Positions 1-64,000 of a stretch of 64,000 bases of DNA are shown here, one piece after another. How positions within the stretch are numbered: the stretch's first letter is position 1; every line of letters begins with the position of its first letter. The DNA comes from a virus. The DNA lies in UHGV virus genome UHGV-1451962; one strand, written 5' to 3'. The translations under genes were made by a program, and so were the position numbers. The notes beneath the pieces were generated by a model. The model searched no databases and had not been told where the DNA came from. It saw only the letters and a program-made list of their open reading frames with translations.

Positions 1-482
1 TTGATAAACCAAATTTAAGTTTAAATATTTTATTACCTAAAAATGAACAAACTTTATTTGCTTTTGATAGATATTCAGAATTTTTATTTGCTGGAAAATG
101 CTGGCAAGTACAAGCCCCAGATTCGATTTCAATGAAGAATATTATTGAAGTTAATGCCGAAGAATATTATATTAATAAGGAAACAGATGATAAAATAGAA
201 GAAATTAAAAATGGTTTAGTTATAGAGCCTGTTGATCCTTCTCCTGATACAACTATAAAGGGAGAAACTTTTATTAAGCCTAATATTGCTGAAATATATG
301 AAGCCCCAGATGTGGGAGGAAAATGGAAAGTTGTTGAAAATTATCCAGTTTGTTTAATTCCTATTGATGATTTGCGGGTTAAAGTGATTTGGCAAAAATC
401 GGTTAGTGGACAATTTACTTTAGAATGGTATAAAGACCATATTGTAGAAACAAAAACAATAGTGGTAGAATCATTATTCTAA
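1..482 (+). CDS. hypothetical virion-module protein; 5' end lies outside the window
   Basis: Frame 3 is open from base 3 to the stop at 480-482. I translated 3..131 as DKPNLSLNILLPKNEQTLFAFDRYSEFLFAGKCWQVQAPDSIS with no stop, so track entry 132..482 is only the distal part of a longer gene. Confidence 0.5.
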   Translation, partial: DKPNLSLNILLPKNEQTLFAFDRYSEFLFAGKCWQVQAPDSISMKNIIEVNAEEYYINKETDDKIEEIKNGLVIEPVDPSPDTTIKGETFIKPNIAEIYEAPDVGGKWKVVENYPVCLIPIDDLRVKVIWQKSVSGQFTLEWYKDHIVETKTIVVESLF

Positions 483-501
483 AGTTAAAGGAGAAAAAGG
501 A

Positions 502-1038
502 ATGAAAAAAAATTTATATGAATTTCCAAAGTCTAGTTTTTTGGGTATGGCCAAAGATACAGCTTTGATTATAAATAAAATTTTAACCAATAAAAATATT
601 TTAAAATTAATTTATTATACTTCTAAAGATTGGAAAGATAAACCTGATTTAAATAGTCAACAAATAAAAGAATTATTTGAAAATAAACAAATATCTAATA
701 TACCTAAGATTACTGTTTTTCCAGATAAAGCTACTTATCTGAGAATTAGTTATGATGATTTTGTTCCGAATGATACTAATCCTTATTATAGAAATCATAT
801 GATAGATATTAAAATTATTTGCCATTATGATTCATGGGATTTAGGAGATTTTGAGTTAAGACCTTATCGCATAGCTGGGGAGTTAGATTCTATTTTAGAT
901 GGACAACATTTAACTGGAATTGGAGAATTACAGTTTCTTAGTGCAGAACAAATTCTCATAGATAATGAATTTGCAGGAATTAATTTAAGATATTGGGCCG
1001 TTAGAGGTAATGAAGATAAGGTTAATCCTTTGAATTAA
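502..1038 (+). CDS. hypothetical virion-module protein
   Basis: 178-aa ORF. The ATG is preceded by the AAAGGAGAAAAAGG SD. It is tightly packed with its + strand neighbours. No motif recognised. Confidence 0.55.
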   Translation: MKKNLYEFPKSSFLGMAKDTALIINKILTNKNILKLIYYTSKDWKDKPDLNSQQIKELFENKQISNIPKITVFPDKATYLRISYDDFVPNDTNPYYRNHMIDIKIICHYDSWDLGDFELRPYRIAGELDSILDGQHLTGIGELQFLSAEQILIDNEFAGINLRYWAVRGNEDKVNPLN

Positions 1039-1039
1039 T

Positions 1040-1774
1040 ATGGATATTAAATTAGCATTAATGGCAGGTGTAGATATTCCTATACCTGAGTTACAAGCAA
1101 TTATTCATCAACCGCAATTAAAAGAAATTGCGAGGATGGGTGAACAAAATTTTTTTATGGCAATTCATTATTTATGTTTAAATAAAGAAGCTTTGTTAGA
1201 GGACGAAAGTCTTTTACAGAGTTTAACAAATTTTCAAGTATTGATGAAAGTTATTGAACAATCAGAAGATGCTGAGAAGAAAATAGCTTTAATAACTTTA
1301 CTTTCTCTTTTGTTTCCAGGATTTAAACCAATAATTACTCCAAAGAGCATTATTCTTAATAATTTGCAAACAAAACAAAGCATTTTGATAGATGATAATA
1401 ATTATGTTTTTTTACAAGAAATATTAAAACAAATGTTTTGTATAAGTAGTATTTTTCAGGGAGATAATGTTGTTTATAATCCTGCGAATGAAGCTGCAAA
1501 AAAAATTGCCGATAAATTAATGAAAGGCAGAAAAAGAGTTGCAGAATTAAAGGGAAAAAATCAAGAAAGCGTGTTAAGCAGATATGTTTCTATTTTAACG
1601 ATAGGGATTTCCTCTATGTCTTTAGAAAATTGTCTGGCTTTAACAATATATCAACTATTTGATTTAGTTGAAAGATATAATCTGTTTATTGAATGGGATT
1701 TAAATTTGCGGGTTAAACTTGCAGGTGGAGACCCCAAGCAAGATGCGGAAAATTGGATGAAAAACATTCATTAA
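1040..1774 (+). CDS. hypothetical virion-module protein
   Basis: 244-aa ORF whose ATG abuts the previous stop (TAATATG), suggesting translational coupling. No motif recognised. Confidence 0.55.
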   Translation: MDIKLALMAGVDIPIPELQAIIHQPQLKEIARMGEQNFFMAIHYLCLNKEALLEDESLLQSLTNFQVLMKVIEQSEDAEKKIALITLLSLLFPGFKPIITPKSIILNNLQTKQSILIDDNNYVFLQEILKQMFCISSIFQGDNVVYNPANEAAKKIADKLMKGRKRVAELKGKNQESVLSRYVSILTIGISSMSLENCLALTIYQLFDLVERYNLFIEWDLNLRVKLAGGDPKQDAENWMKNIH

Positions 1775-1795
1775 TTTATAAGGAGGAAATTAAAC

Positions 1796-2737
1796 ATGAG
1801 ATTTGGTGTACGCGAAATCTGTGATGTTGTGTTGCGTGCTAAAGCAAGACAAACTCTAGGTACTCGTACTTTTTATAAGAATGAGCCTGTTCTTTATTTT
1901 GATACTTTAAAGACTTCTAGCCTAGAAGGTCAAGCTACCACAGTTTATGCTCAAGGCGGACGTGGTAACTCTAGATTAATTGCCTGGGAAGGCGAGAAGA
2001 CTCTTACATTTACAATGGAAGATGCACTGCTTTCTCCTGAAAGTTTTGCAATTCTTTCCGGTGCTGGTTTGATGGATGCTTCTGCGGAAGCCCCTATTTA
2101 TGTTCATACTACTTCTCAAGTGCAGGTTGATGCTCAAGGCAAGTTTACTGTGGATGGTAAAATTTGTTGGAATGGCGGTCGTGCACAAGAAGGAAATAAA
2201 GAAGGAACAAATTATGACTACCATAAAGAAGCAGATGTTTTCTGCATGGCTCTTGATGATGCTGGAGAGGTTAAAGTCGAGCCTTGTGTTCCTGCTTCCA
2301 TGACTTATGATGATACTAAGAAGAAAACTACTATTGTTTGTTATGCTGATGCTGAAGGTGTTGAGAAATTAGCTGAAGGTTCTGTTGTTCTTGTTGATTA
2401 TTATGTTAAGAAGATCGGCAATGCTAAGATGATTGAGATTACTCCTGATGAATTTGCTGGTAGTTATTACCTAGAAGGTTCTACTTTATTCCGTAGAGAG
2501 TCCGATGGTGTTGACATGCCTGCTGAGTTCATCATTCCTAATGGTAAGATTCAGTCTAACTTTACTTTCTCTATGGCAAGTTCTGGCGATCCTTCTACCT
2601 TTACCTTTACTATGGATGCTTTCCCTGGATATACTAAGTTTGATCCTACTAAAAAGGTTCTTGCTGCTATTCAGGTAATTGAAGATAGCACTGGTGAAGA
2701 TACCGCTTACCGCGAGAATTGTAAGGCGACTTTTTAA
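1796..2737 (+). CDS. putative major tail (tube) protein
   Basis: 313-aa ORF with a strong SD (AAGGAGGAAATTAAAC-ATG) and locally GC-enriched, biased codon usage typical of abundant virion proteins. A strong terminator closes the unit. It lies upstream of the chaperone-like and tape-measure genes. The N-terminal pattern (..LEGQATTVYAQGGRGNSRLIAWEGEKTLTFTMED..) recalls tail-tube family proteins; this is from memory, not searched. Confidence 0.55.
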   Translation: MRFGVREICDVVLRAKARQTLGTRTFYKNEPVLYFDTLKTSSLEGQATTVYAQGGRGNSRLIAWEGEKTLTFTMEDALLSPESFAILSGAGLMDASAEAPIYVHTTSQVQVDAQGKFTVDGKICWNGGRAQEGNKEGTNYDYHKEADVFCMALDDAGEVKVEPCVPASMTYDDTKKKTTIVCYADAEGVEKLAEGSVVLVDYYVKKIGNAKMIEITPDEFAGSYYLEGSTLFRRESDGVDMPAEFIIPNGKIQSNFTFSMASSGDPSTFTFTMDAFPGYTKFDPTKKVLAAIQVIEDSTGEDTAYRENCKATF

Positions 2738-3126
2738 TTACCCCAAATAGTAACGTTAAAATTAGTCAGCTAGGGAATACCTATTCTTTAGTTGGCACTG
2801 TAGATAAAACTGATATTCCCGTAGAATATCAAGGGCTATTTGGGGATATAGCAACAGAAGATACTTTAAATAAGTATGTGCTTGTTAGATTAAATAATAT
2901 TATTCCTAAAAATGGTGCTACTATTATTCAAAAGAATGAAGCTTTAAAATATTATTATAATAAAGGTGATGTTAATATCACTGAAGTTGGTGGCATTTAT
3001 ACCAAGACTAAGGAATATGATGGAACTGATTCTGATTATGCTTTGTTAATTAAGATTGGTTCTACTGCGGAAGTTACTATTAATGATACTAAATATATTA
3101 TTGATGGTTCTAAATTAACTAATTAA
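2725..3126 (+). CDS. -1-frame ORF continuing from the major tail gene; probable frameshift-generated C-terminal extension (track lists only 2878..3126 from a GTG)
   Basis: Frame 1 is open from 2725 (after the frame-1 stop at 2722-2724) to the stop at 3124-3126. It therefore overlaps the last codons of the frame-2 tail gene (..ACT TTT TAA at 2729-2737). A T5 run lies at 2731-2735. No SD precedes the GTG at 2878, unlike nearly every other gene here. Confidence 0.4.
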   Translation, partial: GDFLITPNSNVKISQLGNTYSLVGTVDKTDIPVEYQGLFGDIATEDTLNKYVLVRLNNIIPKNGATIIQKNEALKYYYNKGDVNITEVGGIYTKTKEYDGTDSDYALLIKIGSTAEVTINDTKYIIDGSKLTN

Positions 3127-3131
3127 TAAAA

Positions 3132-3166
3132 ATAGGGAAGAGTTTTACTCTTCCCTATTTTTTGTT
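3132..3166 (+). terminator. intrinsic terminator after the major-tail unit
   Basis: ATAGGGAAGAG (3132-3142) pairs with CTCTTCCCTAT (3148-3158) around a 5-nt loop, followed by TTTTTTGTTTT. Confidence 0.8.
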
Positions 3167-3179
3167 TTAAGGAGAAAAT

Positions 3180-4586
3180 ATGAGTAGTGATTTTGTTTTT
3201 GAATATGATGGAACTAGTTATCCTAATATTCATAGTAAACCTGAACATTATATAGGAGGAACTTTAATTCCTTATGCTCAAACAACAAATAAAATGGCAG
3301 CTATCAAAACAAGATACTTAAATATGATGAAAGCGCAACTCGCCAGCCAACAAACAGATGCTAAAAAGAAAGCTTTTATAGAAGGTATGGAATTAGCAAA
3401 ATTTGAAAAAATGGAAAAACAAATAGAAAATAAAATTGTTGAAGAATATAATAAAGCTGCGAGCAAATTAGGAGGAAATATTGGTGGATATAATATGGGA
3501 GTTGATGGATATGTTGCAGCTTTAAAATCAGGAGATAAAGATGGAGCAATAAAATCATTAGCTCAAATAATAGCTGTTTTTCACCAAAATAAAGATGCTG
3601 TTGCTTTATATGAAATGTTAAAAGATAATCCTCAACAAATTTATTCTGATATTTCTATAAACGAATTAATTAATGTTCAAGCTTTTATGAAAGTTATTGA
3701 AGCTGCTATGAATGGAGAAAATTATCGGAATACTCTAAATTCAATTTTAACTAAACCTTCAGAAGCTTTAGCAGCTTTAATAGGAACATATGCTGAAGCA
3801 AAAAGTGATACAGAAGTAAAAGATTTATTACTTGGTACTCAATCACAAAATATTAGAGTAAGTTTTAGTGGAGAATTTAAAGAAATTCAATCTAAATCCG
3901 CGGATATTAGTTTAGGAAATTCATATTTTTCTTATAATATGGGTGGTTCACAAGGCAGTCAAGGTATTGAGCTTTATGACACTTTTGATGTAGAAACTTT
4001 TGCTACTGTAAAGACTTATAGAACCGCGGGAGGTTTGTCTTTAACAAGTTATTCTGGAAAAAATTCTTTCTTAATTCCAGCTTTACATCAATTGTATGGT
4101 GGTGGAAACTCAATTGATTATCAAATATATAATACTTTAGCTTTTAGTGCAGGGCAAGAATCAGGAGCATTGGATACTAACTTTAGAATTATTCGGCAGG
4201 ATTTAATTGCTAAATTTGCGGAAAACTTTTTAATTGGTTTTAATACGGCTGAAGCACAAAGAGTATTAGTATATAATTTTAGAGCATATCCAGTATTAAC
4301 TATATTAGCTGATATAGTTAATGATGCTAAAAATGCGGTTAGAGAAGGAAATTTATATGGTTCTTTAAGTAGTGGTGATTTATTTAGTATTTCTTTGACT
4401 AAAAGTGCTGTTGATAATAGTTGGGTTGGTCAAAAAGATATAACAAATAAAGCAAATAAAGCTGTTCGTGTAAAAAGAGCTTATAATCAAATTAATAGTA
4501 TTGCAATGCAAGGTCATATTAGTGGTAGATATGTTAGTTCTAATTTAAGAAAATATTTAACAGCGGCGAATGGAATACCTATTTAA
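3180..4586 (+). CDS. hypothetical structural protein (468 aa)
   Basis: Long ORF with SD AAGGAGAAAATA-ATG, lying between the tail-tube-like gene and the chaperone-like gene. No motif recognised. Confidence 0.55.
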   Translation: MSSDFVFEYDGTSYPNIHSKPEHYIGGTLIPYAQTTNKMAAIKTRYLNMMKAQLASQQTDAKKKAFIEGMELAKFEKMEKQIENKIVEEYNKAASKLGGNIGGYNMGVDGYVAALKSGDKDGAIKSLAQIIAVFHQNKDAVALYEMLKDNPQQIYSDISINELINVQAFMKVIEAAMNGENYRNTLNSILTKPSEALAALIGTYAEAKSDTEVKDLLLGTQSQNIRVSFSGEFKEIQSKSADISLGNSYFSYNMGGSQGSQGIELYDTFDVETFATVKTYRTAGGLSLTSYSGKNSFLIPALHQLYGGGNSIDYQIYNTLAFSAGQESGALDTNFRIIRQDLIAKFAENFLIGFNTAEAQRVLVYNFRAYPVLTILADIVNDAKNAVREGNLYGSLSSGDLFSISLTKSAVDNSWVGQKDITNKANKAVRVKRAYNQINSIAMQGHISGRYVSSNLRKYLTAANGIPI

Positions 4587-4589
4587 AAT

Positions 4590-4618
4590 TTGCTTTTTTG
4601 TTAAATAAGTAGTATAAT
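4590..4618 (+). promoter_or_regulatory. sigma-A/sigma-70-type promoter
   Basis: TTGCTT (4590-4595), a 17-nt spacer, then TATAAT (4613-4618), about 30 nt upstream of the 4651 start. Confidence 0.55.
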
Positions 4619-4650
4619 AAAAATAGAAATGATAAAAAGGAGATTTAAAA

Positions 4651-5199
4651 ATGTCTAAAGTTACTTTTAGTAAAATAAATATGAAAATGAAGATGAAAGA
4701 TGAATATGCGACTATTTATCTTAATCCAGAACTTGATGAGGAATTTAAAGTAGAAGTGCGTCAATATTTACCAATTGAGCAAAAGGCAGCTTTAATTACT
4801 TTTATTGCAGAAAACGCGATTGATGAAAAGACTGGTTGCTTTAGTGAAATTAGAATTGAGACTTATTTTGCTCTTGCTATTGCTAAGTATTATGCAGGAA
4901 TTGCTTTTACTGACAAGCAAATTGAAAATGCTGCTAAAATTTATGATGTATTAGAGAGTAATGGAGTTTTTACTAGAATTATGAGTGCTATTCCTGAATC
5001 TGAGTTTAACTTTTTAACTAATGCCGTTAGTAAAACTATTGCCGATATTGCAAGATTTAATAATTCTTTTGCCGGAATGTTGAATATGATCTCTGATAAT
5101 GCGGGCGGCATGGATGAACAGTTTACTGAAATTTTAGAGAAGATTAAGAATGGTGAAGGTTTAGAGACTCTTTCTGAAATTAAGAATATTGTTGGCTAA
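4651..5199 (+). CDS. putative tail assembly chaperone (by position)
   Basis: 182-aa acidic ORF with SD AAAAGGAGATTTAAAA-ATG, immediately upstream of the tape-measure gene. The assignment is positional only. Confidence 0.35.
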   Translation: MSKVTFSKINMKMKMKDEYATIYLNPELDEEFKVEVRQYLPIEQKAALITFIAENAIDEKTGCFSEIRIETYFALAIAKYYAGIAFTDKQIENAAKIYDVLESNGVFTRIMSAIPESEFNFLTNAVSKTIADIARFNNSFAGMLNMISDNAGGMDEQFTEILEKIKNGEGLETLSEIKNIVG

Positions 5200-5250
5200 A
5201 TTAAGATAATATATTTCTAATAAATATTAAAATTTTATAGAGAATTTTTT

Positions 5251-5286
5251 AAAGCTCTGAGAAATTTCTCAGAGCTTTAATTTTTT
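5251..5286 (+). terminator. intrinsic terminator
   Basis: AAAGCTCTGAGA (5251-5262) pairs with TCTCAGAGCTTT (5267-5278) around a 4-nt loop, then AATTTTTT. Confidence 0.75.
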
Positions 5287-5316
5287 ATATGCACAAAGAG
5301 TGAAAGGAGATTAATT

Positions 5317-8300
5317 ATGGCTAAAAGACTTAATTATGAAGTAGGCTTTACTGGCGATACTTCACAATTAAAAGCGTCTTTAAATGATGCTGTAAAAGCT
5401 TTACAAAAATTAGGTACTTCTTCAACTACTCAAATGACTCAGGGTATGCGGGAAGCATCTAAATCTGCATTAGAATTAGCTAATAATTTAAAAACTGCTA
5501 CTAATCAAGAAACAGGAAAATTAGATTTAGTAACTTTTAATAGAAATTTAGCTAATAGTAAGATGACCATTAGTGATTATGCTAAGCAATTATCTCAATT
5601 AGGCCCTACTGGTCAGCAAGCTTTTATGAAAGTTGCGCAAGCAGTTACTTCTGCGGAATTACCAATGAGACGTACTAATAAAGTATTGGATGAATTGTGG
5701 ACAACAATGAAAAATACTGCTCGTTGGCAATTAACCTCAAGTGCGTTGCATGGATTTATGGGAGCTTTAAATACTTGTGTTGGATATTCTAAAGCTTTAG
5801 ATAAATCTTTAAATTCTATCAGAATTGTTACTGAACAATCAGCTGAACAAATGGCTGATTTTGCAGTTCAAGCTAATAGTGCTGCAAAAAATTTAAGTAC
5901 AACAACAACAGATTATACGGATGCAGCATTGATATATTATCAACAAGGTTTAAATGACAAAGAAGTTCTTGATAGAACTGATATTACTATTAAAATGGCC
6001 AATGCCGCAAATGAAAGTGCTCAAGTAGTTTCTGACCAATTAACTGCGGTTTGGAATAACTTTTATGATGGTTCACAATCATTAGAGCATTATGCTGATG
6101 CGATGGTGGCGTTAGGTGCTGCTACTGCTTCTAGTTCAGATGAAATTGCTGGCGGCTTAGAGAAGTTTGCATCAATCGCAGACATGATTGGGTTAAGCTT
6201 TGATTATGCTGCTTCTGCTTTAGCAACAATTACTGCTACAACTCGTCAAAGCGAAGATGTTGTTGGTACTGCTTTGAAAACTATTTTTGCTCGTATTCAA
6301 GGTTTGAATTTAGGAGAGACCCTTGAAGATGGCACTGATTTAAATAAATATTCAGAAGCTTTGAGCAAAGTTGGTGTTTCAATTAAAGATTCTAATGGCG
6401 ATTTGCGTAATATGGATGCTATCTTAGATGATATAGGCGCAAAATGGGGTACTTTAACAAAAGACCAACAAGTAGCATTAGCGCAAACAGTAGCCGGCGT
6501 TCGTCAATACAACCAGTTAGTTTCTTTAATGGATAATTGGGATTTCTTTGAAGATAATTTAAAGATTGCCCAAAATTCTGAAGGTGAATTAAATAAGCAG
6601 GCTGATATTTATGCAGAATCTTGGGAGGCCGCGAGAAAAAGAGTTAAAGCTGCGGCAGAAGATATTTATGATAGCATTTTGAATCCTGAGAGCATTGTTG
6701 CTATTGATGATGTTTTAACTCCATTTTTAAGTGGAATAGCGCAAGTTGTTAATGCTTTAGGTGGATTAAAAGGTATTGCTTTAGTTGTTGGTTCTGTCCT
6801 TACTTCTGTTTATAGTGGTAAATTGGTAAATGGTTTACAAAATTTTGCTACTAATATTCAGATTATGACTGGACTTCAAGGAAAATTAACAAGAAGCTTA
6901 CAAGAACAAACCGTAACTGAAGCAGAAAATCTTGATATTATAATTGGTGGTAATCGTGCTTTAGAAACTGAAATTTCTTTGATGCGAGAAAAAGTTCAGT
7001 TACAAGGTATGATTAATAAATATACCAAGAATTATGACCAAAGTCAAATGTTACAAGTCAATCAGCGAGTAGGCGTTATTGATGCTTTGCGTCAACAAAT
7101 TATGGCTTCTGCTCAAAAACAAACTGCTTTGTTGGGTGAAGCTGAAGAATTTAAAACAACTATATTGTTAGATATAGAGCCAAAACCTGGTTGGGAAGAA
7201 AGATTTAGACAGAAAATTTTACAATTTAATACTAATATGGTTAATGGGCCATTAAAAAATCTTAATTCTGTCTTTTTATTTGATGAAAAAGATGATATAA
7301 CAAGAACTACTGAAAAAGTTACAGCAAGTATGCAAAAGTTAGCTTCTCAAGCTAGTTCTATAGAAGCAGTAAGACGAGCTTATAGCAATTTAAATATAGA
7401 TCAAAAAGAAAGTGCCGTTGTTTTACAAGAATTAATTCAAAAGACTGGTTTATGGAAAGCAGAAATGCAAAATTGGTCTACTCCTAAATTACAAGAATTT
7501 TTGAATAACTTAGGTACTCAATCAATAGAAGCTTCTAAAGGGATGCAACTTTTAAAACAAGCTTTAATGGAATTAAGTTATTCTCCTGAAGCTATTGATC
7601 AATTTATTAATTCGATAAGAAGATTAGCCGCTGAAGAACATAGTGCCGCAGAATATACAAGATTAATTAATGAAGAAATAAAAAAATTTACGAACAGTTT
7701 GCAAACTGGTAGTATTCAAAGTGAATCGGGTTGGGCAAAAACTGTTGTAAGCATGTCTAATCATCTTATGAATTTCGGAATGACTCTTTCCGCAGTTAGT
7801 AATATGGGTAAAGTTTTCAAAGAATCTATGGAAGGAAATATTACTGCGGGAGAAGCTTTCATTCAAATTATGACTAATTTGGGTATGATTTTGATGAGTG
7901 GCAGTAGCCTTTTCATGGCTTTGTCAAAATCAATGGGTGCTCTTGTTTCAGTTTATACTGGTGTAAATACTTCAGTAGCAGCTCTTACTTTTGTTACAAA
8001 ATTAAATACTGCGGCTGAAGAAGGAAATATAGCTGCAAAAATAGCTAATGTTGCAATTACAAAATTGCTTACTGTTTCAGAAGGTAGTTTAGCTGCTGCT
8101 ATGGGTATAACTATTGGCGTTTTAGCTCTTTTTGCGGCTGGAATTGTGTTTGCTGTAAAAATAATTGATGGTTTAATTGTAACTCAAAAAGAAGCCAGTC
8201 AAGCTATTGCGGATGCTACTCAAAATTATACTGATCAAAAGAGCAAATTAGATGAGTTAAATAGTTCTTTAGAGCAAACTAGACAAAAGATAGAAGAATT

Positions 8301-11300
8301 AGAATCTAAAGATTCTTTATCTCTTGTTGAACAAGATGAGCTAGCTAATTTAAAACAGCAAGAAGCTTCTTTAGAGAGACAAGCTGATCTAAGAGAGCGT
8401 ATAGTTAAAGCTAAACAAGCAGAAATGGCTTATGCTATTGCAGATAATTTTGACAAAAAATATGACAAGACTTATAAGGTAGAGCCAAAAGGTAGAACTG
8501 GTGCTGACACTTCTAATTTTAAAACACAAGAAGATTTAGATAAATGGTATAATAGTTTAAATTCTGACCAACAGGCAAAAGCATTAGACCAATATCAGAA
8601 TTGGACGCAACAGATAGCAGAAGCTACTGCTCAAATGACTTCTGAAGTAGGAGAAGATTTAGCTGAATTAGAACAAGACTATGCTAATTATTTAGGTGCT
8701 GTTGATTCTGGAGCAATTGTGGCCGATCCGTCTAAGATTGCAGATATGCAGGATAAATTAGCAGAATTAAGAAAATTAATATATCCTACTGATAATCAGT
8801 ATTATGAAATGGTTATCCGTCCGGTATTAGATGATGAATCTTTTGATGAAGTAAGAGATAAGATTTTTAGAGCTTTATCTTCTGGAGATATTAAAGGTGC
8901 TGGATTAGCCTTAACAGATGAAATGCGTTCTGCCATTGAAGCTGCTGGAATTTCTGTTGATGATTTATTTAATCAAATTGCAGAAAGAATGTCTCAGGCC
9001 AGAGAGACCATTAAATCTGAAATGGGCGGTACCGAAGAGCAATTAAATAAATTAACTGCCGAAGATTGGGATATTATTCTTACCTTGGATTTAGAAAACA
9101 TTGGTTCTTTTAGAGAATTAATGAAAGCTATTGAAAATGCTAAAAATACAGACCTTAAAGTTAAAGTAGATACTTCTGAGTTAGATGCAGCAAAAGATAA
9201 AATAGAAAGTTTAAATACTAATGAAGAGCCATTGGAAAAAGCCTTGATGTCTTATAAAGAACAAGGTTATCTTACTATGGATCAGACTTATGAATTAATT
9301 AAAGCTAACGAAGAATATGCTCAATATATTAAAAAAGTTGGAGATGAGTATGTTTTAACTACTCAATCTTTAACTGACTTTACTGAAATGGAAAAAGCTG
9401 AGAAATTGGCTTTAGACCAAGCTATTGAAGCTATGCAAAACAAAGGTAAAGTTGATAGAGATTATGCTCAGCAGTATGTTGATCTTTATAGTAGTTTAAT
9501 TGAAAGTAGTAAAAATTGGTCTGACCAAGAACGTGCAGATAGCGGAGAAAATTTTGATAAAAATACTGAAGCACTTAGAAGACAAGCTCAAGCGTTCCAA
9601 GAAGGAAAGATTAGCGCAAGTGAATATTTTGATGCAATAAATCAAAGAGTTAGTGAAACTGGGGATAATTTTGCAAAATTAAGTGATGGTATAGATGGTC
9701 TTAAAGAATCTGATTATGCAAAAACTATGATTTCCTCTACTACTGCTTTGGCTGATGGTTTTAAAGATTTAATCAGTGAAGTTGAAGCTGGCGGTACTAA
9801 TATGCAAGAGTATTATGCTGGTGCAGTTAAAGGTACTAAAGCTTTAATGAATATCACTGCTAAATCTAATAAATATATCACCAAAACAGCAGATGGTTAT
9901 AAAGTTGTTACTGATAATATTGATGATGCAACTAAAGCTACACAAGACTACAAAGATGCTCAGAAAAAAGTTCAAAATTTAAATACTTGGGAAAAACAAG
10001 TTGATCAAGCTGAAGGATTTAAAAAAGCAATAGATGATATTACTTCTTATTATGATTATTTAAAAAATTATTTAAATGATAATAATTGGCTTGAGTTACC
10101 TGATAATTTTGATACAACAACAACCAAATTTAAAAATATGTGCGATACTATGGCTGCTGATATTTGGTCTTTAAAAGATACAAATGCTGAAGCTTTTAGT
10201 GCGATTATGGCTCACATGGAAACTGAAAATGCTGGTTTTGATTCTAGTTTAATTACTTCTCAAAGTCAATTAGCTAGTGCTATGCAAGGAAATGCAACAA
10301 TAGCTTCTTCTGCTATTAATGGTCTAGCTGCTCAAAGTCAGATTAGTATTGGTACTTTATGTCAAATTGGTGGACAGTTATTACAATCTTTGGCAAGTGC
10401 TATTAGCAGTTTTAGTTATACTATTCAGGCGACTGGTGTTGTTGATAATCCTGGTGGTATTGGTTTAGGCGGAGGATTAGTCGATAAAATTGGTGCTTTA
10501 CTTACAACAGGAGGGAAAATTCCTTTTGAATGGGATATGCCTTCTGCCCATATTGATTTAACAGGTTCTGGTTCTGGTGGTTCACCTATGTTTAGCACTA
10601 CTGGTTCTGCAAGAGCGCAAAAAGTTAATGGCTCTGGTAAATCAAATTATATTCGTTCAAAAGACACTGGTGCTGCTAGCAAAGGTGAGTCATCAGGACT
10701 TTTAGAAAATATTTCTAAATTTGGTACTGCATTAGAAGAATATGGTAAACAATCTGTATTGTCTCAAGGTTTAAAAGCATTTGCCCCTTCAGGAGGAGGA
10801 ACTGGTGGTAGAACTCTTAACCCTAGTGGTATTTCTACTGATAACAATCGTCCTTCTGGTGGAGGAGGAGGAAAAGGCAAAGGTGGTAAAGGAAAAGGCG
10901 GAGGTGGTAAAGGAAAGGGAGGAAAAGGAAAAGGCGGAGGTGGTGGCTCCGGCTCAGATGATTCTCCTGAAATCGAAGATGAAGAAATTTTTGATGATAG
11001 ATACCACGATATTAATAATAGACTAGAAGAACAAAGTCAGCTACTAGATAAGATTGATACTGCTAAAGATAGAGCTTTTGGTGTTAAGAAATTAGAAAAA
11101 TATAAAGAAAAAATTGAAGCAATTAATAAAGAACAAGAATTATATAAAGAAAAATTAAAAAAGACTGAGGAATATTTAAAAGAAGATTTAACTGATTTAC
11201 AAAAGAACTTTTCTGGTGTTAAATTAAATATAGACTCTGATAGTAAAGCTTTATTAAATTATGAAGATTTAGAAAAATGGGCAATAGAAGAATATAATAA

Positions 11301-13932
11301 AGTAGTAAGAAAATATAATGCTTTAGGTTCTAAGACCGCGCAGGAATCTTTTAAAGATACTCTTGATGCTGCAAAGAAAACACTTGATTTAAGAAAAGAA
11401 ATTCTAGAGCAGTATGAAAATGATCAAAAGCAAAGAGTTGAACTTTTAGAAAATATTGCTGAAGAGGCTAGAAAGAAATTTAATGAAAAATTAAGTAGTA
11501 TTAATGCTGTTATAGAAGTTAAATTAAAGATTAAAGATTTTAAAGATACTAATAGAGAAATAGGTAAAAATGTTGTTGAAGCTTTTGGCGATGCTGTTAA
11601 TTGGGGCAAAAAACCTGGACAAATTGATTTCTTTGGTATGCAAGATAACTTAGCTAAAGCTAAAGACTTAGAAGAACATATGAATCAAATATTTAATCTT
11701 ATGTCTGAGTCTGAAGATAGTGCTGATTTTGAAAGTGTTATAGATTCTTTAGAAGATTTACATGGTAATATTGCTGATACTGTTTCTGATTTAAAAGATT
11801 GGTTAGAAAATCTTAGAGAGTATTTAACTGATGTTATTGATGCAGCAGCTGACAGATTTGCACAATTTACTGATCAATTAGACCATAATGGTACTGTATT
11901 AGATTCAGTAAAAGAATTATTAGATTTACAAGGAATAACTTATAAAACTGGTAAGAATTTTGAACTTTTACAGAAAACTATTCAAGGAAGATTGGAAACA
12001 GCTACTTCTACTGCCAAATTACAAAAGCAATGGATGGAAAAAGCTGCGGAACAATTAGCGGAAGCAGAAAAAGCTTTGGCAGGAGTTACTGAAGAAGATG
12101 CAGCTTATGATACTCTTAAAAATAATCGTGATGCTTTATTAAAACAATTTAATGAATCTCAAGAAGCTATGTTAGATGCAGCTAAAGAAGCTATGGAAAC
12201 GGCAAGAGAGTATTATACTAATGCTATTGAGAAAGCTGCTTATGATTTTGAGCAAGCTATTAGTGGCGGAATGGGTTTAGAATTATTGCAGCAAAAATAT
12301 GATAATTTAATTAGTAAAGAAGAAAGATATTTAGATAAAGTTAATGAAACATATGAAGTAAGTAAATGGAATAGACAACTTCAAAAAGCAATAGATGAAG
12401 AAACTAATGAAGCTTCTAAGAATAGATTAAAAACATTACAAAAAGAAATTGAAGTAAGACGTGAAGGTAATAAATTATCTAAATATGATTTGGATATTTT
12501 AGAAGCAAAATATCAAATGACTCTTGCTCAAAATGCTTTGGATGAAGCTCAAAATGCTAAAAATTCAGTGCGGTTAGTCCGCAATGAATCCGGCAACTGG
12601 GATTATCAATTTACAGCTGATCAGTCTAAAATTGATGAAGCTACACAAAAGTATGAAGATGCGGCAAATAACTATTACAATATAGCAAAAGACCAAGTTA
12701 AAAATATGATGGATGAAATTCTGCGATTAAAACAAGATACTTTAGACCAAATTAAAGATGTTTATGAAGATGAAAGTTTAACTGAGGAAGAACGTGGAGA
12801 AAAGATTGCAGAAATTCGTAGAAATGCAAATGATAAAATCCTTTATATTCAGCAAGAATATCAAGTATCTTTAGAAGATATGACAGATGCAGGTGGAGAG
12901 ATAATTACAGAATATGGAAATACTTATAATGATGTAATGAAAATTATGGAAATGGGTACTTCTGACTTTACTGCATATTTTGAAACTGCTCTTGATGAAA
13001 TGGAAAATGCTGCTGATAATTACAATAGCACTATGGAAGAAGTCACTGGGACTACTGGTTCAAATGTAGATGCTTTAAAACAAATTATTGATGATACTAC
13101 CAAATCTACTCAAGATTTAACTACTGCGGGTACTCAAGCCGCAGATGCTGTTTGGAAGAAAATTGAAGAAGTTCGCCAAGCTTCAGAGCAATGGTCTAAT
13201 TATGCAGCGTGTGTACGTCAAGCATTAGATACTTTGTATGAAATGTCTAACTTTGTAACTACTAGAACAGTTGCCGCTTCTGTTGGTGATATGAAAGGGT
13301 ATAATTCTAATATTGACTATTCTTCTGTTATGAATGATTATTTAAGCCAAGGTGGACAAGTTGGAGATGAAATATTTAAGAGTTTAGAATATCAAAGATA
13401 TTTGAAAATTCTTGGAGAAAATTTTGAACAAGGTAAACAGTATATTTATTCTAATGAAGATTATTATAATAAGCAAAATGATCCAGAGTTTCAGAAATGG
13501 CTAAAAGATAATGGCGGAACTGGCAAATATGAGGATTTTGTTAAGAGTCATACAATAGGTTACGCAACAGGAGGCTATACTGGTTCTTTTGATAATGAAG
13601 ATGGTAAATTAGCATTTTTACATGAGAAAGAATTAGTTTTAAATCAAGAGGATACTGAAAATATTCTTTCTGCGGTTTCCGCGGTTAGAACATTAGGGCC
13701 TAATTTGTTTAAACAAATAGAAAGAATTTTGGATAATAATATAATGGCAGGGCAAAATTTATTAAATGCTCGTATGGCTAGTTCTACTACTGTTTCTAGT
13801 GATGGGCAAATAGTTGAACAGATAGTGCATATTCAAGCTGATTTCCCTGGTGTATCCAGTGCAGCAGAAATCGAAGCAGCTCTTAATAATATTGTTAATG
13901 ATGCGGCTCAATATGCTAGTATTAGAAAATAA
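5317..13932 (+). CDS. tail tape-measure protein (2871 aa)
   Basis: Giant ORF. The N-terminal third shows the TP901-type tape-measure core pattern (..TTDYTDAALIYYQQGL.., ..GTALKTIFARIQGL..). There is a central hydrophobic stretch (..FMALSKSMGALVSVYTG..GITIGVLALFAAGIVFAVKII..) and long E/K/Q-rich helical segments. It lies between the chaperone-like gene and the distal tail genes. Confidence 0.9.
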   Translation: MAKRLNYEVGFTGDTSQLKASLNDAVKALQKLGTSSTTQMTQGMREASKSALELANNLKTATNQETGKLDLVTFNRNLANSKMTISDYAKQLSQLGPTGQQAFMKVAQAVTSAELPMRRTNKVLDELWTTMKNTARWQLTSSALHGFMGALNTCVGYSKALDKSLNSIRIVTEQSAEQMADFAVQANSAAKNLSTTTTDYTDAALIYYQQGLNDKEVLDRTDITIKMANAANESAQVVSDQLTAVWNNFYDGSQSLEHYADAMVALGAATASSSDEIAGGLEKFASIADMIGLSFDYAASALATITATTRQSEDVVGTALKTIFARIQGLNLGETLEDGTDLNKYSEALSKVGVSIKDSNGDLRNMDAILDDIGAKWGTLTKDQQVALAQTVAGVRQYNQLVSLMDNWDFFEDNLKIAQNSEGELNKQADIYAESWEAARKRVKAAAEDIYDSILNPESIVAIDDVLTPFLSGIAQVVNALGGLKGIALVVGSVLTSVYSGKLVNGLQNFATNIQIMTGLQGKLTRSLQEQTVTEAENLDIIIGGNRALETEISLMREKVQLQGMINKYTKNYDQSQMLQVNQRVGVIDALRQQIMASAQKQTALLGEAEEFKTTILLDIEPKPGWEERFRQKILQFNTNMVNGPLKNLNSVFLFDEKDDITRTTEKVTASMQKLASQASSIEAVRRAYSNLNIDQKESAVVLQELIQKTGLWKAEMQNWSTPKLQEFLNNLGTQSIEASKGMQLLKQALMELSYSPEAIDQFINSIRRLAAEEHSAAEYTRLINEEIKKFTNSLQTGSIQSESGWAKTVVSMSNHLMNFGMTLSAVSNMGKVFKESMEGNITAGEAFIQIMTNLGMILMSGSSLFMALSKSMGALVSVYTGVNTSVAALTFVTKLNTAAEEGNIAAKIANVAITKLLTVSEGSLAAAMGITIGVLALFAAGIVFAVKIIDGLIVTQKEASQAIADATQNYTDQKSKLDELNSSLEQTRQKIEELESKDSLSLVEQDELANLKQQEASLERQADLRERIVKAKQAEMAYAIADNFDKKYDKTYKVEPKGRTGADTSNFKTQEDLDKWYNSLNSDQQAKALDQYQNWTQQIAEATAQMTSEVGEDLAELEQDYANYLGAVDSGAIVADPSKIADMQDKLAELRKLIYPTDNQYYEMVIRPVLDDESFDEVRDKIFRALSSGDIKGAGLALTDEMRSAIEAAGISVDDLFNQIAERMSQARETIKSEMGGTEEQLNKLTAEDWDIILTLDLENIGSFRELMKAIENAKNTDLKVKVDTSELDAAKDKIESLNTNEEPLEKALMSYKEQGYLTMDQTYELIKANEEYAQYIKKVGDEYVLTTQSLTDFTEMEKAEKLALDQAIEAMQNKGKVDRDYAQQYVDLYSSLIESSKNWSDQERADSGENFDKNTEALRRQAQAFQEGKISASEYFDAINQRVSETGDNFAKLSDGIDGLKESDYAKTMISSTTALADGFKDLISEVEAGGTNMQEYYAGAVKGTKALMNITAKSNKYITKTADGYKVVTDNIDDATKATQDYKDAQKKVQNLNTWEKQVDQAEGFKKAIDDITSYYDYLKNYLNDNNWLELPDNFDTTTTKFKNMCDTMAADIWSLKDTNAEAFSAIMAHMETENAGFDSSLITSQSQLASAMQGNATIASSAINGLAAQSQISIGTLCQIGGQLLQSLASAISSFSYTIQATGVVDNPGGIGLGGGLVDKIGALLTTGGKIPFEWDMPSAHIDLTGSGSGGSPMFSTTGSARAQKVNGSGKSNYIRSKDTGAASKGESSGLLENISKFGTALEEYGKQSVLSQGLKAFAPSGGGTGGRTLNPSGISTDNNRPSGGGGGKGKGGKGKGGGGKGKGGKGKGGGGGSGSDDSPEIEDEEIFDDRYHDINNRLEEQSQLLDKIDTAKDRAFGVKKLEKYKEKIEAINKEQELYKEKLKKTEEYLKEDLTDLQKNFSGVKLNIDSDSKALLNYEDLEKWAIEEYNKVVRKYNALGSKTAQESFKDTLDAAKKTLDLRKEILEQYENDQKQRVELLENIAEEARKKFNEKLSSINAVIEVKLKIKDFKDTNREIGKNVVEAFGDAVNWGKKPGQIDFFGMQDNLAKAKDLEEHMNQIFNLMSESEDSADFESVIDSLEDLHGNIADTVSDLKDWLENLREYLTDVIDAAADRFAQFTDQLDHNGTVLDSVKELLDLQGITYKTGKNFELLQKTIQGRLETATSTAKLQKQWMEKAAEQLAEAEKALAGVTEEDAAYDTLKNNRDALLKQFNESQEAMLDAAKEAMETAREYYTNAIEKAAYDFEQAISGGMGLELLQQKYDNLISKEERYLDKVNETYEVSKWNRQLQKAIDEETNEASKNRLKTLQKEIEVRREGNKLSKYDLDILEAKYQMTLAQNALDEAQNAKNSVRLVRNESGNWDYQFTADQSKIDEATQKYEDAANNYYNIAKDQVKNMMDEILRLKQDTLDQIKDVYEDESLTEEERGEKIAEIRRNANDKILYIQQEYQVSLEDMTDAGGEIITEYGNTYNDVMKIMEMGTSDFTAYFETALDEMENAADNYNSTMEEVTGTTGSNVDALKQIIDDTTKSTQDLTTAGTQAADAVWKKIEEVRQASEQWSNYAACVRQALDTLYEMSNFVTTRTVAASVGDMKGYNSNIDYSSVMNDYLSQGGQVGDEIFKSLEYQRYLKILGENFEQGKQYIYSNEDYYNKQNDPEFQKWLKDNGGTGKYEDFVKSHTIGYATGGYTGSFDNEDGKLAFLHEKELVLNQEDTENILSAVSAVRTLGPNLFKQIERILDNNIMAGQNLLNARMASSTTVSSDGQIVEQIVHIQADFPGVSSAAEIEAALNNIVNDAAQYASIRK
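10858..10956 (+). repeat. Gly/Lys low-complexity tandem repeat inside the tape measure
   Basis: Encodes GGGGGKGKGGKGKGGGGKGKGGKGKGGGGGSGS, which is two imperfect 36-nt units (GGGGKGKGGKGK). It is followed by an acidic run (DDSPEIEDEEIFDD). Confidence 0.9.
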
Positions 13933-13935
13933 TTT

Positions 13936-13968
13936 AAAGGGGAGAATTTTTCTCCCCTTTATTTTTTT
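13936..13968 (+). terminator. intrinsic terminator after the tape-measure gene
   Basis: AAAGGGGAGA (13936-13945) pairs with TCTCCCCTTT (13951-13960), then ATTTTTTT. The next gene starts only 19 nt later. Confidence 0.8.
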
Positions 13969-13986
13969 GAGAGAAAGGAGTTTATA

Positions 13987-16900
13987 ATGAATAATATATC
14001 AGAGCAAATTCTTCAAGCAGCTGATATTTTAGCGCAAAAAAGATTATCCGAATTAAAATATGATATAACAGTTCAAGGCACTGTTGAGTCTTTAGTTAAT
14101 TTAAATACTGGTGAATATAAAGTTAAATATAATGGTAATATATTTTCTGCTTTTAGTAATGATTTAAAAACTACTTATAGAATTGGAGATAATATTTATA
14201 TAAAAATTCCAGAAGGAGATTTTTCTAATAAAAAATTAATTGAAAATAAAGTTACTGATAAGTCTTTAACTGAAAATAATTTAAATGAGCTAGAAAATTC
14301 TGTTTCTCCTGTTGGGCCTACTTTTGATGTTTTTTATAATTATGACAAAATAAAAGAATATGGGGTAGTTGCAGGAGCACCCAAAGATGATAAATTGTCT
14401 ATTACAGAGATTTTCAACAGAGAAACTGTAAGTAATTTTTCCGATATTCCTTTTTTACAATATGCTAATAAATATGAATATATTAAAATTCAGGCCGATT
14501 TTTTAACACTCTTTAGTGATATTCATTCTGAGGGAAATTATGGCTTAGAATTGGCATTTTCATCTAATGGAGAAGATGTTTTTTATAGACTTGATGTTTC
14601 AAATTTTAATGGTAGTCCTTATTCTTTTAATACTTATAGCACGCAATCAGTTACTGTAAAAATACAAACAAAATTTTTAACTGGTTTAAAAAGTATTAAG
14701 TTATTTGAAGAAGGATTTCAATACGATAAATATTTATCTAATGGTGAATATATTTATTTAGATAAAGCAACAGGCAAAGAATTAATACATGATAATGAAA
14801 CCAATGAATATTATTATTTAAATGATAATAATGAAAAAATAATTGTAAATCAAGAGAATAGAATAGAAAAAATAAATGATAAATCACCGAATATTTTTGT
14901 TAAAAATATTCAAGTACAGTATGTAGAAGTAAAAAATTTAATAGACAATCTATATTATTTAAGAATTAAAACACCTAATGGTCAAATGTTTACAGACCAA
15001 ATAGATGAAATTACTTTACAAGGACAATTAATTTACAATGGCAATTCAGTTTTAACAGAAAAGAATAGTACCTGTTATTGGTATGAAAGAGATTATTCTG
15101 TGATGATAGGTGATGAGGCCTATGATAAAAATGTTGGTTTTGGATGGCGACCAATTTCCGCAAATTTTGATACTCTTGTTTTAAAAGATGAAGATGTGGT
15201 ATATAAAAAAGTATTAAAATTAATGGTAGTTTATTCTGATAATGTTGTAATGTCTGAAGAGATAGTTATTAGTAATTATAATACTGATTATAATTGTTGG
15301 CTAGAGCAATTAACTGTTGGAGATACTATTGATTTACATATTAAAAATAATAGAGATGAAGATGAATTAGTCGGTGATTGGTATTTATCTTTACCTGATG
15401 GAAGTTATCAAGAGGTACCTAATGGTAAACAAAAATCTGAAATAGAAGTTAAGCAATATCTTTTATATTCTGCTGTAACTTTTTATTGTAGTATTTATGA
15501 TAAAGATAGAAAAAATATTATTGCCACTGAAGAATATACAATCACTAATACTGAATCACAAGAAGATTTAAGTATAAAGTATATTGGAGAAGATTCTTTT
15601 AGATATGATTCTAATGGTGATATTACTATTGAGGATTCTGAAAAAGAACGTACTATTGAATGTCAATTTGCCTGGAAAGATGGAGTCGGCACTTCTTATG
15701 ATATGACATGGTATAGTCCAGATGGGAGTTTATTAACAACAGGTGAAAGAGTTAATCCTGTTGATTCAATGATAGAAAATCTCTGGGTTGACAAATATAA
15801 TATTTTGCATTATACTATTAAACAGAAGTATAAAATAAATTTTAACAATAATACTATTCAAATTAAAGTTACTACTTTAGACCAAAAGGAATATATTTTT
15901 AATAAAGAAATTCTTTTTGTTAAAGATGGTGATCAAGGTACTAATGGTACTACTTATATCGCAGCTATTCGTCCTTGTGATGATAATGGTATTAAATTAA
16001 GTGGTTTACAGCCTTTGGTTTTTAATCCTTTAACCAAAGAGCTTTTAGATGAACAAGAAAGGATTAGAAATGATAATACTCTTTCTAATGAAGAAAAAAT
16101 AAAACAAATTTTAGAAGTTAGAAAAAGAGGATGGAATACTTTAAAGTTAAGAGTGTATGTTTATAAAGATGGAGAATTAATCAATAATTTAAATGGTAAT
16201 AAATATACTATTAAATATGAATGGTCTGGGACAAATATAAAATTACCTGAAGCAGAAACTGATGATGAATATATTAGCATTTCCGGCAATAGTGATCCAG
16301 TTATAAACTTTTATTCTACTTCTGATAAATATGAATTTTATATAAAAATTAAAATAACTGTTAGAGAAAAAGCAGGAGATTCTACTGTTTATCTTTATTC
16401 TATTTATCCTATTGATGTTGCAGTTAATGGTTTTGAATATAATAGAGTTGACATAAATGAAATTCCTTCTTATATTAAATATAATTCTTCTGGTTTAAAT
16501 CCTTCTTTTTATAGTAATGCTTTAAAATATACTTTTGATGAAATAGATCAAACTAAATTAGTAGAATCATTAAATAAAGATATTTTAGTAATTGAAGATA
16601 AACAACAAAAGGAATCTGAAATTATAGATAGATATTTAGTACCTTCTTCTAATTTTATTTTTGAAAGAGATTCAGATAAAAATAATAGTAGTATTGGTAT
16701 TTTAAAATGCCCCGACCCGCAATATAATACTAGATATTTATTACACTCTATTGTTATGTATCTTGATACATATGGCAATGAAGCTATTAATGGCTGGGAT
16801 GGAACACAGTTAGATATAGATAACAAAGGCCAATATGTTTTTGCCCCGCAGGTTGGTGCAGGTACTAAAAATGAACAAAATCAATTTACCGGCGTTGTTA

Positions 16901-18306
16901 TGGGTAAAGATAGCGGGCAGAAAAAAATTGGTTTATATGGTTATCAAAATGGTATTACTACTTTTGGTTTAATGCAAGATGGTTCTGCATTTTTTGGTGC
17001 TTCTACTAGCGGAAGAATTAATATTGATGGAACAAAAGCAAATATTTATGGCGGTTTAACAGAAAATGGCGCAAATAGTATGAAATTAACTTTATCTGAT
17101 ATGCGGATGACTGGTAGTACAAAAGCTATTAATATTAATGATTCAAAAGGTGAATCTGCTTTTTATGTAACTTATAATGGTTATATGTATGCTAATAATG
17201 TTAAAATAAAAGGTAATGTTGAAGCAACCACTTTAACAGCAACTAAAAGCGGCAAGATAGCTGATTTTACTATTGATTCAACTGGATTAAGAGGAGGTTC
17301 AATTACTTGTAGAAATTTAGTTGCTAACACTGATGGAGAAATTGCTGGTTGGAAAATTACTGGGCAAAGTTTAAAAAGTCCTAACGCTTCAGTAAATCAG
17401 CCTTCTGAGGCGGGAGGAGTGCCAACTTGGACAGGCACTACTTTAAATAGTAGTGGACAAATTTATACTCAGAAATTATATGCAAGTGGTGGAGATATTG
17501 GTGGCTGGCAGATTAATTCTACTAATTTATACGGAAGTGCTGAAGGAAAATTTCAAAGTATTACTTATGATGATGAAGGTAATATGAGTGTATCTGAAAT
17601 AACAGGTATTAAATTTACTGAATTACAAAAAGGCGGCCAGATTAAAACCAATACAGTACAAATTTTTAGTGATCCACAAGCTGAAGGACAAATAGGGAAT
17701 TATATTGGATATATGGGTCTTGTCTACGGAAGCACTACCAGTAAAGATACTACATATAACATAGGTATATATAGTCTTACTGGTGCTCGTCTTGAAGCTA
17801 AAGGAGATATAGCAATAGCCGCAGGAAAAGGTAGTATTTGGATGCATGGTAATATAATGGCGAGAAAAGGTTTTTATTGTGGAAATAGTTCTAATATTGA
17901 TAATTTAGATAAAAAATTTCTTGTTGAAAATAGAATTATTAGACTGGGTGCAGAGACAGATGCTGACCAATTGTATATTAGAAGTTCTTGGTTAGTTTTA
18001 AAAGATGATGGAATGTCTATTAAAAAGCCTACAACAATTACAAAAGATGTAACAATTTCTGCTAATCAAAAATTAAGTTTGTCTGGAAATGGTTATATTT
18101 CAACTCCAACTATACAGACTGATAAAATTCAACCAGTGGGTAAAGAGACTGGTACAATAACAGTGAGTGGAACTATGAGCGGTAGTTTTAAGGGTAGTCT
18201 TTCTACATCAAGTGGTTATTATTATAATAGTAGTGGAGCTTACACAAAACTTTTAGCAGGTAGTATAATAGATGATAGTATTAAAGTTTTTGCTAAATTT
18301 TCGTGA
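13987..18306 (+). CDS. large tail-tip / central-fibre structural protein (1439 aa)
   Basis: SD AAAGGAGTTTATA-ATG, directly downstream of the tape measure. The C-terminal region has repeated ..GEIAGWKITGQSL.. / ..GDIGGWQINSTNLYG.. motifs of the kind seen in phage fibre and tail proteins (from memory). Confidence 0.6.
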   Translation: MNNISEQILQAADILAQKRLSELKYDITVQGTVESLVNLNTGEYKVKYNGNIFSAFSNDLKTTYRIGDNIYIKIPEGDFSNKKLIENKVTDKSLTENNLNELENSVSPVGPTFDVFYNYDKIKEYGVVAGAPKDDKLSITEIFNRETVSNFSDIPFLQYANKYEYIKIQADFLTLFSDIHSEGNYGLELAFSSNGEDVFYRLDVSNFNGSPYSFNTYSTQSVTVKIQTKFLTGLKSIKLFEEGFQYDKYLSNGEYIYLDKATGKELIHDNETNEYYYLNDNNEKIIVNQENRIEKINDKSPNIFVKNIQVQYVEVKNLIDNLYYLRIKTPNGQMFTDQIDEITLQGQLIYNGNSVLTEKNSTCYWYERDYSVMIGDEAYDKNVGFGWRPISANFDTLVLKDEDVVYKKVLKLMVVYSDNVVMSEEIVISNYNTDYNCWLEQLTVGDTIDLHIKNNRDEDELVGDWYLSLPDGSYQEVPNGKQKSEIEVKQYLLYSAVTFYCSIYDKDRKNIIATEEYTITNTESQEDLSIKYIGEDSFRYDSNGDITIEDSEKERTIECQFAWKDGVGTSYDMTWYSPDGSLLTTGERVNPVDSMIENLWVDKYNILHYTIKQKYKINFNNNTIQIKVTTLDQKEYIFNKEILFVKDGDQGTNGTTYIAAIRPCDDNGIKLSGLQPLVFNPLTKELLDEQERIRNDNTLSNEEKIKQILEVRKRGWNTLKLRVYVYKDGELINNLNGNKYTIKYEWSGTNIKLPEAETDDEYISISGNSDPVINFYSTSDKYEFYIKIKITVREKAGDSTVYLYSIYPIDVAVNGFEYNRVDINEIPSYIKYNSSGLNPSFYSNALKYTFDEIDQTKLVESLNKDILVIEDKQQKESEIIDRYLVPSSNFIFERDSDKNNSSIGILKCPDPQYNTRYLLHSIVMYLDTYGNEAINGWDGTQLDIDNKGQYVFAPQVGAGTKNEQNQFTGVVMGKDSGQKKIGLYGYQNGITTFGLMQDGSAFFGASTSGRINIDGTKANIYGGLTENGANSMKLTLSDMRMTGSTKAININDSKGESAFYVTYNGYMYANNVKIKGNVEATTLTATKSGKIADFTIDSTGLRGGSITCRNLVANTDGEIAGWKITGQSLKSPNASVNQPSEAGGVPTWTGTTLNSSGQIYTQKLYASGGDIGGWQINSTNLYGSAEGKFQSITYDDEGNMSVSEITGIKFTELQKGGQIKTNTVQIFSDPQAEGQIGNYIGYMGLVYGSTTSKDTTYNIGIYSLTGARLEAKGDIAIAAGKGSIWMHGNIMARKGFYCGNSSNIDNLDKKFLVENRIIRLGAETDADQLYIRSSWLVLKDDGMSIKKPTTITKDVTISANQKLSLSGNGYISTPTIQTDKIQPVGKETGTITVSGTMSGSFKGSLSTSSGYYYNSSGAYTKLLAGSIIDDSIKVFAKFS

Positions 18307-18324
18307 GAAAAAGGAGATAATAAA

Positions 18325-18684
18325 ATGACATTATTAAATGATGAAATTTATGGTTTATATGAAGCATTATATGAATTAAAAGAAAAAAATGAAATTTCTT
18401 TACCAGTTACTTTAGCTTATCAATTAGTTAGAAATATGCAAAAGTTAGAACCTTTGTATATGGCTATTGAAGAAGCTAGAAGAAATTTATTTAAAGTTTA
18501 TGTAGATGAAAATGATATTATACCAACTAATAAAATGAATGAAGTAAATCAAAAGCTTAGAGAATTAGGAATGATAAAAGAAGAGCTTGATTTATATATG
18601 GTTAGATTAAAGGATATATCATATATTAATTTACCTATTGATATTGTAAGAAAATTAATGCCAATTATTAAAGAGGACGATTAA
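18325..18684 (+). CDS. hypothetical protein (119 aa)
   Basis: SD AAAAGGAGATAATAAA-ATG. The stop lies inside the terminator hairpin loop. Confidence 0.55.
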   Translation: MTLLNDEIYGLYEALYELKEKNEISLPVTLAYQLVRNMQKLEPLYMAIEEARRNLFKVYVDENDIIPTNKMNEVNQKLRELGMIKEELDLYMVRLKDISYINLPIDIVRKLMPIIKEDD

Positions 18685-18706
18685 TCGTCCTCTTTTTCTT
18701 TTTATT
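18671..18706 (+). terminator. intrinsic terminator
   Basis: AAGAGGACGA (18671-18680) pairs with TCGTCCTCTT (18685-18694) around a TTAA loop, then TTTCTTTTTATT. Confidence 0.8.
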
Positions 18707-18779
18707 GGACAAGGATAGTTCATATTTTAAATTAAAAAATTAAAATAAATAGATAAATGAGATAAAGGAGTGTGATTTT

Positions 18780-21506
18780 TTGGCAACTGGTATTTTTCCT
18801 CCATTGATAAATAGTTCGCAGCCTGCTTTTACTTATGATGTTTCTGACTATATTATTTATTTTACATTACCTGATTTGATGTCTTTAAGTAGTATAAAAC
18901 ATATTCAAATTAGATTAGTAAAACAAACTAATAACAGAACAATAGTAAATACTTCTATTTATCCAGATGGAATTATTTATAAATCGAAAGATGAAATTGG
19001 TCAAAAAGGCTCACAATATACTATTTCTATAAATTTACAAGATTTAGAATCTGGGTGGAGTGCTGGAGAATTATATAAGGTACAATTACGTTTTGGAATA
19101 AATACACTTTATAATTCAATATCAGATTTTGCTAATTGGAAAAAACAGCAAATAGAAAAAAGTGCATTTTCTGAATGGTCAACAGTTATGGCAATAAAGG
19201 CTATTAATGAACCAGTAATTGAAATAAAAAATGCTACTTCTGTGAAAGAAAGCGTTCAATCAGCAAAAAATCTTGAAACTTCTTTAACGCCACTGATTAT
19301 AGGAGCTTGCAATTTTGTTACAAGTAATAGAGAATCAGTAGATAAATATAAATTTATTTTATATAATTCACATGGTAATAAAATTGAAGATAGTGGTTGG
19401 TTACAACATAATGCTTCCGCAGATAATACAGATTCACATCGTTTTTCTACTGTTTTAGAAAATGGACAAGATTATAGTGTTATTTATCAAATTGTTTCAA
19501 TAAATGGCTATGAAATTAGTTCTGCACGATATAATTTTCAGGTAAGAGAGACATATTTAAGTCAATTAGTTGGAGTAACCCTTAATGTTGATGATTCAGA
19601 TATTTCATGTATAGAAAATGCTTGTTTAAAGATATATATAAATTCTGATTCTCCTTTAAGTGGTAACTATGTATTAATTAGAACTTCTGAAAAAAGTAAT
19701 TATACAATATGGGAAGATTTAAGTTATTTCTTATATTCTAACCATACTTTTGTTAATGAATTAATTTATACTGATTATACTATTGAAAATGGCATTAAAT
19801 ATAAATATGCTTTTCAACAAGAAAATAGTGCAAGATTGCGGACTTCTCCTTTATTTGAAATTGATAAGCCTGCCAGAGGAATTAATTTTGAACATAGTTA
19901 TTTATATAAAGATGGAGTTCAATTAAAATTAGAATATAACTTTGAGTTATCTAGTTTTAAACATAGTGTCTTAGAGTCAAAGAGTGATACATTGGGTTCT
20001 AAATATCCTACTATTTTCCGCAATGGTCATGCTTATTATGCAGAATTTCCTGTTTCAGGATTAATTTCTTTTCACATGGATGATGATAATACTTTTTTTG
20101 AACTTAAAAGAGATGGGTATTATTATAAAAATAAGTTGATTATTCCTTTTGATAATATTGAAGATACAAAAATAGATACTAATCTAACACATAGTAATAT
20201 TTTTATTGAAAAAATTTTTAGAGATAAAGTAGAAGAATTTTTAAATGATGGAAGTAGTAAATTATATAAATCTGCGACAGAAGGAAATATTATTATAAAT
20301 TTAATGAATATTTCTTTAAGTCCTGAAAAAACATTAAGTAGAATGATTTACAAATTTTCTGCTACTGCTTATGAAGTTGCGGATTTTAATTTAAGTAATT
20401 TAAATAATTTAAATATTATTGATATAGGTAATTTTGAAGAATTTTCTGCTGAAGAAACTGTAGATTTATTTGGTCAATTAAGTGGAATGTATATTGGCAC
20501 TTTAAGTTTAAATAATAACTTAAATACTGATAGACCCACAAGTATTATAAATAACAATACTAAAGAAAATCTTTTAGAAAAAATAAAAGAACAAGTTGAA
20601 TATAATGTTGGCGGTGGTTATAGATATAAATTTAATAATTTAACTTCAATTTGGGTAGAACAATATCCTGTATTAACTTTTGAAGCTGAATTAAGAGAAT
20701 TAAATGCGGAACGCGCAGATTTGGCGCATCAAGGATTATCAACAAAAGAAGTTGATGAAAAAATCGCTGAATATAATAAGTTAATTAATTTTATAACTAC
20801 TGAACAAACTTATCCTTTAATTACATTAGTTATTAATGGTAAAGATTTTTCTTTAGGCAAGAATAAAGTTTTTGTTTTACAAGATGTTTTTGATAATTTA
20901 TCTAATATCTATTTAAAATACAGTGGCCCTATTATTATAAATTATACTTGTAAAGTTACACAAGTGGAAGATATTTCTAAAACAGTTCAAGCTATTGAAA
21001 CTTCTTTAGTATGGGGTCAATTAGCTGGAATTTTTACTTCTACTGATAAAACTTTATTGAGTTATAACTTTAGATATAATGATATAAAGCAATATCAAAT
21101 TCCTGATATAAATGGGGATTATGATAATATTAATTTTGATTTATTTAAATCTGAGAATATTTTTGATATTGTTAAAGAAAAAAGTAGATTCCAAATAGAA
21201 GAAATTTATGATATAGAAAATGGTTTTTCTAATTATGATAAAGATACTGATACTTGGGATAATGGAACTATTTTTTATAATTTTACTGATATATTATCTA
21301 TGGAAATTGAAGCAGACCAAGGTAGTGTATTATTACTTGATAATAATGATGGTTCAACTACTCAAATTACGATTGGTACAACTGAAAAATATGTTTTGAA
21401 CCCTTCTGATACTTTAATAAAAGGTATTCGCTTTGAAAAACCTACTTATGCAATTATAAATTATAAATGTGCTACAATGCAAACTACTAAAAATGTTGGT
21501 GGATAA
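18780..21506 (+). CDS. virion structural protein, tail-tip/baseplate region (908 aa)
   Basis: TTG start preceded by the AAAGGAGTG SD. Large ORF in the tail module. No motif recognised. Confidence 0.55.
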   Translation: MATGIFPPLINSSQPAFTYDVSDYIIYFTLPDLMSLSSIKHIQIRLVKQTNNRTIVNTSIYPDGIIYKSKDEIGQKGSQYTISINLQDLESGWSAGELYKVQLRFGINTLYNSISDFANWKKQQIEKSAFSEWSTVMAIKAINEPVIEIKNATSVKESVQSAKNLETSLTPLIIGACNFVTSNRESVDKYKFILYNSHGNKIEDSGWLQHNASADNTDSHRFSTVLENGQDYSVIYQIVSINGYEISSARYNFQVRETYLSQLVGVTLNVDDSDISCIENACLKIYINSDSPLSGNYVLIRTSEKSNYTIWEDLSYFLYSNHTFVNELIYTDYTIENGIKYKYAFQQENSARLRTSPLFEIDKPARGINFEHSYLYKDGVQLKLEYNFELSSFKHSVLESKSDTLGSKYPTIFRNGHAYYAEFPVSGLISFHMDDDNTFFELKRDGYYYKNKLIIPFDNIEDTKIDTNLTHSNIFIEKIFRDKVEEFLNDGSSKLYKSATEGNIIINLMNISLSPEKTLSRMIYKFSATAYEVADFNLSNLNNLNIIDIGNFEEFSAEETVDLFGQLSGMYIGTLSLNNNLNTDRPTSIINNNTKENLLEKIKEQVEYNVGGGYRYKFNNLTSIWVEQYPVLTFEAELRELNAERADLAHQGLSTKEVDEKIAEYNKLINFITTEQTYPLITLVINGKDFSLGKNKVFVLQDVFDNLSNIYLKYSGPIIINYTCKVTQVEDISKTVQAIETSLVWGQLAGIFTSTDKTLLSYNFRYNDIKQYQIPDINGDYDNINFDLFKSENIFDIVKEKSRFQIEEIYDIENGFSNYDKDTDTWDNGTIFYNFTDILSMEIEADQGSVLLLDNNDGSTTQITIGTTEKYVLNPSDTLIKGIRFEKPTYAIINYKCATMQTTKNVGG

Positions 21507-21520
21507 AGAGGAGGAAGAAT

Positions 21521-23416
21521 ATGTTTGAATATCTTAAAGACTATGATTTTTTAAACAAGTTAGATAAATTGCGAGTTCGCGTTCAATATGCGAAACTTAT
21601 TCTTCTTTCTTTTGATGAAAAACCTATTAAAGAAATTCAAGGTAATATTACTGCCGGTTCATTGTCAATTAATGGTTCTTCCGCAATTAGAAGAACTATT
21701 AGCTTAACTATGTTAGCTAATTTAAATAATAATGATTTAACAAATTTAGATAATGATATTTCTTTAAATAAAAAAATTAAAATTTTAATTGGATATAATA
21801 ATCCTTTAAGAGAATATCAAAAATATGGAGAAATTATTTGGTTTCCTTGCGGGGTTTTTTTGGTTTCTACTGCTAGTATTACTAGAGCAACTGGTGGTTG
21901 GACTATCAGTATTTCTGGTAAAGATAAAATGGTAATGTTAGATGGCAGTGTAGGTGGAATGCTACCTGCTTCTGTTACTTTCCATGAATCATATGTGTAT
22001 AATAAGGATAAAACAGAAGCAGTAGTTAATTATCCTACTATTTACCAAATTATTCAAGAAACAGTTAATCATTGGGGAGAAGAGCCAATAAATAATATTT
22101 TTATTACAGATTTAGAGGAAACCGCAAAACTTTTAGTAAAATATATTGGAGAGCAACCTATATATCTAAGTAATAATTATTCTAGTTTAAGTTATACTCC
22201 TGGAGATACTTATCCTTATATGTTTATAAATGGGCAAGATATTGGATATAAAGAAACAGATTTTACTTATCCTGGAGAATTGATTTTAAAAGCTGGCGAT
22301 AGTGTAGTTACTTTATTAAATAAGATTTGCGATACTTTAGGTAATTTTGAATTTTTTTATGATATAGATGGACGTTTTATTTTTCAAGAAAAGAAAAATT
22401 ATTTAAATACTGGAAGTCCGCTATTAGATTTAAATATTGAAGATTATGTACAGAATTATTCAAATACAAAATATGCTTATAGTTTAACTGATTTAGATAA
22501 TATTACTTCTCTTGCTATTGCTCCAAAATATGATGAAATTAAAAATGATTTTATTGTATGGGGAAAAAGAAAAACAACAGATGGTGCAGAAATAGATATT
22601 CGTTATCATTTAGCTATTGATGCTAAACCAATTCTTAATTATTGTTTACAATATATGTGGGCTATTTATGAAAATGAAGTTTTATTAAGATACGAATTTA
22701 CTTATATAAATAATCCTCCTGTTAATGGTAAATTAATAGCTAGTCCTTGTAAAGAATGGCGAGAAGAATTATATAGACAAGCTTTAATTGCTTCCTTAAA
22801 TAATTTAACAAATAGTAATTATGATATGGAACTATTAGCTGAATGGCGTAATTTATATGACCCTGAAAATGCAGATTGGAAAGTAACAGATAATTGGAAT
22901 CCAAAAGTTTATTCTGACCCTAGAAATTTAAATTATTGGCTAGATTTTATAGATACTGGTACAGCAATTGGTAAATACTCAGTCAATATGATTGGACGTC
23001 GCACAAAAGTTATTAATAGTTCTGAAGTAACTTGTATATATAATACAGAAGTTCCTGATGTTATTTTTATGACCCAAGAACAATGGGAAAATGTAGAAAA
23101 AAGAAAATATTATGATTCTATTGGTCAAAAATATTTTAGAATTACTGATAATTATAAATCTATTTTTGCTAGTAGTTCTACTGGTTCTAGTGCTTTTGAT
23201 CAAATTCGAGAATTATTATATCAAAATTTAAGTTATAATACTCAAGTCACTATACAAGGAGTACCCAAGTATTATTTAGAACCAAATAATATTATTTATA
23301 TAGAAGATATGGAAAGTAATATTATAGGAAATTATGCGATTTCTCAAATTACTTTACCTTTAACTTATTCAGGCACAATGTCAATTACAGCTACAGAAGT
23401 GCTAACTAGAGTATAA
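21521..23416 (+). CDS. virion structural protein, tail-tip/baseplate region (631 aa)
   Basis: SD AGAGGAGGAAGAAT-ATG. The N-terminal ..GNITAGSLSINGSSAIRRTISLTM.. pattern recalls phage tail or baseplate component families (from memory). Confidence 0.55.
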   Translation: MFEYLKDYDFLNKLDKLRVRVQYAKLILLSFDEKPIKEIQGNITAGSLSINGSSAIRRTISLTMLANLNNNDLTNLDNDISLNKKIKILIGYNNPLREYQKYGEIIWFPCGVFLVSTASITRATGGWTISISGKDKMVMLDGSVGGMLPASVTFHESYVYNKDKTEAVVNYPTIYQIIQETVNHWGEEPINNIFITDLEETAKLLVKYIGEQPIYLSNNYSSLSYTPGDTYPYMFINGQDIGYKETDFTYPGELILKAGDSVVTLLNKICDTLGNFEFFYDIDGRFIFQEKKNYLNTGSPLLDLNIEDYVQNYSNTKYAYSLTDLDNITSLAIAPKYDEIKNDFIVWGKRKTTDGAEIDIRYHLAIDAKPILNYCLQYMWAIYENEVLLRYEFTYINNPPVNGKLIASPCKEWREELYRQALIASLNNLTNSNYDMELLAEWRNLYDPENADWKVTDNWNPKVYSDPRNLNYWLDFIDTGTAIGKYSVNMIGRRTKVINSSEVTCIYNTEVPDVIFMTQEQWENVEKRKYYDSIGQKYFRITDNYKSIFASSSTGSSAFDQIRELLYQNLSYNTQVTIQGVPKYYLEPNNIIYIEDMESNIIGNYAISQITLPLTYSGTMSITATEVLTRV

Positions 23417-23431
23417 GGAGGAATAAATTAA

Positions 23432-24040
23432 ATGGCGAATGTTGGTCAGATAATTTATAATTTAGAAGATTATAATTCTAGTGGCGGATATATTTCTACA
23501 GCTAATGGCAATACTACTCAAACTATTACTTCTGCTACTGATCCAGATTATGAAACTAATAAAATAGATATTTTTACTCGTAATCTAGTAGAAATTTATG
23601 CAAGTAAACAATTTTCTAAAGTAGGAATACAGGCTCCTCCTGGTACTAAATTAGTAATGAATACTAATAAAAATATTATGATAGGCCGCACAGGAGTTTA
23701 TGAGTTGGATGAAGATATTGCTATTACTGGATTATATTTTCTTCGCCCTAAAAATTACATATTAGATACTGAAACAACAGAAAAAAATCTTTCAGATGGT
23801 AAGAAAAAATTAGAAGCTGCGGAAACAGCTCGAAAAGTTTCTATGGCAGAGCTTGAAAAAAAATATCCTGAACATAATAATGCTTATTGGGCTGAATATA
23901 ATCAGATTCAGGCTGTGTATGATGAAGCTTACCGAGTGGCATTAGCGCAATATAATACTGGTATTAATGGTGTGTATAAACTTGACGCAGAAAATCCATA
24001 TAAAGATTTATATAATGTAATTATAGATTTTATTTATTAA
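23432..24040 (+). CDS. hypothetical tail-module protein (202 aa)
   Basis: SD AAGGAGGAATAAATTAA-ATG, tightly packed between tail genes. Confidence 0.55.
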   Translation: MANVGQIIYNLEDYNSSGGYISTANGNTTQTITSATDPDYETNKIDIFTRNLVEIYASKQFSKVGIQAPPGTKLVMNTNKNIMIGRTGVYELDEDIAITGLYFLRPKNYILDTETTEKNLSDGKKKLEAAETARKVSMAELEKKYPEHNNAYWAEYNQIQAVYDEAYRVALAQYNTGINGVYKLDAENPYKDLYNVIIDFIY

Positions 24041-24053
24041 GGAGGTGCTATAA

Positions 24054-26243
24054 TTGTTTAGTTTTTATGGTGGACAGCAAGGAAAAAACTTTGAGATAAA
24101 ACAAATATTTAAAAATAAAGTTGCTATGGTAGCCGATTTAGACAAAAGATGGCAATCTCCTATTGGAGTTGGAGAAATTGTAATGATTTCTTATGGCCTA
24201 CCTGGTGGAACTCCTGAACAACGAGCAATTTATGATGCTAATAAAAATGTAGATACCGCAAAATATAAAAGAGCTTATAACTCTACTCTTTGGCAAAAAA
24301 TTTTTACTGAAGAAGAACATGCGGGAGAAGAACCAATTAGAGGGATAGAAATTTTATATTTGTCAGACAAAAATTATGGTCTTGGTTATAAATTAATTAC
24401 TTCTTTAACTGGTGAAACTCCTAGAATTAAAATTATTTTGCCATCTACTGTTCTTAATGCAGACCAAGAACCAACAGTAGATGTAGATAATAACGATACA
24501 GATTTCCCTTCGGTTTTATTCAGTTTGCCACAAAGTCAAGTAATGGTTATGGCAGATTTAATTACCAAAAAACCTGGCGAAACTGTTATTCCTACATTAA
24601 ATTATAATGAAGATGATATTAATCATCCTATTATTACTTTTACTTTACCAGAGATGTGGGAATTTGAAATTGGAAATATTGAATATATTTCTGCGGATTC
24701 TGAGCCAAGGGCAACGATTACTTTGGACGAAGATAAACAAACAAAAAAATTGAATATGTGGTTGCCTAAAGGTTATGATTTTGCTCCTATTGATTTTAGC
24801 ACTTTAGAACCAGGTCAAACACCTGAATGTTCTTTGACCTATGATAATGACCACATAGTAACAATTCATTTAAAGATTCCACGCTCACAAAAATTCCGCA
24901 CTGATGTTATTACTAATCATTTAGCTCCTGCGGAATTACCAACAGTTGAAATCTCTGCTGATCCCGATAATCCGCAGTTTACTTTTAATTTGCCAGAATC
25001 AGCAGAATTTTTTTATGGAGATTTATTAGGACAATCAAAAGATATAACTTATTCTTTAGGTACTATTGTTCCTAACGCGAAGGTAGGAGATTATTATATA
25101 AATAAAGATACTGGTTTTATTTATTATATTAGTCAGATTACTGAAACTTCTACTACTTTTGTTTATTGTGCTTGTTTGGCTGGTAAAACTCCTGAAGTAC
25201 AAACTGATATAAAAGATCCGTTTACTGAATCAGGAGAAAGAGTAGACGTTAGTGTTGAGTCTAGTTATAAAGACCCTATTGAAAAAACTGGCCCTATTCA
25301 TAAATTTATTTTTCCAACAATTCCAAATATTACTTCTACTTATGAAGATGTTGGTTCCGCGGATCAAGGAACAGTAGAAAAAAGTATTGTTGGTACTGAT
25401 ACTATTAATTTTAAATTTATACTACCTAGCGGCGCACGTTGGTTTGTCGGCGATGAAGTGAATGATAATAAATTAAATACTGTTATTGAAGGCGCTCAAA
25501 ATGGAGACTATTACCTTTATTCTGTTGATGATATGACAGATGATTTTAGAGGTAATATATATTTATTTAATGGTACAGCTTGGACTAAAACCGATAAAAA
25601 CATAGAAGGCCCAGTTGGTAAAGCTCTTAATATTAAAAATTCATATACTTTCACTGAAGCAGATGGTGTTGATACACTTGAAAATATTGGAAATAAATTA
25701 AAAGCTTATTATCCTAATGGTATAAGTTCAGATGAAATTTTACAAGTGACTTATTCTTCTGTTGAAAATGGTGATACTGCATATTGGTATTATTATACAA
25801 ATAATACTTGGGGAAGAGCGCAATTAACTGGTGGTGTAGCCAGCTTATTACAAGATAAGTATGATATAGATAATAGCACTAATAAAACATATACAGCTAA
25901 TTATATTAATAATTTAATTGTTAATGAAATTTTAGCCGCGGATTTAGAGCGAAAAACCTATACCGCAAAAGCTATTAATGAGAAAAATGAAGCATTACAA
26001 ACAAAAATAAATGAAGTTGCAGCTTTAATCAGTGATGAACCTGCTGATAAAACAAAAGGTACTTACACTGCTAAAGTAATAGATAATTTAATTACTACTG
26101 TCGGCAATAGAATTAATTCCAATCCAGTAGATAAAGATAAAGAAACATATAATGCTAAAACTTTGGATACAAAAATAGAAGAAATTATTACCCAAATTAA
26201 TAGTATTAATACATGGGGTAGAATTTCAGATTTATTAAACTAA
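24054..26243 (+). CDS. tail fibre/spike-like protein (729 aa)
   Basis: TTG start with SD AAGGAGGTGCTATAA. The C-terminal 120 aa carry four spaced copies of a (K/G/E)TY(T/N)A(K/N) motif in helical context. A terminator follows. Confidence 0.5.
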   Translation: MFSFYGGQQGKNFEIKQIFKNKVAMVADLDKRWQSPIGVGEIVMISYGLPGGTPEQRAIYDANKNVDTAKYKRAYNSTLWQKIFTEEEHAGEEPIRGIEILYLSDKNYGLGYKLITSLTGETPRIKIILPSTVLNADQEPTVDVDNNDTDFPSVLFSLPQSQVMVMADLITKKPGETVIPTLNYNEDDINHPIITFTLPEMWEFEIGNIEYISADSEPRATITLDEDKQTKKLNMWLPKGYDFAPIDFSTLEPGQTPECSLTYDNDHIVTIHLKIPRSQKFRTDVITNHLAPAELPTVEISADPDNPQFTFNLPESAEFFYGDLLGQSKDITYSLGTIVPNAKVGDYYINKDTGFIYYISQITETSTTFVYCACLAGKTPEVQTDIKDPFTESGERVDVSVESSYKDPIEKTGPIHKFIFPTIPNITSTYEDVGSADQGTVEKSIVGTDTINFKFILPSGARWFVGDEVNDNKLNTVIEGAQNGDYYLYSVDDMTDDFRGNIYLFNGTAWTKTDKNIEGPVGKALNIKNSYTFTEADGVDTLENIGNKLKAYYPNGISSDEILQVTYSSVENGDTAYWYYYTNNTWGRAQLTGGVASLLQDKYDIDNSTNKTYTANYINNLIVNEILAADLERKTYTAKAINEKNEALQTKINEVAALISDEPADKTKGTYTAKVIDNLITTVGNRINSNPVDKDKETYNAKTLDTKIEEIITQINSINTWGRISDLLN

Positions 26244-26262
26244 AGAATAAGATATTCTTTTC

Positions 26263-26298
26263 TAAGGGGAAGATTTTATTCTTCCCCTTATGTTTTAT
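26263..26298 (+). terminator. intrinsic terminator
   Basis: TAAGGGGAAG (26263-26272) pairs with CTTCCCCTTA (26281-26290), then TGTTTTAT. Confidence 0.7.
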
Positions 26299-26313
26299 AT
26301 AAGGAGGAAAATT

Positions 26314-26916
26314 ATGGCTTTATTTAAAGTTTTTTATGGAACAGAAGCTGAGATGAATCAAGTCGCAGTAAAAGAGTCTTATGCTTATATCCTAGAAGAG
26401 AATGATTGTATGTATGTCGATTTTAATAATGCTAGACATAAATTAAATGCGGGATATGCAGAAAAACTTCGGAAATTTAATGCGGCTGGAGCAGTTGAAA
26501 TAGAAATTGATCCAGAAGAATTGGTTTTAAATTCTGATATTATTGATATAGAACATGGTGGCACTGGTGGCAAAACTGCGGCTGAAGCAAGAACTAATTT
26601 AGATGTTTATAGTAAAACAGAAGTAAGCGATAATATTAAAACTGCTACTGATAAGGTCACTTCTAAGGCTTATCCTGCTACATTGTCCGTAGGAGCTTGG
26701 ACATTAGATGGAGAAGTTTATAAAATGTCTTATTTAATTGAAACTTTGAAGTGTGGTGCTGATGGTACGGTTCCGCCAATTATTACTTACACCAACAATT
26801 TAGAAGAATATTCTAAAATTGAAAAGGCTACTGCTACTCCTGGTTTTGGAGTTACTTTCGAGATAAAAGAAAAACCTACTGATAGTATAGGTATTATTAT
26901 TGTAGATAATTGTTAA
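26314..26916 (+). CDS. short tail-fibre-like protein (start revised to the SD-proximal ATG)
   Basis: AAGGAGGAAAATT-ATG at 26314; the track start at 26290 has no SD. It contains ..IEHGGTGGKTAAEARTNLDVYSK.., a motif common near the N-termini of phage tail-fibre proteins (from memory). Confidence 0.55.
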   Translation: MALFKVFYGTEAEMNQVAVKESYAYILEENDCMYVDFNNARHKLNAGYAEKLRKFNAAGAVEIEIDPEELVLNSDIIDIEHGGTGGKTAAEARTNLDVYSKTEVSDNIKTATDKVTSKAYPATLSVGAWTLDGEVYKMSYLIETLKCGADGTVPPIITYTNNLEEYSKIEKATATPGFGVTFEIKEKPTDSIGIIIVDNC

Positions 26917-26926
26917 TAAAAATAAA

Positions 26927-26962
26927 ATGGGTAAGAGCTAAATGCTCTTACCCATTTTTTTG
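26927..26962. terminator. bidirectional intrinsic terminator between convergent units
   Basis: ATGGGTAAGAGC (26927-26938) pairs with GCTCTTACCCAT (26944-26955). It is flanked by an A-run on the left and a T-run on the right, so it can terminate both the + strand fibre gene and the - strand DGR-side operon. Confidence 0.8.
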
Positions 26963-26964
26963 TT

Positions 26965-27402
26965 TTATATAATATGATAATAAGGTTTTTCTTCATCAAA
27001 GATTTTCCATCTAAGAAAATCATCTAAAATAATTCCTATTAGACCTAGAATAAACCAAAGACAACTAAAAGATAAACATATTTGTCCTTTATAATTAAAA
27101 GGTAAATGTGAATAATCCCAAATATTAAGTTGTAATTGAATGTTTAAAATATATCCAAATAAAAATTCTAAACTTGTTATAATTGCGGTTCCAATTAATC
27201 CTTGAGCCAATAAAGACCAATTCCAAGGAATATTTTCATTTAAGCTACCTAAAATTAAAAAAGATAAACCGCCTAAGATAAACATTGACCAATGAGTATT
27301 TCCTGAATGTATATATGTTTTGTAAACAAATTCAATTAACCAGTAAATACTTCCGCCAATCAAAAATAATATAGAATTTCTAAAAAAAGAATTAATTTTC
27401 AT
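26965..27402 (-). CDS. polytopic membrane protein (about 4 TM helices), last gene of the DGR-side operon
   Basis: 145 aa with four long hydrophobic stretches: SILFLIGGSIYWLIEFVY, WSMFILGGLSFLILGSL, LLAQGLIGTAIITSLEFLFGYIL and ICLSFSCLWFILGLIGIIL. Its start overlaps the end of the upstream gene by 11 nt. Confidence 0.6.
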   Translation of the reverse strand: MKINSFFRNSILFLIGGSIYWLIEFVYKTYIHSGNTHWSMFILGGLSFLILGSLNENIPWNWSLLAQGLIGTAIITSLEFLFGYILNIQLQLNIWDYSHLPFNYKGQICLSFSCLWFILGLIGIILDDFLRWKIFDEEKPYYHII

Positions 27403-28051
27403 ATTTTAATTCTATGGCTTTAATTTCCTTATAATTTTTAGCAGTATAAATTTGTGTTTTATATTGTTGCATTTTTTTATAATAAGGATAAACAAAATCA
27501 GAAATAGCTAAAGCTAAAGCAGTCAAATTTTCAACTGTCCAAGATGTACATTCTTCTTGGCGAGCATGCCATTCTAATCTAGGATTCTCTGCTCCAGCCT
27601 GAACTGCCATAGAATATTGATTCATATTTAGGCTAATTTCTGATTGATCTTCTTCTGTAACTCCATATTGCTTTCCATCAATCCAAGTCAAAGGATTATT
27701 AATGAGGAAATTAGCGAAAGCTTTTTTATTTTCTTCTTGTTTCATTTTTTGATATTCTTCTAAAGAATAGTAATATGTTAATTCATTTTTTTCATTATCA
27801 TATTTATAAAAATTAGGTTCATAATCTTCTGGAATATTACCATCAAAAGATAAGATTCTTACTGCATCAATAGAACCTGTCATATCTGAATTAGCCAAAA
27901 TGAAATGGCTATTGCAATCTGAGCCTATTACTCCTGTAGCTTCACCTTCCGAGCAAGCAATGACAATACTTGGGTTGGATTGTAATTTGATGTAGCGGAT
28001 TTCCGCAAGGATATCGACTACTATATTTTCTCTATTGATTAATAAATACAT
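27392..28051 (-). CDS. hypothetical protein; C-terminus resembles DUF4376-type phage (fibre-associated) domains
   Basis: 219 aa. Its ATG overlaps the RT stop (TAATG). The C-terminal ..TWIDGKQYGVTEEDQSEISLNMNQYS..WTVENLTALALAISDFVYPYYKKMQQYKTQIYTAKNYKEIKAIEL pattern recalls DUF4376 (from memory). Confidence 0.4.
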   Translation of the reverse strand: MYLLINRENIVVDILAEIRYIKLQSNPSIVIACSEGEATGVIGSDCNSHFILANSDMTGSIDAVRILSFDGNIPEDYEPNFYKYDNEKNELTYYYSLEEYQKMKQEENKKAFANFLINNPLTWIDGKQYGVTEEDQSEISLNMNQYSMAVQAGAENPRLEWHARQEECTSWTVENLTALALAISDFVYPYYKKMQQYKTQIYTAKNYKEIKAIELKYEN

Positions 28052-29307
28052 TATAATATTTCAACTCCTTTAAATAATGAATGGAAATAATTATCAAGAT
28101 TTTGTATAATATAAAAAGTAGTACCTTTATTTATATGTTCTCTAAAACCTCGATATGATTCTTGAATTTCTATATCAGTTATTTTACCTTGTAGCCAAAG
28201 TTGGTGCATTTTTCTCATTTTTCTATATTGTCGCTTTATTTTCTTTTTAAATGGAGTTTGAATAATTTTATTCGTATTAGTTAAATAAAAATCCCATTTT
28301 AAATATTTAAATGGATTATGTTTATCCGAACGTCTTTTATGAGGATAATTATTTTTATCTAGTTTTATTGGACTAATTTTAATTATTTTAGTTTTTCTTT
28401 TGTTACATTTTAAATGTATTTTATTTAATTCATTTTCAATTTTATTAAGACATTCTTTTAAATAATCTTTGTCATTATGCAAAATATAAATATCGTCCAT
28501 ATAACGTCCATAATATTTTAAATGCAAATGCTCTTTTGCATAATGGTCAATTCCATTTAATGCCAATAAAGCTAATAATTGAGATGCTTGACTACCTAAA
28601 CCTAAACTTTTATGATTAAATTCATAATAAGTACAATTTTTATAAAATTGTTTAGGATAAATTATCTTATATTTTTGTTTTTTGATGATATAGTATTGTT
28701 TATTAGGAATAGGAACTGTATCTTTTGTGACTGAAAAACAAAAGGTATCAATAATATAATCAATTAATTTAAATACTCGTTTTTCTTTAATATAATGTTT
28801 TGCCATTTGCTTTAAAGAATTATGGTCTATTGAATCAAAAAATTTTTGAATATCAATTCTTAAACCATAAAAAGATTTTCCTAAACCATATGTTCTGTGC
28901 GCTGCTTGTAAATGTTTACGCACTTCTAGCAAAGCAAAATCAATTCCTTTTCCTTTTAATGTAGCACAATTATCATAAATAAATTTTGGAGTTAGTTCTG
29001 GAATAAGAACTTGCGAACATAATGTATTTTGTGCCAATCTGTCATAAATATGGCACGCTCTTATATCTCTGGGTTTGCCCCGCTCAATTATACTAAAACT
29101 GTTAAAAACTAATTGTTCATAACTGTCATTTTCTAATTGTTCTTTAAGCGTTAAGATGTTATTTAATCTATTTTCTTCAAAATTAACTGTACTATCTTTC
29201 CATCTTACGTTTCGGCAAATAGAATAAGAAGAATCATAAAAAGCGTCAAAATTACAAAAACGCTGGAAAAGATTTTCTTCTATAAAAAATTCTCCTTTTT
29301 TTATCAT
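28051..29307 (-). CDS. DGR-type reverse transcriptase
   Basis: 418 aa with the YMDD catalytic box (..YGRYMDDIYILHND..) and the SLGLGSQASQLL segment matching the G-x-x-x-S-Q signature of DGR RTs. RT motifs 1-2 are present (..ERGKPRDIRACHIYDRLAQ..). It lies 282 nt downstream of a TR that matches a VR. Confidence 0.9.
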   Translation of the reverse strand: MIKKGEFFIEENLFQRFCNFDAFYDSSYSICRNVRWKDSTVNFEENRLNNILTLKEQLENDSYEQLVFNSFSIIERGKPRDIRACHIYDRLAQNTLCSQVLIPELTPKFIYDNCATLKGKGIDFALLEVRKHLQAAHRTYGLGKSFYGLRIDIQKFFDSIDHNSLKQMAKHYIKEKRVFKLIDYIIDTFCFSVTKDTVPIPNKQYYIIKKQKYKIIYPKQFYKNCTYYEFNHKSLGLGSQASQLLALLALNGIDHYAKEHLHLKYYGRYMDDIYILHNDKDYLKECLNKIENELNKIHLKCNKRKTKIIKISPIKLDKNNYPHKRRSDKHNPFKYLKWDFYLTNTNKIIQTPFKKKIKRQYRKMRKMHQLWLQGKITDIEIQESYRGFREHINKGTTFYIIQNLDNYFHSLFKGVEIL

Positions 29308-29589
29308 GCGGTGCTAGATTGTGTGCTCTGACACGCACATCCGCAATCTTAATTAATTATCTGTATAGATAAAAGGTTAAATTCTCCTTAAATGAAAGCT
29401 ATCTATTATAATCTAAGTCTTTTATTTAATATTTCCTCTCCTTCTTGGTTTTAAAACCAATGCGTCCAGAAAATACCAAAATAGATGAGTTATAACATAG
29501 GTTATAATTTTCTGGGGTAACACTTAGTCGTCTCAGTCGATGTCGCCTGCGGCTCCATCACCAGAGACAGTTAGAGTTCTCATCTAATC
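29308..29589 (-). ncRNA. TR-RT spacer; probable structured part of the DGR RNA
   Basis: No ORF. It contains a GC-rich segment next to the TR with GTCTC(29530-34)/GAGAC(29564-68) and GATG/CATC pairings. It also contains nested stems CCAGAAAAT(29466-74)/ATTTTCTGG(29507-15) and TTATAAC(29490-96)/GTTATAA(29501-07), a 16-nt perfect palindrome at 29445-60, and a GC-rich element (29308-29345) abutting the RT ATG. Confidence 0.5.
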
Positions 29590-29693
29590 GGGCGCGAGGT
29601 AATTGTTGTTGTTGTAGTTGGTATTGTTCGCATTACCATCAGAGTTGACATTGCACACATTGTTCGTGTTGTTCGAGTTGTAGTAGCGAGACC
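29590..29693 (-). repeat. DGR template repeat (TR)
   Basis: 104-nt match to 30388..30491 with 83 identities. On the coding (-) strand it reads as about 15 AAY codons (..TAC AAC TCG AAC AAC ACG AAC AAT GTG TGC AAT GTC AAC..). It is non-coding and lies between the Avd-like ORF and the RT. Confidence 0.9.
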
Positions 29694-29726
29694 CGCGATA
29701 TTTTAGAATTTAACCAAATAAAAAAA

Positions 29727-30191
29727 TTATTTGTATCGCTGAGAATAAATTAGATTATCTCTATTTATTCTATCAAGAAGATTTTGTTTTAATTTGTAAG
29801 TAAGTTTAGCAACATATTTGAAAGATTTATTTTTCTTTTTATTATTTAACCCATATTCATAAATACATAAATCTAATTGCCTTAAAATTGAATCACAATA
29901 TCTTATTGATTTATTAAAGTAATCTGCTCTTTCAACTAAAGTTTTTTTATTTTTTAGATTGATTAAACTAGCAGAGAAAGCATATCCATGTGCGTTTTTG
30001 GCACATTTTAAAATATCTGCACCAAAAGCTGAATAATAGTATGGATTACCAAGAATACCTGGTTTAATATGAGAACCATCATCTAATTCTTGATATGGAC
30101 GAACTAAAATTAATACTTGATGGACTAACTTTCTTGCATCATTTAAATAATCATTTTTAGATTGATGCCTATCTTTTTTTCTTACTGACAA
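29727..30191 (-). CDS. avd: Avd-like DGR accessory protein (by position, size and basic helical composition)
   Basis: 154-aa K/R-rich ORF with a TTG start 7 nt after AAAGGAGG. It occupies the canonical slot between target gene and TR. No sequence motif verified. Confidence 0.5.
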   Translation of the reverse strand: MSVRKKDRHQSKNDYLNDARKLVHQVLILVRPYQELDDGSHIKPGILGNPYYYSAFGADILKCAKNAHGYAFSASLINLKNKKTLVERADYFNKSIRYCDSILRQLDLCIYEYGLNNKKKNKSFKYVAKLTYKLKQNLLDRINRDNLIYSQRYK

Positions 30192-30225
30192 ATTAAAAAC
30201 CTCCTTTAAATAACGTACAAGAAAT

Positions 30226-30254
30226 ATTATACCAGAAAATTTTTAAAAAGTCAA
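30226..30254 (-). promoter_or_regulatory. consensus promoter for avd-TR-RT
   Basis: On the - strand: TTGACT (30254-30249), a 17-nt spacer ending in TGG, then TATAAT (30231-30226), about 35 nt upstream of the avd start. Confidence 0.65.
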
Positions 30255-30315
30255 AGAAAAAAAATTTTTAGAAAAAATTTTTTTCCCAGAAAAGGTGAAA
30301 GCATTTTTATACTAT

Positions 30316-30341
30316 GGCATTGGCCCTTTTGGGCCAATGCC
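30316..30341. promoter_or_regulatory. perfect GC-rich hairpin/cruciform just 3' of the VR
   Basis: GGCATTGGCCC (30316-30326), TTTT loop, GGGCCAATGCC (30331-30341). It lies 29 nt beyond the target stop codon. No U-tract follows on either strand. Confidence 0.6.
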
Positions 30342-30369
30342 AATATAACCTTACTGTATAACTTTACAG

Positions 30370-32133
30370 TTATCCAATAACGAAAGCGGGCGCGAGGTAA
30401 CGGTAGTTGGCGTAGTAGGTAAAGTCCGCACCACCATCAGAGTCGACACGGCACACATAGCCCGTGTAGTCCGAGTAGTAGTTGCGAGACCGCTCCCAAT
30501 ACCATTTGGAATCTCCTGAACTGTTACCATTAGCATCTTGAATGTTTTTTATACGGGAGCTGTCACTTGTGTAATAATCATAAGCAGCATTATATCCTTT
30601 AGTACATTCTGCATTGGAAACAGTAGAATTAGCAGTGCTGATTGGAGAATAACTATCTAATCCCATTTCTCTCTCAGAAGGAATCCAAACAGTTTCGTTA
30701 TTATAACTAACATTAGCACTTCTATTATCATCCCAATTATCGCAAGTACCTTTAGATACTGTTTTTATAGATGCTTTAGCAGCACAAGCATTATAAAAAT
30801 TTTGACAATAACTTCTAGCATTAGAACCAATCCATTGTGCGCTATTATCACCAAAAGTAGTCATATTCGGCAAGAGATAAACACTATGAAAAGCTAAAGT
30901 TTTATCTCCATCTTTGTCATAGCCAATACAACGCATTGTAACAGCATTTGCTCCTAAAACATTAGTAGATAAATTCATCTTTTTAGTTTTACCAACTAAA
31001 GCTTGACGTTCTGAAGCAGAAGAATTGTTAAGCCAAGACTTTAAGCCAGCCCACCAAGAAGCATCTCCCGCAGCACTCTCATTTCCCCAAGTCCAATATG
31101 TAGCAGTAGCAGTAATTTTTTTATTCGCGGGAGTTGTATAATTGGTACTGGCTGCTATTGATACAGTAATAGTAGCAGTTCCCGCGGTTGTACCATTGCC
31201 TTTAATGGTAATTGTTTTACCGCTTACTGTTGCTGAAGCCACATTAGAATTAGTAGAAGTTACAGAAATTGTACCAGTAGAATTAGTGGTCACAGTAACT
31301 TTTACACCAGTAGAATAATTAGATGCGTCAATAGAAACAGTAGAAGTGCTTAGACTTAATGTTCCTGTTGCTTTTTGAATAGACCAATCAACATTTTTCG
31401 CGGTTGTTGTCTTATCAGGCCATCTGTAATTATTTTTAGGAGTAAAAGTAGCTGTATATTTTCCTGCATTAATTCCCGATGTAGTTCCTCCAATAGTCAT
31501 GTAACTTGTATTATAATTTGACCAATTTGGACTTTGCGAATTGGCGTTATAAGTTAAAGTTCCAGTTTGAGAAGGAATAGGAACTGTTTTTCTTTCTACT
31601 GTTACAGAAAAAGTAGTAGTTTTAGTAATACTATTTTCTGTATAAGAAACAGTAATTGTTTGAGTACCAACTGTATTTAAAACAGAAGGTGAAGTTGTCC
31701 AACCAGAAACAGTAGCGGTTTTACCATCAGAATAAGTGGCAGTAACAGACATTCCGGCAGATTCAAATGTCTCGCCATATTCATAAATTGTCTTAGTTGG
31801 TTTTGTGCTTGTGATGCTGGTTAGTGCATGGATAACAGTAACTGCTTGCTCGGCGGTACAAGTAACTCCTCCTTCAGAGTAAGTAATAGTAACTTTAGTT
31901 ACTCCATCAGTTAAAGGAGAAGGTGTTACAGTATATCCAGTTACCGCAGTAGAAGAAACAACAATATTATCAATGGCATAATTGGCAGTTATAACCATTC
32001 CTGTTGTTTCAAATTCTTGTCCAGCAACGTAAGATGTACGGTTTGGTGGAGTAGTAACTTCAATAGAGTGGAGTGCTATTGAGCTTCCGCCACCTTTTCC
32101 GCCTTGTTCAGTTAAAATGCATTTAACAGGCAA
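30370..32133 (-). CDS. DGR target protein: Ig-like repeats plus a C-terminal lectin-fold-like variable domain (putative receptor-binding or fibre protein)
   Basis: The track ORF 30370..32154 begins inside its own SD (TTG ATA AGG AGG). The more likely start is the TTG at 32133, 9 nt after GGAGG. There are repeated ~90-aa segments (..VTGYTVTPSPLTDGVTKVTITYSEGGVTCTAEQAVTV.. / ..VSGWTTSPSVLNTVGTQTITVSYTENSITKTTTFSVTV..). The C-terminus ..WYWERSRNYYSDYTGYVCRVDSDGGADFTYYANYRYLAPAFVIG is the VR. Confidence 0.85.
   Translation of the reverse strand: MPVKCILTEQGGKGGGSSIALHSIEVTTPPNRTSYVAGQEFETTGMVITANYAIDNIVVSSTAVTGYTVTPSPLTDGVTKVTITYSEGGVTCTAEQAVTVIHALTSITSTKPTKTIYEYGETFESAGMSVTATYSDGKTATVSGWTTSPSVLNTVGTQTITVSYTENSITKTTTFSVTVERKTVPIPSQTGTLTYNANSQSPNWSNYNTSYMTIGGTTSGINAGKYTATFTPKNNYRWPDKTTTAKNVDWSIQKATGTLSLSTSTVSIDASNYSTGVKVTVTTNSTGTISVTSTNSNVASATVSGKTITIKGNGTTAGTATITVSIAASTNYTTPANKKITATATYWTWGNESAAGDASWWAGLKSWLNNSSASERQALVGKTKKMNLSTNVLGANAVTMRCIGYDKDGDKTLAFHSVYLLPNMTTFGDNSAQWIGSNARSYCQNFYNACAAKASIKTVSKGTCDNWDDNRSANVSYNNETVWIPSEREMGLDSYSPISTANSTVSNAECTKGYNAAYDYYTSDSSRIKNIQDANGNSSGDSKWYWERSRNYYSDYTGYVCRVDSDGGADFTYYANYRYLAPAFVIG
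30388..30491 (-). repeat. DGR variable repeat (VR), encoding the last ~35 codons of the target protein
   Basis: Pairs with the TR. There are 21 differences; 20 are at positions where the TR coding strand has A, and 14 of 15 TR AAY codons differ. The shared GC-rich 3' end CCTCGCGCCCG is IMH-like. Confidence 0.9.
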
Positions 32134-32199
32134 GGTATAAGACCTCCTTATCAAGAATTATTATTAGAGTTTTAAAACTCCATCATTATTTATAGAATA

Positions 32200-32211
32200 A
32201 AGTACACCTTT
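32200..32211. repeat. left arm of a perfect 12-bp inverted repeat (AAAGTACACCTT)
   Basis: Reverse complement of 32384..32395. Together the arms bound a 196-bp segment in the divergent intergenic region. Confidence 0.9.
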
Positions 32212-32239
32212 TAGATTAATTGGGAACGTACTTTCCATA

Positions 32240-32287
32240 AAAAATGTAAAATTGGGAAAAGGATATAAAAATATCCTTTTCCCAATA
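32240..32287 (-). terminator. perfect 16-bp-stem hairpin that acts as a terminator only for leftward transcription
   Basis: ATTGGGAAAAGGATAT (32252-32267), AAAA loop, ATATCCTTTTCCCAAT (32272-32287). Read on the - strand it is followed by TTTACATTTTTT. Read on the + strand it is followed by ATAAAAATAT, with no U-tract. Confidence 0.5.
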
Positions 32288-32308
32288 TAAAAATATATTC
32301 TAAAAGTT

Positions 32309-32337
32309 TGGATATCTTATCCTTTTCATCTATACTT
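32309..32337 (+). promoter_or_regulatory. promoter directed at the 32425 fibre gene
   Basis: TTGGAT (32309-32314), a 17-nt spacer, then TATACT (32332-32337). It lies inside the IR-bounded segment. Confidence 0.5.
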
Positions 32338-32383
32338 AAAGATTATTTTAATTAATTTTCCTTAGATTGACCAATGTTTCATA

Positions 32384-32395
32384 AGGTGTACTTTT
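32384..32395. repeat. right arm of the 12-bp inverted repeat (AAGGTGTACTTT)
   Basis: Perfect reverse complement of 32200..32211. Confidence 0.9.
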
Positions 32396-32424
32396 TAAAC
32401 TTATATTTTGAAAGGAGTTTTTAA

Positions 32425-34170
32425 ATGGCTGTTCAATGTGTACTTGTCGGAAAAGGCAAGGATGATGTATTTACTGCTGTTTATGGCGAAACTACATTTG
32501 ATAAAGTGTTAAAAGCTTATAATGAAAATAAAGTAGTTCAAGTGATTTATCAAAATCGTATTTATTATTTAGATAATACTACTGTTGTAGATTCTCCTGA
32601 AGCATTTTCTTTTATTTCTGCTTTTAGTAATCAAAATGATGAAGCTGGTGAAATAAAGCATTATGTAATAAGTTTAATGACAGGAGATAGTTGGTCTGGG
32701 CCTTTCTTACAGAAATCTACTCCAGCAACTCACGCGAATACTCATAGTAAAAATGGTGATGATCCACTTACCCCCGCAGATATTGGAGCTATGGAATTAT
32801 CAGAAAATGTTCTTAAACAATCAAATGAAGATATTACTTCTCAAGTAGCGCAAGCTTTATTTGGGGATTTAGTTCCTTTTAGCGGTGGAACCATGACTGG
32901 TTTGTTAAATGTTCTTACTCCTGTTAGAGATAGTAATGCTACTACTAAAAAGTATGTAGATGATGCTTTGAGTGAGAAAATTGGAATGGATGGCATTGGC
33001 GATTTGCATGTATGGAAGAAGACTATAATAACAAAACAGGAGATTCCAGCAAGTTTTACTTTAGGTGATGTACACTCTGGTTCGTTTCGTTTTGTTAGTG
33101 GTGAAACTAATGTGTTGTTAGTAGGTACTCCTAAAGTTAATGAGAGTGGTGTCGTTACCTTAACAAACTCTGCGCAGTATAATTTTAATTATAATTCTTC
33201 ATCTCCTAGTATATCTGATCTGCGAGGACAGTATTGCATGTTTACCATGATAGCCGATCAATTTTCTAGTTTTACTGCCAATAAAGTTTTTTATATACCC
33301 ACTGATGCAAACTATATTTCTTTATCAAGTTCTAAAAATATTACTAAATATCAAGATGTTAATGGTACACCTAAAATTCCTGCCGAAGTAACTACTACCT
33401 ATCCCGCATCTACTAATCCCAATGCGTATCAAGAGGGGAGCGATGCAAAACCAGCAGGATATGTACTTGGTAATGTGATAACAGGTTCATTTTGTATTGG
33501 TAATACAACAGCACCTACGAGAGCTGCTTATTATGTCGCATCTGATATTTCTGTATCTGATAATGGTGTTTTATCTATTTCAACACAAACAAATATAACT
33601 ATTGGTGGTAATTTTTTTGTATCTAGCCGTGATTTAATTGCTGGTAAATTTATACAAATTTATAATAAAGGGTCTATGTCTTCTGTTTTATCTGAACCAT
33701 TCACAACAGTACCAGGCCCAATTATTTATATTCCGAATGATGTAAACTTAACGTCTGGCGGTGATGGAAATTTAAATTTATATATTGATCGCTACCAACC
33801 TATTACTGGCTACGCTGCTATCCCCGCAGGCACCACTATTGAATATCTGGGGAAGTTGGGAGATAAGACTAGGGTAATAATTGGCTCGTATATTGGGACA
33901 GGGGTCTGCGGGGCAGAGAATCCGACCAAAATAAAAACGAGTTTTTTACCGAAACTTGTAGCAATAAATGGAGTAGGAAATACCGGCAGTACGGGCATTA
34001 TTCTGTTTTTTCGAGATATGAACTATGCGTTCTCAGAAATCGGCTCAAGTACCAACTTTAACTTTACTAATATAACCTGGTTATCAGACGGAGTACATTG
34101 GTATTCTAGCAAAGTCCTTATGCAGGGGAATAAGCAGGGGGCAATTTATAAATACATTGTTATCGGTTAA
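32425..34170 (+). CDS. tail fibre protein (581 aa)
   Basis: SD GAAAGGAGTTTTTAA-ATG. It contains ..THANTHSKNGDDPLTPADIGA.. and ..FSGGTMTGLLNVLTPVRDSNATTKKYVDDAL.., motifs typical of phage tail fibres (from memory). The C-terminal ~125 aa have a distinct, GC-richer composition. Confidence 0.7.
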   Translation: MAVQCVLVGKGKDDVFTAVYGETTFDKVLKAYNENKVVQVIYQNRIYYLDNTTVVDSPEAFSFISAFSNQNDEAGEIKHYVISLMTGDSWSGPFLQKSTPATHANTHSKNGDDPLTPADIGAMELSENVLKQSNEDITSQVAQALFGDLVPFSGGTMTGLLNVLTPVRDSNATTKKYVDDALSEKIGMDGIGDLHVWKKTIITKQEIPASFTLGDVHSGSFRFVSGETNVLLVGTPKVNESGVVTLTNSAQYNFNYNSSSPSISDLRGQYCMFTMIADQFSSFTANKVFYIPTDANYISLSSSKNITKYQDVNGTPKIPAEVTTTYPASTNPNAYQEGSDAKPAGYVLGNVITGSFCIGNTTAPTRAAYYVASDISVSDNGVLSISTQTNITIGGNFFVSSRDLIAGKFIQIYNKGSMSSVLSEPFTTVPGPIIYIPNDVNLTSGGDGNLNLYIDRYQPITGYAAIPAGTTIEYLGKLGDKTRVIIGSYIGTGVCGAENPTKIKTSFLPKLVAINGVGNTGSTGIILFFRDMNYAFSEIGSSTNFNFTNITWLSDGVHWYSSKVLMQGNKQGAIYKYIVIG

Positions 34171-34222
34171 AAAAAGAATTTTAATGTACTACATCAACAA
34201 CCAAAAGGAGGAAATAAATTAA

Positions 34223-34534
34223 ATGTTTTATATTAATTCAATAAAACAAAATAATAATTATGGTAATCCTATGGGTCAATATTTTAAAGACTCAATACAA
34301 TTACCAGATGAATTATTAAACAATTATCTTGAAACAAAAGGATTTTGTAATTTTGAAATTCAAGATAATATTATTACAAAAATAATTGTAAATCAAAATG
34401 ATTTAGATGATTATAATAATAACCATCTAGAGGTTAAACCAGAACCATCAGCAGAGCAAGATATAAATGCAATGTTAGTAGACCAAGAATATAGAATAAC
34501 ATTACTAGAATTAGGTATGAAAGGAGATTCCTAA
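34223..34534 (+). CDS. XkdW-like small fibre-associated protein
   Basis: 103 aa with SD AAAAGGAGGAAATAAATTAA-ATG. The size and the C-terminal ..DINAMLVDQEYRITLLELG.. resemble PBSX XkdW-type proteins that follow fibre genes (from memory). Confidence 0.35.
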   Translation: MFYINSIKQNNNYGNPMGQYFKDSIQLPDELLNNYLETKGFCNFEIQDNIITKIIVNQNDLDDYNNNHLEVKPEPSAEQDINAMLVDQEYRITLLELGMKGDS

Positions 34535-34668
34535 TGTTATATAGAGTTTTAAAAAGAATGATTGAAGCAGGTCAAACAGAAGGCCTGCAAGAAAAAATAG
34601 ATATTTTCTTTGCGGCTGGCCGCATTACCGCAGACCAATACACTGAACTCACTAAATTATTATCATAA
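34534..34668 (+). CDS. XkdX-like small protein (44 aa; absent from the ORF track)
   Basis: The ATG overlaps the previous stop (TAATG). My translation is MLYRVLKRMIEAGQTEGLQEKIDIFFAAGRITADQYTELTKLLS. The ..G.IT..QY.ELT.. pattern and the position after the fibre and XkdW-like genes match XkdX-family proteins (from memory). Confidence 0.45.
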   Translation: MLYRVLKRMIEAGQTEGLQEKIDIFFAAGRITADQYTELTKLLS

Positions 34669-34689
34669 TTCCCAAAATTTTTGGGAATT
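34667..34689 (+). terminator. hairpin at the end of the fibre operon, just upstream of the recombinase gene
   Basis: AATTCCCAAAA (34667-34677), T, TTTTGGGAATT (34679-34689): perfect 11-bp arms. The stem is AT-rich and the U-tract is weak (TTTAG), so it could equally be an operator. Confidence 0.35.
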
Positions 34690-34730
34690 TTAGATTAATC
34701 GTCTACTAATAATTTTCTTATATAGTAGAG

Positions 34731-35357
34731 GTGAAAAAGGTGTTATATGGTTATGCAAGAGTTTCTTCCCGCGACCAAAATATAGATAGACAAATAATTG
34801 CATTAAAAGAGGTCGGCGTAGAAGAAGAAAATATCTTCATAGATAAACAATCAGGTAAAGATTTTAATAGACCTTCTTATCAAGAATTATTAGAAACAAT
34901 TAAAACAGGAGATATGGTAATTATAAAATCCATAGATAGATTAGGTCGAAATTATTCAGAAATTTTAGAACAGTGGAGAATTATTACTAAAGTTCTGAAT
35001 GTAGATATTAAAGTTATTGATATGCCGTTACTCGATACCTCCTACGGGGATGGTACATTAAATAACTTTATAGCTGATTTAGTTTTACAAATTCTCTCTT
35101 TTCAGGCAGAACAAGAGAGAATTTGTATTAAACAGCGACAAGCAGAAGGAATAGCTGCTGCAAAACAAAAAGGAGTTAAATTTGGCCGACCCCGCAAACA
35201 GCTTCCTTCTAATTTTGAAGATTTATATTATAGATATTTAAATAATGAACCAGTGGATAGATTATCAAAAGATTGTAAAGGATTATCTAAATCTACTTTG
35301 CGGTTGCGACTACAAGAACGTCATTCTAAAGATAAAGCATTGGGTGTAATTATTTAA
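34731..35357 (+). CDS. small serine recombinase (resolvase/invertase family)
   Basis: 208 aa with a GTG start after SD GAGGTGAAAAAG. The N-terminal catalytic region is VLYGYARVSSRDQNIDRQ...DRLGRN, and there is a C-terminal HTH-like region after ..GVKFGRPRK... The size and layout match the Hin/Gin/resolvase type, not a large serine integrase. Confidence 0.85.
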   Translation: MKKVLYGYARVSSRDQNIDRQIIALKEVGVEEENIFIDKQSGKDFNRPSYQELLETIKTGDMVIIKSIDRLGRNYSEILEQWRIITKVLNVDIKVIDMPLLDTSYGDGTLNNFIADLVLQILSFQAEQERICIKQRQAEGIAAAKQKGVKFGRPRKQLPSNFEDLYYRYLNNEPVDRLSKDCKGLSKSTLRLRLQERHSKDKALGVII

Positions 35358-35414
35358 TCTTTCTATTGTTTATTTTAATTATAATGAAACTAATATAGAA
35401 AGTAGGTCTATAAT

Positions 35415-35819
35415 ATGAATTATTATGAATTATGGACACAAATTTGGCAGATTTGTTTAGTCCCCTTATTTGCGGCTTTAACTGCTTTTGTTGTTAAATA
35501 TTTAAATGCTAAAAGTCAAGAAGTTTCTAAAAATATAAATAATGCAACTGCTGAAAAATATATAGAAATGATTAATAATACTGTTACAAAATGTGTTATT
35601 GCTACAAATCAAACTTATGTTAATAGTCTTAAAGAGCAAGGTAAGTTTGATGTAGAAGCTCAAAAGAAAGCTTTTAAACAAACTTATGAAGCAGTTATAA
35701 GTATTTTAAGTGAAGATGCAAAACAATATATTAAAGAAACAACCAATGATTTAAATACGTATTTAACACAGTTAATAGAAGCAGAGGTAAATAAACGTAG
35801 ATTAGAACCAGAAAAATAA
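35415..35819 (+). CDS. putative holin (LL-H-like: one N-terminal TM plus a long helical tail)
   Basis: 134 aa. N-terminal hydrophobic helix ICLVPLFAALTAFVVKYL followed by a charged helical region. It sits in the canonical position after the fibre genes. The family assignment is from memory. Confidence 0.45.
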   Translation: MNYYELWTQIWQICLVPLFAALTAFVVKYLNAKSQEVSKNINNATAEKYIEMINNTVTKCVIATNQTYVNSLKEQGKFDVEAQKKAFKQTYEAVISILSEDAKQYIKETTNDLNTYLTQLIEAEVNKRRLEPEK

Positions 35820-35822
35820 TTA

Positions 35823-35862
35823 AAGGCTCCCTTAGTTTTTCGCTAAGGGAGCCTTTTTTTTT
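35823..35862 (+). terminator. intrinsic terminator
   Basis: AAGGCTCCCTTAG (35823-35835) pairs with CTAAGGGAGCCTT (35843-35855), then a T-run. Confidence 0.85.
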
Positions 35863-35972
35863 GTCAAAATTTTTTCCAAATTTTTTGACAAAATTGGGAA
35901 ATCGTATGGGAATAAAATTTATATATGTATGGAAGGTAAAGGAAATAAAAAAATTTTTAGAAAGGAAAAATT

Positions 35973-36410
35973 ATGTATCCATACAATAACAATAATTATT
36001 ACCCACAGCAAACAATGCGTCAGCCGCAAACATATATCAATCCAACTCCGCAGATAATGGCGCCTCCGGGGTTGAAAGGACGTATGGTTTCTTCATTAGA
36101 AGAAGCAAGGGCAACAAGTATTGATTTTGATGGCTCTGTTTTTTATTTTCCAGATTTAGCGAATAAGAAAATTTATACAAAGCAAATTAATATGGATGGT
36201 ACTGCTACATTAAATATGTATGAGTTAAAAGAAGGCCCAACTTCTAATAATTCTACTTATGTAACAAGAGAAGAATTTAATAATGCTTTGAATAAAATTC
36301 AAATGAACTTTAATTTGTTAAATAATCAGCAAGAACCACCTGTGGCGCAAGTTCCTCCTCCTGAACCTGCTCCAGAAGAAACGCAAAATGCGCCTACATA
36401 TAAATTTTAA
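35973..36410 (+). CDS. hypothetical N/Q/P-rich protein (145 aa)
   Basis: SD AAAGGAAAAATT-ATG. The termini are low-complexity (MYPYNNNNYYPQQTMRQPQ.. and ..EPPVAQVPPPEPAPEE..) and flank a conserved-looking core (..KGRMVSSLEEARATSIDFDGSVFYFPDLANKKIYTKQINMDGTATL..). Confidence 0.55.
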   Translation: MYPYNNNNYYPQQTMRQPQTYINPTPQIMAPPGLKGRMVSSLEEARATSIDFDGSVFYFPDLANKKIYTKQINMDGTATLNMYELKEGPTSNNSTYVTREEFNNALNKIQMNFNLLNNQQEPPVAQVPPPEPAPEETQNAPTYKF

Positions 36411-36421
36411 GGAGGAAAATA

Positions 36422-36664
36422 ATGCAAGCAAATCCAATGCAAATTTTATCAATGATTAAAGGAGGTAAAAATCCTCAACAATTAGTGATGAATATTTTAG
36501 AGCAGCAAGCACAAAATAATCCTATGGGTGCTAACTTATTACAGCTAGTTAAAGATAATAAGACTGCGGATATTGAACAAATTGTTAGAAATTATGCCAA
36601 AGGTCAAGGCATAGATTTCGACAAAGAATTTAATGCTTTTAAACAAATGTTAGGCATTAAATAA
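36422..36664 (+). CDS. hypothetical protein (80 aa)
   Basis: SD AAGGAGGAAAATA-ATG. No motif recognised. Confidence 0.5.
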   Translation: MQANPMQILSMIKGGKNPQQLVMNILEQQAQNNPMGANLLQLVKDNKTADIEQIVRNYAKGQGIDFDKEFNAFKQMLGIK

Positions 36665-36692
36665 TTTTATAAAACAAAAGGAGAATAAAAAA

Positions 36693-37529
36693 ATGTTTAA
36701 TACTGCAAATTCTAGCTATTCTTTAGCTGATATCGCCGCAGCTACCGGCGGTAATCGTTGTAATGATGATGGTTTTGGTGGAGGCAATGGCTGGTGGGTC
36801 ATCCTTCTGTTCTTATTCATGATGAATGGATGGGGCTGGGGTGAAAACGGCTATGGTCGTAGCGTGTCACCAATGGGAGGTACAACTACCCGTGAAGAAA
36901 TTGCATATGGCTTTGATATGAATGGCTTGGAGAACTCTGTTCGTGGTATTCAAAATGGCCTATGTGATGGTTTTTATGCTCTTAACAATAGTCTTTTAAC
37001 CGGTTTTGGCAATCAAGCTTTGAATACTCAGCAAGGTTTTGCTAGTACCGATAATGCTATTTGTACTCTTGGTTATCAGACTGCTCAGTTGGCTAATGGT
37101 ATCACTTCTGATATGAACCAGAATACTAATACTATTACTCTTGGTATGAATAATGGTTTTAATGGTGTTACTGCTGGTTTAACTGCTTTGGGTACACAGT
37201 TACAGTCTTGTTGCTGTGAAACCGGGCGTGCTATTGAGCGTGGTTTTAGTGACTTAAACTATAACTTAGCTACTCAGTCTTGCGACACTCGTAGAGCTGT
37301 TCAAGATAGCACTCGTGAAATCTTAGATTTCTTAACTCAGGATAAGATTGCTTCCTTACAGTCCGAGAATCAGACTTTGAAATTTGCGGCTTCTCAGCAA
37401 GCCCAAAATGCTTATCTGGTTAGCGAACTTGGTCAGAAAGCTCCTATCCCCGCTTATGTAGTGGCTAATCCTTATTGCAACTGCGGTTCCGCAAATTCTT
37501 GCAATAGCTGCTGCTCTAGCATTTATTAA
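36693..37529 (+). CDS. hypothetical membrane-anchored, Cys-rich protein (278 aa)
   Basis: SD AAAAGGAGAATAAAAAA-ATG. It has a Trp/Gly-flanked hydrophobic helix (GNGWWVILLFLFMMNGWGWG), an internal CCC, and a C-terminal CNCGSANSCNSCCSSIY. GC is markedly elevated relative to its neighbours. Confidence 0.55.
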   Translation: MFNTANSSYSLADIAAATGGNRCNDDGFGGGNGWWVILLFLFMMNGWGWGENGYGRSVSPMGGTTTREEIAYGFDMNGLENSVRGIQNGLCDGFYALNNSLLTGFGNQALNTQQGFASTDNAICTLGYQTAQLANGITSDMNQNTNTITLGMNNGFNGVTAGLTALGTQLQSCCCETGRAIERGFSDLNYNLATQSCDTRRAVQDSTREILDFLTQDKIASLQSENQTLKFAASQQAQNAYLVSELGQKAPIPAYVVANPYCNCGSANSCNSCCSSIY

Positions 37530-37553
37530 TTAAATTTGGAGGATAACTAATTT

Positions 37554-37976
37554 ATGGAAATTACAGCCAATGCTGCTCAATCAGTTGCAGCCAATCAAAA
37601 TGTTCTTATGACTGATACAGTAGTTGGTGGAAGTTGTTCAATGGTTCATCGTAATGGTAGTGGATTAGTTACTTTGCGCGGCCTGGCTAGCACCCAGTGC
37701 CGCGCTCGTTTTAGAGTAACTTTTGGCGCTAATATAGCTGTTCCTACTGGTGGAACCGCAGGTGCTATTTCTTTAGCTATTGCTATTAACGGCGAACCTG
37801 TTGCTACAACAACCATGACAACTACTCCAGCCGCAGTCGATCAGTACAATAACGTGTTTAGTAGTATCTTTTTAGATGTTCCTAAAGGTTGTTGTTCTCA
37901 GATTAGTATAAAAAATATTAGCACTCAAACAGTTAGCGTTCAAAATGCTAATCTAATTGTTGAACGTGTTGCTTAA
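37554..37976 (+). CDS. hypothetical beta-rich protein; ending resembles the BclA C-terminal (TNF/C1q-like) domain
   Basis: 140 aa with SD TTGGAGGATAACTAATTT-ATG. The ending ..SVQNANLIVERVA resembles my recollection of the Bacillus BclA C-terminal domain ending ..SASIIIEKVA. One line (37681-37740) has 53% GC by hand count. Confidence 0.35.
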   Translation: MEITANAAQSVAANQNVLMTDTVVGGSCSMVHRNGSGLVTLRGLASTQCRARFRVTFGANIAVPTGGTAGAISLAIAINGEPVATTTMTTTPAAVDQYNNVFSSIFLDVPKGCCSQISIKNISTQTVSVQNANLIVERVA

Positions 37977-37990
37977 TTTGGAGGTACAGT

Positions 37991-38545
37991 ATGGAAAGAC
38001 TAAAAAATATGAGAAATTGTTTAATGGCTTGTGTTGAAGGGGAATTGGCCCATCTTGATACTGTTGATGCTCATGAATTAGGTGAAGCAGTAGATATGAT
38101 AAAAGATTGTGAAGAAGCGATGTATTATCATACTATTAGAAAAGCTATGGAAGAGTCTGATTATAATATTAATAATAGAGATATGGATAAACATCATGGT
38201 AGAATGTATTATCCTACTCCTAGAATGTATTATACGATTGATCCTAAAATGAAGAAACATATAAAAGATGAGGATGATTATGTATATTATGATGATATGT
38301 ACATGATGCCTTATAAGCCTTTAGAAAAAATGCGGGATAAGCGTGAAGGTCGTAGTCCTATAAGCCGCAAAACTTATATGGAATCAAAAGAAATGCACAA
38401 AGATAAGCCCACTCAGCTAAAAGAGTTAGAACACTATATGCAGGAATTAGCTAGTGATATAGTGGAAATGATAGAAGGTGCATCTCCCGAAGAAAAACAA
38501 ATGATACAACAACGCATTAATTCTATTTCCGCTAAAATACAATAA
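37991..38545 (+). CDS. hypothetical protein (184 aa), Y/M/D/K-rich middle
   Basis: SD TTTGGAGGTACAGT-ATG. No motif recognised. Confidence 0.5.
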   Translation: MERLKNMRNCLMACVEGELAHLDTVDAHELGEAVDMIKDCEEAMYYHTIRKAMEESDYNINNRDMDKHHGRMYYPTPRMYYTIDPKMKKHIKDEDDYVYYDDMYMMPYKPLEKMRDKREGRSPISRKTYMESKEMHKDKPTQLKELEHYMQELASDIVEMIEGASPEEKQMIQQRINSISAKIQ

Positions 38546-38877
38546 TGTATACAGTAAATGTAAATGGTGAAACATGGACAATAGAATTTGTTTCTTCTTC
38601 TAATTATAATTTAATGAGAAGTGATGGAACTTATACTATTGGAGTTTGTGATGATGAAACTAAAACCATTTATATAGATAAAAATTTAAATAATAGTTAT
38701 TTGCAAAAAGTTTTGTGCCATGAGATAACCCATGCTGCAATGTTTAGCTATGATATAAATTTATCCCTTGAACAAGAAGAATTATTAGCTGATTTATTAG
38801 CAACATATGGAGAAGAAGTAGTACAAAAAGCAAATATATTATTTAAACGTATAAAAGAAAATAGGGGAAGCTATTAA
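38545..38877 (+). CDS. small HExxH metallopeptidase-like protein (SprT-like size class)
   Basis: 110 aa. The ATG overlaps the previous stop (TAATG). It contains ..VLCHEITHAAMF.. (an HExxH motif). Confidence 0.45.
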   Translation: MYTVNVNGETWTIEFVSSSNYNLMRSDGTYTIGVCDDETKTIYIDKNLNNSYLQKVLCHEITHAAMFSYDINLSLEQEELLADLLATYGEEVVQKANILFKRIKENRGSY

Positions 38878-38898
38878 ATTAGCTTCCCCTATTTTTTA
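38861..38898. terminator. shared bidirectional terminator at the convergence of the late (+) and replication (-) arms
   Basis: ATAGGGGAAGCT (38861-38872) pairs with AGCTTCCCCTAT (38881-38892). It is A-rich to the left and T-rich to the right. Confidence 0.75.
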
Positions 38899-39308
38899 CT
38901 TTCTATATCACGAATCGGCAATTCACAAACTCGTTCATAAAAATCCTGTCCTCGACCATTGCCTTTTAATCCTTCATGGTAAGTTTTCCACATAGCAGTA
39001 AGTGCAGAAAATTCATCAGACGTCAAATAACCTCTTTCTAAGTATTCTCGACAAAGATTTATTAGTCTTTCACTATAATCTTCTTTTAACGCTTCAAATT
39101 TCTTATTCTCTATATCAATCTGTTCTTGAAGAGGATTCAATTTTTCTTCTATTGTTTCATCTAATTTATTTTCATTTAATTTTTCAAATGCTTCTTTATA
39201 CTGCTGAAATTTTTTATCTAAATTTCTAAAATAAGCTAATAAACCAGCAGAAATCAAACCAAAAATAATTTCAAACCAATGTTCGACAAAGAAGGCGCCT
39301 GTTATCAT
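38889..39308 (-). CDS. hypothetical membrane protein (N-terminal TM plus coiled coil); start revised
   Basis: TTAAGGAGGTTGAAAAATCTT-ATG at 39308; the track start at 39395 lacks an SD and overlaps ruvC. It has the hydrophobic helix WFEIIFGLISAGLLAYF followed by an E/K-rich coiled region. Confidence 0.5.
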   Translation of the reverse strand: MITGAFFVEHWFEIIFGLISAGLLAYFRNLDKKFQQYKEAFEKLNENKLDETIEEKLNPLQEQIDIENKKFEALKEDYSERLINLCREYLERGYLTSDEFSALTAMWKTYHEGLKGNGRGQDFYERVCELPIRDIESKK

Positions 39309-39381
39309 AAGATTTTTCAACCTCCTTAAATTGTTCATTACATTTAAAAATAGTTTGAAATTAATTAATATATTTTGTCCT

Positions 39382-39891
39382 TTAAGACCAATCAAATCCT
39401 CTATTTAAAGCATGATAACCAATACAAATTGCATCAGCTTCATCTTGCGTAGGTTTTATTTTGTATTTATTAATTACAAAAGCCTGCGCGTTTTTTTTCT
39501 GCTCATTTCTAATTTTCCCAGTTACACCGCAAGTTTTTTTCCAAGCAGAAGAAGAAACAACATCATATTTAATGTTTTCTTTTTCCAATAAACTTAATAA
39601 TGCTCCTTGTACATGGGCAAGTTTTTTATAAGTAACTACTCCAAAATCTTTCGCTTTTATCTTTTTGCCATTTGGTTCATATTCTTGTAGTTGTATATCT
39701 TCAATAATAACTTCTACATCCCCATTTAGAGTATCAATTATATTCTCTAACCAATCTCTTAATTTAGAAATTCTTAGCATATATTCTCCTTCTGGATGAA
39801 TATGACCATAAGTAATTAACTCTTGGCCTTTAAATACAGCATATCCAGTAATGGCTGTACTTTGATCTAAGGCCAAGAGAAATTTAGACAT
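39382..39891 (-). CDS. ruvC: RuvC-like Holliday junction resolvase
   Basis: N-terminal ..LALDQSTAITGYAVF.. and C-terminal ..TQDEADAICIGYHAL.. acidic catalytic motifs. 169 aa. Confidence 0.75.
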   Translation of the reverse strand: MSKFLLALDQSTAITGYAVFKGQELITYGHIHPEGEYMLRISKLRDWLENIIDTLNGDVEVIIEDIQLQEYEPNGKKIKAKDFGVVTYKKLAHVQGALLSLLEKENIKYDVVSSSAWKKTCGVTGKIRNEQKKNAQAFVINKYKIKPTQDEADAICIGYHALNRGFDWS

Positions 39892-40433
39892 TATCTACCA
39901 GTTGAACCGTATCCACCAATGCGTTCATTTTCACTTTTATCATCATCTGTTACAGAATAATTATGAATTACACCTTGGCCAATACGATCACCTTTTTTTA
40001 ATTCAATAGCAAAAGGACTTAAATTAATCATTTGAAAGAAAATTTCTCCATCATTTTCAGGATTACCTGCGTAGTCAGCATCTACAATACCCGGCGCATT
40101 GCCTTGAATCAACCAGTATTTAAGAGGAGTTGAGCTACGAACCGCCAACTGCAAATACTGATTAGGTTCCATATAACATTTTACACCAGTAGAAACAAGA
40201 GTAGGTTTAGCTTTCGTGGCTTTTGTAATCTTTTCCATCTGTTCTAAAGTAATAATATTATCATCAGAAACTTGAACAGAATTCTTCAAAAGATTCATTG
40301 TATGAGTTTCAAGTGGTGGAATTATAATATTTTCCGCAACATACATATCATAACCTGCGGAATACTTGGTACCTCTCTTCGGCATTTGAATATCTACATT
40401 TTCAAAACGCTTTACTTTTTCAAACTTAATCAA
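39891..40433 (-). CDS. dut: trimeric dUTPase with a ~30-aa insertion
   Basis: Motifs AGYD, RSS, GIVDADY, GDRIGQ and C-terminal RIGGYGSTGR. The spacing between motifs I and II is about 70 aa versus about 40 in E. coli Dut (hand count). Confidence 0.85.
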   Translation of the reverse strand: MIKFEKVKRFENVDIQMPKRGTKYSAGYDMYVAENIIIPPLETHTMNLLKNSVQVSDDNIITLEQMEKITKATKAKPTLVSTGVKCYMEPNQYLQLAVRSSTPLKYWLIQGNAPGIVDADYAGNPENDGEIFFQMINLSPFAIELKKGDRIGQGVIHNYSVTDDDKSENERIGGYGSTGR

Positions 40434-40683
40434 TATCTACATCCTCCTTATAGCCATAAAAAGCATCAACATTACTTTCAGGATTCTTTTCATCATTAAA
40501 ACTTATTGTAGCTTTAACAACTTGATATTCTTCATCTGTTGCTTTAACGTATTTAGTAGTATAGCTAAAGCTAGTTAATTCACCATAATTATTTTTAGAA
40601 AGCTCCTCACGCAAAGCAAGAGCATCATAAACAGTAGGAACTCTATAAACATTAGTGACTTTAATTAAATTTTTATTAATCAT
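40426..40683 (-). CDS. hypothetical protein (85 aa)
   Basis: ORF in an operon-like array with overlapping start and stop. No motif recognised. Confidence 0.45.
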   Translation of the reverse strand: MINKNLIKVTNVYRVPTVYDALALREELSKNNYGELTSFSYTTKYVKATDEEYQVVKATISFNDEKNPESNVDAFYGYKEDVDID

Positions 40684-40685
40684 TT

Positions 40686-40946
40686 TTAAACATCCTCAAT
40701 CACAATATTTTTATTCATATATTCATTATTTGAATTAATATAATTTTTTACCTCTGAAGCAATAGCGTAAGGAGCATGAATTTTAACATTATAAATCTGC
40801 TCTGCTTCAACAATGCTCATAATTTGATCTGCCATATCTTTAGGGTTAGAACTCACTCTAAATTTTTTGCTAGTATTAGTAATAAAAACTTCAGAATTAA
40901 TTACGCCAGGATCATAAACAACAAAAATATCTTTTTTAATACTCAA
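40686..40946 (-). CDS. hypothetical protein (86 aa)
   Basis: ORF in the array. No motif recognised. Confidence 0.45.
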   Translation of the reverse strand: MSIKKDIFVVYDPGVINSEVFITNTSKKFRVSSNPKDMADQIMSIVEAEQIYNVKIHAPYAIASEVKNYINSNNEYMNKNIVIEDV

Positions 40947-41293
40947 ATTTCAACTACTCCTTTCGCATAATCAAAGAAATAAAAAACTTTAATACCATTA
41001 TAATCAATCCAAAATTCTAGTGCATTTCCATCTTCTGCTGTTTCAATAGATTTAACTGGGCCTAAAGCCTTTACAATATCAATAATTTCATCTGTCATTG
41101 TCTTAAACAAATAACTATCTGTAAAAGTATACAAAGTATAGTATCGAGATTCATTATTTAACATCATATAATAAGAAGAAGGATGGGTTTTTAAAAAATT
41201 ACAAATAAACTTTTTAGAGTTTTCAAGCTCTTCATCTGTCATATTAGGAAGAGAGTTATATCCCATTTTTTCAAAATCATATTTATCAATCAT
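40943..41293 (-). CDS. hypothetical protein (116 aa)
   Basis: ORF in the array with a 4-nt overlap with the next gene. No motif recognised. Confidence 0.45.
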   Translation of the reverse strand: MIDKYDFEKMGYNSLPNMTDEELENSKKFICNFLKTHPSSYYMMLNNESRYYTLYTFTDSYLFKTMTDEIIDIVKALGPVKSIETAEDGNALEFWIDYNGIKVFYFFDYAKGVVEI

Positions 41294-41341
41294 TTAAGAA
41301 CTCCTTAATTTATTTCTTTAAATAATTATAACATATATTAT

Positions 41342-41815
41342 TTATTTTTTCAAGTAAATAATATTTTGATTGCGGGAACCTCGCCATTTTAAAGTAATAT
41401 CTCTTTGCGAATTAATGTAAGGCCCATCCACCAATATATCTAAATAAGGAAAAATTTCTTCTTTTATTTCCTTATTTTTAACTAATTCATCATAATAATA
41501 ACCAGACCATAAATAAATTTTAGTTTCTGGATATTTTTCTTTTACTTGTTGAATAATATATTTAGTAATAGGAATATTTTCTGGACAGAGCGGTTCTCCG
41601 CCCAGAATACTTAAATTTCTATTTATTCCATTTGCTTTTAATGCTTTAAAAAGATTATTTAATGTATCTTTTGTAAATTCTTTACCGCCAGTAAATGACC
41701 AAGTTTCAGGATTTTGACAATCTTTACAATGATTTTTACAACCTTGTACCCAAAAAGAAACATTTACTCCTGGGCCATTTGCAATGTCATTTTCTTTTAT
41801 AGCTGCATATCTCAT
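41342..41815 (-). CDS. nrdG: anaerobic ribonucleotide reductase activating enzyme (radical SAM); start revised
   Basis: GGGAGATAATGAA-ATG at 41815. It has ..DIANGPGVNVSFWVQGCKNHCKDCQNPETW.. (a CxxxCxxC cluster). Confidence 0.85.
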   Translation of the reverse strand: MRYAAIKENDIANGPGVNVSFWVQGCKNHCKDCQNPETWSFTGGKEFTKDTLNNLFKALKANGINRNLSILGGEPLCPENIPITKYIIQQVKEKYPETKIYLWSGYYYDELVKNKEIKEEIFPYLDILVDGPYINSQRDITLKWRGSRNQNIIYLKK

Positions 41816-42159
41816 TTCATTATCTCCCAAGAACAACAATAATTAGCACAGCAAGGAAGTATTATTATTTTTAAAACTTCATAATTGTTATAGTTTTTAG
41901 ATATTTTAACTTTATAAAATCTATAACCTCTAAAACCTTCTGACATTGGATGCCATATCCAATGTTCATTATTTTCTTGCCATTCTATAAAATTTTTTTG
42001 CATTTTAGCAATAGAAAGATTATTTTTATTTAAATAATTAATTACTTCTTGCTTATCTTCTGTAATATATACACATGTAACAATTTGGTTACTAACTGGA
42101 TATCTTCGGCCTTCTTGTTTATTAAAATAACAAGCATATTTTTTTAATAAATTGTTCAT
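41812..42159 (-). CDS. hypothetical protein (115 aa)
   Basis: ORF between nrdD-side genes and nrdG. No motif recognised. Confidence 0.45.
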   Translation of the reverse strand: MNNLLKKYACYFNKQEGRRYPVSNQIVTCVYITEDKQEVINYLNKNNLSIAKMQKNFIEWQENNEHWIWHPMSEGFRGYRFYKVKISKNYNNYEVLKIIILPCCANYCCSWEIMK

Positions 42160-42172
42160 ACTCTTCTAACCT

Positions 42173-42523
42173 TTATACTGTGATTGTATGCTCATTGAAC
42201 TCAAGTATAATATTTTTAGAAAAATAGTCTTGTAAATGTTCCATCTCATTTTCTTTCACAATGATACAATCAGCATTATCAGATGCATGTCCCCAAATAT
42301 AGTTACAATTTTTTCCATGTATAGTATAGTAAGCAGAACTAATATTATCTAATTTAACTAAGTAATTGAAAGCATCACTACTTTCTTTATTAGAATCACT
42401 GCCTTCTTTAGTAAGAGCGTAGCCACCCCTTGCTCTTACTTTACCAACAACAGTACCGCATGCCCTATCTACAACATATGTATTTGAAATGCGAACTCTG
42501 TCTCCATAATAAAACTTAGACAT
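42173..42523 (-). CDS. hypothetical protein; start revised to the SD-proximal ATG
   Basis: CAAAAGGAGAAAATAT-ATG at 42523 (protein begins MSKFYYGD..). No motif recognised. Confidence 0.45.
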   Translation of the reverse strand: MSKFYYGDRVRISNTYVVDRACGTVVGKVRARGGYALTKEGSDSNKESSDAFNYLVKLDNISSAYYTIHGKNCNYIWGHASDNADCIIVKENEMEHLQDYFSKNIILEFNEHTITV

Positions 42524-42717
42524 ATATTTTCTCCTTTTGCTACTGATTATCAAATATTTTTGTCTTATTTGCCATTTTAGAAATCTATTCTTCTCCAGTA
42601 CAAACTTTTGCCTCAGCAGTTAAGCGCTTTGTGCTCGCATCAACTAAAATTTGCTTAAATCTTTTAATCAAAAAAACATACCACACATTTTCCACATAAA
42701 TGTTTGCCTTATATAGT

Positions 42718-44973
42718 TTATAAATGTTTTACTCTCATAGAGACTTCTTGCTGTTTACCTAGATTAAATGCAGTTTTATAATCTCCTGTTAAATAACCGG
42801 TTACTCTTCTTAATTGTTGAATATGACTACTGCCACATTCAGGACAATTATCATTAAATTCATCACAATATCCGCACTCTAAACAAGTATCATTAGGTAC
42901 ATTAATTGCAAAATAAGGGATATCTTTATCCATAGCATAATTTACTATAATTTCTAATGCTTCTAAATTATTTTTTACTGTTGAATCTAATTCAATATAT
43001 GTAATACAACCAGCACTTGAATATCCTGTTAATTGAGATTCTATATCAATTTTTTCAAAAGGAGACATTTCCTTCCAAACAGGAACATGTATGCTATTTG
43101 TAAAGAAATCTTTATCTGAAACATTAGGAATAATACCATATTTTTCTTTAAATTTTTCCATTGCTGTATAAGCTAAATTTTCTGCGGGAGTGTAGTAAAC
43201 ACCAAAATTTAACTTATAATATTCTTTAAATTCTGCACAACGCTTTTTAAATAAAGATTCAATTTTTTTTGCTAATTCCATTCCTTCTGGAGTGGTGTGA
43301 TCCTGCCCAATTAGAATTTGAAGAGTTTCAGCAAGACCAATTTGACCCAAAGCTAAAGTCCCATGCTTCAGAGCACTACGGATACCTTCTTCTGGAATAT
43401 ATCCTGCCATAACATTATTTTCATACATGAATTTAGCTGACTCAGGAGATTGAGAACAAATCCATTCAAAGCGTTCAATTAACATATCTTTTGCTTCATT
43501 AATTTTTTGATCTAATTTATAAATAAATCTATCAATTAAAATTTGATTGCTATCGAAAGAATGATGATTTCTTACATCTTCCTCAAAATTAATTTTACAT
43601 TCCATCGCCAAAGTAGGCATAATAATAGTTACAGGACAAATATTTCCACGTCCATCTTTACGTTGTCCTAGGCCATTAATGTCCCATCCATTAGCCGTTC
43701 TACACCCCATCGTCGAGAAATATGTACACGGATCGTCTGGATTATAACCTTCATTTCCACTCCAATCAACATTTGCGTAATTAGGATATAATCTTTGAGC
43801 GGTTGATTTCAATGCTAATTGATATAAATCATAATTTGGATCTCCAGGTTTACGATTTATATTTTTCATCATTTGGAAAATTCCGCAAGGGAAAATACTT
43901 GTTTTATGTAATTTTCCAATTCCTTTTATTGAAACATCAAGAAGAGCTTTAGTTACTAAACGTCCTTCTGGCAGTACACAAGTGCCATAGTTAATTGATG
44001 TAAAAGGTAATTGATTCCCAGAGCGTGATTGTAGTGTATTAAGATTGTGGTACATTCCTTCAACAGCTTGATAGATTTCTTTTATTGTCATATCCATAGC
44101 ATATTTATATGGTCTATTTCCAATTCCTATCTGTGTTAAAAATTCAATATTATTTATAGAACAATTTTCTTTTAAAAGATTTATTTTCATTTCTGCGCAG
44201 CTACTATCAGACCAATCGCAAAAATATTTTAATCCATCACAATAATGTTTATAAAAACTTTTTCTTACATAAGGTACCATTGTCCAATCTAAGTGAGTTG
44301 CGCTCACGCCGCCAAACTGCTGCAAAGATTGTAGCTGAAAAATAACTGCGACAAGTTGAAAGGCGGTATTAACACTTTGAGCTGGTCTTACATCTGTTTG
44401 GCGTGTATTAAAACCATTAGCAAGCAAATCGTCAAAAGGAATAGATAAACAATTATGACTACCTACATAATAACTACCCAAATCATGAATATAAATTTCA
44501 TTATTTAAATGATTTTTTCTTGCCATAGGCGAAACAATATAATCCAAAGCTAATTGTTTTGTAACTATATCACTTGCTTCTCCAGTTCTTCCACCAAAAG
44601 AAGATTCATCAACATTTGCATTTTGATTTTGAATATTGGAAGCATCAAGTTTTTCTCTAATAGCATTAATAAAATCATTTTTCTTTTCTCTTGCTACTTC
44701 TTTTTTATATCTAAAACGAATATAAGCTCTAGCTACATCTCTTCGATAAGATTGCATTAAAAAATCTTCAACCCAATCTTGAATATCTTCAACGCCAATA
44801 CTACCATCAGGATAATGCTGCATTTTTTTTTCAATTTCATTTGCTATATCTTTTGCGGTATCATCCTCATATAATTGTCCATCTACTTCAATGAAAGCTT
44901 TATTAATTGCATTAATAATTTTATTTTTATTAAAAACCGCGATTGAACCATCGCGTTTAATTAAGTCAAACAT
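42718..44973 (-). CDS. nrdD: anaerobic (class III) ribonucleoside-triphosphate reductase
   Basis: 751 aa with an N-terminal ATP-cone-like segment (..IKRDGSIAVFNKNKIINAINKAF..), a C-terminal Zn ribbon (CLECGYCDEFNDNCPECGS) and the glycyl-radical motif ..RRVTGYL... Confidence 0.9.
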   Translation of the reverse strand: MFDLIKRDGSIAVFNKNKIINAINKAFIEVDGQLYEDDTAKDIANEIEKKMQHYPDGSIGVEDIQDWVEDFLMQSYRRDVARAYIRFRYKKEVAREKKNDFINAIREKLDASNIQNQNANVDESSFGGRTGEASDIVTKQLALDYIVSPMARKNHLNNEIYIHDLGSYYVGSHNCLSIPFDDLLANGFNTRQTDVRPAQSVNTAFQLVAVIFQLQSLQQFGGVSATHLDWTMVPYVRKSFYKHYCDGLKYFCDWSDSSCAEMKINLLKENCSINNIEFLTQIGIGNRPYKYAMDMTIKEIYQAVEGMYHNLNTLQSRSGNQLPFTSINYGTCVLPEGRLVTKALLDVSIKGIGKLHKTSIFPCGIFQMMKNINRKPGDPNYDLYQLALKSTAQRLYPNYANVDWSGNEGYNPDDPCTYFSTMGCRTANGWDINGLGQRKDGRGNICPVTIIMPTLAMECKINFEEDVRNHHSFDSNQILIDRFIYKLDQKINEAKDMLIERFEWICSQSPESAKFMYENNVMAGYIPEEGIRSALKHGTLALGQIGLAETLQILIGQDHTTPEGMELAKKIESLFKKRCAEFKEYYKLNFGVYYTPAENLAYTAMEKFKEKYGIIPNVSDKDFFTNSIHVPVWKEMSPFEKIDIESQLTGYSSAGCITYIELDSTVKNNLEALEIIVNYAMDKDIPYFAINVPNDTCLECGYCDEFNDNCPECGSSHIQQLRRVTGYLTGDYKTAFNLGKQQEVSMRVKHL

Positions 44974-45035
44974 TATTACACCTCTATATATATTTTATTG
45001 ATACATATTATATATACAAATTGTAGTATTTTTAT

Positions 45036-45596
45036 TTAAAAGATTTGTCCAGCAATACGTTGCACGCTAGTTGTAAAATCTTTTCTAGTTAAATTTTTTA
45101 AAACTTCACAATTAAATTCTGAAACAAAACTTCTAAAATCTTTTTCATCTGTCTCATATCTACGGATAATTTCTTCAATATTAGGTTCTTTTTCTCTATT
45201 GAGTTGTCTTATCAATCTCTCCTTATTTGATACATCTATATAAAAAATCTTTAAAATAATATTTGGATTATCTTTCAAAATTTCTAAACCTTCTGGATTA
45301 AAAACCCCAATATTAATTTTATCTGTATCAAGAGTAGAATAAGAAGTTCCATAACACCACCCGTTAAATGAAGTAGCTTCTAGCATGTCTCCATTTAAAA
45401 GTTTAACCGCAAATTCTTCATTGGTAAGATAATGATAATCTTTTCCTTCTGTTTCATTATCTCTTTTAGGTCTAGTAGTACAAGAAATAATTGGATTTAA
45501 TTGCGGATTAAGCTTAATGGCGGAGGAAAGAATAGAATCTTTCCCCGCACCACTTTTTCCTGCAATTGCAATAATTTTAATCTTCTTCATCTTCAA
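45036..45596 (-). CDS. guanylate-kinase-like (d)NMP kinase
   Basis: P-loop AIAGKSGAGKDS and ..SCTTRPKRDNETEGKDYHYLTNEEF.. (guanylate kinase signature region). Confidence 0.7.
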   Translation of the reverse strand: MKMKKIKIIAIAGKSGAGKDSILSSAIKLNPQLNPIISCTTRPKRDNETEGKDYHYLTNEEFAVKLLNGDMLEATSFNGWCYGTSYSTLDTDKINIGVFNPEGLEILKDNPNIILKIFYIDVSNKERLIRQLNREKEPNIEEIIRRYETDEKDFRSFVSEFNCEVLKNLTRKDFTTSVQRIAGQIF

Positions 45597-48500
45597 TATC
45601 TCCCTGAAGTCTTGTATGTCTTAAAATTAAATCTCCATGTTCATCAATATTATCAATATGATATAATCGATGAGAAATACTAGAAGCATATTTTTTACTA
45701 ACAAATTCGTCCCCCCGACGAATACCCTGAATTAAAATCATATTACCTCTATTAAACCAACTCTTTTCAATCACTTTCTTAGTTCCATCTGATTGACGTT
45801 CAGAAATTTGTTTATCAAAAACAGCGAAATGTTCCTTTCTTAACTTTACTGGTACTACTCCAGTAGTAGTTAAAAGATAAACAATTCCTTTTGGTTTATT
45901 TTTTGCAATACAAGTTCCGCAAATTTTATGCAGTTTATAAATAGGAATTTGAATAGCACCTTTTTTGAAAAACTTTTCTACTTCTGGTTCAGCAGGTAAT
46001 TGCTCAAAATCAACAATACCATATTTGTTCTTATTAACATTAATCAATTCATGCGGATGATAATAAAAACATAAAGCTTCCATTTCCCAAGAAGATAAAT
46101 TACCAGAAGCATATTTTTCCCAATCTTTCATAAAAATACTTGTATTTAACTTATTTAAAATATTTTGTTTATCTTGATTAATCCAATTTCTAAAAACATC
46201 CATCCAAGTTTGATAAATGTTTTTATCCCAAATTTTCTTATTTAAGAAATAATTATTTTCAATCCAATGTCCATAATCCATTTCATAAATAAAATTTAAA
46301 GCTCTTTCATCAAGTTTATAATATTCATTGTCATATTTACATTCATTTTTTAAATATCTGTTAAATTCATAAATTTTTCTTGCGGTTATTTGTTCTTCTG
46401 TTTCTTCTGGCAAAATTTTATGTCTAATTAATCCTGGAAGATTCTGTAAAGTTAATCTTGATTTTTTATCACAAGTAAGCCACAAATAAGTAATCATTGT
46501 GTCATATCTAGGAGACAAATTATCAAAAGCACCGCCTTTAATCAAAGTAATCATTGCTTGTTTATTAGGTCTAACTCGATTGTAAAAATCTATCATAGAA
46601 TTATAAGGACGTTTAGCAATAATATCTTTAATTAAATCATCTCCGACATTAAGCAAACTTTTTAAACCCATCCAAATTAAATTCTGTTTTTCATCAGGAA
46701 CAAAATTATATTGTGAATTATTAATATCTACAAGAGAAATTTTAATATTTGCTTTTTGCATTTTTCCTAAAGCAGTAGCAATTTTGTTATAATCAGTGCT
46801 TCCATCTTCTCCACCTGCATCATTAATAAGACAAGCGCAATTCCAATAAACAATAGGAAATTTAAAAGCTAAATTCATTTCTTGAACAGCAATGATAGAA
46901 TAGGCAAGCGTATGAGATAGATTAAATCCATATCCTCGACTAGTTGCAATTAACACATTCCAAACATAATTACAAAGATTTTGACTTAAACTTTTTTCTT
47001 TTACTTCTGTAAAATACTTTTTAGTAAGTTCATCATATGCAGCAGGATTTTTCTTTGCAATAGCTTTTCGCAAACTATCAGCAAAAGTCAAATCAAAACC
47101 ACCGCACTCTGGAATTTGAACTAATTGCATAAATCCTTCCTGACTCTCACATATACCATAACTACCAGAAAGATATGGTTTAAGTAATTCTTGCTCTTGT
47201 TGAGTTAATCCATAGTTTTCCATTTCTTGATACCACAAATTAATATTTGCTTTAAAGCGAGCATATTTATTTAAAGGTTGTTCTCCACCTTTTTCCTGAG
47301 CCATTAATCGAATAATTGAATTTAAGTGGGCTAAATCTTCAACTGATTTAGGGTGAGTTAATGCAATGCCTTGTATTCCACTTTGTTTTTCCATTTGGAA
47401 TAAAGATTGAATTTCATGGTTATTAACCATTTTCCACATTTCAGAATCATTGCGTTCAATATTATATACACCTAAAATTTCTTCATAAGTTTCTCTTAAA
47501 GAACCTTTATCTTGAATTTTATTTGCTGCAAGTAAAAGATCGAGACAATTATGCATTTTATCCATAGCTTCAACGGATAATAGATCATACTTGATAAGAC
47601 TTACATCTTCAGCCCGATGTAGATCATAACCTGTTACTATTGTTCCATCAGGAGCACGCATTAAAGAAGCGGACTCAGTAAAAGGTTCATCCACAAAAAT
47701 AACTCCGCCTGCATGAATACCAGAACGACAAATCAAACCTTCAATTTTATGAGCTACATCCCACAATTCAGGATATTCTTTCATTTTATCAACAAAAGGT
47801 CTAATGATAGGATAACCATTTTCTTTATCACCATAATAACATTGAGATAAAGTGCGAATTAATCCTCTATCTGCGGGAATAAGAGACGCAATATATTGAG
47901 CTTCATCTACATCAATACCTAAACCTCTACAAGCTGTTAAAATAGCACTTTTAGAAGTTTCTTTACCAAAAGTGATAACATTTGCAACTCTATCTTCACC
48001 ATAAACTTCTCTTAGGTGAGAAAGAACTTGCGCTCTTTTAGATCCTTCAATATCTACATCTACATCCAAAACAGAAACTCGACTAGGGTTAAGAAATCTC
48101 CAACTAAAAGTTTGAACAGTTTCTCGCAAAGGATTAATTTGCGTTATATCTAAAAGATATAACAAAATAAAACCAACACCTGAACCACGACCTGGGCCAA
48201 CTAAACTGCCAGCCTCCCAACAGCAATCAATAATTTTTTGAAGATTTAAATAATAAGCACTCCAATGAGTTTTATTTACTATTGATGATTCCCAAGTTTT
48301 ATCCAAACAATCATTAATTGCTTCATAAGTCTTTTGATTTCTTAAAGTTTCATCTTTTTCTAATCGTTCAATAATAGCTTTAGCCAATTCTACATCACCA
48401 ATATAATCAGATTCAATAAATTCCTTCAAAAGAGGAATATCATTTACCCAATCATATAAATTACTTTTTGGATTAAAAATTTTCCAAGGCAATTGTGGAA

Positions 48501-49416
48501 TTTTTAGAGATTTCCGCAAATCATAATCTTCACATTGCGAAGCAATATAATTAATATTTTTATATGCTTCATCAAGAGAAAAATCAAAATGAGATTCAAG
48601 TTCTTCAGTAGTCATCATATAAGTTGTAGCATAAAAAGCATCAACTTCTCTCTCACCATCTTGAGAATTAAGATATGCTTTATGAATTGGTCGATCTTCT
48701 AATCGAGCATAATGTGAATCTGTAGTTACAATCCAAGGAATATTTAATTCTTTTGCAATTTTTAATAGCTGTTGATTAGCTAAGTATTGTTCATTATCTT
48801 TTTTCTCAGGTGGCTGCAATTCAATATAAAAATTACCTTCTCCAAATAATTTTACCATTGATTTACACCATTTAATAAGATGATTTTTTCTTTCTTCATC
48901 TGGATTTTCAACTAACTTTAAACATTCTGAGGACAAAAAACCACCCAAACAAGCGCTTGATGCAATAAGATGACCTTTATTATTATCAATAATATCAATT
49001 AAATCTTGATAATAAGTGGGGACTCTTCGCATTTTACCTGTTTTATAACTTCTTAACCATGCGCGAGTAGAAATTTCTCTAAGTTGTTTATGACCTTCTT
49101 TATCTTTTGCTAATAAGATAAAATGATAATAACTATCTTCTCCTGAAATAAAATTATCTTGATTTAATCCATTTCGACAAAGATAAATCTCATTACCTAA
49201 AATTAGTTTAAAATCAGGATTATCTTTTTTAATCTTTTCATAATAAGATAAGGCAGATAAATGTCCTGATAAACAATCATGGTCAGTAATAGCTAATACT
49301 TTATGCCCCAAAGAAACAGCTGTATCAATTAAATTTTCTACTTTTATGATACAATCGCGTAGACGAATATTACTGAACTCCGAGTGATTATGTACACTAC
49401 CTGGAAATTTCAACAA
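45577..49416 (-). CDS. dnaE: DNA polymerase III alpha subunit (DnaE-type) with N-terminal PHP domain
   Basis: 1279 aa with a TTG start. PHP motifs are present (..GSVHNHSEFSNIRLRD.., ..AITDHDCLSGH..), along with the polymerase core (..GRGSGVGFILLYLLDITQINPL.., ..SVLDVDVDIEG.., ..GIHAGGVIF..). Confidence 0.9.
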   Translation of the reverse strand: MLKFPGSVHNHSEFSNIRLRDCIIKVENLIDTAVSLGHKVLAITDHDCLSGHLSALSYYEKIKKDNPDFKLILGNEIYLCRNGLNQDNFISGEDSYYHFILLAKDKEGHKQLREISTRAWLRSYKTGKMRRVPTYYQDLIDIIDNNKGHLIASSACLGGFLSSECLKLVENPDEERKNHLIKWCKSMVKLFGEGNFYIELQPPEKKDNEQYLANQQLLKIAKELNIPWIVTTDSHYARLEDRPIHKAYLNSQDGEREVDAFYATTYMMTTEELESHFDFSLDEAYKNINYIASQCEDYDLRKSLKIPQLPWKIFNPKSNLYDWVNDIPLLKEFIESDYIGDVELAKAIIERLEKDETLRNQKTYEAINDCLDKTWESSIVNKTHWSAYYLNLQKIIDCCWEAGSLVGPGRGSGVGFILLYLLDITQINPLRETVQTFSWRFLNPSRVSVLDVDVDIEGSKRAQVLSHLREVYGEDRVANVITFGKETSKSAILTACRGLGIDVDEAQYIASLIPADRGLIRTLSQCYYGDKENGYPIIRPFVDKMKEYPELWDVAHKIEGLICRSGIHAGGVIFVDEPFTESASLMRAPDGTIVTGYDLHRAEDVSLIKYDLLSVEAMDKMHNCLDLLLAANKIQDKGSLRETYEEILGVYNIERNDSEMWKMVNNHEIQSLFQMEKQSGIQGIALTHPKSVEDLAHLNSIIRLMAQEKGGEQPLNKYARFKANINLWYQEMENYGLTQQEQELLKPYLSGSYGICESQEGFMQLVQIPECGGFDLTFADSLRKAIAKKNPAAYDELTKKYFTEVKEKSLSQNLCNYVWNVLIATSRGYGFNLSHTLAYSIIAVQEMNLAFKFPIVYWNCACLINDAGGEDGSTDYNKIATALGKMQKANIKISLVDINNSQYNFVPDEKQNLIWMGLKSLLNVGDDLIKDIIAKRPYNSMIDFYNRVRPNKQAMITLIKGGAFDNLSPRYDTMITYLWLTCDKKSRLTLQNLPGLIRHKILPEETEEQITARKIYEFNRYLKNECKYDNEYYKLDERALNFIYEMDYGHWIENNYFLNKKIWDKNIYQTWMDVFRNWINQDKQNILNKLNTSIFMKDWEKYASGNLSSWEMEALCFYYHPHELINVNKNKYGIVDFEQLPAEPEVEKFFKKGAIQIPIYKLHKICGTCIAKNKPKGIVYLLTTTGVVPVKLRKEHFAVFDKQISERQSDGTKKVIEKSWFNRGNMILIQGIRRGDEFVSKKYASSISHRLYHIDNIDEHGDLILRHTRLQGDIEDEED

Positions 49417-49454
49417 ATTATCACACCTTTCTTATTATATTATATCATATTTTT

Positions 49455-50624
49455 TTAATTTTTTAAAACAAGAGTAAGTTTTTCAGATGCACGAGTCACT
49501 AAAGTATATAAATATCTTTTATGTTCTTCTTGTTTAAAAGGAAAGTTTTCTTCAATACCTAATACCTTTTGATATTCGCTGCCTTGTGCTTTCCAACAAG
49601 TAATTGCATAACCATAGTCAAAACTTTGAAGTTTGTAATTTTTAGGTAAAAGATAATAATTATCTTGAGTAACACTTGGCGTATGATTTACTAATTGATT
49701 ATAATCTACATTATTCATAGAAAATAATCCTAAAAGATTTTCATCATCGTATTCTTCTGGCATAAAATCTAATTTAAGAATATTATCTTTTAAATTTTTA
49801 TCATATAAAACCTTATAATTTTTGATAGTTCCAATTGCACCATTAATAAGTGGGTCTTCCAAAGAATTTAATTTTTTCCAATCATTATGCAGACAAATAA
49901 TTTTATCTCCAACAACAGGAAGAGCACCTGAATCAACGCCCCAGAATAATTTGCGGCAAACATCATTTAAGTAATATCTAGTATCATTTTTAGCACAGAT
50001 AATCTGATCTGCCCAAGCTAGCATACCTTGATTTAAATCAGAAGCACAAACTACATTTACCTCTTTTCCTTTAAAAGGTTTAATAAGTTTGCCATTTCTA
50101 ATATCCATGCTTAACCTAATAATTTCACTTTCTTGCGCTTGTCGCATAATTTCATCAAGAAAAACATGTGGATTATTTAGAATATCTGTTCCTTCTGTTA
50201 AAGCAGGTAACTGACCAGGGTCACCAGTTGCTAGAACAGGAATGTGATGGGAGAGAAGAAGTTCCCACATTTTTTTAGGTAACATGGAAATTTCATCTAC
50301 CACAATAAGTTTATAATCATCAATAGTCAATTTAGGATAAAATCTATATGTTCCATTAGGATTTTTTACAGCTTTATAAAGTAACTTATGAGCAGTCATT
50401 GCATTTTTATTACCTTTTGATTTTAAAACTTTAGCGGCTTTACCTGTATAAGCAATAAAAGCTACATCATTTTCTTTATCTAAATTTAAAGCATCAATAA
50501 TAAAACCTACTAATGTGCTTTTGCCAGCTCCAGCGTATCCCGAAATTACAGTATATGGTTCTTTAGATCTATATCTTTGTACTGCAATCTGCAATCCTTG
50601 GTATTGTTTATCAGTTAGAGTCAT
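49455..50624 (-). CDS. SF1 helicase, RecD/Dda-like; start revised
   Basis: TTGGAGGATAAAA-ATG at 50624. Walker A GYAGAGKST, Walker B VVDEISML, and C-terminal ..YAITCWKAQGSEY.. / ..LVTRASEKLTLV... Confidence 0.8.
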   Translation of the reverse strand: MTLTDKQYQGLQIAVQRYRSKEPYTVISGYAGAGKSTLVGFIIDALNLDKENDVAFIAYTGKAAKVLKSKGNKNAMTAHKLLYKAVKNPNGTYRFYPKLTIDDYKLIVVDEISMLPKKMWELLLSHHIPVLATGDPGQLPALTEGTDILNNPHVFLDEIMRQAQESEIIRLSMDIRNGKLIKPFKGKEVNVVCASDLNQGMLAWADQIICAKNDTRYYLNDVCRKLFWGVDSGALPVVGDKIICLHNDWKKLNSLEDPLINGAIGTIKNYKVLYDKNLKDNILKLDFMPEEYDDENLLGLFSMNNVDYNQLVNHTPSVTQDNYYLLPKNYKLQSFDYGYAITCWKAQGSEYQKVLGIEENFPFKQEEHKRYLYTLVTRASEKLTLVLKN

Positions 50625-50847
50625 TTTTATCCTCCAAAAGGTTTTCTCTAAGAATATCAAAGAAACGTAAACAATCTCTTCTCGCTAAATTCATTCGTGT
50701 TTCAAATTCTTGGCCATTTTTAACTTCATAAATAGCTAACATCATTCTTGCGTATTTATATCTTAAACACAAACTGTCAAAAACATATTCTTTAATTTTC
50801 ATATCTTTTTCTTCAAAAACTTCTTGCAACTTATAAATATCATCCAT
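50611..50847 (-). CDS. hypothetical protein (78 aa)
   Basis: SD AATAGGAGAAAAATTAAA-ATG. No motif recognised. Confidence 0.45.
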   Translation of the reverse strand: MDDIYKLQEVFEEKDMKIKEYVFDSLCLRYKYARMMLAIYEVKNGQEFETRMNLARRDCLRFFDILRENLLEDKNDSN

Positions 50848-50941
50848 TTTAATTTTTCTCCTATTTACTTTAAAAATTACTAAACTCCATTTTAATTCAT
50901 CGTCTCCGCGCCGATGAGCTTCCAGCTAAAACTTTCAAAAA

Positions 50942-52678
50942 TCAAAAGAAATAATCTTGATGAGATACAATTTCATAATCTTGAATAATTAATTGCGGAT
51001 TAATGTTCCCGCAATATTCATTTATCTCACACTTACAAAGAATATCTATAATTACACAACCTTGTTCAGTATATAAGTTATTATATTCTTCTTCTCCTGA
51101 TTTAAACTTAATTGCTTTTATATTATCTTTTAAATCAATTTTTAATGTAGGATTTCTATCTTTTGCCATAAGGTGAAGATTATTTGCAGTTACTCGAATT
51201 CCTTTTATAACTATCAAAGCTTCTTCTACGTCTTTTCCCCAAAGATGTTTTAAATTACCAATATCTAAAATGTTTTTAGCCAAAATATCAGAATATTGCC
51301 ATATAAAATCTACTCTATAATCAGGAGTAAATTCCACATTTTTTAATTCTTGATTGCAATAATCTATAAATTTCGATAAATTTTCATCTGAAATAGATAA
51401 ACCATGAGCATTAGCATGTCCTTGCGCCCAATTAATTAAATTAGATTTTTGTTCAAAGGTTTGTAAATCTTTTAATTGAGATTTTTCATACCCTCTTGCT
51501 GAACCTTCCCAAATTATTTTATTGTCTATATTATATTCATTTAAAATAATAACAGGACGCTGGTACTCTGAAACCAGTCGATTTGCAATTAATCCAGAAA
51601 TAGATCTATTAATTGGCTCTTCTGGAGTTGATTGAATTATTAAAATTTTATTTTTTAATAAATCTTTTTCTTCAATTTGATTACTAATAATCTCAATGTT
51701 TTCATCTCTAATTTTATTTTGATGATTTTTAATATTATTACTCATTCTAACCGCTTGAGTAACAATTGCTTCCATTTGTCCTTTGCATCCTCGTTTAGTA
51801 GAAGGAATTTGATTTAAAGCTTTCCAATTAAGCATTGCTTCAAATAATATTTTCTTTTCTTCTTTTGTCCCCAATCTAGCAACTGCATTAATATAAGGTA
51901 CAATATAAAAAGCAACTCCTATGGATGTAATATTGGTACCTAATTGATAACTATTTTTTTCTACCATTTCTCGCATAAAAGGATTTTGAATATTTTCTAA
52001 TCCTTTTCTAGTTAAATAAGATGTTTCTAAATCTCTTAAACTCATAACGTCTCCTGTTAAACCAAGAGACACTAAATCAAGAAAATTATCTGCGTAATCG
52101 AAGTTAAGTAAATTATCAATATACTTACAAAATTTATATACCATACCTGCACCGGATAATGATTTAGTTGGATAATCACAGAGTTGATTGTTTATCACAC
52201 AGGCGAAAGGACTAACTTTATCTGCTTTATGATGGTCAATTACTAAAACATCAATTCCTTTATTGGATAATTGTTCATGTATATCATACTCATTACTACT
52301 AGAGTCTAAAGCTATAACCAATTTAGTTTCTTGCGGAATTTGGTCTAACCAAATACCATGAGCTTTATGCGGGTGAAAATCATAAATAATATTTGCTTCT
52401 ACTATTGATGGAACAATTTTATATAAATAATTTAAAAAAATAGCAGCAGAAGTAAATCCATCATCATCATCATCTACAATTAAATAAATTAAATCTTTTC
52501 CTAAGTGACGAAAAAGCATTTCTACTCCTTGCTGCATATTATTTATTAAATTTGGATTATAAATAACAGAATCATTTGGATTCAAATAAGTTTGTATATC
52601 TTGAATCCCTCTGTTATTTAAAATTTGTTCCACTATTGATTTATTTGAATCAATAGGATTAATTAATTTATAGTTCAT
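50942..52678 (-). CDS. DHH/DHHA1 phosphoesterase (RecJ-like)
   Basis: Motifs ..LIVDDDDDGFTSAAI.., ..VLVIDHHKAD.. (DHH) and ..AQGHANAHG.. (DHHA1). Confidence 0.8.
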   Translation of the reverse strand: MNYKLINPIDSNKSIVEQILNNRGIQDIQTYLNPNDSVIYNPNLINNMQQGVEMLFRHLGKDLIYLIVDDDDDGFTSAAIFLNYLYKIVPSIVEANIIYDFHPHKAHGIWLDQIPQETKLVIALDSSSNEYDIHEQLSNKGIDVLVIDHHKADKVSPFACVINNQLCDYPTKSLSGAGMVYKFCKYIDNLLNFDYADNFLDLVSLGLTGDVMSLRDLETSYLTRKGLENIQNPFMREMVEKNSYQLGTNITSIGVAFYIVPYINAVARLGTKEEKKILFEAMLNWKALNQIPSTKRGCKGQMEAIVTQAVRMSNNIKNHQNKIRDENIEIISNQIEEKDLLKNKILIIQSTPEEPINRSISGLIANRLVSEYQRPVIILNEYNIDNKIIWEGSARGYEKSQLKDLQTFEQKSNLINWAQGHANAHGLSISDENLSKFIDYCNQELKNVEFTPDYRVDFIWQYSDILAKNILDIGNLKHLWGKDVEEALIVIKGIRVTANNLHLMAKDRNPTLKIDLKDNIKAIKFKSGEEEYNNLYTEQGCVIIDILCKCEINEYCGNINPQLIIQDYEIVSHQDYFF

Positions 52679-52715
52679 AGTGTTAATCTCCTTTCATGCG
52701 GAGATCACCACTACT

Positions 52716-53813
52716 TTATTTTGGAATAATTCTTTCAGATAATAATTTTTCAAATATGTCCCTCCCCATATCACTTGGACTAGATTTATAAGGAGTAATC
52801 ATATTTTTATCAAAAATTGCTGTTATCTGAATTAAATTTCCATATTTTCTATTTAAATTAATTAATTTATTCTTTAATCTTTGAAATTCATTATCACCTA
52901 TTTCTTTAAACTGCCTATCAAAAGCAATGATAATTTCCTTTACCCCTAATTTTTCTAATAAATATATTTGGTAGCTTGAAATATTACTACCACAACACGC
53001 TACTGAAATATTATTTTCAAAGCCATAAAAAGTTTGTAATTGAAGAGTGCTTTTTTCAGATTCAAAAATAATTGCGGTCTTACTAGCTTTAATATTTTCT
53101 TTACTATTGTTTAAATTATATAAATTCATACTTAAAGGATGACTATATATAATATTATTAATTTGCAGAGGTCTGTATTTGCCAAATCTCTCTGCATTTT
53201 CTTGAATTAAAGCTCTACCTCTAATTCCAATTAATCTATTGTTTATATCGAAATGCGGAATTGTTATTTGTTCTCCTGCTGGAAAATAACCAATTAAATT
53301 TTTTAAATTAATTTGATGTGAAATTCCTTCTTGCTCCCAATCAAAAATTCTTGGATAAGAAAAATTCTCTAAAATTTTTGGATTATATTCTTTTAAAATT
53401 GGATTTTGTTTTAAAGAAGGTAATGAAAAATCATGTCTCTTAAAAACTACCCATTGTTCAGAATTGTTATTTTGGTTTGGGCGTTCCGCTTCTCCCAAAC
53501 CAAAATAACTAGCAATATAAACCATTGCATCATATAATTCCCATTCATAACCTTTTTGAATTTTCATAGCTTTAATTACTAATTCAAAAACATCAAAAGT
53601 AGAATCACAATCTGTGAAACATTTAAACAAATGAGAATTTTGATAATAGTATAATTTTCTGGAACCTTCACCTGGATAATTATGACAAATAGTCTGCGAA
53701 ATAAGTCCAGTCTCTACATATTCTGGTTCTCCTCCTAGTTCTGCGACTAAATCATAAATATTTTCTAAATCTAGCTGTTCTTTTAGAGAATCTTTATTGT
53801 AATAACCGGCCAT
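52716..53813 (-). CDS. dnaG: DnaG-like primase
   Basis: CHC2-type zinc finger region (..TICHNYPGEGSRKLYYYQNSHLFKCFTDC..) and a TOPRIM-like region (..AIIFESEKST.., ..IIIAFDRQ..). Confidence 0.65.
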   Translation of the reverse strand: MAGYYNKDSLKEQLDLENIYDLVAELGGEPEYVETGLISQTICHNYPGEGSRKLYYYQNSHLFKCFTDCDSTFDVFELVIKAMKIQKGYEWELYDAMVYIASYFGLGEAERPNQNNNSEQWVVFKRHDFSLPSLKQNPILKEYNPKILENFSYPRIFDWEQEGISHQINLKNLIGYFPAGEQITIPHFDINNRLIGIRGRALIQENAERFGKYRPLQINNIIYSHPLSMNLYNLNNSKENIKASKTAIIFESEKSTLQLQTFYGFENNISVACCGSNISSYQIYLLEKLGVKEIIIAFDRQFKEIGDNEFQRLKNKLINLNRKYGNLIQITAIFDKNMITPYKSSPSDMGRDIFEKLLSERIIPK

Positions 53814-53815
53814 AA

Positions 53816-54022
53816 TTAATATGTAATTACATTAACAACTTTACCTCTCAGACCAAATTCATTATTAACAATTTTAGTAACATATTCATAAGGATTCATT
53901 CGCTTCTCTTCCTTATTGCGAGTCTTCAATAAACCCTCAAACATAGAGATAGGCATCTTATAATCAATTTTCTTTTCATTCTTCACCGCGGGCATATGAG
54001 AGTTAGCATAATAAATAGTCAT
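53816..54022 (-). CDS. hypothetical protein (68 aa)
   Basis: SD AAAAGGAGAATATTA-ATG. No motif recognised. Confidence 0.45.
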   Translation of the reverse strand: MTIYYANSHMPAVKNEKKIDYKMPISMFEGLLKTRNKEEKRMNPYEYVTKIVNNEFGLRGKVVNVITY

Positions 54023-54036
54023 TAATATTCTCCTTT

Positions 54037-55566
54037 TTAAAATGCGGAAGGTTCATCTTCCATAATAATTTTTATATCTTCAATAGGAACTAAATCGTAG
54101 TTCCATTTTGTAACAAATTGTGGTTGAATTCTACAAATACCTAAATCAGAAGCACACCATAAATAAACCCCTTTATAAGAACCTCTTCTGTTTTTATAAA
54201 CTGAAATCTTTTTATCAGGAATTTGAAAATTATTTGTAGACAAAATTGGCTTTAATGTTTCTAAATCCTCTTCTGTTACATCCAAAATAATTTCACCTAT
54301 ATCCACCTTATCTGCTAAGCTTTTTGCACCTCTTAGCAAACTTTGGTCAGGAGTATCAGTATTGCGGAAATCACCTGAAAGCTGTGTTGCAGTAATAAGA
54401 AAAATGCCATACTCATTACAAATATCTTTAAGTCTAACGCTTAACATAAAAAGAATATTGTCTTCTCTTAATCTTACTCCACCACTTCGTCTTGTAACTT
54501 CCTCAAGAATCTTCATTGTACTTTGAATGTAGTCGAAACAAACATAAGCTATATCATGTTCTCTGATATTTCTTTTAACAGTATTCTCTACATCCATTAA
54601 AGAATAATCAGGCAATAATTCTACCCAAATAGGTGATTCAGATAAAATCTTTCCTGCTTCAATAACTCGTTCTTCTTCTCCTGCTTTGTATTCACCTCTA
54701 AGAATATGGTCTTCATTTACCGCAGAAAGAAAAGCCAGCATCATAGTTTGAATTTCTTCTTTATCTTGTTCAGTACCAATAAATAAAGTTGGTAAAGAAG
54801 CTCCATTTTTAATCCACATACCAAAATTAGTATCATAAATTTTATTACAAGCAAAATTACAAGCATCTGCAATTAAAGCTCTAGTTTTACCTGCACCAGT
54901 AGCAGCGGATCTAAGATATAATTTTCTAAGTCTTGCACCTCTAGTAACGGTATTAACCAGTCTCCCATAAAGTGGAGCACCAACTTCAGGATTCTTTTTA
55001 AAATTTTCAATTAATTCTAAAATTCCTTCTCCTGCTTGATATCCTCCAATAACATTATTATCAATATATTTGACTTTAATATCATCAATTCGTTTGTCAA
55101 TAATATCAGCTATTTCAATAAGAGAAGTAGAATCCAGCCAGTCTTCTTGCTTTTGTTTCTTTTTTAAATCTAAAATATTATTAGTATCATATAGAAAAGA
55201 AACATCTACTCCAAATTTATCATAAGCTCTTAATAAAGTAAATTTTTTTAATCGACTATAATAATATTTAAAAGTATCTCTAGTGGCTAATTCTGCGGCT
55301 TTAGTTACATACTCTAAACCACCATTTGCTTTAAACACAGCTTCATATTTGGGTCTAACTGCCAAATAATCAACAATAGTATCTAAAGTAATTGCTGATT
55401 TTGCTTCATGTATATTGTACATAGACCCAAAAATAATTTTGTGAACTTCTTCTGTAAAATCTTCTTCAAAAATAGGAAATTCATCAGGTGCATCTAAAAT
55501 TGAATTATCATTAAAAACACAACCAATAACTTGGGCTACTGCCGTTAAATCTATATATTTACTCAT
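54037..55566 (-). CDS. dnaB: DnaB-like replicative helicase
   Basis: N-terminal DnaB-like region (..AVAQVIGCVFNDNSIL..), Walker A AATGAGKT, ..VCFDYIQS.., and a RecA-like C-terminal half. Confidence 0.8.
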   Translation of the reverse strand: MSKYIDLTAVAQVIGCVFNDNSILDAPDEFPIFEEDFTEEVHKIIFGSMYNIHEAKSAITLDTIVDYLAVRPKYEAVFKANGGLEYVTKAAELATRDTFKYYYSRLKKFTLLRAYDKFGVDVSFLYDTNNILDLKKKQKQEDWLDSTSLIEIADIIDKRIDDIKVKYIDNNVIGGYQAGEGILELIENFKKNPEVGAPLYGRLVNTVTRGARLRKLYLRSAATGAGKTRALIADACNFACNKIYDTNFGMWIKNGASLPTLFIGTEQDKEEIQTMMLAFLSAVNEDHILRGEYKAGEEERVIEAGKILSESPIWVELLPDYSLMDVENTVKRNIREHDIAYVCFDYIQSTMKILEEVTRRSGGVRLREDNILFMLSVRLKDICNEYGIFLITATQLSGDFRNTDTPDQSLLRGAKSLADKVDIGEIILDVTEEDLETLKPILSTNNFQIPDKKISVYKNRRGSYKGVYLWCASDLGICRIQPQFVTKWNYDLVPIEDIKIIMEDEPSAF

Positions 55567-56098
55567 TCATATCTTCCTCCAAAAAAGTAAAAAATCTTTT
55601 CCTTTTTCTCATTGGCTCTCTTGTTTTAGGGGGAGTGATATGAATTTCTTCTGTAGGCAGAATAAAATTTTCTATTTCTTTATTTTCATTTCTTTGCTGA
55701 TTTTCCCAAATTGTATAATAATAATTTCTAGCATTTTCATACTGATAAGGGACAATTCCAATTCTGCCTTGAGCCTTTCCTAAATCTCCACCTTTTACTT
55801 CAAAATGATATTTTAAAGTTTTTAAAATACCAGAATAAGTATAATGATTTTCATTTACATAGTCTTTAATTTGTTTATAAACTACTTTAGGAATTATATC
55901 ATAATTAAAAAGTTGTTTAATATATTCTTCTAAAGCAATCCGGTTTTTTTCTTCTTCTGCAATATTTTGACTATATCTTTCATAACATAACTTATGTGCA
56001 TATCTTCTTTTATTAGGAATTGGTATACATTCTTCTTTGTCTCGGTCAAATGTACTTCCGCACACAAAACATTTTACTTTATGTGCAATTTTTATCAC
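55559..56098 (-). CDS. Zn-ribbon protein of unknown function (replication module); start uncertain
   Basis: ..KCFVCGSTF..AHKLCYERY.. The track ATG at 56140 lies upstream of the -10 box of the promoter mapped here. In-frame candidates downstream are a GTG at 56098 or an ATT 9 nt later, after AGGAAGTGA. Confidence 0.45.
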   Translation of the reverse strand: MIKIAHKVKCFVCGSTFDRDKEECIPIPNKRRYAHKLCYERYSQNIAEEEKNRIALEEYIKQLFNYDIIPKVVYKQIKDYVNENHYTYSGILKTLKYHFEVKGGDLGKAQGRIGIVPYQYENARNYYYTIWENQQRNENKEIENFILPTEEIHITPPKTREPMRKRKRFFTFLEEDMNE

Positions 56099-56111
56099 TT
56101 CCTTTTTTAAT

Positions 56112-56140
56112 ATTATAACATATATTTGAACAAAAGTCAA
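56112..56140 (-). promoter_or_regulatory. consensus promoter overlapping the preceding terminator
   Basis: On the - strand: TTGACT (56140-56135), 17 nt, TATAAT (56117-56112). Confidence 0.6.
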
Positions 56141-56162
56141 GAGGATTATCCTCTTGACTTTT
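56132..56162 (-). terminator. intrinsic terminator after the AAA_24-like gene
   Basis: Perfect stem AAGTCAAGAGGA / TCCTCTTGACTT around a 4-nt loop (56134-56160), followed on the - strand by TTGTTC. The stem's 3' arm supplies the -35 box of the next promoter. Confidence 0.6.
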
Positions 56163-56178
56163 GTTATTATTGCTATAA

Positions 56179-57150
56179 TTAATTCATTAAATCTTTCAAA
56201 TCATGTACAATCAAATCCAACTGTTCAGACTGATCAGGAGTACATTCACCGACTTTCTTACCCTTACCCAAATACTTATCAGTAATTGCGGTAATCTTAA
56301 CTGCATTTGTTTGATTGCTAGACATCAACTGTCCAACCAAATCCTGAAACTCATTCATCAAACCATCAAAATCATATTCAGTATCCTTAGAAACAACCTG
56401 TGTAGGTTTATCTGTAATATATTGACCATTTGTTTGCTGAGACTGCTTATCAATAGCTTCAGCAATAGCATTTACTAGATTATCATAACTGAAATTAATA
56501 TAATCAGGAATATAAGCAAATCGACTACCTGCAACAAATCTAGGAGTACCTCTCATATACAAACGAGTTTTAACTCCATCTTCTGTATTCACAGCAGTAG
56601 AATAACCAATAATATCACAAGTTCTTTCACAAATCAAGCGGCCTCTCTTATCAAGAGTAGGAACAATCTGATTAAATTCTGCTCCCGATTCATCCTTAAA
56701 GACTTTATCTGTGGCATGAGAAATAAGGACAAGACCATAATTTAGCTGTAAAATCTTTCTAATAGACTCATCAAATTCATTGCCAACCATTGCATATCCC
56801 TTGCCGTATGCAAGATCAGCAATTGTATCTACACCTTCACGACTACAGATATAACGCTCACAATAACTATAAGCAATATCCGCTGTATCAATTACAATAG
56901 TTGAAAACTTTTCCTGCACTTCAGAATTTTTTAATTCCTGCAAAGTTTTCTTAAACTCACCCCAAGAATTAATGGGCTGGGCGTAAACACCAGGCAATGC
57001 ATTATAACCTTTCTCGAAAGCTAACAAAAGTGAACCTGGGAATCTAGAAGCGACAGTCGTTTTACCACTCTTAGGTGCTCCGTAGAAAAGAACTGAATAT
57101 CCCCGCAGATCTCTCGAAACTTCATGCGGCTTAATATCAAGCAAACCCAT
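56179..57150 (-). CDS. AAA_24 / Sak4-like RecA-fold ATPase
   Basis: Walker A ..LFYGAPKSGKTT.., ..STIVIDTADIAY.., ..LVLISHATDK... The pattern matches the phage Sak4-type recombination ATPase (from memory). Confidence 0.65.
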   Translation of the reverse strand: MGLLDIKPHEVSRDLRGYSVLFYGAPKSGKTTVASRFPGSLLLAFEKGYNALPGVYAQPINSWGEFKKTLQELKNSEVQEKFSTIVIDTADIAYSYCERYICSREGVDTIADLAYGKGYAMVGNEFDESIRKILQLNYGLVLISHATDKVFKDESGAEFNQIVPTLDKRGRLICERTCDIIGYSTAVNTEDGVKTRLYMRGTPRFVAGSRFAYIPDYINFSYDNLVNAIAEAIDKQSQQTNGQYITDKPTQVVSKDTEYDFDGLMNEFQDLVGQLMSSNQTNAVKITAITDKYLGKGKKVGECTPDQSEQLDLIVHDLKDLMN

Positions 57151-57232
57151 AAAACAATCTCCTTTTTAAATAAAATAATTTTAAAGAAAAATATGAATGA
57201 GCTTTTTAAAGCTCATTCATATAAAATTTTAA

Positions 57233-58189
57233 TTAAAAATCATAATCATTCTTACTAGAATTAACTGTAACTCCAGTTCCGCCACTAATAGCATTATTAT
57301 TTGCTTTATTCTGATAATCAAGCTGATTCTTCTTAATAGTTGCAAGAGCAATCTCTCGTGCTGCAACATAATCCTGAAGCTCAGAAGCAAGAATAGTATC
57401 TTCACTATCCCATTCATAAGGAGTTTGCTGCGCCCAATTAACTACATAATCCTTATAAGACTGAGGGGTTTCTCTTACAATTGCTTCGCCAAAAGCAGAC
57501 TCTTCCTCAATCTTCTTTACCACAGTCTGAGAAATAATCTTACCCTGAATACGAGTAAAAACTGGATTCTTAGGACTTGCTTCCAGTCCCTCAAAATAAT
57601 CCATCGCCGCAGGATTTACAGCAGTAAATTCAACAGGAAGCAATGCCTTACGGAAATCAAAAACTGCGCCCTTAATAACAACACGCTCAGGCTTACCTCT
57701 CTCATCATCTGCCTCATAATGCACACAATTATTAATCACAATATCTTCATTGAAGGTTGCACTCTTAGATTCATCAATTCCCTCTTCGGGACAAACCTCA
57801 AGATGAATAAAACCACCTTCAAGACGTCGATTACTTACCAGCTTTTCCATATCATTCTTATCATAAAATTCATTCAAAGCAATAGCAGTATCAATTCTTA
57901 CATACGCTGCATTGTCCTTGCCATTATCCATGACATTACCCAGATCATTATTCAAAATTCGCTCAAGAATATTATAAGTATCATTAGTACCACGAGCAGT
58001 AACCGCAGTCACATATCTAAAATGAACAGTAACAACATTCAAACACTTATTATCTGTTGCAATATTAACGTCACCGCGAATATACTCAGTACCAGGATTC
58101 TTAGAAGCACTGCCAGAAACCTTCTTTTCAAGCTTGTGACTATGAACAAAACCATTCAAATGTACTGCATTAATAAACTTCTTACTCAT
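57233..58189 (-). CDS. putative single-stranded DNA-binding protein
   Basis: 318 aa next to the Sak4-like gene, with GC-enriched codon usage suggesting an abundant protein. The C-terminal tail ..SSKNDYDF ends acidic then Phe, as in SSB and T7 gp2.5-type tails. Confidence 0.4.
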   Translation of the reverse strand: MSKKFINAVHLNGFVHSHKLEKKVSGSASKNPGTEYIRGDVNIATDNKCLNVVTVHFRYVTAVTARGTNDTYNILERILNNDLGNVMDNGKDNAAYVRIDTAIALNEFYDKNDMEKLVSNRRLEGGFIHLEVCPEEGIDESKSATFNEDIVINNCVHYEADDERGKPERVVIKGAVFDFRKALLPVEFTAVNPAAMDYFEGLEASPKNPVFTRIQGKIISQTVVKKIEEESAFGEAIVRETPQSYKDYVVNWAQQTPYEWDSEDTILASELQDYVAAREIALATIKKNQLDYQNKANNNAISGGTGVTVNSSKNDYDF

Positions 58190-58281
58190 TATTTTCTCCT
58201 TTTGATTTAATTATTTTTTATTGCCACTTCTGAAAAGAGGCTTTTCTTTTTATTTTCTATAAATATTGTATAATATTTTTT

Positions 58282-58941
58282 TTAATTTTTCAATTTACCG
58301 CAAGAATGCTTCTCGGTACATTTGCCGAAATATTGACATTTAGGAATAAATAAGTGATCTACCAAATATTTCCATTCTTCTGAGTAAATAGCAAGTGCTT
58401 TTTTTATATCCTGCATAACATTTTGATATTCCCAATAAGCACGTTTACACATTCTTTGATGGGACATATCAACTAAATTCCGCAAATTAGTTCTTACTAC
58501 TACTTTTGTTTCCATACCAAGAGGAAGTAAAAGACTAGCATCTTCAATTGGCATCCCCATATCAACTAATACTTTATAATTCTGAGCAATCGACTGCATA
58601 CTTTCTTCATATTTTTGTTTCATTTCTTTAGAAGTAAAAGAAGGAGAAACAAAAGAAAAAGAATCATAGTTGATATAGCGAGTTGATGCCTGTAGTCGTG
58701 TGGGGCCACCTGAAATATGAGTATAAAATTCTCTTAAAGTTTTTGCGCTATATCCTTCAAGGATCATATAAACTTGTGGAAATTCCATAACTCTTCCATG
58801 CCCAGATTCAATACATTCTTTAGCTCTTTTGATATTATTATATTTATTTGTGATTTTTGCGTTCCAACATACTCCAGCTTCAACGCCGATAAGATGAAGA
58901 GGATTCTTAGTAGTTGCAGATTGGATAATAACTTTGCCCAA
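58282..58941 (-). CDS. thyX: ThyX-like (flavin-dependent thymidylate synthase fold) protein with non-canonical substrate motif
   Basis: TTG start after AAAGAGGTG. ..SGHGRVMEFPQ.., ..REFYTHISGGPTRLQASTRY.. and ..EDASLLLPLGMETKVVVRTNLRNLVDMSHQRMCKRAYWEYQ.. align to my recollection of ThyX blocks, but the RHR triad reads THI. Confidence 0.55.
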   Translation of the reverse strand: MGKVIIQSATTKNPLHLIGVEAGVCWNAKITNKYNNIKRAKECIESGHGRVMEFPQVYMILEGYSAKTLREFYTHISGGPTRLQASTRYINYDSFSFVSPSFTSKEMKQKYEESMQSIAQNYKVLVDMGMPIEDASLLLPLGMETKVVVRTNLRNLVDMSHQRMCKRAYWEYQNVMQDIKKALAIYSEEWKYLVDHLFIPKCQYFGKCTEKHSCGKLKN

Positions 58942-58960
58942 TTTTATTACACCTCTTTAA

Positions 58961-58992
58961 GAGAAATAAAAGGAGGACAAAAGCCCTCCTTT
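58961..58992 (-). terminator. intrinsic terminator after the 88-aa gene
   Basis: On the + strand, AAAGGAGG (58969-58976) pairs with CCTCCTTT (58985-58992). On the - strand the hairpin is followed by TTTATTTCTC. Confidence 0.6.
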
Positions 58993-59003
58993 TACATTAA
59001 TTA

Positions 59004-59270
59004 TCAATCATCAATATCGTCAGGGGTAAAGTTCATACCTTCCTCGGTCAACTGAAGCAGTTTAATAGCCTTATGAGTACCATCAGGTAGCTCAACCTCA
59101 GCGGGAACACGAATGCCATAACCCTTACGCTGAATAGCGGAAGTAAAAATACCATCGACCTGACGCTTCTCCAAACCTAGTGCGCCAGCCACATCAGCAC
59201 TTGTCATATCAGTACCAGCGTTATTCTTCAAATACTCAAAAACCTTCTTAGAATTGTCGGACATTGCCAT
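59004..59270 (-). CDS. small winged-helix-like DNA-binding protein (88 aa), probably abundant
   Basis: ..DMTSADVAGALGLEKRQVDGIFTSAIQRKGYG.. looks HTH-like. It has GC-enriched codons, its own consensus promoter and its own terminator. Confidence 0.4.
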   Translation of the reverse strand: MAMSDNSKKVFEYLKNNAGTDMTSADVAGALGLEKRQVDGIFTSAIQRKGYGIRVPAEVELPDGTHKAIKLLQLTEEGMNFTPDDIDD

Positions 59271-59367
59271 AATTAATTATCTCCTTTTATTTAAATATTT
59301 TTTTTAATTTATATAATAATCTATGAGTATTATTTCTTTCATAGTTATTAACTTAATTTATGTATAT

Positions 59368-59396
59368 ATTATATCAAAAAAATTTTAATTTTTCAA
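59368..59396 (-). promoter_or_regulatory. promoter with extended -10
   Basis: On the - strand: TTGAAA (59396-59391), a 17-nt spacer ending in TGA, then TATAAT (59373-59368). Confidence 0.6.
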
Positions 59397-59594
59397 ATTC
59401 TTTTGAATAATTTCATCAATTTCTGCCATAACTTCAAAGCCTTGACCATGCGGCAACCGCATAATCATTTCTGTTAATTGCATAATACGCTTTTCAGCCT
59501 TAGCAATTTGATCTTGACTACTGTCTCCATCATTATGGATTTTTTCTAATGCAGTCATTTCAGATGCAATTTTTTTAATTTGTTTTTTTGTCAT
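59385..59594 (-). CDS. hypothetical helical protein (69 aa)
   Basis: SD AAGGAAAAAATA-ATG. No motif recognised. Confidence 0.45.
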   Translation of the reverse strand: MTKKQIKKIASEMTALEKIHNDGDSSQDQIAKAEKRIMQLTEMIMRLPHGQGFEVMAEIDEIIQKNLKN

Positions 59595-59649
59595 TATTTT
59601 TTCCTTAACCTTTATTGTATTTATATTATATTATATTTTTTTAAAAAAA

Positions 59650-60747
59650 TCAAGAAAAAATTTCTTCTATTAAACAATCTTTTGCTGGTTTATCTTCTCT
59701 GATTTTAATAAAATGAGGATGCCGCAGAGTGTGTTCATTTTTATCAATTTGCATACAATCAATACTGACAACATGATTTAAAAATTCTTCTGGATTTTTA
59801 AGAATTAGATTTTTATCTTCATCTGTTAAGCCAGAAGAAACTGTTCCAATTTTAACTAATTTTCCTGTATTGTCATAGGCTCCTACCTCTAGTGCAGTTT
59901 TCCAACCAAAAAAATAAGGTTTAGTAATAGGAGTATAGTTGTCTTTATCTTTAATCCAGTTTATATAATAACGTCCTTCTTGCAAACCATCAGGAGTTTC
60001 CCAATACTCCCATGTCTCTAAATCTTTTCCTGTATATTTTTTGGTAGCAGGACAAAAACCAATACAGACTAAATCCACACTATCTGTACGTTTAATTTTA
60101 ATAGTAGACCAAGCAGGACGTTTATCAGGATAATACGGCAAATTTTTCTTTTTTAAAACAAGTCCTTCTCCGCCCACTTTTAAAATAATATCAAGACGTT
60201 CTTGAATTTTTGTATCAAAAGCAAAAGCCAATTTAAGAAAATTAAACTGACCTAAATAATGTTTATCCCAAATTGCTTTTAAAATTTTATACCTATCCCA
60301 AGCAGGACAATTAACTAAATTACATCCATCATATTGAATAATATCATGGATATAATAATGAATAAGGTTATTCTTTTGTCTTTTGATTGCGGTAGCTGGT
60401 AAACACCCCATAATAGTTGTTACTTCTTTTGAAGTTTTTCCTGGATAAAAAATTTCTCCAATTAAAGTAGTGTTAGGAGGAAGACAACTATCTAAAGCCT
60501 TCATAATATGAGGTACATTTTCACCCTTTTCAGAATAATATCCAGTTGTTTTAGAAATATTTCTACTAAAAAGATAGGAATAATGTTCTGTTTTTTCATA
60601 CTGATACCAATAACCATCAATTTTTTCTTCAGCAAAATACTCTTTAGAATTTAAAATTTCTGGAAGTTTATATGCTTCCATATCAGAAGGAATTTTCCAG
60701 ATTTTCATTGGCGGAATCATTTTAGCTTCTGGATACAATAATATCAC
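59650..60747 (-). CDS. ATP-dependent DNA ligase
   Basis: Adenylation motif I ..AEEKIDGYW.., ..LIGEIFY.., ..GEGLVLKK.. and ..WSTIKIKR... The start overlaps the upstream gene by 4 nt. Confidence 0.85.
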   Translation of the reverse strand: MILLYPEAKMIPPMKIWKIPSDMEAYKLPEILNSKEYFAEEKIDGYWYQYEKTEHYSYLFSRNISKTTGYYSEKGENVPHIMKALDSCLPPNTTLIGEIFYPGKTSKEVTTIMGCLPATAIKRQKNNLIHYYIHDIIQYDGCNLVNCPAWDRYKILKAIWDKHYLGQFNFLKLAFAFDTKIQERLDIILKVGGEGLVLKKKNLPYYPDKRPAWSTIKIKRTDSVDLVCIGFCPATKKYTGKDLETWEYWETPDGLQEGRYYINWIKDKDNYTPITKPYFFGWKTALEVGAYDNTGKLVKIGTVSSGLTDEDKNLILKNPEEFLNHVVSIDCMQIDKNEHTLRHPHFIKIREDKPAKDCLIEEIFS

Positions 60748-63119
60748 TCCTCAATTTTAGATACCGAATTTATTTTATTATTATTCTTAATAATTTTTAC
60801 CCCTTGTGCAACTTTACTTCCTAATGTCAATTCTTTTGCTGAAATTTTAATAGTAGATTTATCTCCCACAATCAATAAATTATTACTATTATTAATTAAA
60901 CAACAGCCCGCAATAATTCCTCGATAGCCATAAGTACCTCTTCCACCTCTTTTTTGCAATACAAATTCTTTTAATAAAACTTGTTTGCCATTGCCATCTT
61001 CGCTAATAAAAGCTAGATTATTTTTATTATTTGTAACTGGTAAACAGGTAAATACACTATCTCCTTCGCGCAAATTAATTCCTTTTACTCCTTGCGCAAT
61101 CCGAGAAGAAATTGGCATATCTTTTGAATCAAAATGTAAAACAGTACCATTCTTGGTAATTAATAGCATTGTCTCTTCTTCAATAAAAGTTACAGCTCTA
61201 AGTGCATCATTTTCTTTTAAAGAGATTGCTACAACGCCCGTATTTCTTTTAGTATTATTAAATTCCTCTAAAGCAACCTTTTTAATAATACCATTCTTAG
61301 TTACAAAAAAAACATACTTTGCATTTGTTCCTTGATGTAAAGAAGCAAAAGCCATAGGAAATTCATTTTTATCAAACTTAATTAAAGTATTTAAATTACT
61401 TCCTTTGGAAGAGTTAGTCCCTTCTGGGATATTGTTCACCAGCAAACGATACATTTTCCCCTTAGAAGAAAAAACCATTAAAGTATCAATAGTATTAGTA
61501 TCACAAATATAAGAAATAATATCATCATTATTTTTAATACCTACACCATTGCGCTTTTGTGTTTTATAATTTTTGTTAGGAATGCGTTTAATATTACCAG
61601 ATTTAGTAATAGATACAACGCAATTTTCAGGAACAATATCAGGAACTATTGCTTCAATATTATTATCTTCTAAATTTAATAGTTTAGTTCTTCTCTTATC
61701 TCCATATTTATCTTTTAATTCAGTAATAATATTAATTAAAGTATTATCGCGAATTTCTTTATTGGTTAAAATACCAATACAATATTCAATAAACTTCTTT
61801 TTATCTTCCAATTCTTGAATTAATTCATTTTTGTTAATTTTACTTAATTTGCCGAGTTTCATGTCTAAAACTGCATTTGCCTGAACTTCATCAATAGAAA
61901 GAAAAGCCATCAAACTTTCTTTTGCCATTTGATTATTTTCAGATTGCTTAATAATTTTAATTACTTCATCAATTTTATCTACCGCGGTAATAAGACCTTC
62001 CAAAATATGAACTCTAGCTTCTGCTTTCTCTTTGTCAAAAGTAGTAGAATTAATTAACATGTTTTCTTGATGTAAAACATAATTCTTAATTAAATCTAAC
62101 ATAGAACAAAGTTTAGGAGTACCATTAACAATAAAGTTCATATTATAAGAAAGGGTAGTCTGCAAATCAGTTAATTTAAATAATCTATTTAAAGCAATTT
62201 GTGGATTTACATTTTTCTTAACGTAAAAGATTAACTTATTTTGTCCAACATTGGATTCATCATCAAAATCCTCAATTACTTCTGCCAAAACATCTACATT
62301 TTTTTCAATCTGTTCTTTAATTTTATTTCGATAGGTTCTATAAGGAATGGTCGTAAAGATAATTTTATTATCTTTAATCTCATAATCTCCTTGAATCTTT
62401 AAAGAAACAGAGGAATGACCAGTATTAAAAGCAGTATAAATATCTTTGATATTAATAATAGTACCGCCTAATGGAAAATCTGGCCCAGGTAAATATTTAA
62501 GCAGATCGTTAGTATTGGAAATTTTTTTCTGAATAAACGCGATTACAGTTTCACATACTTCTGTTAGATTATGTGGGCTACTATTATGGCTCATAGATAC
62601 ACCAATAGCCTGTCTACCATTGCAAATTGCGTTAGGAAAAAGTGAAGGAAGAATAACTGGTTCCATAAATTCACCATTATATGTCTCTTTTGTTGGGACA
62701 ATATTCTTTTTAAAATCCTTCATCATCAAATCTGCATAAATACTAGGTTTAGCTTCTGTATATCTAGCAGAAGCCACCATATCATTATTCTCTTGCGTAC
62801 CCAATGAACCCTGTCCCGCAATTAGAGGATACCGCATAAGATAATCCTGAGACATTTTACATAAAACTCCATAGCAACTAACATCACCATGAAAATAGCT
62901 AGTTGCTAATGTACTTCCCACAATAGCGTTACACTTTTTTGTTTTACTTTTGTTATTCATTTTAAGATAATCTTCCATAGTCCAAAGAATTTTTCTTTGT
63001 GCGGAAAGAAGACCATCTTCAATTGAAGGAATAGCTCTATCTGTCAAAACTTCCGAACTGTAAGTTAAAAAGTTTTCTTTGGCTTCATCAAGAATATCAA
63101 CTTCTGTAATTAAACTCAT
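60744..63119 (-). CDS. type IIA topoisomerase subunit A (GyrA/ParC-like)
   Basis: ..RAIPSIEDGLLSAQRKILWTM.. and the catalytic Tyr region ..MVASARYTEAK... 791 aa. Confidence 0.9.
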   Translation of the reverse strand: MSLITEVDILDEAKENFLTYSSEVLTDRAIPSIEDGLLSAQRKILWTMEDYLKMNNKSKTKKCNAIVGSTLATSYFHGDVSCYGVLCKMSQDYLMRYPLIAGQGSLGTQENNDMVASARYTEAKPSIYADLMMKDFKKNIVPTKETYNGEFMEPVILPSLFPNAICNGRQAIGVSMSHNSSPHNLTEVCETVIAFIQKKISNTNDLLKYLPGPDFPLGGTIINIKDIYTAFNTGHSSVSLKIQGDYEIKDNKIIFTTIPYRTYRNKIKEQIEKNVDVLAEVIEDFDDESNVGQNKLIFYVKKNVNPQIALNRLFKLTDLQTTLSYNMNFIVNGTPKLCSMLDLIKNYVLHQENMLINSTTFDKEKAEARVHILEGLITAVDKIDEVIKIIKQSENNQMAKESLMAFLSIDEVQANAVLDMKLGKLSKINKNELIQELEDKKKFIEYCIGILTNKEIRDNTLINIITELKDKYGDKRRTKLLNLEDNNIEAIVPDIVPENCVVSITKSGNIKRIPNKNYKTQKRNGVGIKNNDDIISYICDTNTIDTLMVFSSKGKMYRLLVNNIPEGTNSSKGSNLNTLIKFDKNEFPMAFASLHQGTNAKYVFFVTKNGIIKKVALEEFNNTKRNTGVVAISLKENDALRAVTFIEEETMLLITKNGTVLHFDSKDMPISSRIAQGVKGINLREGDSVFTCLPVTNNKNNLAFISEDGNGKQVLLKEFVLQKRGGRGTYGYRGIIAGCCLINNSNNLLIVGDKSTIKISAKELTLGSKVAQGVKIIKNNNKINSVSKIEE

Positions 63120-63131
63120 TCTTTTCCTCCT

Positions 63132-64000
63132 TTAATCAAAAGTAAAACCAAGCTCGGTAGCATTTTCATAAATATATTGTTTGCGGGGTTCTACTTTAAC
63201 TCCCATTAAAATTTCAAGTAATTCATCTGCTTTTTCTGCATCACTAATAGTAATTCTTTTATAGCGTTCTTGCTCAAAACAAACTTTCTGAAGATCACGT
63301 GCGTTTAACTCGCCCAAACCTTTCGCTCTCACTAGCTCATAAGTGCCTTGATGCTGAGTTTTCCACTCTTCAAGTTCTTCATCAGTATAAGCATAGTATT
63401 CATTATTCTTCTGACGAATAATGTACAAAGGAGTAACTGCTCTATAAAGTTTTCCTGCTTCGACTAAAGGCCGCATATAAGTAAAAAAGAATGTAGTTAA
63501 AAGTAATTCAATACTAGCTCCATCAGAATCTGCATCCGAAGTAATTACGATTTTATCAAATTGCATTTTATCTACATCAAAAGTTTTATCAAAACCTCCA
63601 CCAATTACTTTAATAATATCAGAAATTTCTTGATTAGCAAGAATTTTTTCAACAGATTGTTTTCTAGGGCTAATAGTTTTACCTTTTAACATATAAATAC
63701 AATCTGTTTTGGGATTCCGTGCTTCAACGGCAGATGATCCTGCGCTTAAACCCTCGACTAGCAGTAGATTACGCTGGCTTGGATTCTTATTTGTGCAATC
63801 AATAAATTTATTACTTAGGGCGATTTTGGCTTTAAGACCAGTTTCTTTTTTACCCTTATCCCTAACAGCTTCTCTAGCTTTTCGAGCTGCTTCTCTAGCT
63901 TTTCGAGCATTGATCGCCTTATCTGCGATTTTCTTTATTTCTTTTTCATTTGCTTCAAACCAATATTGTAATTCTTGTGCAATGATTCCTGCAAAAGGGT
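63132..64000 (-). CDS. type IIA topoisomerase subunit B (GyrB/ParE-like), 5' end outside the window
   Basis: The track lists only 63132..63692 from an internal Met. The same frame stays open to base 64000. My upstream translation reads ..FAGIIAQELQYWFEANEKEIKKIADKAINARKAREAARKAREAVRDKGKKETGLKAKIALSNKFIDCTNKNPSQRNLLLVEGLSAGSSAVEARNPKTDCIYMLKGK.., which includes the TOPRIM E-G-x-S-A-G block. ..TSDADSDGASIELLLTTFF.. lies downstream. Confidence 0.85.
   Translation of the reverse strand, partial: PFAGIIAQELQYWFEANEKEIKKIADKAINARKAREAARKAREAVRDKGKKETGLKAKIALSNKFIDCTNKNPSQRNLLLVEGLSAGSSAVEARNPKTDCIYMLKGKTISPRKQSVEKILANQEISDIIKVIGGGFDKTFDVDKMQFDKIVITSDADSDGASIELLLTTFFFTYMRPLVEAGKLYRAVTPLYIIRQKNNEYYAYTDEELEEWKTQHQGTYELVRAKGLGELNARDLQKVCFEQERYKRITISDAEKADELLEILMGVKVEPRKQYIYENATELGFTFD

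Follow-up and report, generated by a model that had tools for sequence, protein, structure and literature searches.

The window analysed here is a 64,000-nucleotide stretch of the virus genome UHGV-1451962. Its major tail (tube) protein gene, assigned to the YomU_Tube type from the ORF listing and family matches, occupies positions 1796..2737 of the plus strand in the zero frame and encodes 313 aa; the extension, shift site, RNA element, and terminator described below all lie on the same strand. The protein matches phrog_2729 at an E-value of 3e-56 and, weakly, the major tail protein family phrog_4971, while PF27173 (YomU_Tube) is present in the tube orthologues of relatives, and its GenBank relatives carry the labels major tail or tail tube protein. 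A gene for a 2871-aa tape measure protein is located downstream. The PHROG and Pfam matches, the GenBank labels, and the gene position thus identify the gene as that of the major tail (tube) protein; it is not a tail assembly chaperone of the G/GT kind, as the YomO-like gene at 4651-5199 is separate. Megablast of window positions 1-6000 against GenBank phages returned no match, a PDB sequence search with the tube protein as query gave noise only, and a literature search for 'YomU' found only unrelated papers. The closest GenBank relatives by protein (Enterococcus EF1, VRE9, MT835936, and Phass-1) lack the extension and therefore provide no test of its conservation. Reassignment of the stop codon, considered because Phass-1 falls in a code-15 clade, was rejected: the tube gene ends in TAA, and under table 11 the long ORFs of the window are read without interruption.

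The 3' end of the tube ORF reads GCG ACT TTT TAA, with the stop at 2735-2737. The -1 frame, closed by a TAA at 2722-2724, is then open from 2725 to a stop at 3124-3126 and reads GDFLITPNSNVK...; the extension itself comprises 130 codons (LITPNS...SKLTN) plus this stop (2734..3126). Sequence and translation bear out the preliminary description on both the gene end and the open frame from 2725 to 3126. Within the extension, an 82-aa ORF (2878..3126) was called from a GTG. This start lacks a Shine-Dalgarno (SD) sequence, its longest word in common with AAGGAGGTG being 3 nt. The preliminary description had set this absence against almost all genes of the window; an SD match of at least 5 nt, typically AAGGAG, precedes 29 of the 51 window ORFs of at least 100 aa, with a higher share among the probable plus-strand genes listed. 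An intrinsic terminator (16-bp stem plus T run), which closes the tube-gene transcription unit, is located after the extension at 3128..3162; it is strong, as the preliminary description had stated. None was found between the tube ORF and the 82-aa ORF, and in relatives without the extension the terminator lies directly 3' of the tube-gene stop.

Thirteen more distinct relatives likewise keep the -1 frame open, and the stretch between the tube stop and the GTG is free of -1-frame stops in all 14 sequences. Ahead of the GTG, the -1 frame has a pN/pS of 0.20 (clade A) or 0.26 (clade B), compared with 0.5-2.4 in the other two frames (values for the C-terminal part of the clade A extension and the tube C-terminus of clade B were left out, as they are distorted by indels). 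This stretch therefore codes in the -1 frame, with mostly synonymous substitutions, and it contains TDIPxEYQxLFGD, the most conserved peptide motif. In the same open frame, no ATG, GTG, or TTG occurs upstream of GTG 2878. No start codon is common to all relatives, and no SD was found at any candidate start of the extension, though AAGGAG is the rule in this genome. The overlapping -1 ORF is thus under coding selection while having no conserved initiation signals of its own.

The putative shift site, T_TTT_TAA (2731..2737), is formed by a T5 run in which the last sense codon, TTT 2732-2734, directly precedes the stop TAA 2735-2737. Perfect re-pairing of tRNA-Phe is possible on TTT 2731-2733; the preceding codon ACU, for which re-pairing would be on GAC, cannot re-pair, so only a single tRNA could slip. 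As had been pointed out from the outset, U_UUU with the UAA behind it does not make a canonical tandem heptamer. Each of the 14 distinct sequences, which represent more than 20 independent assemblies and two clades, has a slippery motif immediately before the stop, in one of three interchangeable forms: (NN)T_TTT_TAA, G_GGG_GAA_TAA, and G_GGA_AAA_TAA. The last of these contains the canonical X_XXY_YYZ heptamer, G_GGA_AAA, which is found in the correct phase in sister lineages and is used by clade B relatives. Re-pairing in the -1 frame is accordingly possible throughout, with a single tRNA on U_UUU in the window and on G_GGG_GAA or G_GGA_AAA in the sisters. TAATT at the tube-gene stop is invariant. 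A conserved dnaX-style upstream SD-like stimulator was also sought, but only an AAGG 5 nt upstream in clade A was found, with nothing common to clade B. In Escherichia coli tests, U-rich sites shift less readily than A_AAA_AAG (PMC5009743).

Immediately downstream, a three-way-junction RNA spans 2741..2845 within extension codons 3-38 and constitutes a putative frameshift stimulator. Its helices are P1 (2741-2751 paired with 2835-2845), P2 (2765-2778 paired with 2783-2796), and P3 (2811-2818 paired with 2824-2831). With the rest of the spacer at 2738..2740, 6 nt separate the UUU codon from the first base pair in clade A, against 5 nt in clade B, both within the spacing of about 5-9 nt expected ahead of a stable stimulatory RNA. 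In the window, the element has a minimum free energy (MFE) of -39.4 kcal/mol (z -4.2), and the z-scores against shuffles are -4.2 and -6.4; its stability ranks 4th among 6389 110-nt windows, and none of 1000 synonymous recodings was as stable as the native RNA (z -6.4). Across sequences, the MFE ranges from -36 to -49 kcal/mol, with z between -4 and -6. Clades A and B share the same three-helix architecture with compensatory pairs, and a covariance model built from clade B finds window positions 2728-2848 at an E-value of 7e-6. In a cross-clade alignment that was itself fitted to the structure, 94.8% of cells are paired and 15 pairs are changed on both sides, a result reached by none of 500 shuffles; given only two clades, independent compensatory changes are modest in number.

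Neither the relatives lacking the extension nor 80 other tube-gene loci contained the element. Rfam 15 gave no match at gathering thresholds across the 64 kb and nothing relevant at E-values up to 10 in the region 2600-3200. One relative (L027), in which tube protein and extension are in frame, has a weaker, intermediate fold (-31.4 kcal/mol, z -2.7) that scores a non-significant 10.6 bits with the covariance model. Since this locus is in frame yet still weakly folded, conservation of the peptide may by itself account for some of the pairing, and with its intermediate fold L027 served as weak support.

The AlphaFold2 model of the 130-residue extension (pLDDT 87.9) shows one compact beta-sandwich using residues 8-129. 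Strands at 8-13 and 16-22 belong to the same domain, as do helices, and residues 8-47 lie within the fold; if all 130 residues form a single beta-sandwich, as modelled, the product from the GTG would therefore be a truncated domain. The modelled sandwich may be of the Ig-like type raised in the preliminary description; no Pfam Ig-like family HMM (Big_2, I-set, fn3, and others) matches it. Searches of the extension against Pfam (E up to 0.1) and PHROG (E up to 0.01) gave no match, Foldseek against BFVD gave no significant match, and scans of IMG/VR with the extension profile and with P0023 gave none either. Judged by sequence, the domain is an undescribed family.

Homologues of this domain do occur in frame on other virion proteins. 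P0019, encoded at L027, is a natural single-ORF tube protein of the YomU type with a homologous domain, and the conceptual window fusion is collinear with it through the junction (53% identity over 407 residues, E 2e-131), where P0019 has FIKSP and the fusion FLITP. P0016 and P0017, the major capsid (head) proteins of other phages, carry the same domain in frame at the C-terminus. The domain is also present in SLH and Listeria-Bacteroides-repeat surface proteins, and there are small 'standalone' homologues as well (P0021, P0025, P0028, and P0029). In P0023, the N-terminal, RNA-encoding part is kept, and the C-terminal domain is different.

Computation thus establishes the sequence signals, together with how they are conserved and covary, and it shows both that the -1 frame is under coding selection and that in-frame fusions are homologous. 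The conserved slip motifs, the open frame, the covarying RNA, and the in-frame fusion homologue all argue for the frameshift put forward in the preliminary description, and a slippery run with an open -1 frame is kept in 14 of 14 distinct sequences, with no intervening stop. We consider it very probable that a programmed -1 frameshift directs the synthesis of two tail-tube proteins from one mRNA of this large uncultivated siphophage. That the shift occurs and how efficiently, which state the ribosome is in when it slips, and what the added domain does are inferences, as follows. The majority of ribosomes would stop at TAA 2735 and release the 313-aa tube subunit, presumably the major, short product. 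A minority would slip back one base, with tRNA-Phe moving from UUU 2732-2734 to UUU 2731-2733, and would then read UUA AUU ACC... in the -1 frame to 3126. The predicted long form has ~443 aa with the junction ..NCKATF-LITPNSNVK.., corresponding to a junction peptide ..ATFLITPNSNVK; in clade B the predicted counterpart reads VGKIISPNK or VGEIISPNK, and the short and long forms would have masses of about 34 and 48 kDa. The three-way-junction RNA at 2741-2845, 6 nt past the UUU codon, would promote the slip, and slow decoding of the adjacent stop codon could be a further aid. The single tRNA-Phe slip envisaged earlier had the stop codon in the A site; the junction ..KATF-LITPNS.. would arise by either route, but the spacing suggests that UUU may still occupy the A site, as in classical -1 frameshifting. 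The added beta-sandwich would project from the tail tube and, by analogy with SPP1 gp17.1* and TpeX of the 936 group, probably serves as a weak adhesin or decoration.

Several other explanations for this arrangement have to be weighed, beginning with those that give the downstream frame its own start. Proteins of 82-83 aa (P0002-P0004) are predicted by gene callers for four lineages, and the GTG is present in the window, L006, L008, L010, and L011, as would be expected of an independent gene starting at 2878 behind 140 nt of structured, non-coding spacer. The corresponding Val codon, however, is GTT in L005 and L012, and most of clade B has no GTG start there; L012 offers no ATG, GTG, or TTG through 93 codons of its 148-codon extension. 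Moreover, the supposed spacer shows coding-type substitutions in the -1 frame, carries the TDIPxEYQxLFGD motif, and lacks a stop in 14 of 14 sequences. Residues encoded ahead of the GTG (8-47) fall within the modelled fold, and this N-terminal part is included in the homologous in-frame fusions. Given also the missing SD at 2878, an independent gene is very unlikely, and the 82-aa ORF is most likely the C-terminal two thirds of the extension domain. Alternatively, the whole 130-154-aa domain could be a separate protein, started at ATT 2737 through termination-reinitiation coupling or, in relatives, at a TTG or GTG 16-19 nt upstream of the stop. The latter codons are open in the -1 frame in 9 of the 14 sequences, could in principle start such a protein, and are used by gene callers (P0001, P0005-P0014). 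ATT 2737 is invariant, as is TAATT as a whole, and is a possible rare start with a weak AAGG 10 nt upstream; more distant phages have a small, unrelated TAATG-coupled gene at the same place. Yet TAA directly follows the upstream TTG in five of the 14 (the window, L006, L008, L010, and L012), every candidate start is without an SD, and the ATT is equally a conserved Ile codon, found in the in-frame homologue as well. The -39 kcal/mol helix that begins 2 nt past the ATT would hinder 30S loading. A separate protein would also leave unexplained why three slippery motifs, one of them a canonical heptamer, sit exactly at the stop and why the structure has frameshift-like spacing, and elsewhere the domain is a C-terminal fusion on tube and capsid proteins. 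We regard this explanation as improbable.

The same long protein could also result without ribosomal slippage. An extra U added by RNA polymerase in the T5 run would yield a subset of in-frame mRNAs, the predicted product would be identical, and a homopolymer run is indeed present at the junction in every lineage. These runs measure only 4-6 nt (T5, T6, G5, GGGAAAA), shorter than in known productive cases of transcriptional slippage, where they comprise roughly 8 or more A or T. A downstream structure at 5-6 nt combined with an X_XXY_YYZ heptamer is a hallmark of ribosomal rather than polymerase slippage, and we give the transcriptional route, reviewed in general elsewhere (PMC5009743), very little chance. 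Finally, the break falls within a homopolymer run, and the relative L027 has a single ORF, which could point to a sequencing or assembly error, or to a recent inactivating indel that split one ORF into a pseudogene. The same frame arrangement nevertheless recurs in more than 20 independent assemblies, in 14 distinct sequences, and in two clades with different slip sequences, and the short-form stop and the RNA structure are both kept. An artefact is thus hardly conceivable, being effectively refuted by the comparative sequence data.

A programmed -1 frameshift at this site would require an annotation correction for a whole group of uncultivated gut siphophages with large genomes of about 130-140 kb: what is listed there as '82-aa' and '154-aa hypothetical proteins' most probably represents the decoration domain at the C-terminus of the tail tube protein. 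Among bacterial -1 signals, the site would be a comparatively well-supported addition, unusual in having a three-way junction as its stimulator, and three natural slip-site variants are on hand for mechanistic work. In addition, a previously undescribed virion-decoration domain, common to tube, capsid, and bacterial surface proteins, may bear on the adhesion of gut phages to hosts or mucus. A broader and more speculative proposal is that the three-way junction represents a new, self-contained class of bacterial -1 stimulator located inside the coding sequence it gives access to, and hence a portable module of 'frameshift plus linker', in which both the slip sites (U_UUU_UAA, G_GGG_GAA_UAA, G_GGA_AAA_UAA) and the downstream domains can be exchanged. 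We hold this generalization to be possible but doubtful. If it were true, phages would attach varied decoration domains to tube proteins at sub-stoichiometric levels, and the ratio, because of the neighbouring stop codon, would respond to release-factor activity or to the physiology of the host.

The underlying concepts are unchanged, as the strategy is already known from SPP1, A2, T3, and Listeria phages, and the present locus would be a well-supported new example. Like gp17.1/gp17.1* of SPP1, also a siphophage of a Gram-positive host, the window would give two tube forms from a single gene through a recoding event where the ORF ends. The SPP1 shift is +1, unlike the putative -1 shift here with its large downstream RNA structure. 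The tube families also differ (here the YomU type), and the added domains have no detectable sequence similarity, with no Pfam FN3 match for the extension. For SPP1, a review that says only 'frameshift' gives a gp17.1:gp17.1* ratio of ~3:1 and describes the long form as carrying, much as proposed here, one extra Ig-like (FN3) beta-sandwich on the tube exterior, which is dispensable (PMC8718954). In Lactobacillus phage A2 and coliphage T3, a -1 shift late in the gene for a major virion protein, close to its 3' end as suggested for the window, adds an Ig-like C-terminal domain, and both products are found in the virion (PMC5009743). Those systems use other slip sites and stimulators in unrelated genes, whereas here the shift codon abuts the stop and the stimulator would be a three-way junction inside the coding sequence of the extension.

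The proposed recoding, at the final sense codon of the major tail gene, has counterparts in tsh (tail shaft) of Listeria phages PSA, A118, and A500 and in MTP/TpeX of the lactococcal 936 group, where it yields an extended minor tail form that decorates the tail (PMC5009743, PMC6669499). Frameshifted Ig-like tail and capsid forms of the kind cited as precedent in the preliminary description are well documented, but the Listeria tail examples shift by +1, on CCC_UGA with the stop as stimulator, and not by -1 (PMC5009743). The 936-group TpeX extensions are longer carbohydrate-binding modules that follow an existing Ig domain, and they mediate strict host-strain binding (PMC5009743, PMC6669499). 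Clade B relatives use G_GGA_AAA, which recalls lambda G/GT. There, a -1 shift on G_GGA_AAx in the tail gene cluster produces a chaperone that stays out of the virion; at the present locus, by contrast, the shifted gene would be that of the tube protein itself and the extension a structural decoration domain. Alongside the frameshift-made Ig-like tail and capsid extensions, the stimulator also has a precedent (PMC5009743, PMC8718954, PMC6669499). The -1 stimulator of IS911 is neither a simple hairpin nor an H-type pseudoknot but a three-way junction that contains stem-loops as its constituents (PMC5009743). The element described here shares no sequence relation with that of IS911 and has no Rfam match, and IS911 combines an upstream SD-like element with an A_AAA_AAG site, whereas no conserved SD-like element was seen at this locus; both would nonetheless be bacterial -1 frameshifts with a 3' three-way-junction stimulator.

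The window contains the late-gene cluster of a large siphophage, in the order YomW-like, YomV-like, tube protein, 82-aa ORF, 468-aa protein, YomO-like protein and 2871-aa tape measure. The major tail (tube) protein is the 313-aa product of ORF 1796-2737, identified through phrog_2729 (E 3e-56), a weak match to phrog_4971 ("major tail protein") and the annotation of relatives. PF27173 (YomU_Tube) is found on tube orthologues in related contigs, and a tube or major tail label is carried by GenBank relatives from Enterococcus EF1 and VRE9, the Bacillus Tsamsa group and the Lactococcus 949 group. The tube gene ends in GCG ACT TTT TAA. In the -1 frame, a TAA at 2722-2724 is followed by an open stretch from 2725 to 3126 (the extension; GDFLITPNS...), with no ATG, GTG or TTG from 2725 on ahead of GTG 2878, the annotated start of the 82-aa ORF. 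This GTG lacks a Shine-Dalgarno (SD) sequence, whereas most window genes have AAGGAG or better. A strong terminator lies at 3128-3162, past both ORFs, with none in between. The preliminary description had proposed a -1 programmed frameshift from this gene end, the open frame and its reading, the missing SD at the GTG and a terminator placed only past 3126; the window sequence bears out all of these particulars.

No GenBank phage is close to the window at the DNA level, and the nearest by protein have no extension, their terminator lying directly 3' of the tube gene. With the extension as query, metagenome protein and contig collections yielded 13 further distinct versions from >20 independent assemblies, several of them on contigs of 100-137 kb. 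These form, with the window, clade A (the window and loci L005, L006, L008 and L010; 83-97% amino-acid identity) and clade B (nine sequences; ~41-51% identity). In every extension-bearing sequence of both clades, the tube stop is TAA and the extension occupies the -1 frame, open across the stop. A motif permitting -1 re-pairing abuts this stop throughout: ACT, GCT or GTT followed by TTT_TAA in clade A, and G_GGG_GAA_TAA in clade B, replaced in three lineages by G_GGA_AAA_TAA, whose G_GGA_AAA fits the canonical X_XXY_YYZ heptamer and is correctly phased. Thus, three different sequences share one property at the same position. Of the two features that the preliminary description had suggested following in relatives, the -1 frame stays open past the stop in all 13 further versions, and the T run persists as T5 or T6 in clade A and is replaced by the other two motifs in clade B.

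No candidate start codon in the -1 frame is conserved. A TTG or GTG 16-19 nt ahead of the tube stop is a by-product of a conserved zero-frame Cys codon, and the codon right after it is TAA in the window, L006, L008, L010 and L012. The Val codon used by gene callers as the clade A start (GTG 2878) reads GTT in L005 and L012. In L012 both candidates are missing, and the earliest possible start lies 93 codons into the 148-codon extension. None of the candidate starts, including those inspected in the relatives' sequences, has an SD. Independent initiation therefore cannot account for expression across the whole group. Judged by its substitution pattern, the "spacer" between tube stop and GTG is coding: pairwise Nei-Gojobori pN/pS from stop to Val codon is 0.20 (clade A) and 0.26 (clade B) in the -1 frame, against 0.5-2.4 in the other two frames. 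The best-conserved peptide across both clades, TDIP(V/A)EYQxLFGD, is encoded upstream of the GTG.

The 105 nt from 2741 are predicted to fold into a three-way junction of helices P1 (2741-2751 paired with 2835-2845), P2 (2765-2778 with 2783-2796) and P3 (2811-2818 with 2824-2831). The gap between the last sense codon and P1 has the length classical for frameshifting: 6 nt in clade A and 5 nt in clade B. The window fold (MFE -39.4 kcal/mol, z -4.2 versus dinucleotide shuffles) ranks fourth in stability among 6389 segments of 110 nt taken from the 64 kb, and the same fold in clade B reaches -44.7 kcal/mol (z -6.4). When the same peptide was recoded synonymously 1000 times, no recoding attained native stability (z -4.8 to -6.8 in five lineages); the protein sequence therefore does not by itself account for the stability of the RNA. 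In RNAalifold consensus folds, each clade taken alone yields P1, P2 and P3, and the two clades together yield P1 and P3; compensatory pairs include C-G to U-A and G-C to A-U. A covariance model built from clade B only detects clade A elements, including window 2728-2848 (34.8 bits, E 7e-6). The model found no match in extension-less relatives or 80 other YomU-type loci, bar a weak one in L104 on the minus strand, opposite in orientation to the tube gene (25.3 bits, E 0.0045). On the alignment from this model, which is fitted to the structure and comprises related sequences, 94.8% of cells pair and both sides have changed in 15 of 40 pairs; 0 of 500 shuffles reach this, and slid controls pair at 39-45%. 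No Rfam family matches the junction RNA.

AlphaFold2 with 18 homologues predicts one compact beta-rich domain at residues 8-129 of the extension (pLDDT 87.9, pTM 0.79); a shallower run gave lower confidence. An exhaustive profile search placed the domain in other proteins as well. P0019, a tube protein of YomU type (phrog_2729) encoded by a single unbroken ORF in L027, carries it C-terminally; the major head proteins P0016 and P0017 (phrog_544) also end in it, and bacterial surface proteins bearing SLH or Listeria-Bacteroides repeats contain it too. A conceptual product that joins the 313-aa window protein to the extension is collinear with P0019 through the junction (53% identity, 407 residues, E 2e-131), where ...NC-------KATFLITPNS aligns against ...PCTVEPGAQTVNFIKSPSD. 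Promiscuous Ig-like decoration domains are described as being added to virion proteins either in-frame or out-of-frame (PMC5009743), a behaviour that these fusions fit.

Other arrangements were also observed. In a further lineage, P0023 (168 aa, starting MPSTGGITSPNK..) has the N-terminal part of the extension, i.e., the RNA-structure-encoding region including STDIPLKYSSLFGD, and beyond it a C-terminal domain of another kind; this suggests that domains have been swapped behind a conserved module of frameshift and linker. Small "standalone" homologues of 121-131 aa (P0021, P0025, P0028 and P0029), starting near MTGTDV.. and with no obvious N-terminal part, may likewise be capsid- or tail-gene extensions that are reached by frameshifting or were mis-called. 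In some IMG/VR relatives (L028-L034, match 2501-3728), the tube exceeds 400 aa in one frame and bears a different C-terminal domain (..TPITAKITKINGDFEKSYTINNKL..), another in-frame decoration of the same tube family.

An independent 82-aa gene from the GTG is contradicted by the want of a conserved start and SD, by the coding stretch ahead of the GTG, by a predicted domain that spans residues 8-129 of the extension and by the homologous in-frame fusions. A separate protein begun at ATT, TTG or GTG, or by termination-reinitiation, is very improbable, since it leaves unexplained why slip motifs are conserved, why the RNA structure sits at frameshift spacing, why TAA follows the TTG in five lineages and why in-frame homologues exist. 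Slippage during transcription, whose product would be identical, is likewise very improbable: the runs are short, and the signals point to shifting by the ribosome. Assembly error is excluded, as the arrangement recurs in >20 assemblies. The -1 frameshift first proposed is supported by the slip motifs, the lack of a shared start, coding selection, the conserved RNA and the in-frame fusions.

Several further observations concern the tube gene. The Cys codon 4-6 residues ahead of its C-terminus (window 2720-2722) is kept in every lineage, in-frame fusion included (NCKATF, ACEAVGE, KCAAVGE, KPCTVEPG). In many relatives the gene is broken into two or three pieces (L006 954-2860; L011 37-2201; L013 850-3022; L016 35-3022; L019, L020, L023 and L025 about 770-3022) by inserted ORFs encoding HNH (PF13392, NUMOD4) or LAGLIDADG-like endonucleases, and these insertions resemble one or two self-splicing introns or inteins; unlike those relatives' genes, the window gene (1796-2737) is uninterrupted. 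More distant YomU-type phages (L039, L048, L049, L076 and similar loci) have a small Lys/Glu-rich ORF (50-64 aa) whose ATG overlaps the tube stop at about 3335-3344 (TAATG or TGATG), with the frame relation of the window extension and unrelated sequence. At 538 aa, the tube homologue of Phage Phass-1 (L003, OQ749652; 4001-5617) carries a large insertion in its interior as well as a tail at the C-terminus; this phage is classified as "Caudoviricetes code 15 clade" (TAG recoded), and the long ORFs of the window give no sign of stop-codon recoding.

Across the whole 64 kb (1-64000), ARAGORN found no tRNA genes, and Rfam at gathering thresholds no family match. Intergenic 30250-30430 (MFE -51.7 kcal/mol, z -3.8) holds an A/T palindrome (about 30258-30284), a perfect 12-bp GC-rich hairpin, GGCAUUGGCCC-UUUU-GGGCCAAUGCC (about 30315-30342), and two more hairpins, and is probably a bidirectional terminator or gene-module boundary. 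At 37650-37790, within ORF 37554-37976, lies the 110-nt segment that folds most stably in the 64 kb (-42.8 kcal/mol); it contains a GC-rich hairpin in coding sequence (GCGCGGCCUGG..CCAG.GCCGCGC), and its z is only -2.6 because local G+C is high.

In the proposed mechanism, tRNA-Phe would re-pair from UUU 2732-2734 to UUU 2731-2733, and UUA AUU ACC would then be decoded. Slippage could occur during translocation with UUU in the A site, or once UUU has reached the P site and UAA, which is decoded slowly, occupies the A site; the spacing and the clade B tandem-slippage heptamer favour the former. Either state would give the junction ..KATF-LITPNS.., and in either the shift would be promoted by the resistance of the three-way junction at the mRNA entrance. 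Shift efficiency and domain function we infer by analogy: in SPP1 the ratio is 3:1 and the added domain dispensable (PMC8718954), and the extensions of 936-group TpeX bind strictly to host strains (PMC6669499). The long form may likewise be a minority subunit showing an adhesin-like domain along the tail.

Extension of the tube gene by a predicted -1 frameshift is supported as a known kind of recoding event. Added interest comes from natural slip-site variants, an undescribed decoration-domain family common to tube and capsid proteins, and a putative covarying three-way-junction stimulator absent from Rfam. A frameshift stimulator of this shape is known from IS911 (PMC5009743), which the window RNA resembles in being a three-way junction.

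Follow-up and report, generated by a model that had tools for sequence, protein, structure and literature searches.

A diversity-generating retroelement (DGR) that is canonical and, with high confidence, currently active lies on the minus strand of UHGV-1451962, a human-gut phage of ~137 kb; the window, the whole stretch of DNA analysed here, is 64,000 nucleotides long. An earlier note had claimed a complete set of DGR parts, and every part is present, in the minus-strand order target gene with variable repeat (VR), hairpin, promoter, 154-aa open reading frame, template repeat (TR), spacer and reverse transcriptase (RT). The part sizes given there were near-exact, with the spacer being 281 nt rather than 282 and the TR 105 nt rather than 104. 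The DGR is a well-known type of system, and elements like it are common and catalogued in gut phages. This cassette is kept in ~40 related contigs, several of them in IMG/VR, and about 30 related loci have the cassette together with adenine-specific TR/VR pairs. The cassette proteins in GenBank carry only the label 'hypothetical'.

The template and variable repeats

The TR (29589..29693, minus strand) is non-coding, contains 38 A and is abundant in AAC and AAT codon-equivalents, and the VR (30387..30491, minus strand) comprises the last ~35 variable-region codons of the target. Repeat finding reported 108 nt, and strict homology between TR and VR covers 105 nt. The two differ at 22 positions, 21 of which are TR adenines (binomial P about 4e-9); the sole mismatch away from a TR adenine is T>A. 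The pair is real and adenine-specific, and no second VR was found within the window.

Comparison of related and conspecific contigs demonstrates that the element is active in nature. The TR is identical in seven conspecific contigs (0/104 polymorphic columns), and these contain seven different VRs, in which 31 of the 33 polymorphic columns fall at TR adenines. Relatives L009-L014 and L016-L024 have one TR in common and a different VR in each. In several assemblies, breaks occur inside the VR or the TR.

The target gene and its lectin domain

The target gene (30370..32133, minus strand) encodes 587 aa from a TTG at 32133 that is backed by a Shine-Dalgarno (SD) sequence, the same start that the earlier note had chosen; the frame is open over 32154..30370, or 594 aa when counted from the first TTG (32154). 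The protein has Ig-like (Big_3) domains and then, at its C-terminus, a DUF6273 / C-type-lectin domain. The VR domain adopts a C-type-lectin fold, and its structural matches include the DGR target TvpA. The VR-encoded codons are followed by an invariant C-terminal LAPAFVIG. The 23 variable codons allow about 3e22 possible peptides, and no stop codon is reachable by adenine changes. DUF6273 has been described as a DGR target domain, with the VR at its C-terminus, in Faecalibacterium phages (PMC11792537), and the window target is 31-32% identical to Faecalibacterium and Roseburia phage targets over residues 185-593.

That a ligand-binding protein is being hypervaried, in line with the receptor-binding role suggested previously, finds support in the C-type-lectin fold that contains the VR and in the tail genes around the target gene. 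Because the varied domain tips an Ig-rich protein encoded among tail and fibre genes, the likely effect of VR variation is altered virion binding. The protein would then be carried on the virion and present its lectin domain to a ligand, and it is probably the primary receptor-binding fibre. It is possible, if on balance unlikely, that the DGR is active and the target is instead an accessory virion adhesin of the Hoc-like or 'tentaclin' type, with mucus, glycans of the host or secondary receptors as possible ligands. Such a protein would fit the run of several Ig-like domains ending in a lectin domain, the failure to find a fibre-anchoring or trimerisation domain in the target or a match to its sequence in the PDB, its membership of PHROG 37900, a family with no assigned function, and the location of the gene in its own module, transcribed against the tail operon; the tentaclin paper offers the same alternative for DGR targets that combine Ig and C-lec domains (PMC10743442). 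The target gene is, however, flanked by tail/fibre-looking genes, paralogous DUF6273 domains occur in neighbouring fibre-region genes of relatives, and the N-terminus of a related target, from a Faecalibacterium phage, resembles a tail fibre (PMC11792537), all of which favour a receptor-binding fibre.

The reverse transcriptase

The RT gene (28051..29307, minus strand) encodes 418 aa when read from the ATG at 29307, and matches RVT_1 (7e-15) and phrog_1423 (3e-75). The LGSQASQ motif is found at residue 237, YMDD at 269. The 418-aa RT of the earlier note thus stands as to its reading frame, YMDD and signature motif, but its start codon is uncertain. Translation more likely begins at ATA 29283 (~410 aa), 8 nt past the SD AAGGAG, a codon that is ATG in relative L032. 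Only when the A tract has a length of seven (A7) does the upstream ATG share the RT frame; among 12 distinct contigs of the species, 8 have A5, A8 or A9 instead.

The lack of an SD-backed canonical start and the variable tract could mean that the DGR is decayed or switched off in the window genome, with its parts kept, the RT poorly or not translated and the VR frozen. The window, L028 and L029 do share an identical VR, and the T>A difference from the TR lies off adenine. This reading is nonetheless improbable, given that the RT frame is intact over ~410 codons with all catalytic motifs, that the RT is only 5% polymorphic among strains and that the TR is perfectly conserved. Moreover, strains of every A-tract length carry different adenine-specific VRs, so at the level of the species diversification goes on.

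The best PDB match of the RT is the BPP-1 DGR enzyme bRT (8UB7, E 3.7e-13), whereas a group II intron RT scores 1.8e-4 in the same search; by BLASTP, the RT matches BPP-1 Brt with an E of 2e-17 at 23% identity. The enzyme thus belongs to the DGR class, with bRT as its nearest solved relative. Among the closest annotated phage matches are RTs of Faecalibacterium and Roseburia phages (27-30% identity), and unannotated human-faecal phage contigs give slightly higher identities, up to 32%. An RT of another class (group II intron, retron or Abi/DRT) beside a 108-nt repeat that is an ordinary duplication is effectively refuted: there are weak, sub-threshold matches to group II maturase, Drt3a, retron, generic RT and DRT models, but those to NCBIfam/PADLOC lie far under the curated cut-offs (85.7 vs 300 bits; 54 vs 200), an Rfam search found no intron RNA or msr/msd family, and the bRT match, the DGR-type LGSQASQ, the adenine bias and the natural VR turnover all speak against it.

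The protein in the Avd slot

The gene in the Avd slot (29727..30191, minus strand) encodes a basic protein of 154 aa (pI 9.8). The AF2 model (pLDDT 92) is a four-helix bundle, and Foldseek with this model gives 2RLD and 2GSC as top matches (prob 1.0, TM 0.84, target-normalised); 2GSC belongs to PF05635 and is homologous to bAvd (PMC10053308). By this predicted fold the protein appears closest to the Avd/IVS family. The assignment to the Avd slot thus holds for the reading frame and the fold but not for a match to Avd at the sequence level: no match was found in Pfam, NCBIfam, PHROG, PADLOC or PDB sequences, and comparison to bAvd by hhalign gives a probability of 0.7%, with no detectable sequence similarity. 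An exhaustive profile search returned only 33 proteins of the Avd-slot type, with PF05635 in 0 of 10 scanned (nine weak, one strong). The family is confined to the clade of the window phage.

Hairpin and promoter

The perfect GC-rich hairpin reported earlier is present (30316..30341, minus strand; GGCATTGGCCC-AAAA-GGGCCAATGCC), with a stem of 11 bp, or 12 bp with the flanking T-A, that is 73% GC, and a DNA fold z-score of -5.9. It lies 42 nt after the VR. Hairpins of other phage DGRs have a GRNA loop and a 4-34 bp range (Guo et al. 2011; PMC3240598), and the window hairpin is outside both traits, with its AAAA loop and its distance from the VR. Conservation of the hairpin sequence was not found in relatives. 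By analogy, the hairpin is a candidate for the DGR target-recognition hairpin/cruciform.

A TTGACT-17-TATAAT promoter with a TG extended -10 was confirmed at 30254..30226 on the minus strand. It is the best promoter-like site in the region, matches the sigma-70/sigma-A-type consensus at 11 of 12 positions, as a consensus match only, and is placed to drive avd-TR-spacer-RT.

RNA layout and proposed mechanism

The 281-nt spacer (29308..29588, minus strand) and the TR flanks can be folded, on the minus strand, into a series of helices. Just 5' of the TR, GGUUAAAUUCU (29705..29715) is the 5' strand of a long-range duplex with the spacer, resembling the 'cPRT Stop' of BPP-1; this duplex, found in a complementarity scan, has 11 pairs, 7 of them changed on both sides across 11 sequences. 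Immediately 3' of the TR, UUAGAUGAG (29579..29587) is the template-side strand of a predicted template:primer duplex and pairs with 29396..29388 (9 pairs, of which 6 changed on both sides; pairing in 96% of cells). The partners of both are contiguous at 29375..29396, where UUCAUUUAA, the primer-side strand, is followed by an invariant GG and then by AGAAUUUAACC, the 3' strand of the Stop-like duplex. The MFE fold places a three-part stem-loop (29530..29568) right after the TR flank, and homologous helices covary in relatives. Further on, a small stem-loop (29370..29359) and then an A-rich stretch precede a long terminal stem-loop (29346..29307), which extends up to the start of the RT; compensatory changes occur in 4/4 pairs of the small and 4/5 of the terminal stem-loop. 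For the whole model, 95% of cells are paired, with compensatory changes in 29 of 42 pairs, as compared to 36-51% paired in slid controls. Covariation across 11 relatives supports a cis-priming layout like that of BPP-1.

The RNA of BPP-1 has an Avd-binding stem-loop (Handa et al., bioRxiv 10.1101/2023.10.23.563531), and the three-part stem-loop sits at the corresponding place. In BPP-1, Sp47-56, G57 C58 and Sp59-70 follow in that order, and then a Stop stem-loop with adenosines and a bRT-binding stem-loop (bioRxiv 10.1101/2023.10.23.563531). The window RNA is alike in its stem-loop after the TR, TR-flank:spacer duplex and 2-nt linker starting with G, and also in its upstream:spacer duplex, small stem-loop, A-rich stretch and terminal stem-loop; the last three may, by their matching position, have the same functions. 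The BPP-1 spacer is 140 nt, and its primer-side strand lies at nt 47-56 rather than about 195 nt into the spacer.

In the mechanism that we propose, the promoter would produce a transcript with the Avd-like gene, the TR, the structured spacer and the RT gene, to which the RT and the basic four-helix-bundle protein would bind. The 9 nt 3' of the TR would pair with the spacer segment about 195 nt downstream to form the template:primer duplex and, past the two invariant G, the next 11 spacer nucleotides would pair upstream of the TR, such that the template is looped as in the cis-priming and 'cPRT Stop' RNA of BPP-1. The TR would then be copied to cDNA with random incorporation opposite adenines, and the outcome would be variation of the 23 codons on the DUF6273 domain at the tip of the Ig-domain-rich protein.

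Comparison with known systems

The prototype, BPP-1 (mtd-avd-TR-brt), has the same one-strand order of target, accessory gene, TR, spacer and RT, and likewise has adenine-specific mutagenesis, a homologous RT, a C-type-lectin-fold domain with the VR at its C-terminus, and a GC-rich repeat end with a hairpin downstream. In contrast to BPP-1, the window cassette is antisense to the tail operon, its accessory protein lacks detectable sequence similarity to bAvd, its RT is longer at the C-terminus and has a ~35-aa insertion between conserved palm motifs, its hairpin differs in loop and distance, and its Ig-rich, DUF6273-containing target is unlike Mtd (hhalign probability 0.1%). TvpA of Treponema denticola and other C-type-lectin/FGE-fold DGR variable proteins also have no sequence similarity to the window target.

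The nearest phage DGRs are from the Faecalibacterium phages Taranis, Pioen, Roos and Lelie and the Roseburia phage Shimadzu, which are also phages of gut Clostridia with the VR at the C-terminus of DUF6273 (PMC11792537). Those phages are temperate, with genomes of ~45-55 kb as compared to ~137 kb, and their DGRs differ from that of the window by low protein identities and a different accessory protein family.

Genomic setting

The Firmicutes-type host suggested in the earlier note is plausible and is hinted at by these phage DGRs, by a DNA polymerase that is 38% identical to YorL of Bacillus SPbeta, in a genome with SPbeta-like replication genes, and by one related 2.9-kb contig binned in an uncultured Eubacteriales MAG. 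The neighbours of the minus-strand module are tail/fibre-like genes. Within the module, the RT stop is overlapped by the start of a gene for a 219-aa DUF4376 protein (27392..28051, minus strand; Pfam DUF4376 2e-5), which every relative also has downstream of its RT. The last gene, for a small CmpB-like membrane protein of 145 aa (26965..27402, minus strand; PF06541, Pfam 2.7e-14; phrog_20274), is likewise syntenic in relatives. A bidirectional terminator-like hairpin (26924..26958, both strands) closes both the plus-strand tail operon and the minus-strand DGR module.

Target gene and repeats

The cassette is a canonical and naturally active diversity-generating retroelement (DGR), and the earlier note was correct to call it complete, but it is much less unusual than that note judged. 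The target ORF, on the minus strand, is open from a TTG at 32154 to a stop at 30370. An AAGGAGG Shine-Dalgarno (SD) sequence lies upstream of a TTG at 32133, which gives a protein of 587 aa and matches the start coordinate that the earlier note had put to an ORF of about 590 aa. A direct repeat of 108 nt (29586-29693 and 30384-30491) consists of a non-coding copy, the template repeat (TR; 29589..29693, minus strand), and a coding copy, the variable repeat (VR; 30387..30491, minus strand), which forms the 3' end of the 587-aa ORF. Read on the minus strand, the two copies differ at 22 positions, 21 of which are TR adenines (A>G 10, A>T 7, A>C 4) and one of which is a T>A change, so the adenine-specific differences expected of such a pair are present. 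Given 38 adenines in 108 nt, the binomial P for this bias is 4e-9. A scan of the window found no second or remote VR.

The TR contains 23 variable codons, mostly AAC or AAT, from which about 3e22 peptides can be generated with no stop codon reachable. The GC content rises from 30% in the window to 46% in the TR and 58% in the VR, and both repeats share the GC-rich 3' end CCTCGCGCCCG. Together with the compact target signals, this TR makes the cassette one more candidate scaffold for engineered hypermutation.

A perfect GC-rich hairpin and a TTGACT-17-TATAAT promoter were recovered as previously described. The hairpin (30341..30316, minus strand) is GGCATTGGCCC-AAAA-GGGCCAATGCC. Its 11-bp stem is perfect, its loop has 4 nt, its distance to the VR is 42 nt, and its fold is far stronger than those of shuffled sequences (z -5.9). 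The hairpins of phage DGRs are reported to have GC-rich stems of 7-10 bp and GRNA tetraloops, and to lie 4-34 bp past the VR (Guo et al. 2011, PMC3240598), whereas the window hairpin departs from these in stem length, loop and distance. Hairpins at the corresponding place in related loci differ, some being AT-rich, such that the window hairpin is not conserved. Given that it is not followed by a U-tract, it is not a classical terminator, and a role in target recognition is plausible. The promoter (30254..30226, minus strand) has an extended -10 TG and outscores every other promoter-like site within 5.7 kb.

Checked against the lectin-fold domains in which VRs are known, the C-terminal 236 aa of the target protein match DUF6273 and are modeled with a C-type-lectin fold (pLDDT 97), with Ig-like domains (Big_3) upstream. 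DUF6273 with the VR at its C-terminus has already been described for the DGR targets of Faecalibacterium phages (PMC11792537). In the target gene, the 300 nt that directly precede the VR (30491..30792, minus strand) are 21% polymorphic relative to conspecific contigs L038-L045, as compared to 4-6% for the Avd-like gene, spacer and reverse transcriptase (RT) among conspecific contigs. Therefore, the lectin domain also diverges by non-DGR means, possibly via recombination with paralogous DUF6273 fibre genes.

Evidence of natural activity

Turnover of the VR with a fixed TR is observed among contigs from different samples. The strongest evidence is from the species of the window, in which the Avd-like protein is 100% identical and seven contigs from different samples were compared. 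Their TRs are identical (0 of 104 columns polymorphic), but they carry seven different VRs, with 31 of the 33 polymorphic VR columns at TR adenines. In the comparison regions, the spacer is 3.8% and the RT 5.1% polymorphic; these are aligned counts, as ungapped counts are inflated by indels.

The same pattern extends beyond the species. About 1,900 relatives of the RT are present in metagenomes, many on contigs of 140-150 kb, and about 30 related loci were fetched from IMG/VR, ENA and Logan. Every fetched locus that holds both repeats has a TR/VR pair with essentially all mismatches at TR adenines, and the order target-Avd-like-TR-spacer-RT-DUF4376 is kept in every one that extends far enough. 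In one related lineage (L009-L014 and L016-L024), a single identical TR is accompanied by a distinct VR on each contig. Assembly breaks fall inside the VR or TR in L005, L006, L018, L019, L027 and L030, from which we only infer an effect of population heterogeneity on the assemblers. The understanding of DGRs is not changed by the window cassette, which is of a canonical kind already known elsewhere in phages.

Reverse transcriptase

The RT matches RVT_1 and the phage RT family phrog_1423 (3e-75), and carries LGSQASQ at residue 237 and YMDD at residue 269. Its best relative in the PDB is bRT (Brt), the RT of the prototype DGR from Bordetella phage BPP-1 (8UB7, E 3.7e-13), with a group II intron RT behind at 1.8e-4. 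By BLASTP it is 23% identical to Brt (E 2e-17), from which it differs by an insertion of about 35 residues between conserved palm motifs. An identity as a group II intron, retron or Abi/DRT enzyme was rejected, as the family-model scores are far under the curated cut-offs (TIGR04416, 85.7 against 300; Drt3a, 54 against 200; St85 retron model, 28.7 against 235). No Rfam family of any kind, whether for intron domains, msr/msd or the spacer, was found in 27500..32600. With bRT as the closest solved match, both motifs in place and the other families below threshold, these comparisons favor the DGR-type RT that had been proposed.

The start of the RT gene is less conventional. An in-frame ATG at 29307 lacks an SD, falls within a conserved RNA motif and owes its frame to an A7 tract; it is unlikely to be the true start. 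The SD AAGGAG stands 8 nt ahead of ATA GAA GAA AAT, a stretch that corresponds in the alignment to ATG GAA GAA AAT of the related locus L032; the related locus L006 has ATT at the same position. The most economical reading of these sequences is that the RT starts at a near-cognate AUA codon.

The poly(A) tract, within 29283..29307 (minus strand), is located between a conserved CAUGAU motif and the RT SD, and in a comparison with loci L027-L029 and L036-L045 it varies in length as A5, A7, A8 or A9. Of 12 distinct conspecific contigs, 8 have A5, A8 or A9. Phase variation at this tract was considered and rejected, given that the 4 of 12 contigs in frame are what chance would predict.

Spacer RNA and proposed cis-priming

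The spacer between the TR and RT (29588..29308, minus strand) is conserved and structured. A complementarity scan shows pairing, in every lineage, between the spacer and the 11 nt or so that immediately precede the TR (an 11-nt segment), even as the sequences differ: GGUUAAAUUCU with AGAAUUUAACC in the window, and GGUCAAGUCUU with AAGACUUGACC, GGGCAUAUUCU with AGAAUAUGUCC and GGUUAAAAUCU with AGAUUUUAACC in the related loci L001, L031 and L035, respectively. Two nucleotides (an invariant GG) upstream of the spacer strand of this duplex is a segment complementary to the 9 nt 3' of the TR. Here the TR flank and spacer strand are UUAGAUGAG and UUCAUUUAA in the window, UAAACAAAA and UUUUGUUUA in L031, AAAACAAAU and AUUUGUUUU in L032, and CAAGAUGGA and UCUAUCUUG in L035. 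Covariation was counted over seven helices in an alignment of 11 sequences. Compensatory pairs number seven in the 11-bp upstream:spacer duplex and six in the 9-bp TR-flank:spacer duplex. Over all seven helices, 95% of cells are paired and both partners change in 29 of 42 pairs. None of 500 shuffles reaches those values, and sliding the partners by 1-3 columns lowers pairing to 36-51%.

The elements follow in the order of a stem-loop directly after the TR flank, the TR-flank:spacer duplex, a 2-nt linker that starts with G, the upstream:spacer duplex, a small stem-loop then an A-rich stretch, and a long terminal stem-loop. In the BPP-1 DGR RNA, as determined by cryo-EM, an Avd-binding stem-loop is followed by the template:primer duplex (Sp47-56), G57 and C58 and the cPRT Stop duplex (Sp59-70); the stem-loop and adenosines of the Stop come next, and a stem-loop that binds bRT comes last (Handa et al., bioRxiv 10.1101/2023.10.23.563531). 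The window spacer RNA has the same order, but its spacer is 281 nt rather than 140 nt, with the primer-side strand about 195 nt into it. This match in element order argues for cis-priming: by analogy to BPP-1, cDNA synthesis would be primed from the spacer near 29388 and proceed into the TR through its GC-rich 3' end. The covariation independently supports the conservation of the BPP-1 cis-priming RNA architecture in distant DGRs, with a spacer twice as long.

Both the primer-like CAUCUA and the TR-flank-like UAGAUG occur twice in the spacer. The second primer-like copy, CUCAUCUA at 29489..29482 (minus strand), is also complementary to the TR flank, and the second TR-flank-like copy is AUAGAUAGC at 29398..29406 (minus strand). 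In the window lineage and L035, changes in the extra CAUCUA track those in the TR flank; L031 and L032 lack this copy. Because CAUCUA is duplicated, the TR flank can pair with either copy, and the four spacer and flank segments could pair in two alternative ways, although an alternative conformer is speculation. It would be a long shot to suppose that the DGR of this clade has layers not described for BPP-1, in which a two-state RNA and weak RT translation jointly gate the timing of hypermutation. If so, the near-cognate RT start (AUA in the window, AUU in L006) behind a poly(A) tract of variable length would hold translation of the RT at a very low or variable level.

Avd-like protein

The 154-aa basic ORF reported in the Avd slot is present, with a pI of 9.8, and its position, size and charge fit Avd. 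The suggested comparison with bAvd, the BPP-1 accessory protein, gave no link by sequence (hhalign probability only 0.7%). Profile searches of Pfam, NCBIfam, PHROGs, PADLOC and the PDB found no match, and a profile search run exhaustively over 1.84 billion representatives returned only 33 proteins, with PF05635 in none of the ten scanned (nine weak, one strong). The AlphaFold model (pLDDT 92) is a four-helix bundle with a beta-hairpin insertion, for which the top Foldseek matches are the Avd/IVS-family structures 2RLD and 2GSC (probability 1.0, TM 0.84 normalised to the target). 2GSC represents PF05635 and is considered a homologue of bAvd 4DWL (PMC10053308). Given these fold matches and its position, the protein is called Avd-like, as a putative family member on the basis of a predicted structure. 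An accessory protein that resembles Avd yet escapes every sequence profile is of possible interest to specialists, since profile-based DGR callers may record such cassettes as having no accessory gene.

Phage context and genetic code

The window is phage DNA, encoding virion and tail proteins, NrdD, a PolC/DnaE-type polymerase, RecJ, DnaB and topoisomerase II, from a source genome of about 137 kb. The DNA polymerase is 38% identical to YorL of SPbeta, and thin evidence points to a Firmicutes-type host, probably a gut member of the Clostridia. A search with the cassette DNA found no match in 50,697 phage genomes. Relatives are present in IMG/VR, and in GenBank the RT cluster (with a 371-aa member) and the Avd-like protein appear only as 'MAG TPA: hypothetical protein [Caudoviricetes sp.]'. 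Therefore, the genomes are catalogued but the cassette is unannotated there. With this cassette, a little-studied clade of large (about 137-150 kb) human-gut phages with SPbeta-like replication genes gains a naturally active DGR that is well documented.

Relatives L001-L026 and L031-L035, with RTs 60-65% identical to that of the window, are recoded. In their homologues of the tail, fibre, RT, Avd-like and recombinase proteins of the window, every one of the 827 in-frame stops is TAG, and in 51% of cases the window protein has Gln at the aligned position. A suppression gate at the amber codons after the RT start in these code-15 phages was rejected, as such codons are found across every gene. 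No in-frame TAG was found in the window phage or its own species, which therefore use the standard code; the stops of the 59 window ORFs of at least 100 aa are TAA in 46, TGA in 12 and TAG in one. The window phage thus keeps to the standard code within a clade that has code 15 sister lineages.

The DGR module is closed by a bidirectional terminator-like hairpin at 26924..26958, and it runs opposite to the tail genes in each of the related loci that keep a flanking gene. A serine recombinase or DNA invertase (34731..35357, plus strand; Resolvase domain 3e-30, PHROG 'DNA invertase' 7.5e-51) is encoded just after the fibre genes and is kept in relatives. Inversion of the DGR module by this enzyme was rejected, because no flanking inverted repeats were found and the related loci with a flanking gene all have the module in one orientation, none of them inverted. 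The genes between the invertase and the DGR target vary by lineage, with a 581-aa fibre in the window and DUF6273 proteins elsewhere.

Upstream of the tail genes on the plus strand are two very large ORFs, of 1439 aa (13987..18306), without a PHROG match, and 2871 aa (5317..13932). The divergent intergenic region between the DGR target and the plus-strand fibre gene contains a perfect 16-bp palindrome (32251..32286), ATTGGGAAAAGGATAT-TTTT-ATATCCTTTTCCCAAT. It scores as a minus-strand terminator, where no minus-strand transcript is expected to end, and may be an operator or insulator.

Follow-up and report, generated by a model that had tools for sequence, protein, structure and literature searches.

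The 281-nt spacer that separates the TR from the RT gene in a gut-phage DGR is a real and, judging from the sequences of its relatives, clearly functional feature. It is very probably the 3' 'Sp' part of the non-coding DGR RNA, which would bracket the template as an enlarged RNA of the BPP-1 type, with cis-priming and a stop duplex. The DGR lies on the - strand of a 64,000-nt stretch of the virus genome UHGV-1451962 (hereafter, the window), and its genes follow the order target gene with VR, Avd-like ORF, TR, spacer, and RT:

30370-32154, - strand: target gene; its protein contains a Big_3 domain
30491-30387, - strand: VR, 105 nt, at the 3' end of the target gene and followed by the final 14 nt of coding sequence
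30226-30254, - strand: promoter-like site TTGACT-17-TATAAT with TG ahead of the -10 (11/12 matches), upstream of the Avd-like gene
29727-30191, - strand: Avd-like accessory ORF, 154 aa, between VR and TR
29693-29589, - strand: TR, 105 nt, aligned with VR 30491-30387
29588-29308, - strand: spacer, 281 nt, between the TR and the RT ORF
28051-29307, - strand: RT ORF in its longest reading (RVT_1, E = 7e-15; PHROG reverse transcriptase, 3e-75)

Mismatches between the TR and VR of the window fall, with one exception, at TR adenines, and the TR/VR pairs of related loci carry 9-30 mismatches with an A fraction of 0.83-1.0. In the protein database, homologues of the RT number about 1,900. Sequence and profile searches with the Avd-like ORF gave no meaningful Pfam or PDB sequence match, so only a comparison of folds was informative. 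Its AlphaFold2 model is a helical bundle (pLDDT 91), for which the top PDB fold matches were 2rld and 2gsc (TM 0.74-0.85 on target), one entered under 'S23 ribosomal protein family' and the other as a hypothetical protein; we take the fold of these two entries to be that of the BPP-1 Avd family. Adenine-specific TR/VR mismatches, an RT and an Avd-fold protein together identify the locus as a bona fide DGR. The promoter-like site at 30254-30226 is the best-scoring site of the region and is likely the start of an avd-TR-spacer-RT transcript, as predicted from its sequence; no terminator-like site was found between it and the RT. Recoding of TAG was also considered for the window and was unneeded, code 11 already giving dense coding.

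Searches of IMG/VR, GTDB genomes and metagenome scans yielded more than 100 loci with an RT 55-66% identical to that of the window, plus one with an RT 100% identical (L094, a near-twin of the window). Human-gut assemblies are the source of nearly all of these loci, which often sit on contigs of 140-150 kb (many about 145-148 kb), and some of these contigs were binned with Oscillospiraceae, Eubacterium or Clostridia MAGs. The related loci have the same gene order and active-looking TR/VR pairs. Among GenBank phages, blastn of the locus returned no match, and tblastn of the RT found no close relative, identity to any phage DGR RT being at most 32%. The initial annotation had described the spacer as unusually long at 282 nt. 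It measures 281 nt, since position 29589 is the last base of the TR, and it is indeed long relative to most phage DGRs: the TR-to-RT distance is 276-321 nt in nearly all close relatives (175 and 246 nt in two shorter lineages), as against 84-143 nt in most other phage DGR loci sampled and 144 nt in BPP-1. Several unrelated DGR clades, however, have spacers of 259-327 nt. A length about twice that of the common class is therefore a conserved property of the clade, yet not a unique one.

For comparative analysis, we aligned the TR flank, TR, spacer and RT start of 63 distinct sequences (the window and 62 others), which fall into only about 11 lineages and so represent few independent events. The elements of the RNA are conserved, covary and are thermodynamically plausible. 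They are listed here in 5' to 3' order, with positions in the numbering used for BPP-1 (Sp1 = 29588) in brackets:

29705-29715, - strand: 5' strand of the stop duplex, GGUUAAAUUCU, 11 nt upstream of the TR
29579-29587, - strand: post-TR strand, UUAGAUGAG, directly 3' of the TR; putative template side of a template:primer duplex (Sp2-10)
29530-29568, - strand: GC-rich interrupted stem-loop directly after the TR; putative analogue of the Avd-binding stem-loop (Sp21-59)
29515-29507 with 29474-29466, - strand: helix C, CCAGAAAAU with AUUUUCUGG, enclosing a window-specific hairpin and copy 1
29489-29482, - strand: copy 1, CUCAUCUA, inside helix C; pairs with the post-TR strand
29445-29460, - strand: hairpin D, formed by the 16-nt palindrome UUGGUUUUAAAACCAA; variable among relatives
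29396-29388, - strand: putative primer strand, 'copy 2', UUCAUUUAA, in a 7-9-bp duplex with post-TR 29587-29579 (Sp193-201)
29387-29386, - strand: GG linker between copy 2 and the stop strand; invariant
29375-29385, - strand: 3' strand of the stop duplex, AGAAUUUAACC, pairing with 29715-29705 over 11 bp (Sp204-214)
29357-29372, - strand: hairpin E, UUAUCU-AUAC-AGAUAA; 4/5 counted pairs with compensatory changes (Sp217-232)
29356-29346, - strand: A-rich single strand after hairpin E, AUAA and then an A/U-rich stretch (Sp233-243)
29307-29345, - strand: stem-loop F, putative analogue of the RT-binding stem-loop; 10/12 pairs with compensatory changes (Sp244-282)
29298-29290, - strand: SD of the RT gene, AAAGGAGAA (Sp291-299)
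29283-29281, - strand: in-frame ATA, 8 nt after GGAG, at the start-codon position of the family

The fold of the spacer with short flanks was more stable than that of 100/100 shuffles (z = -2.67), and the fold that included the upstream strand and the TR gave z = -2.59. Pair counts were made on the 63-sequence alignment for a structure that we specified ourselves, comprising the GC-rich stem-loop after the TR, helix C, the outer and middle tiers of stem-loop F, and the two long-range helices. Across the 47 pairs of these 7 helices, 95.9% of positions were paired, compared to 35-52% when the partner strand was slid, and compensatory changes were found at 21 pairs. The covariation score was 0.218, compared to 0.04-0.07 in the slid controls, and 0/500 shuffles reached the observed values. 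In the MAFFT alignment, hairpin E was out of register between lineages, so the sequences were realigned to a covariance model built for the 3' domain; in this second alignment, which leans towards its own model, 96.2% of positions in 17 pairs were paired and 14/17 pairs had compensatory changes. G-U pairs, which are valid on this strand only, were frequent throughout.

These data bear on the simplest alternative, that the pairings are inverted repeats arisen by chance in AT-rich DNA, palindromes bound by proteins at the DNA level, or what is left of a decayed gene. The window has a G+C content of 30%, short AT-rich inverted repeats are common, and one of the pairings listed by the initial annotation, the 7-bp hairpin at 29507-29490, is specific to a lineage, resting on an insertion of ~10 nt found only in the window and L094. 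The pairings were nevertheless found where they had been placed, and the pair counts showed that most, apart from this hairpin, are kept with compensatory changes in relatives. Fold z-scores of -2.6 to -2.7, compensatory changes at 21/47 and 14/17 pairs against slid controls with 25-53% pairing across both tests, and the strand-specific G-U pairs make a chance or DNA-level origin scarcely credible. Nor is a conserved coding sequence present: the initial annotation had also stated that the spacer has no ORF, the only ones there being of 20-33 aa and none of them conserved, and relatives differ by indels whose lengths are not divisible by three, which would break any reading frame. One candidate, a TTG..TGA frame of 26 codons across hairpins E and F in the L006 group, was rejected, the window having ATT TAA at that place and L025 no start. 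An Rfam scan at a permissive threshold produced only chance-level hits and no relevant family.

The spacer is joined to the two flanks of the TR by two long-range helices, both of which had been missed when its stems were regarded as separate local features; the stems are rather parts of one architecture. In the stop duplex, 5/11 pairs have compensatory changes. It is kept in 11/11 lineages with at least 5 different sequences, always 7-14 nt before the TR, and three poorly aligned outlier lineages have, at the same 7-14 nt before the TR, an 11-12-bp stop duplex of unrelated sequence. The stop strand lies ~204-214 nt downstream of the TR. The second long-range helix, between copy 2 and the post-TR strand, is 99.8% paired, with a compensatory change at one pair, where 3 sequences from two lineages have A-U in place of G-C. 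UUAGAU of the post-TR strand is invariant in the 63 sequences, as is UAAGGA (primer A, then GG) in 63/63. When 29725-29285 was folded without constraints, the stop and primer duplexes formed next to each other in the MFE as well as the centroid structure, and they did so in the full-length folds of 40/63 sequences.

Further elements make up the 5' part of the spacer. In relatives, the stem-loop directly after the TR is a stack of three helices (5+3+5 bp) that ends in either a GNA triloop or a GNRA tetraloop, with compensatory changes in 8/13 pairs; its version in the window is GUCUC/GAGAC, GAUG/CAUC, a tandem GA and then GCC-GCA-GGC. The 9-bp stem described by the initial annotation corresponds to helix C, of which six base pairs, CCAGAA/UUCUGG, are conserved (94.8% paired, one with a compensatory change), although the hairpin that it encloses derives from the lineage-specific insertion. 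The perfect palindrome is likewise present, not as a feature in its own right but as one variable hairpin of a larger RNA: at the position of hairpin D, nearly all relatives that have the region fold a hairpin that differs in sequence and length, and L028 and L029 are without the region.

The 3' domain leads into the start of the RT gene. Hairpin E has a strand-specific U-G pair in 32/36 sequences. Stem-loop F has three tiers in relatives (5+4+3 bp), interrupted by a bulge of 2 nt and an internal loop of 5 nt; the window has kept the outer tier, UGCGG/CCGCA (29345-41 with 29311-07), and has a single inner stem, UGUGC/GCACA (29339-35 with 29326-22). The RT had been thought to start without an SD, a claim that failed because the longest ORF was taken as the start. 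Its ATG at 29307-29305, inside CAUGAUAA, does lack an SD, and its A closes the outer stem of F, but this upstream ATG is not conserved, relatives having ACG, ACA, CUG, an out-of-frame codon, or an immediate stop. Downstream of it, a canonical SD, AAAGGAGAA, aligns with the conserved (G)AUAAGGAG that directly follows F in the family. An in-frame start 5-10 nt after GGAG is present in 63/63 sequences (TTG in 43, ATG in 15, GTG in 2, ATT in 1, representing three loci, and ATA in 2). The two with ATA are the window and L094, and ATA GAA GAA AAT of the window aligns with TTG GAA GAA AAT of L088. Homologous RTs are conserved from F-E-R-F-C onward and vary at their N-termini. In the window, the RT may thus initiate at AUA 29283, with an SD, or alternatively at AUG 29307, without one, and the ancestral start would be that 5-10 nt after GGAG. 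Annotated RT genes in this clade often have the wrong start: database versions of 387 aa begin at an internal ATG, and versions of 418 aa, that of the window among them, at the upstream ATG. The real start is probably the codon after the conserved SD, in most cases other than ATG. As for the related statement that nearly every gene in the window has an SD, a crude check found one before the first canonical start in 28/47 long ORFs.

The proximity of stem-loop F to this start raises the question of whether the structures serve chiefly to control RT synthesis, as a leader or operator in translation of the RT mRNA, rather than belonging to a templating RNA. Stem-loop F stops ~9 nt short of the SD, its outer stem closes on the A of the upstream ATG, and the weak start codons of the family (TTG, ATT, ATA) suggest selection for low RT expression. 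However, the coupling of RT translation to RNA folding that had been proposed was not borne out, since there is no conserved anti-SD pairing and the SD is unpaired in the folds. Moreover, no leader or riboswitch in Rfam matched, and the best-supported helices join the spacer to both flanks of the TR, as fits templating and not translational control. We therefore regard a mainly translational role as very unlikely, while autoregulation by an RT that binds stem-loop F and thereby affects its own translation is conceivable.

As part of a templating RNA, the spacer can be compared with the Sp of BPP-1, whose element positions come from the cryo-EM structure of the RNP. There, the template-side strand is TR117-129, inside the TR; the Avd-binding stem-loop is Sp3-33; the primer strand, Sp47-56, ends in the priming A56 and is followed by the required G57 and C58; the stop strand, Sp59-70, forms 11 bp with avd369-379 just upstream of the TR; and a small stem-loop (Sp71-78), A80/A81, the single-stranded Thumb Ring (Sp82-94), and the RT-binding stem-loop (Sp95-139), a long stem with two internal loops, complete the 3' side (bioRxiv 10.1101/2023.10.23.563531). 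The BPP-1 sequence confirmed this numbering (A56-G57-C58, a UUCG stem-loop at 71-78, A80/A81, and the brt ATG at Sp145) and places the end of the RT-binding stem-loop 5 nt before brt. Both loci share the gene order target/VR, Avd, TR, spacer, RT (Handa et al., 2018, PMC6182149; bioRxiv 10.1101/2023.10.23.563531). They also share the succession of a stem-loop after the TR, a strand (in the window, a putative primer) that ends in A and is followed by G, a 2-nt linker, and an 11-bp duplex ~8-11 nt upstream of the TR, and after it a small hairpin, adenosines, a single strand, and a long interrupted stem-loop before the RT start.

The two RNAs differ in that the spacer is 281 nt in the window and 144 nt in BPP-1, that the strand on the template side is inside the TR (TR118-129) in BPP-1 and immediately 3' of the TR/VR homology in the window, and that loops are GNA or GNRA in the clade and UNCG in BPP-1. 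In addition, only the window has ~130 extra nucleotides between the first stem-loop and the primer strand (about Sp60-192); these constitute a clade-specific domain in which helix C and hairpin D are joined by a second primer-like copy. A search of BPP-1 with the 3'-domain covariance model, filters off, gave no match, nor did one of ~28 more distant DGR loci, and as no sequence or Rfam match was found either, the likeness to BPP-1 is one of architecture only. In silico, the proposal that the spacer is a larger analogue of the BPP-1 Sp is strongly supported by order, spacing and pairing partners, with covariation, and by an unconstrained fold that reproduces the topology.

For protein binding, priming and termination, we reason by analogy with BPP-1, whose type of RNA is marked by Avd-dependent cDNA synthesis primed in cis from a 2'-OH of the spacer. 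A transcript would start at the promoter-like site before the Avd-like gene and fold so that its spacer brackets the template. The stem-loop directly after the TR would dock the Avd-like protein, and UUCAUUUAA would pair with the bases 3' of the TR, presenting its last A as a cis-primer from which cDNA would begin at the last base of the TR. Two bases (GG) further on, AGAAUUUAACC would pair 11 nt upstream of the TR, forming a duplex that adjoins the primer duplex, loops out the TR, and halts the RT at the 5' end of the TR. The small hairpin with its adenosines, the single strand, and the tiered 3' stem-loop would hold the RT, which would itself be translated from the conserved SD just after that stem-loop.

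The post-TR strand 29587-29579 may pair with 29396-29388, as assumed above, or alternatively with copy 1 and its neighbour (29489-29481). The copy 1 helix has 9 Watson-Crick pairs, is 97.4% paired, and has compensatory changes at 3 pairs, including both positions that changed in the lineage of the window; together with helix C it would make a pseudoknot. The copy 1 and copy 2 helices are mutually exclusive, and each covaries separately. At -10.8 to -14.4 kcal/mol, compared to -8.3 to -10.0 kcal/mol for copy 2, the copy 1 duplex is the stronger in most lineages, and it forms when the upstream strand is left out of the fold as well as in the MFE structure of 13/63 full-length sequences. A third possible partner, an internal UAGAUG just 5' of copy 2 that would make a four-strand swap, was rejected; its duplexes are weak (0 to -7.5 kcal/mol), and the motif forms its own mini-hairpin in several lineages and is absent from L028 and L030.

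The strength and covariation of the copy 1 duplex, and the occurrence of an equivalent strand directly after the stem-loop in the short-spacer lineage L028, could mean that copy 1 is the real primer, or a permanent partner of the post-TR strand that closes the Avd stem-loop domain, leaving the copy 2-GG-stop segment as a stop or RT-positioning element only. We consider this improbable. Copy 1 varies whereas copy 2 and the GG linker are invariant, copy 2 covaries too and is the pairing preferred when the full-length window is folded, as it is for 43/63 sequences, and copy 2 alone reproduces the geometry of BPP-1, where two bases separate the primer from the stop strand. Copy 2 was taken as the putative primer for these reasons of invariance and geometry. 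With copy 2 as the primer, the two exclusive, covarying helices might, as a tentative reading, constitute a conformational switch absent from the BPP-1 RNA. In the copy 1-paired form, the template end would be locked and the RNA would serve as RT mRNA; the stop duplex, or binding of the RT and the Avd-like protein, would shift pairing to copy 2 and license cis-priming. By occupying stem-loop F, at a distance of ~9 nt from the SD, the RT would at that point also repress its own synthesis, with the weak RT starts (TTG, ATT, ATA) adding further control.

Retron msr-msd RNAs offer a second comparison: they too are structured non-coding RNAs that adjoin an RT gene, are recognised by the RT, and self-prime from an internal 2'-OH. 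In retrons, however, a1/a2 inverted repeats flank the RNA and priming involves a branching G, and retrons are not known to have a TR/VR pair, Avd, or adenine mutagenesis; retron families in Rfam gave no match to the locus. Among DGRs, Avd-binding stem-loops and cPRT Stop duplexes have been predicted in 207/278 Avd-containing systems from single-sequence folds of 40 nt upstream and 100 nt downstream of the TR (bioRxiv 10.1101/2023.10.23.563531). The surveyed DGRs resemble the window in having an interrupted, small-looped stem-loop just downstream of the TR, while the evidence presented here is covariation across a clade rather than single-sequence folding.

The control of reverse transcription by DGR RNA has so far rested on one phage, BPP-1. 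The clade described here provides an independent, covariation-backed instance in abundant, uncultivated phages of the human gut. Retention of the putative priming A-G, of a linker of 2 nt, and of an 11-bp stop duplex, despite the lack of sequence similarity to BPP-1, supports the mechanism being general. Our findings also indicate that a stop strand can sit >200 nt from the TR, so that surveys that fold 100 nt downstream would miss such strands, including that of the window. Finally, the competing primer-like strand may offer a natural case for asking whether priming is gated.

Many database reverse transcriptase (RT) entries of this family (P0026/P0043-type proteins) are 387 aa long and begin with the residues MYDASY, since the gene caller met no canonical start codon further upstream. 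These annotations are truncated, as their initial Met comes after the conserved FERFCSFDA segment. In three related loci (L003-L005), ATT was the only in-frame start candidate following the Shine-Dalgarno (SD) sequence. In many relatives (L001, L002, L006-L024 and related loci), the RT N-terminus (~locus 2985-2995) contains two to three TAG codons in frame, placed after the SD-proximal TTG and before the conserved FERFC. These codons are translated as Q in the database protein P0063 (MIRRKKLSQQQTSFERFC); in the phages of these relatives, TAG is thus a sense codon. The window itself showed dense coding under code 11, with TAG terminating hardly any long ORF (1 of 59), and a search for tRNA genes within the window found none.

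Two more AAGGAG motifs occur within the spacer between the template repeat (TR) and the RT:

29444-29430, - strand: GAAGGAGAGGAAA, 3' of hairpin D; purine-rich, with no assigned pairing partner
29390-29382, - strand: UAAGGAGAA, running from the putative primer strand across the linker into the stop strand

The second motif is invariant across the family, and is accounted for by RNA architecture rather than by translation. The post-TR stem-loop (putatively Avd-binding) is altered in one related locus, L142, where its 3' arm has been substituted (L142:2583-2700). Instead of the interrupted three-tier stem, this locus has a perfect 17-bp hairpin, GCAAGUCAAGCUGCGAAGCAGCUUGACUUGC (-30.5 kcal/mol), and the substitution looks like the product of a template-switch or repair event.

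Comparison of the TR with the variable repeat (VR) revealed a sole difference not at a TR adenine, namely T at 29685 in the TR vs. A at 30483 in the VR (GCTACT vs. GCAACT); every remaining difference lies at a TR adenine. Beyond the VR, a perfect hairpin was found:

30315-30342, - strand: UGGCAUUGGCCC-AAAA-GGGCCAAUGCCA, GC-rich, 12 bp with a 4-nt loop

It lies 28 nt past the stop codon of the target gene, ~45 nt beyond the end of the VR, a placement resembling that of the hairpin or cruciform which reportedly aids target recognition in the Bordetella phage BPP-1 (Guo et al., 2011; PMC3240598). The hairpin could equally be the terminator of the target gene, even though it is not followed by a T-run.

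Elsewhere in the window, stop-to-stop ORFs of 325 codons occupy both strands at 57233-58210 with the same end coordinates, which may be chance in AT-rich sequence, odd though it is. Two neighboring giant ORFs (2,883 and 1,457 aa) lie on the + strand at 5281-18306. Taken with the ~147-kb contigs of the relatives and the absence of any close relative among GenBank phages, these giant ORFs point to a hitherto undescribed clade of large Clostridia phages from the gut.
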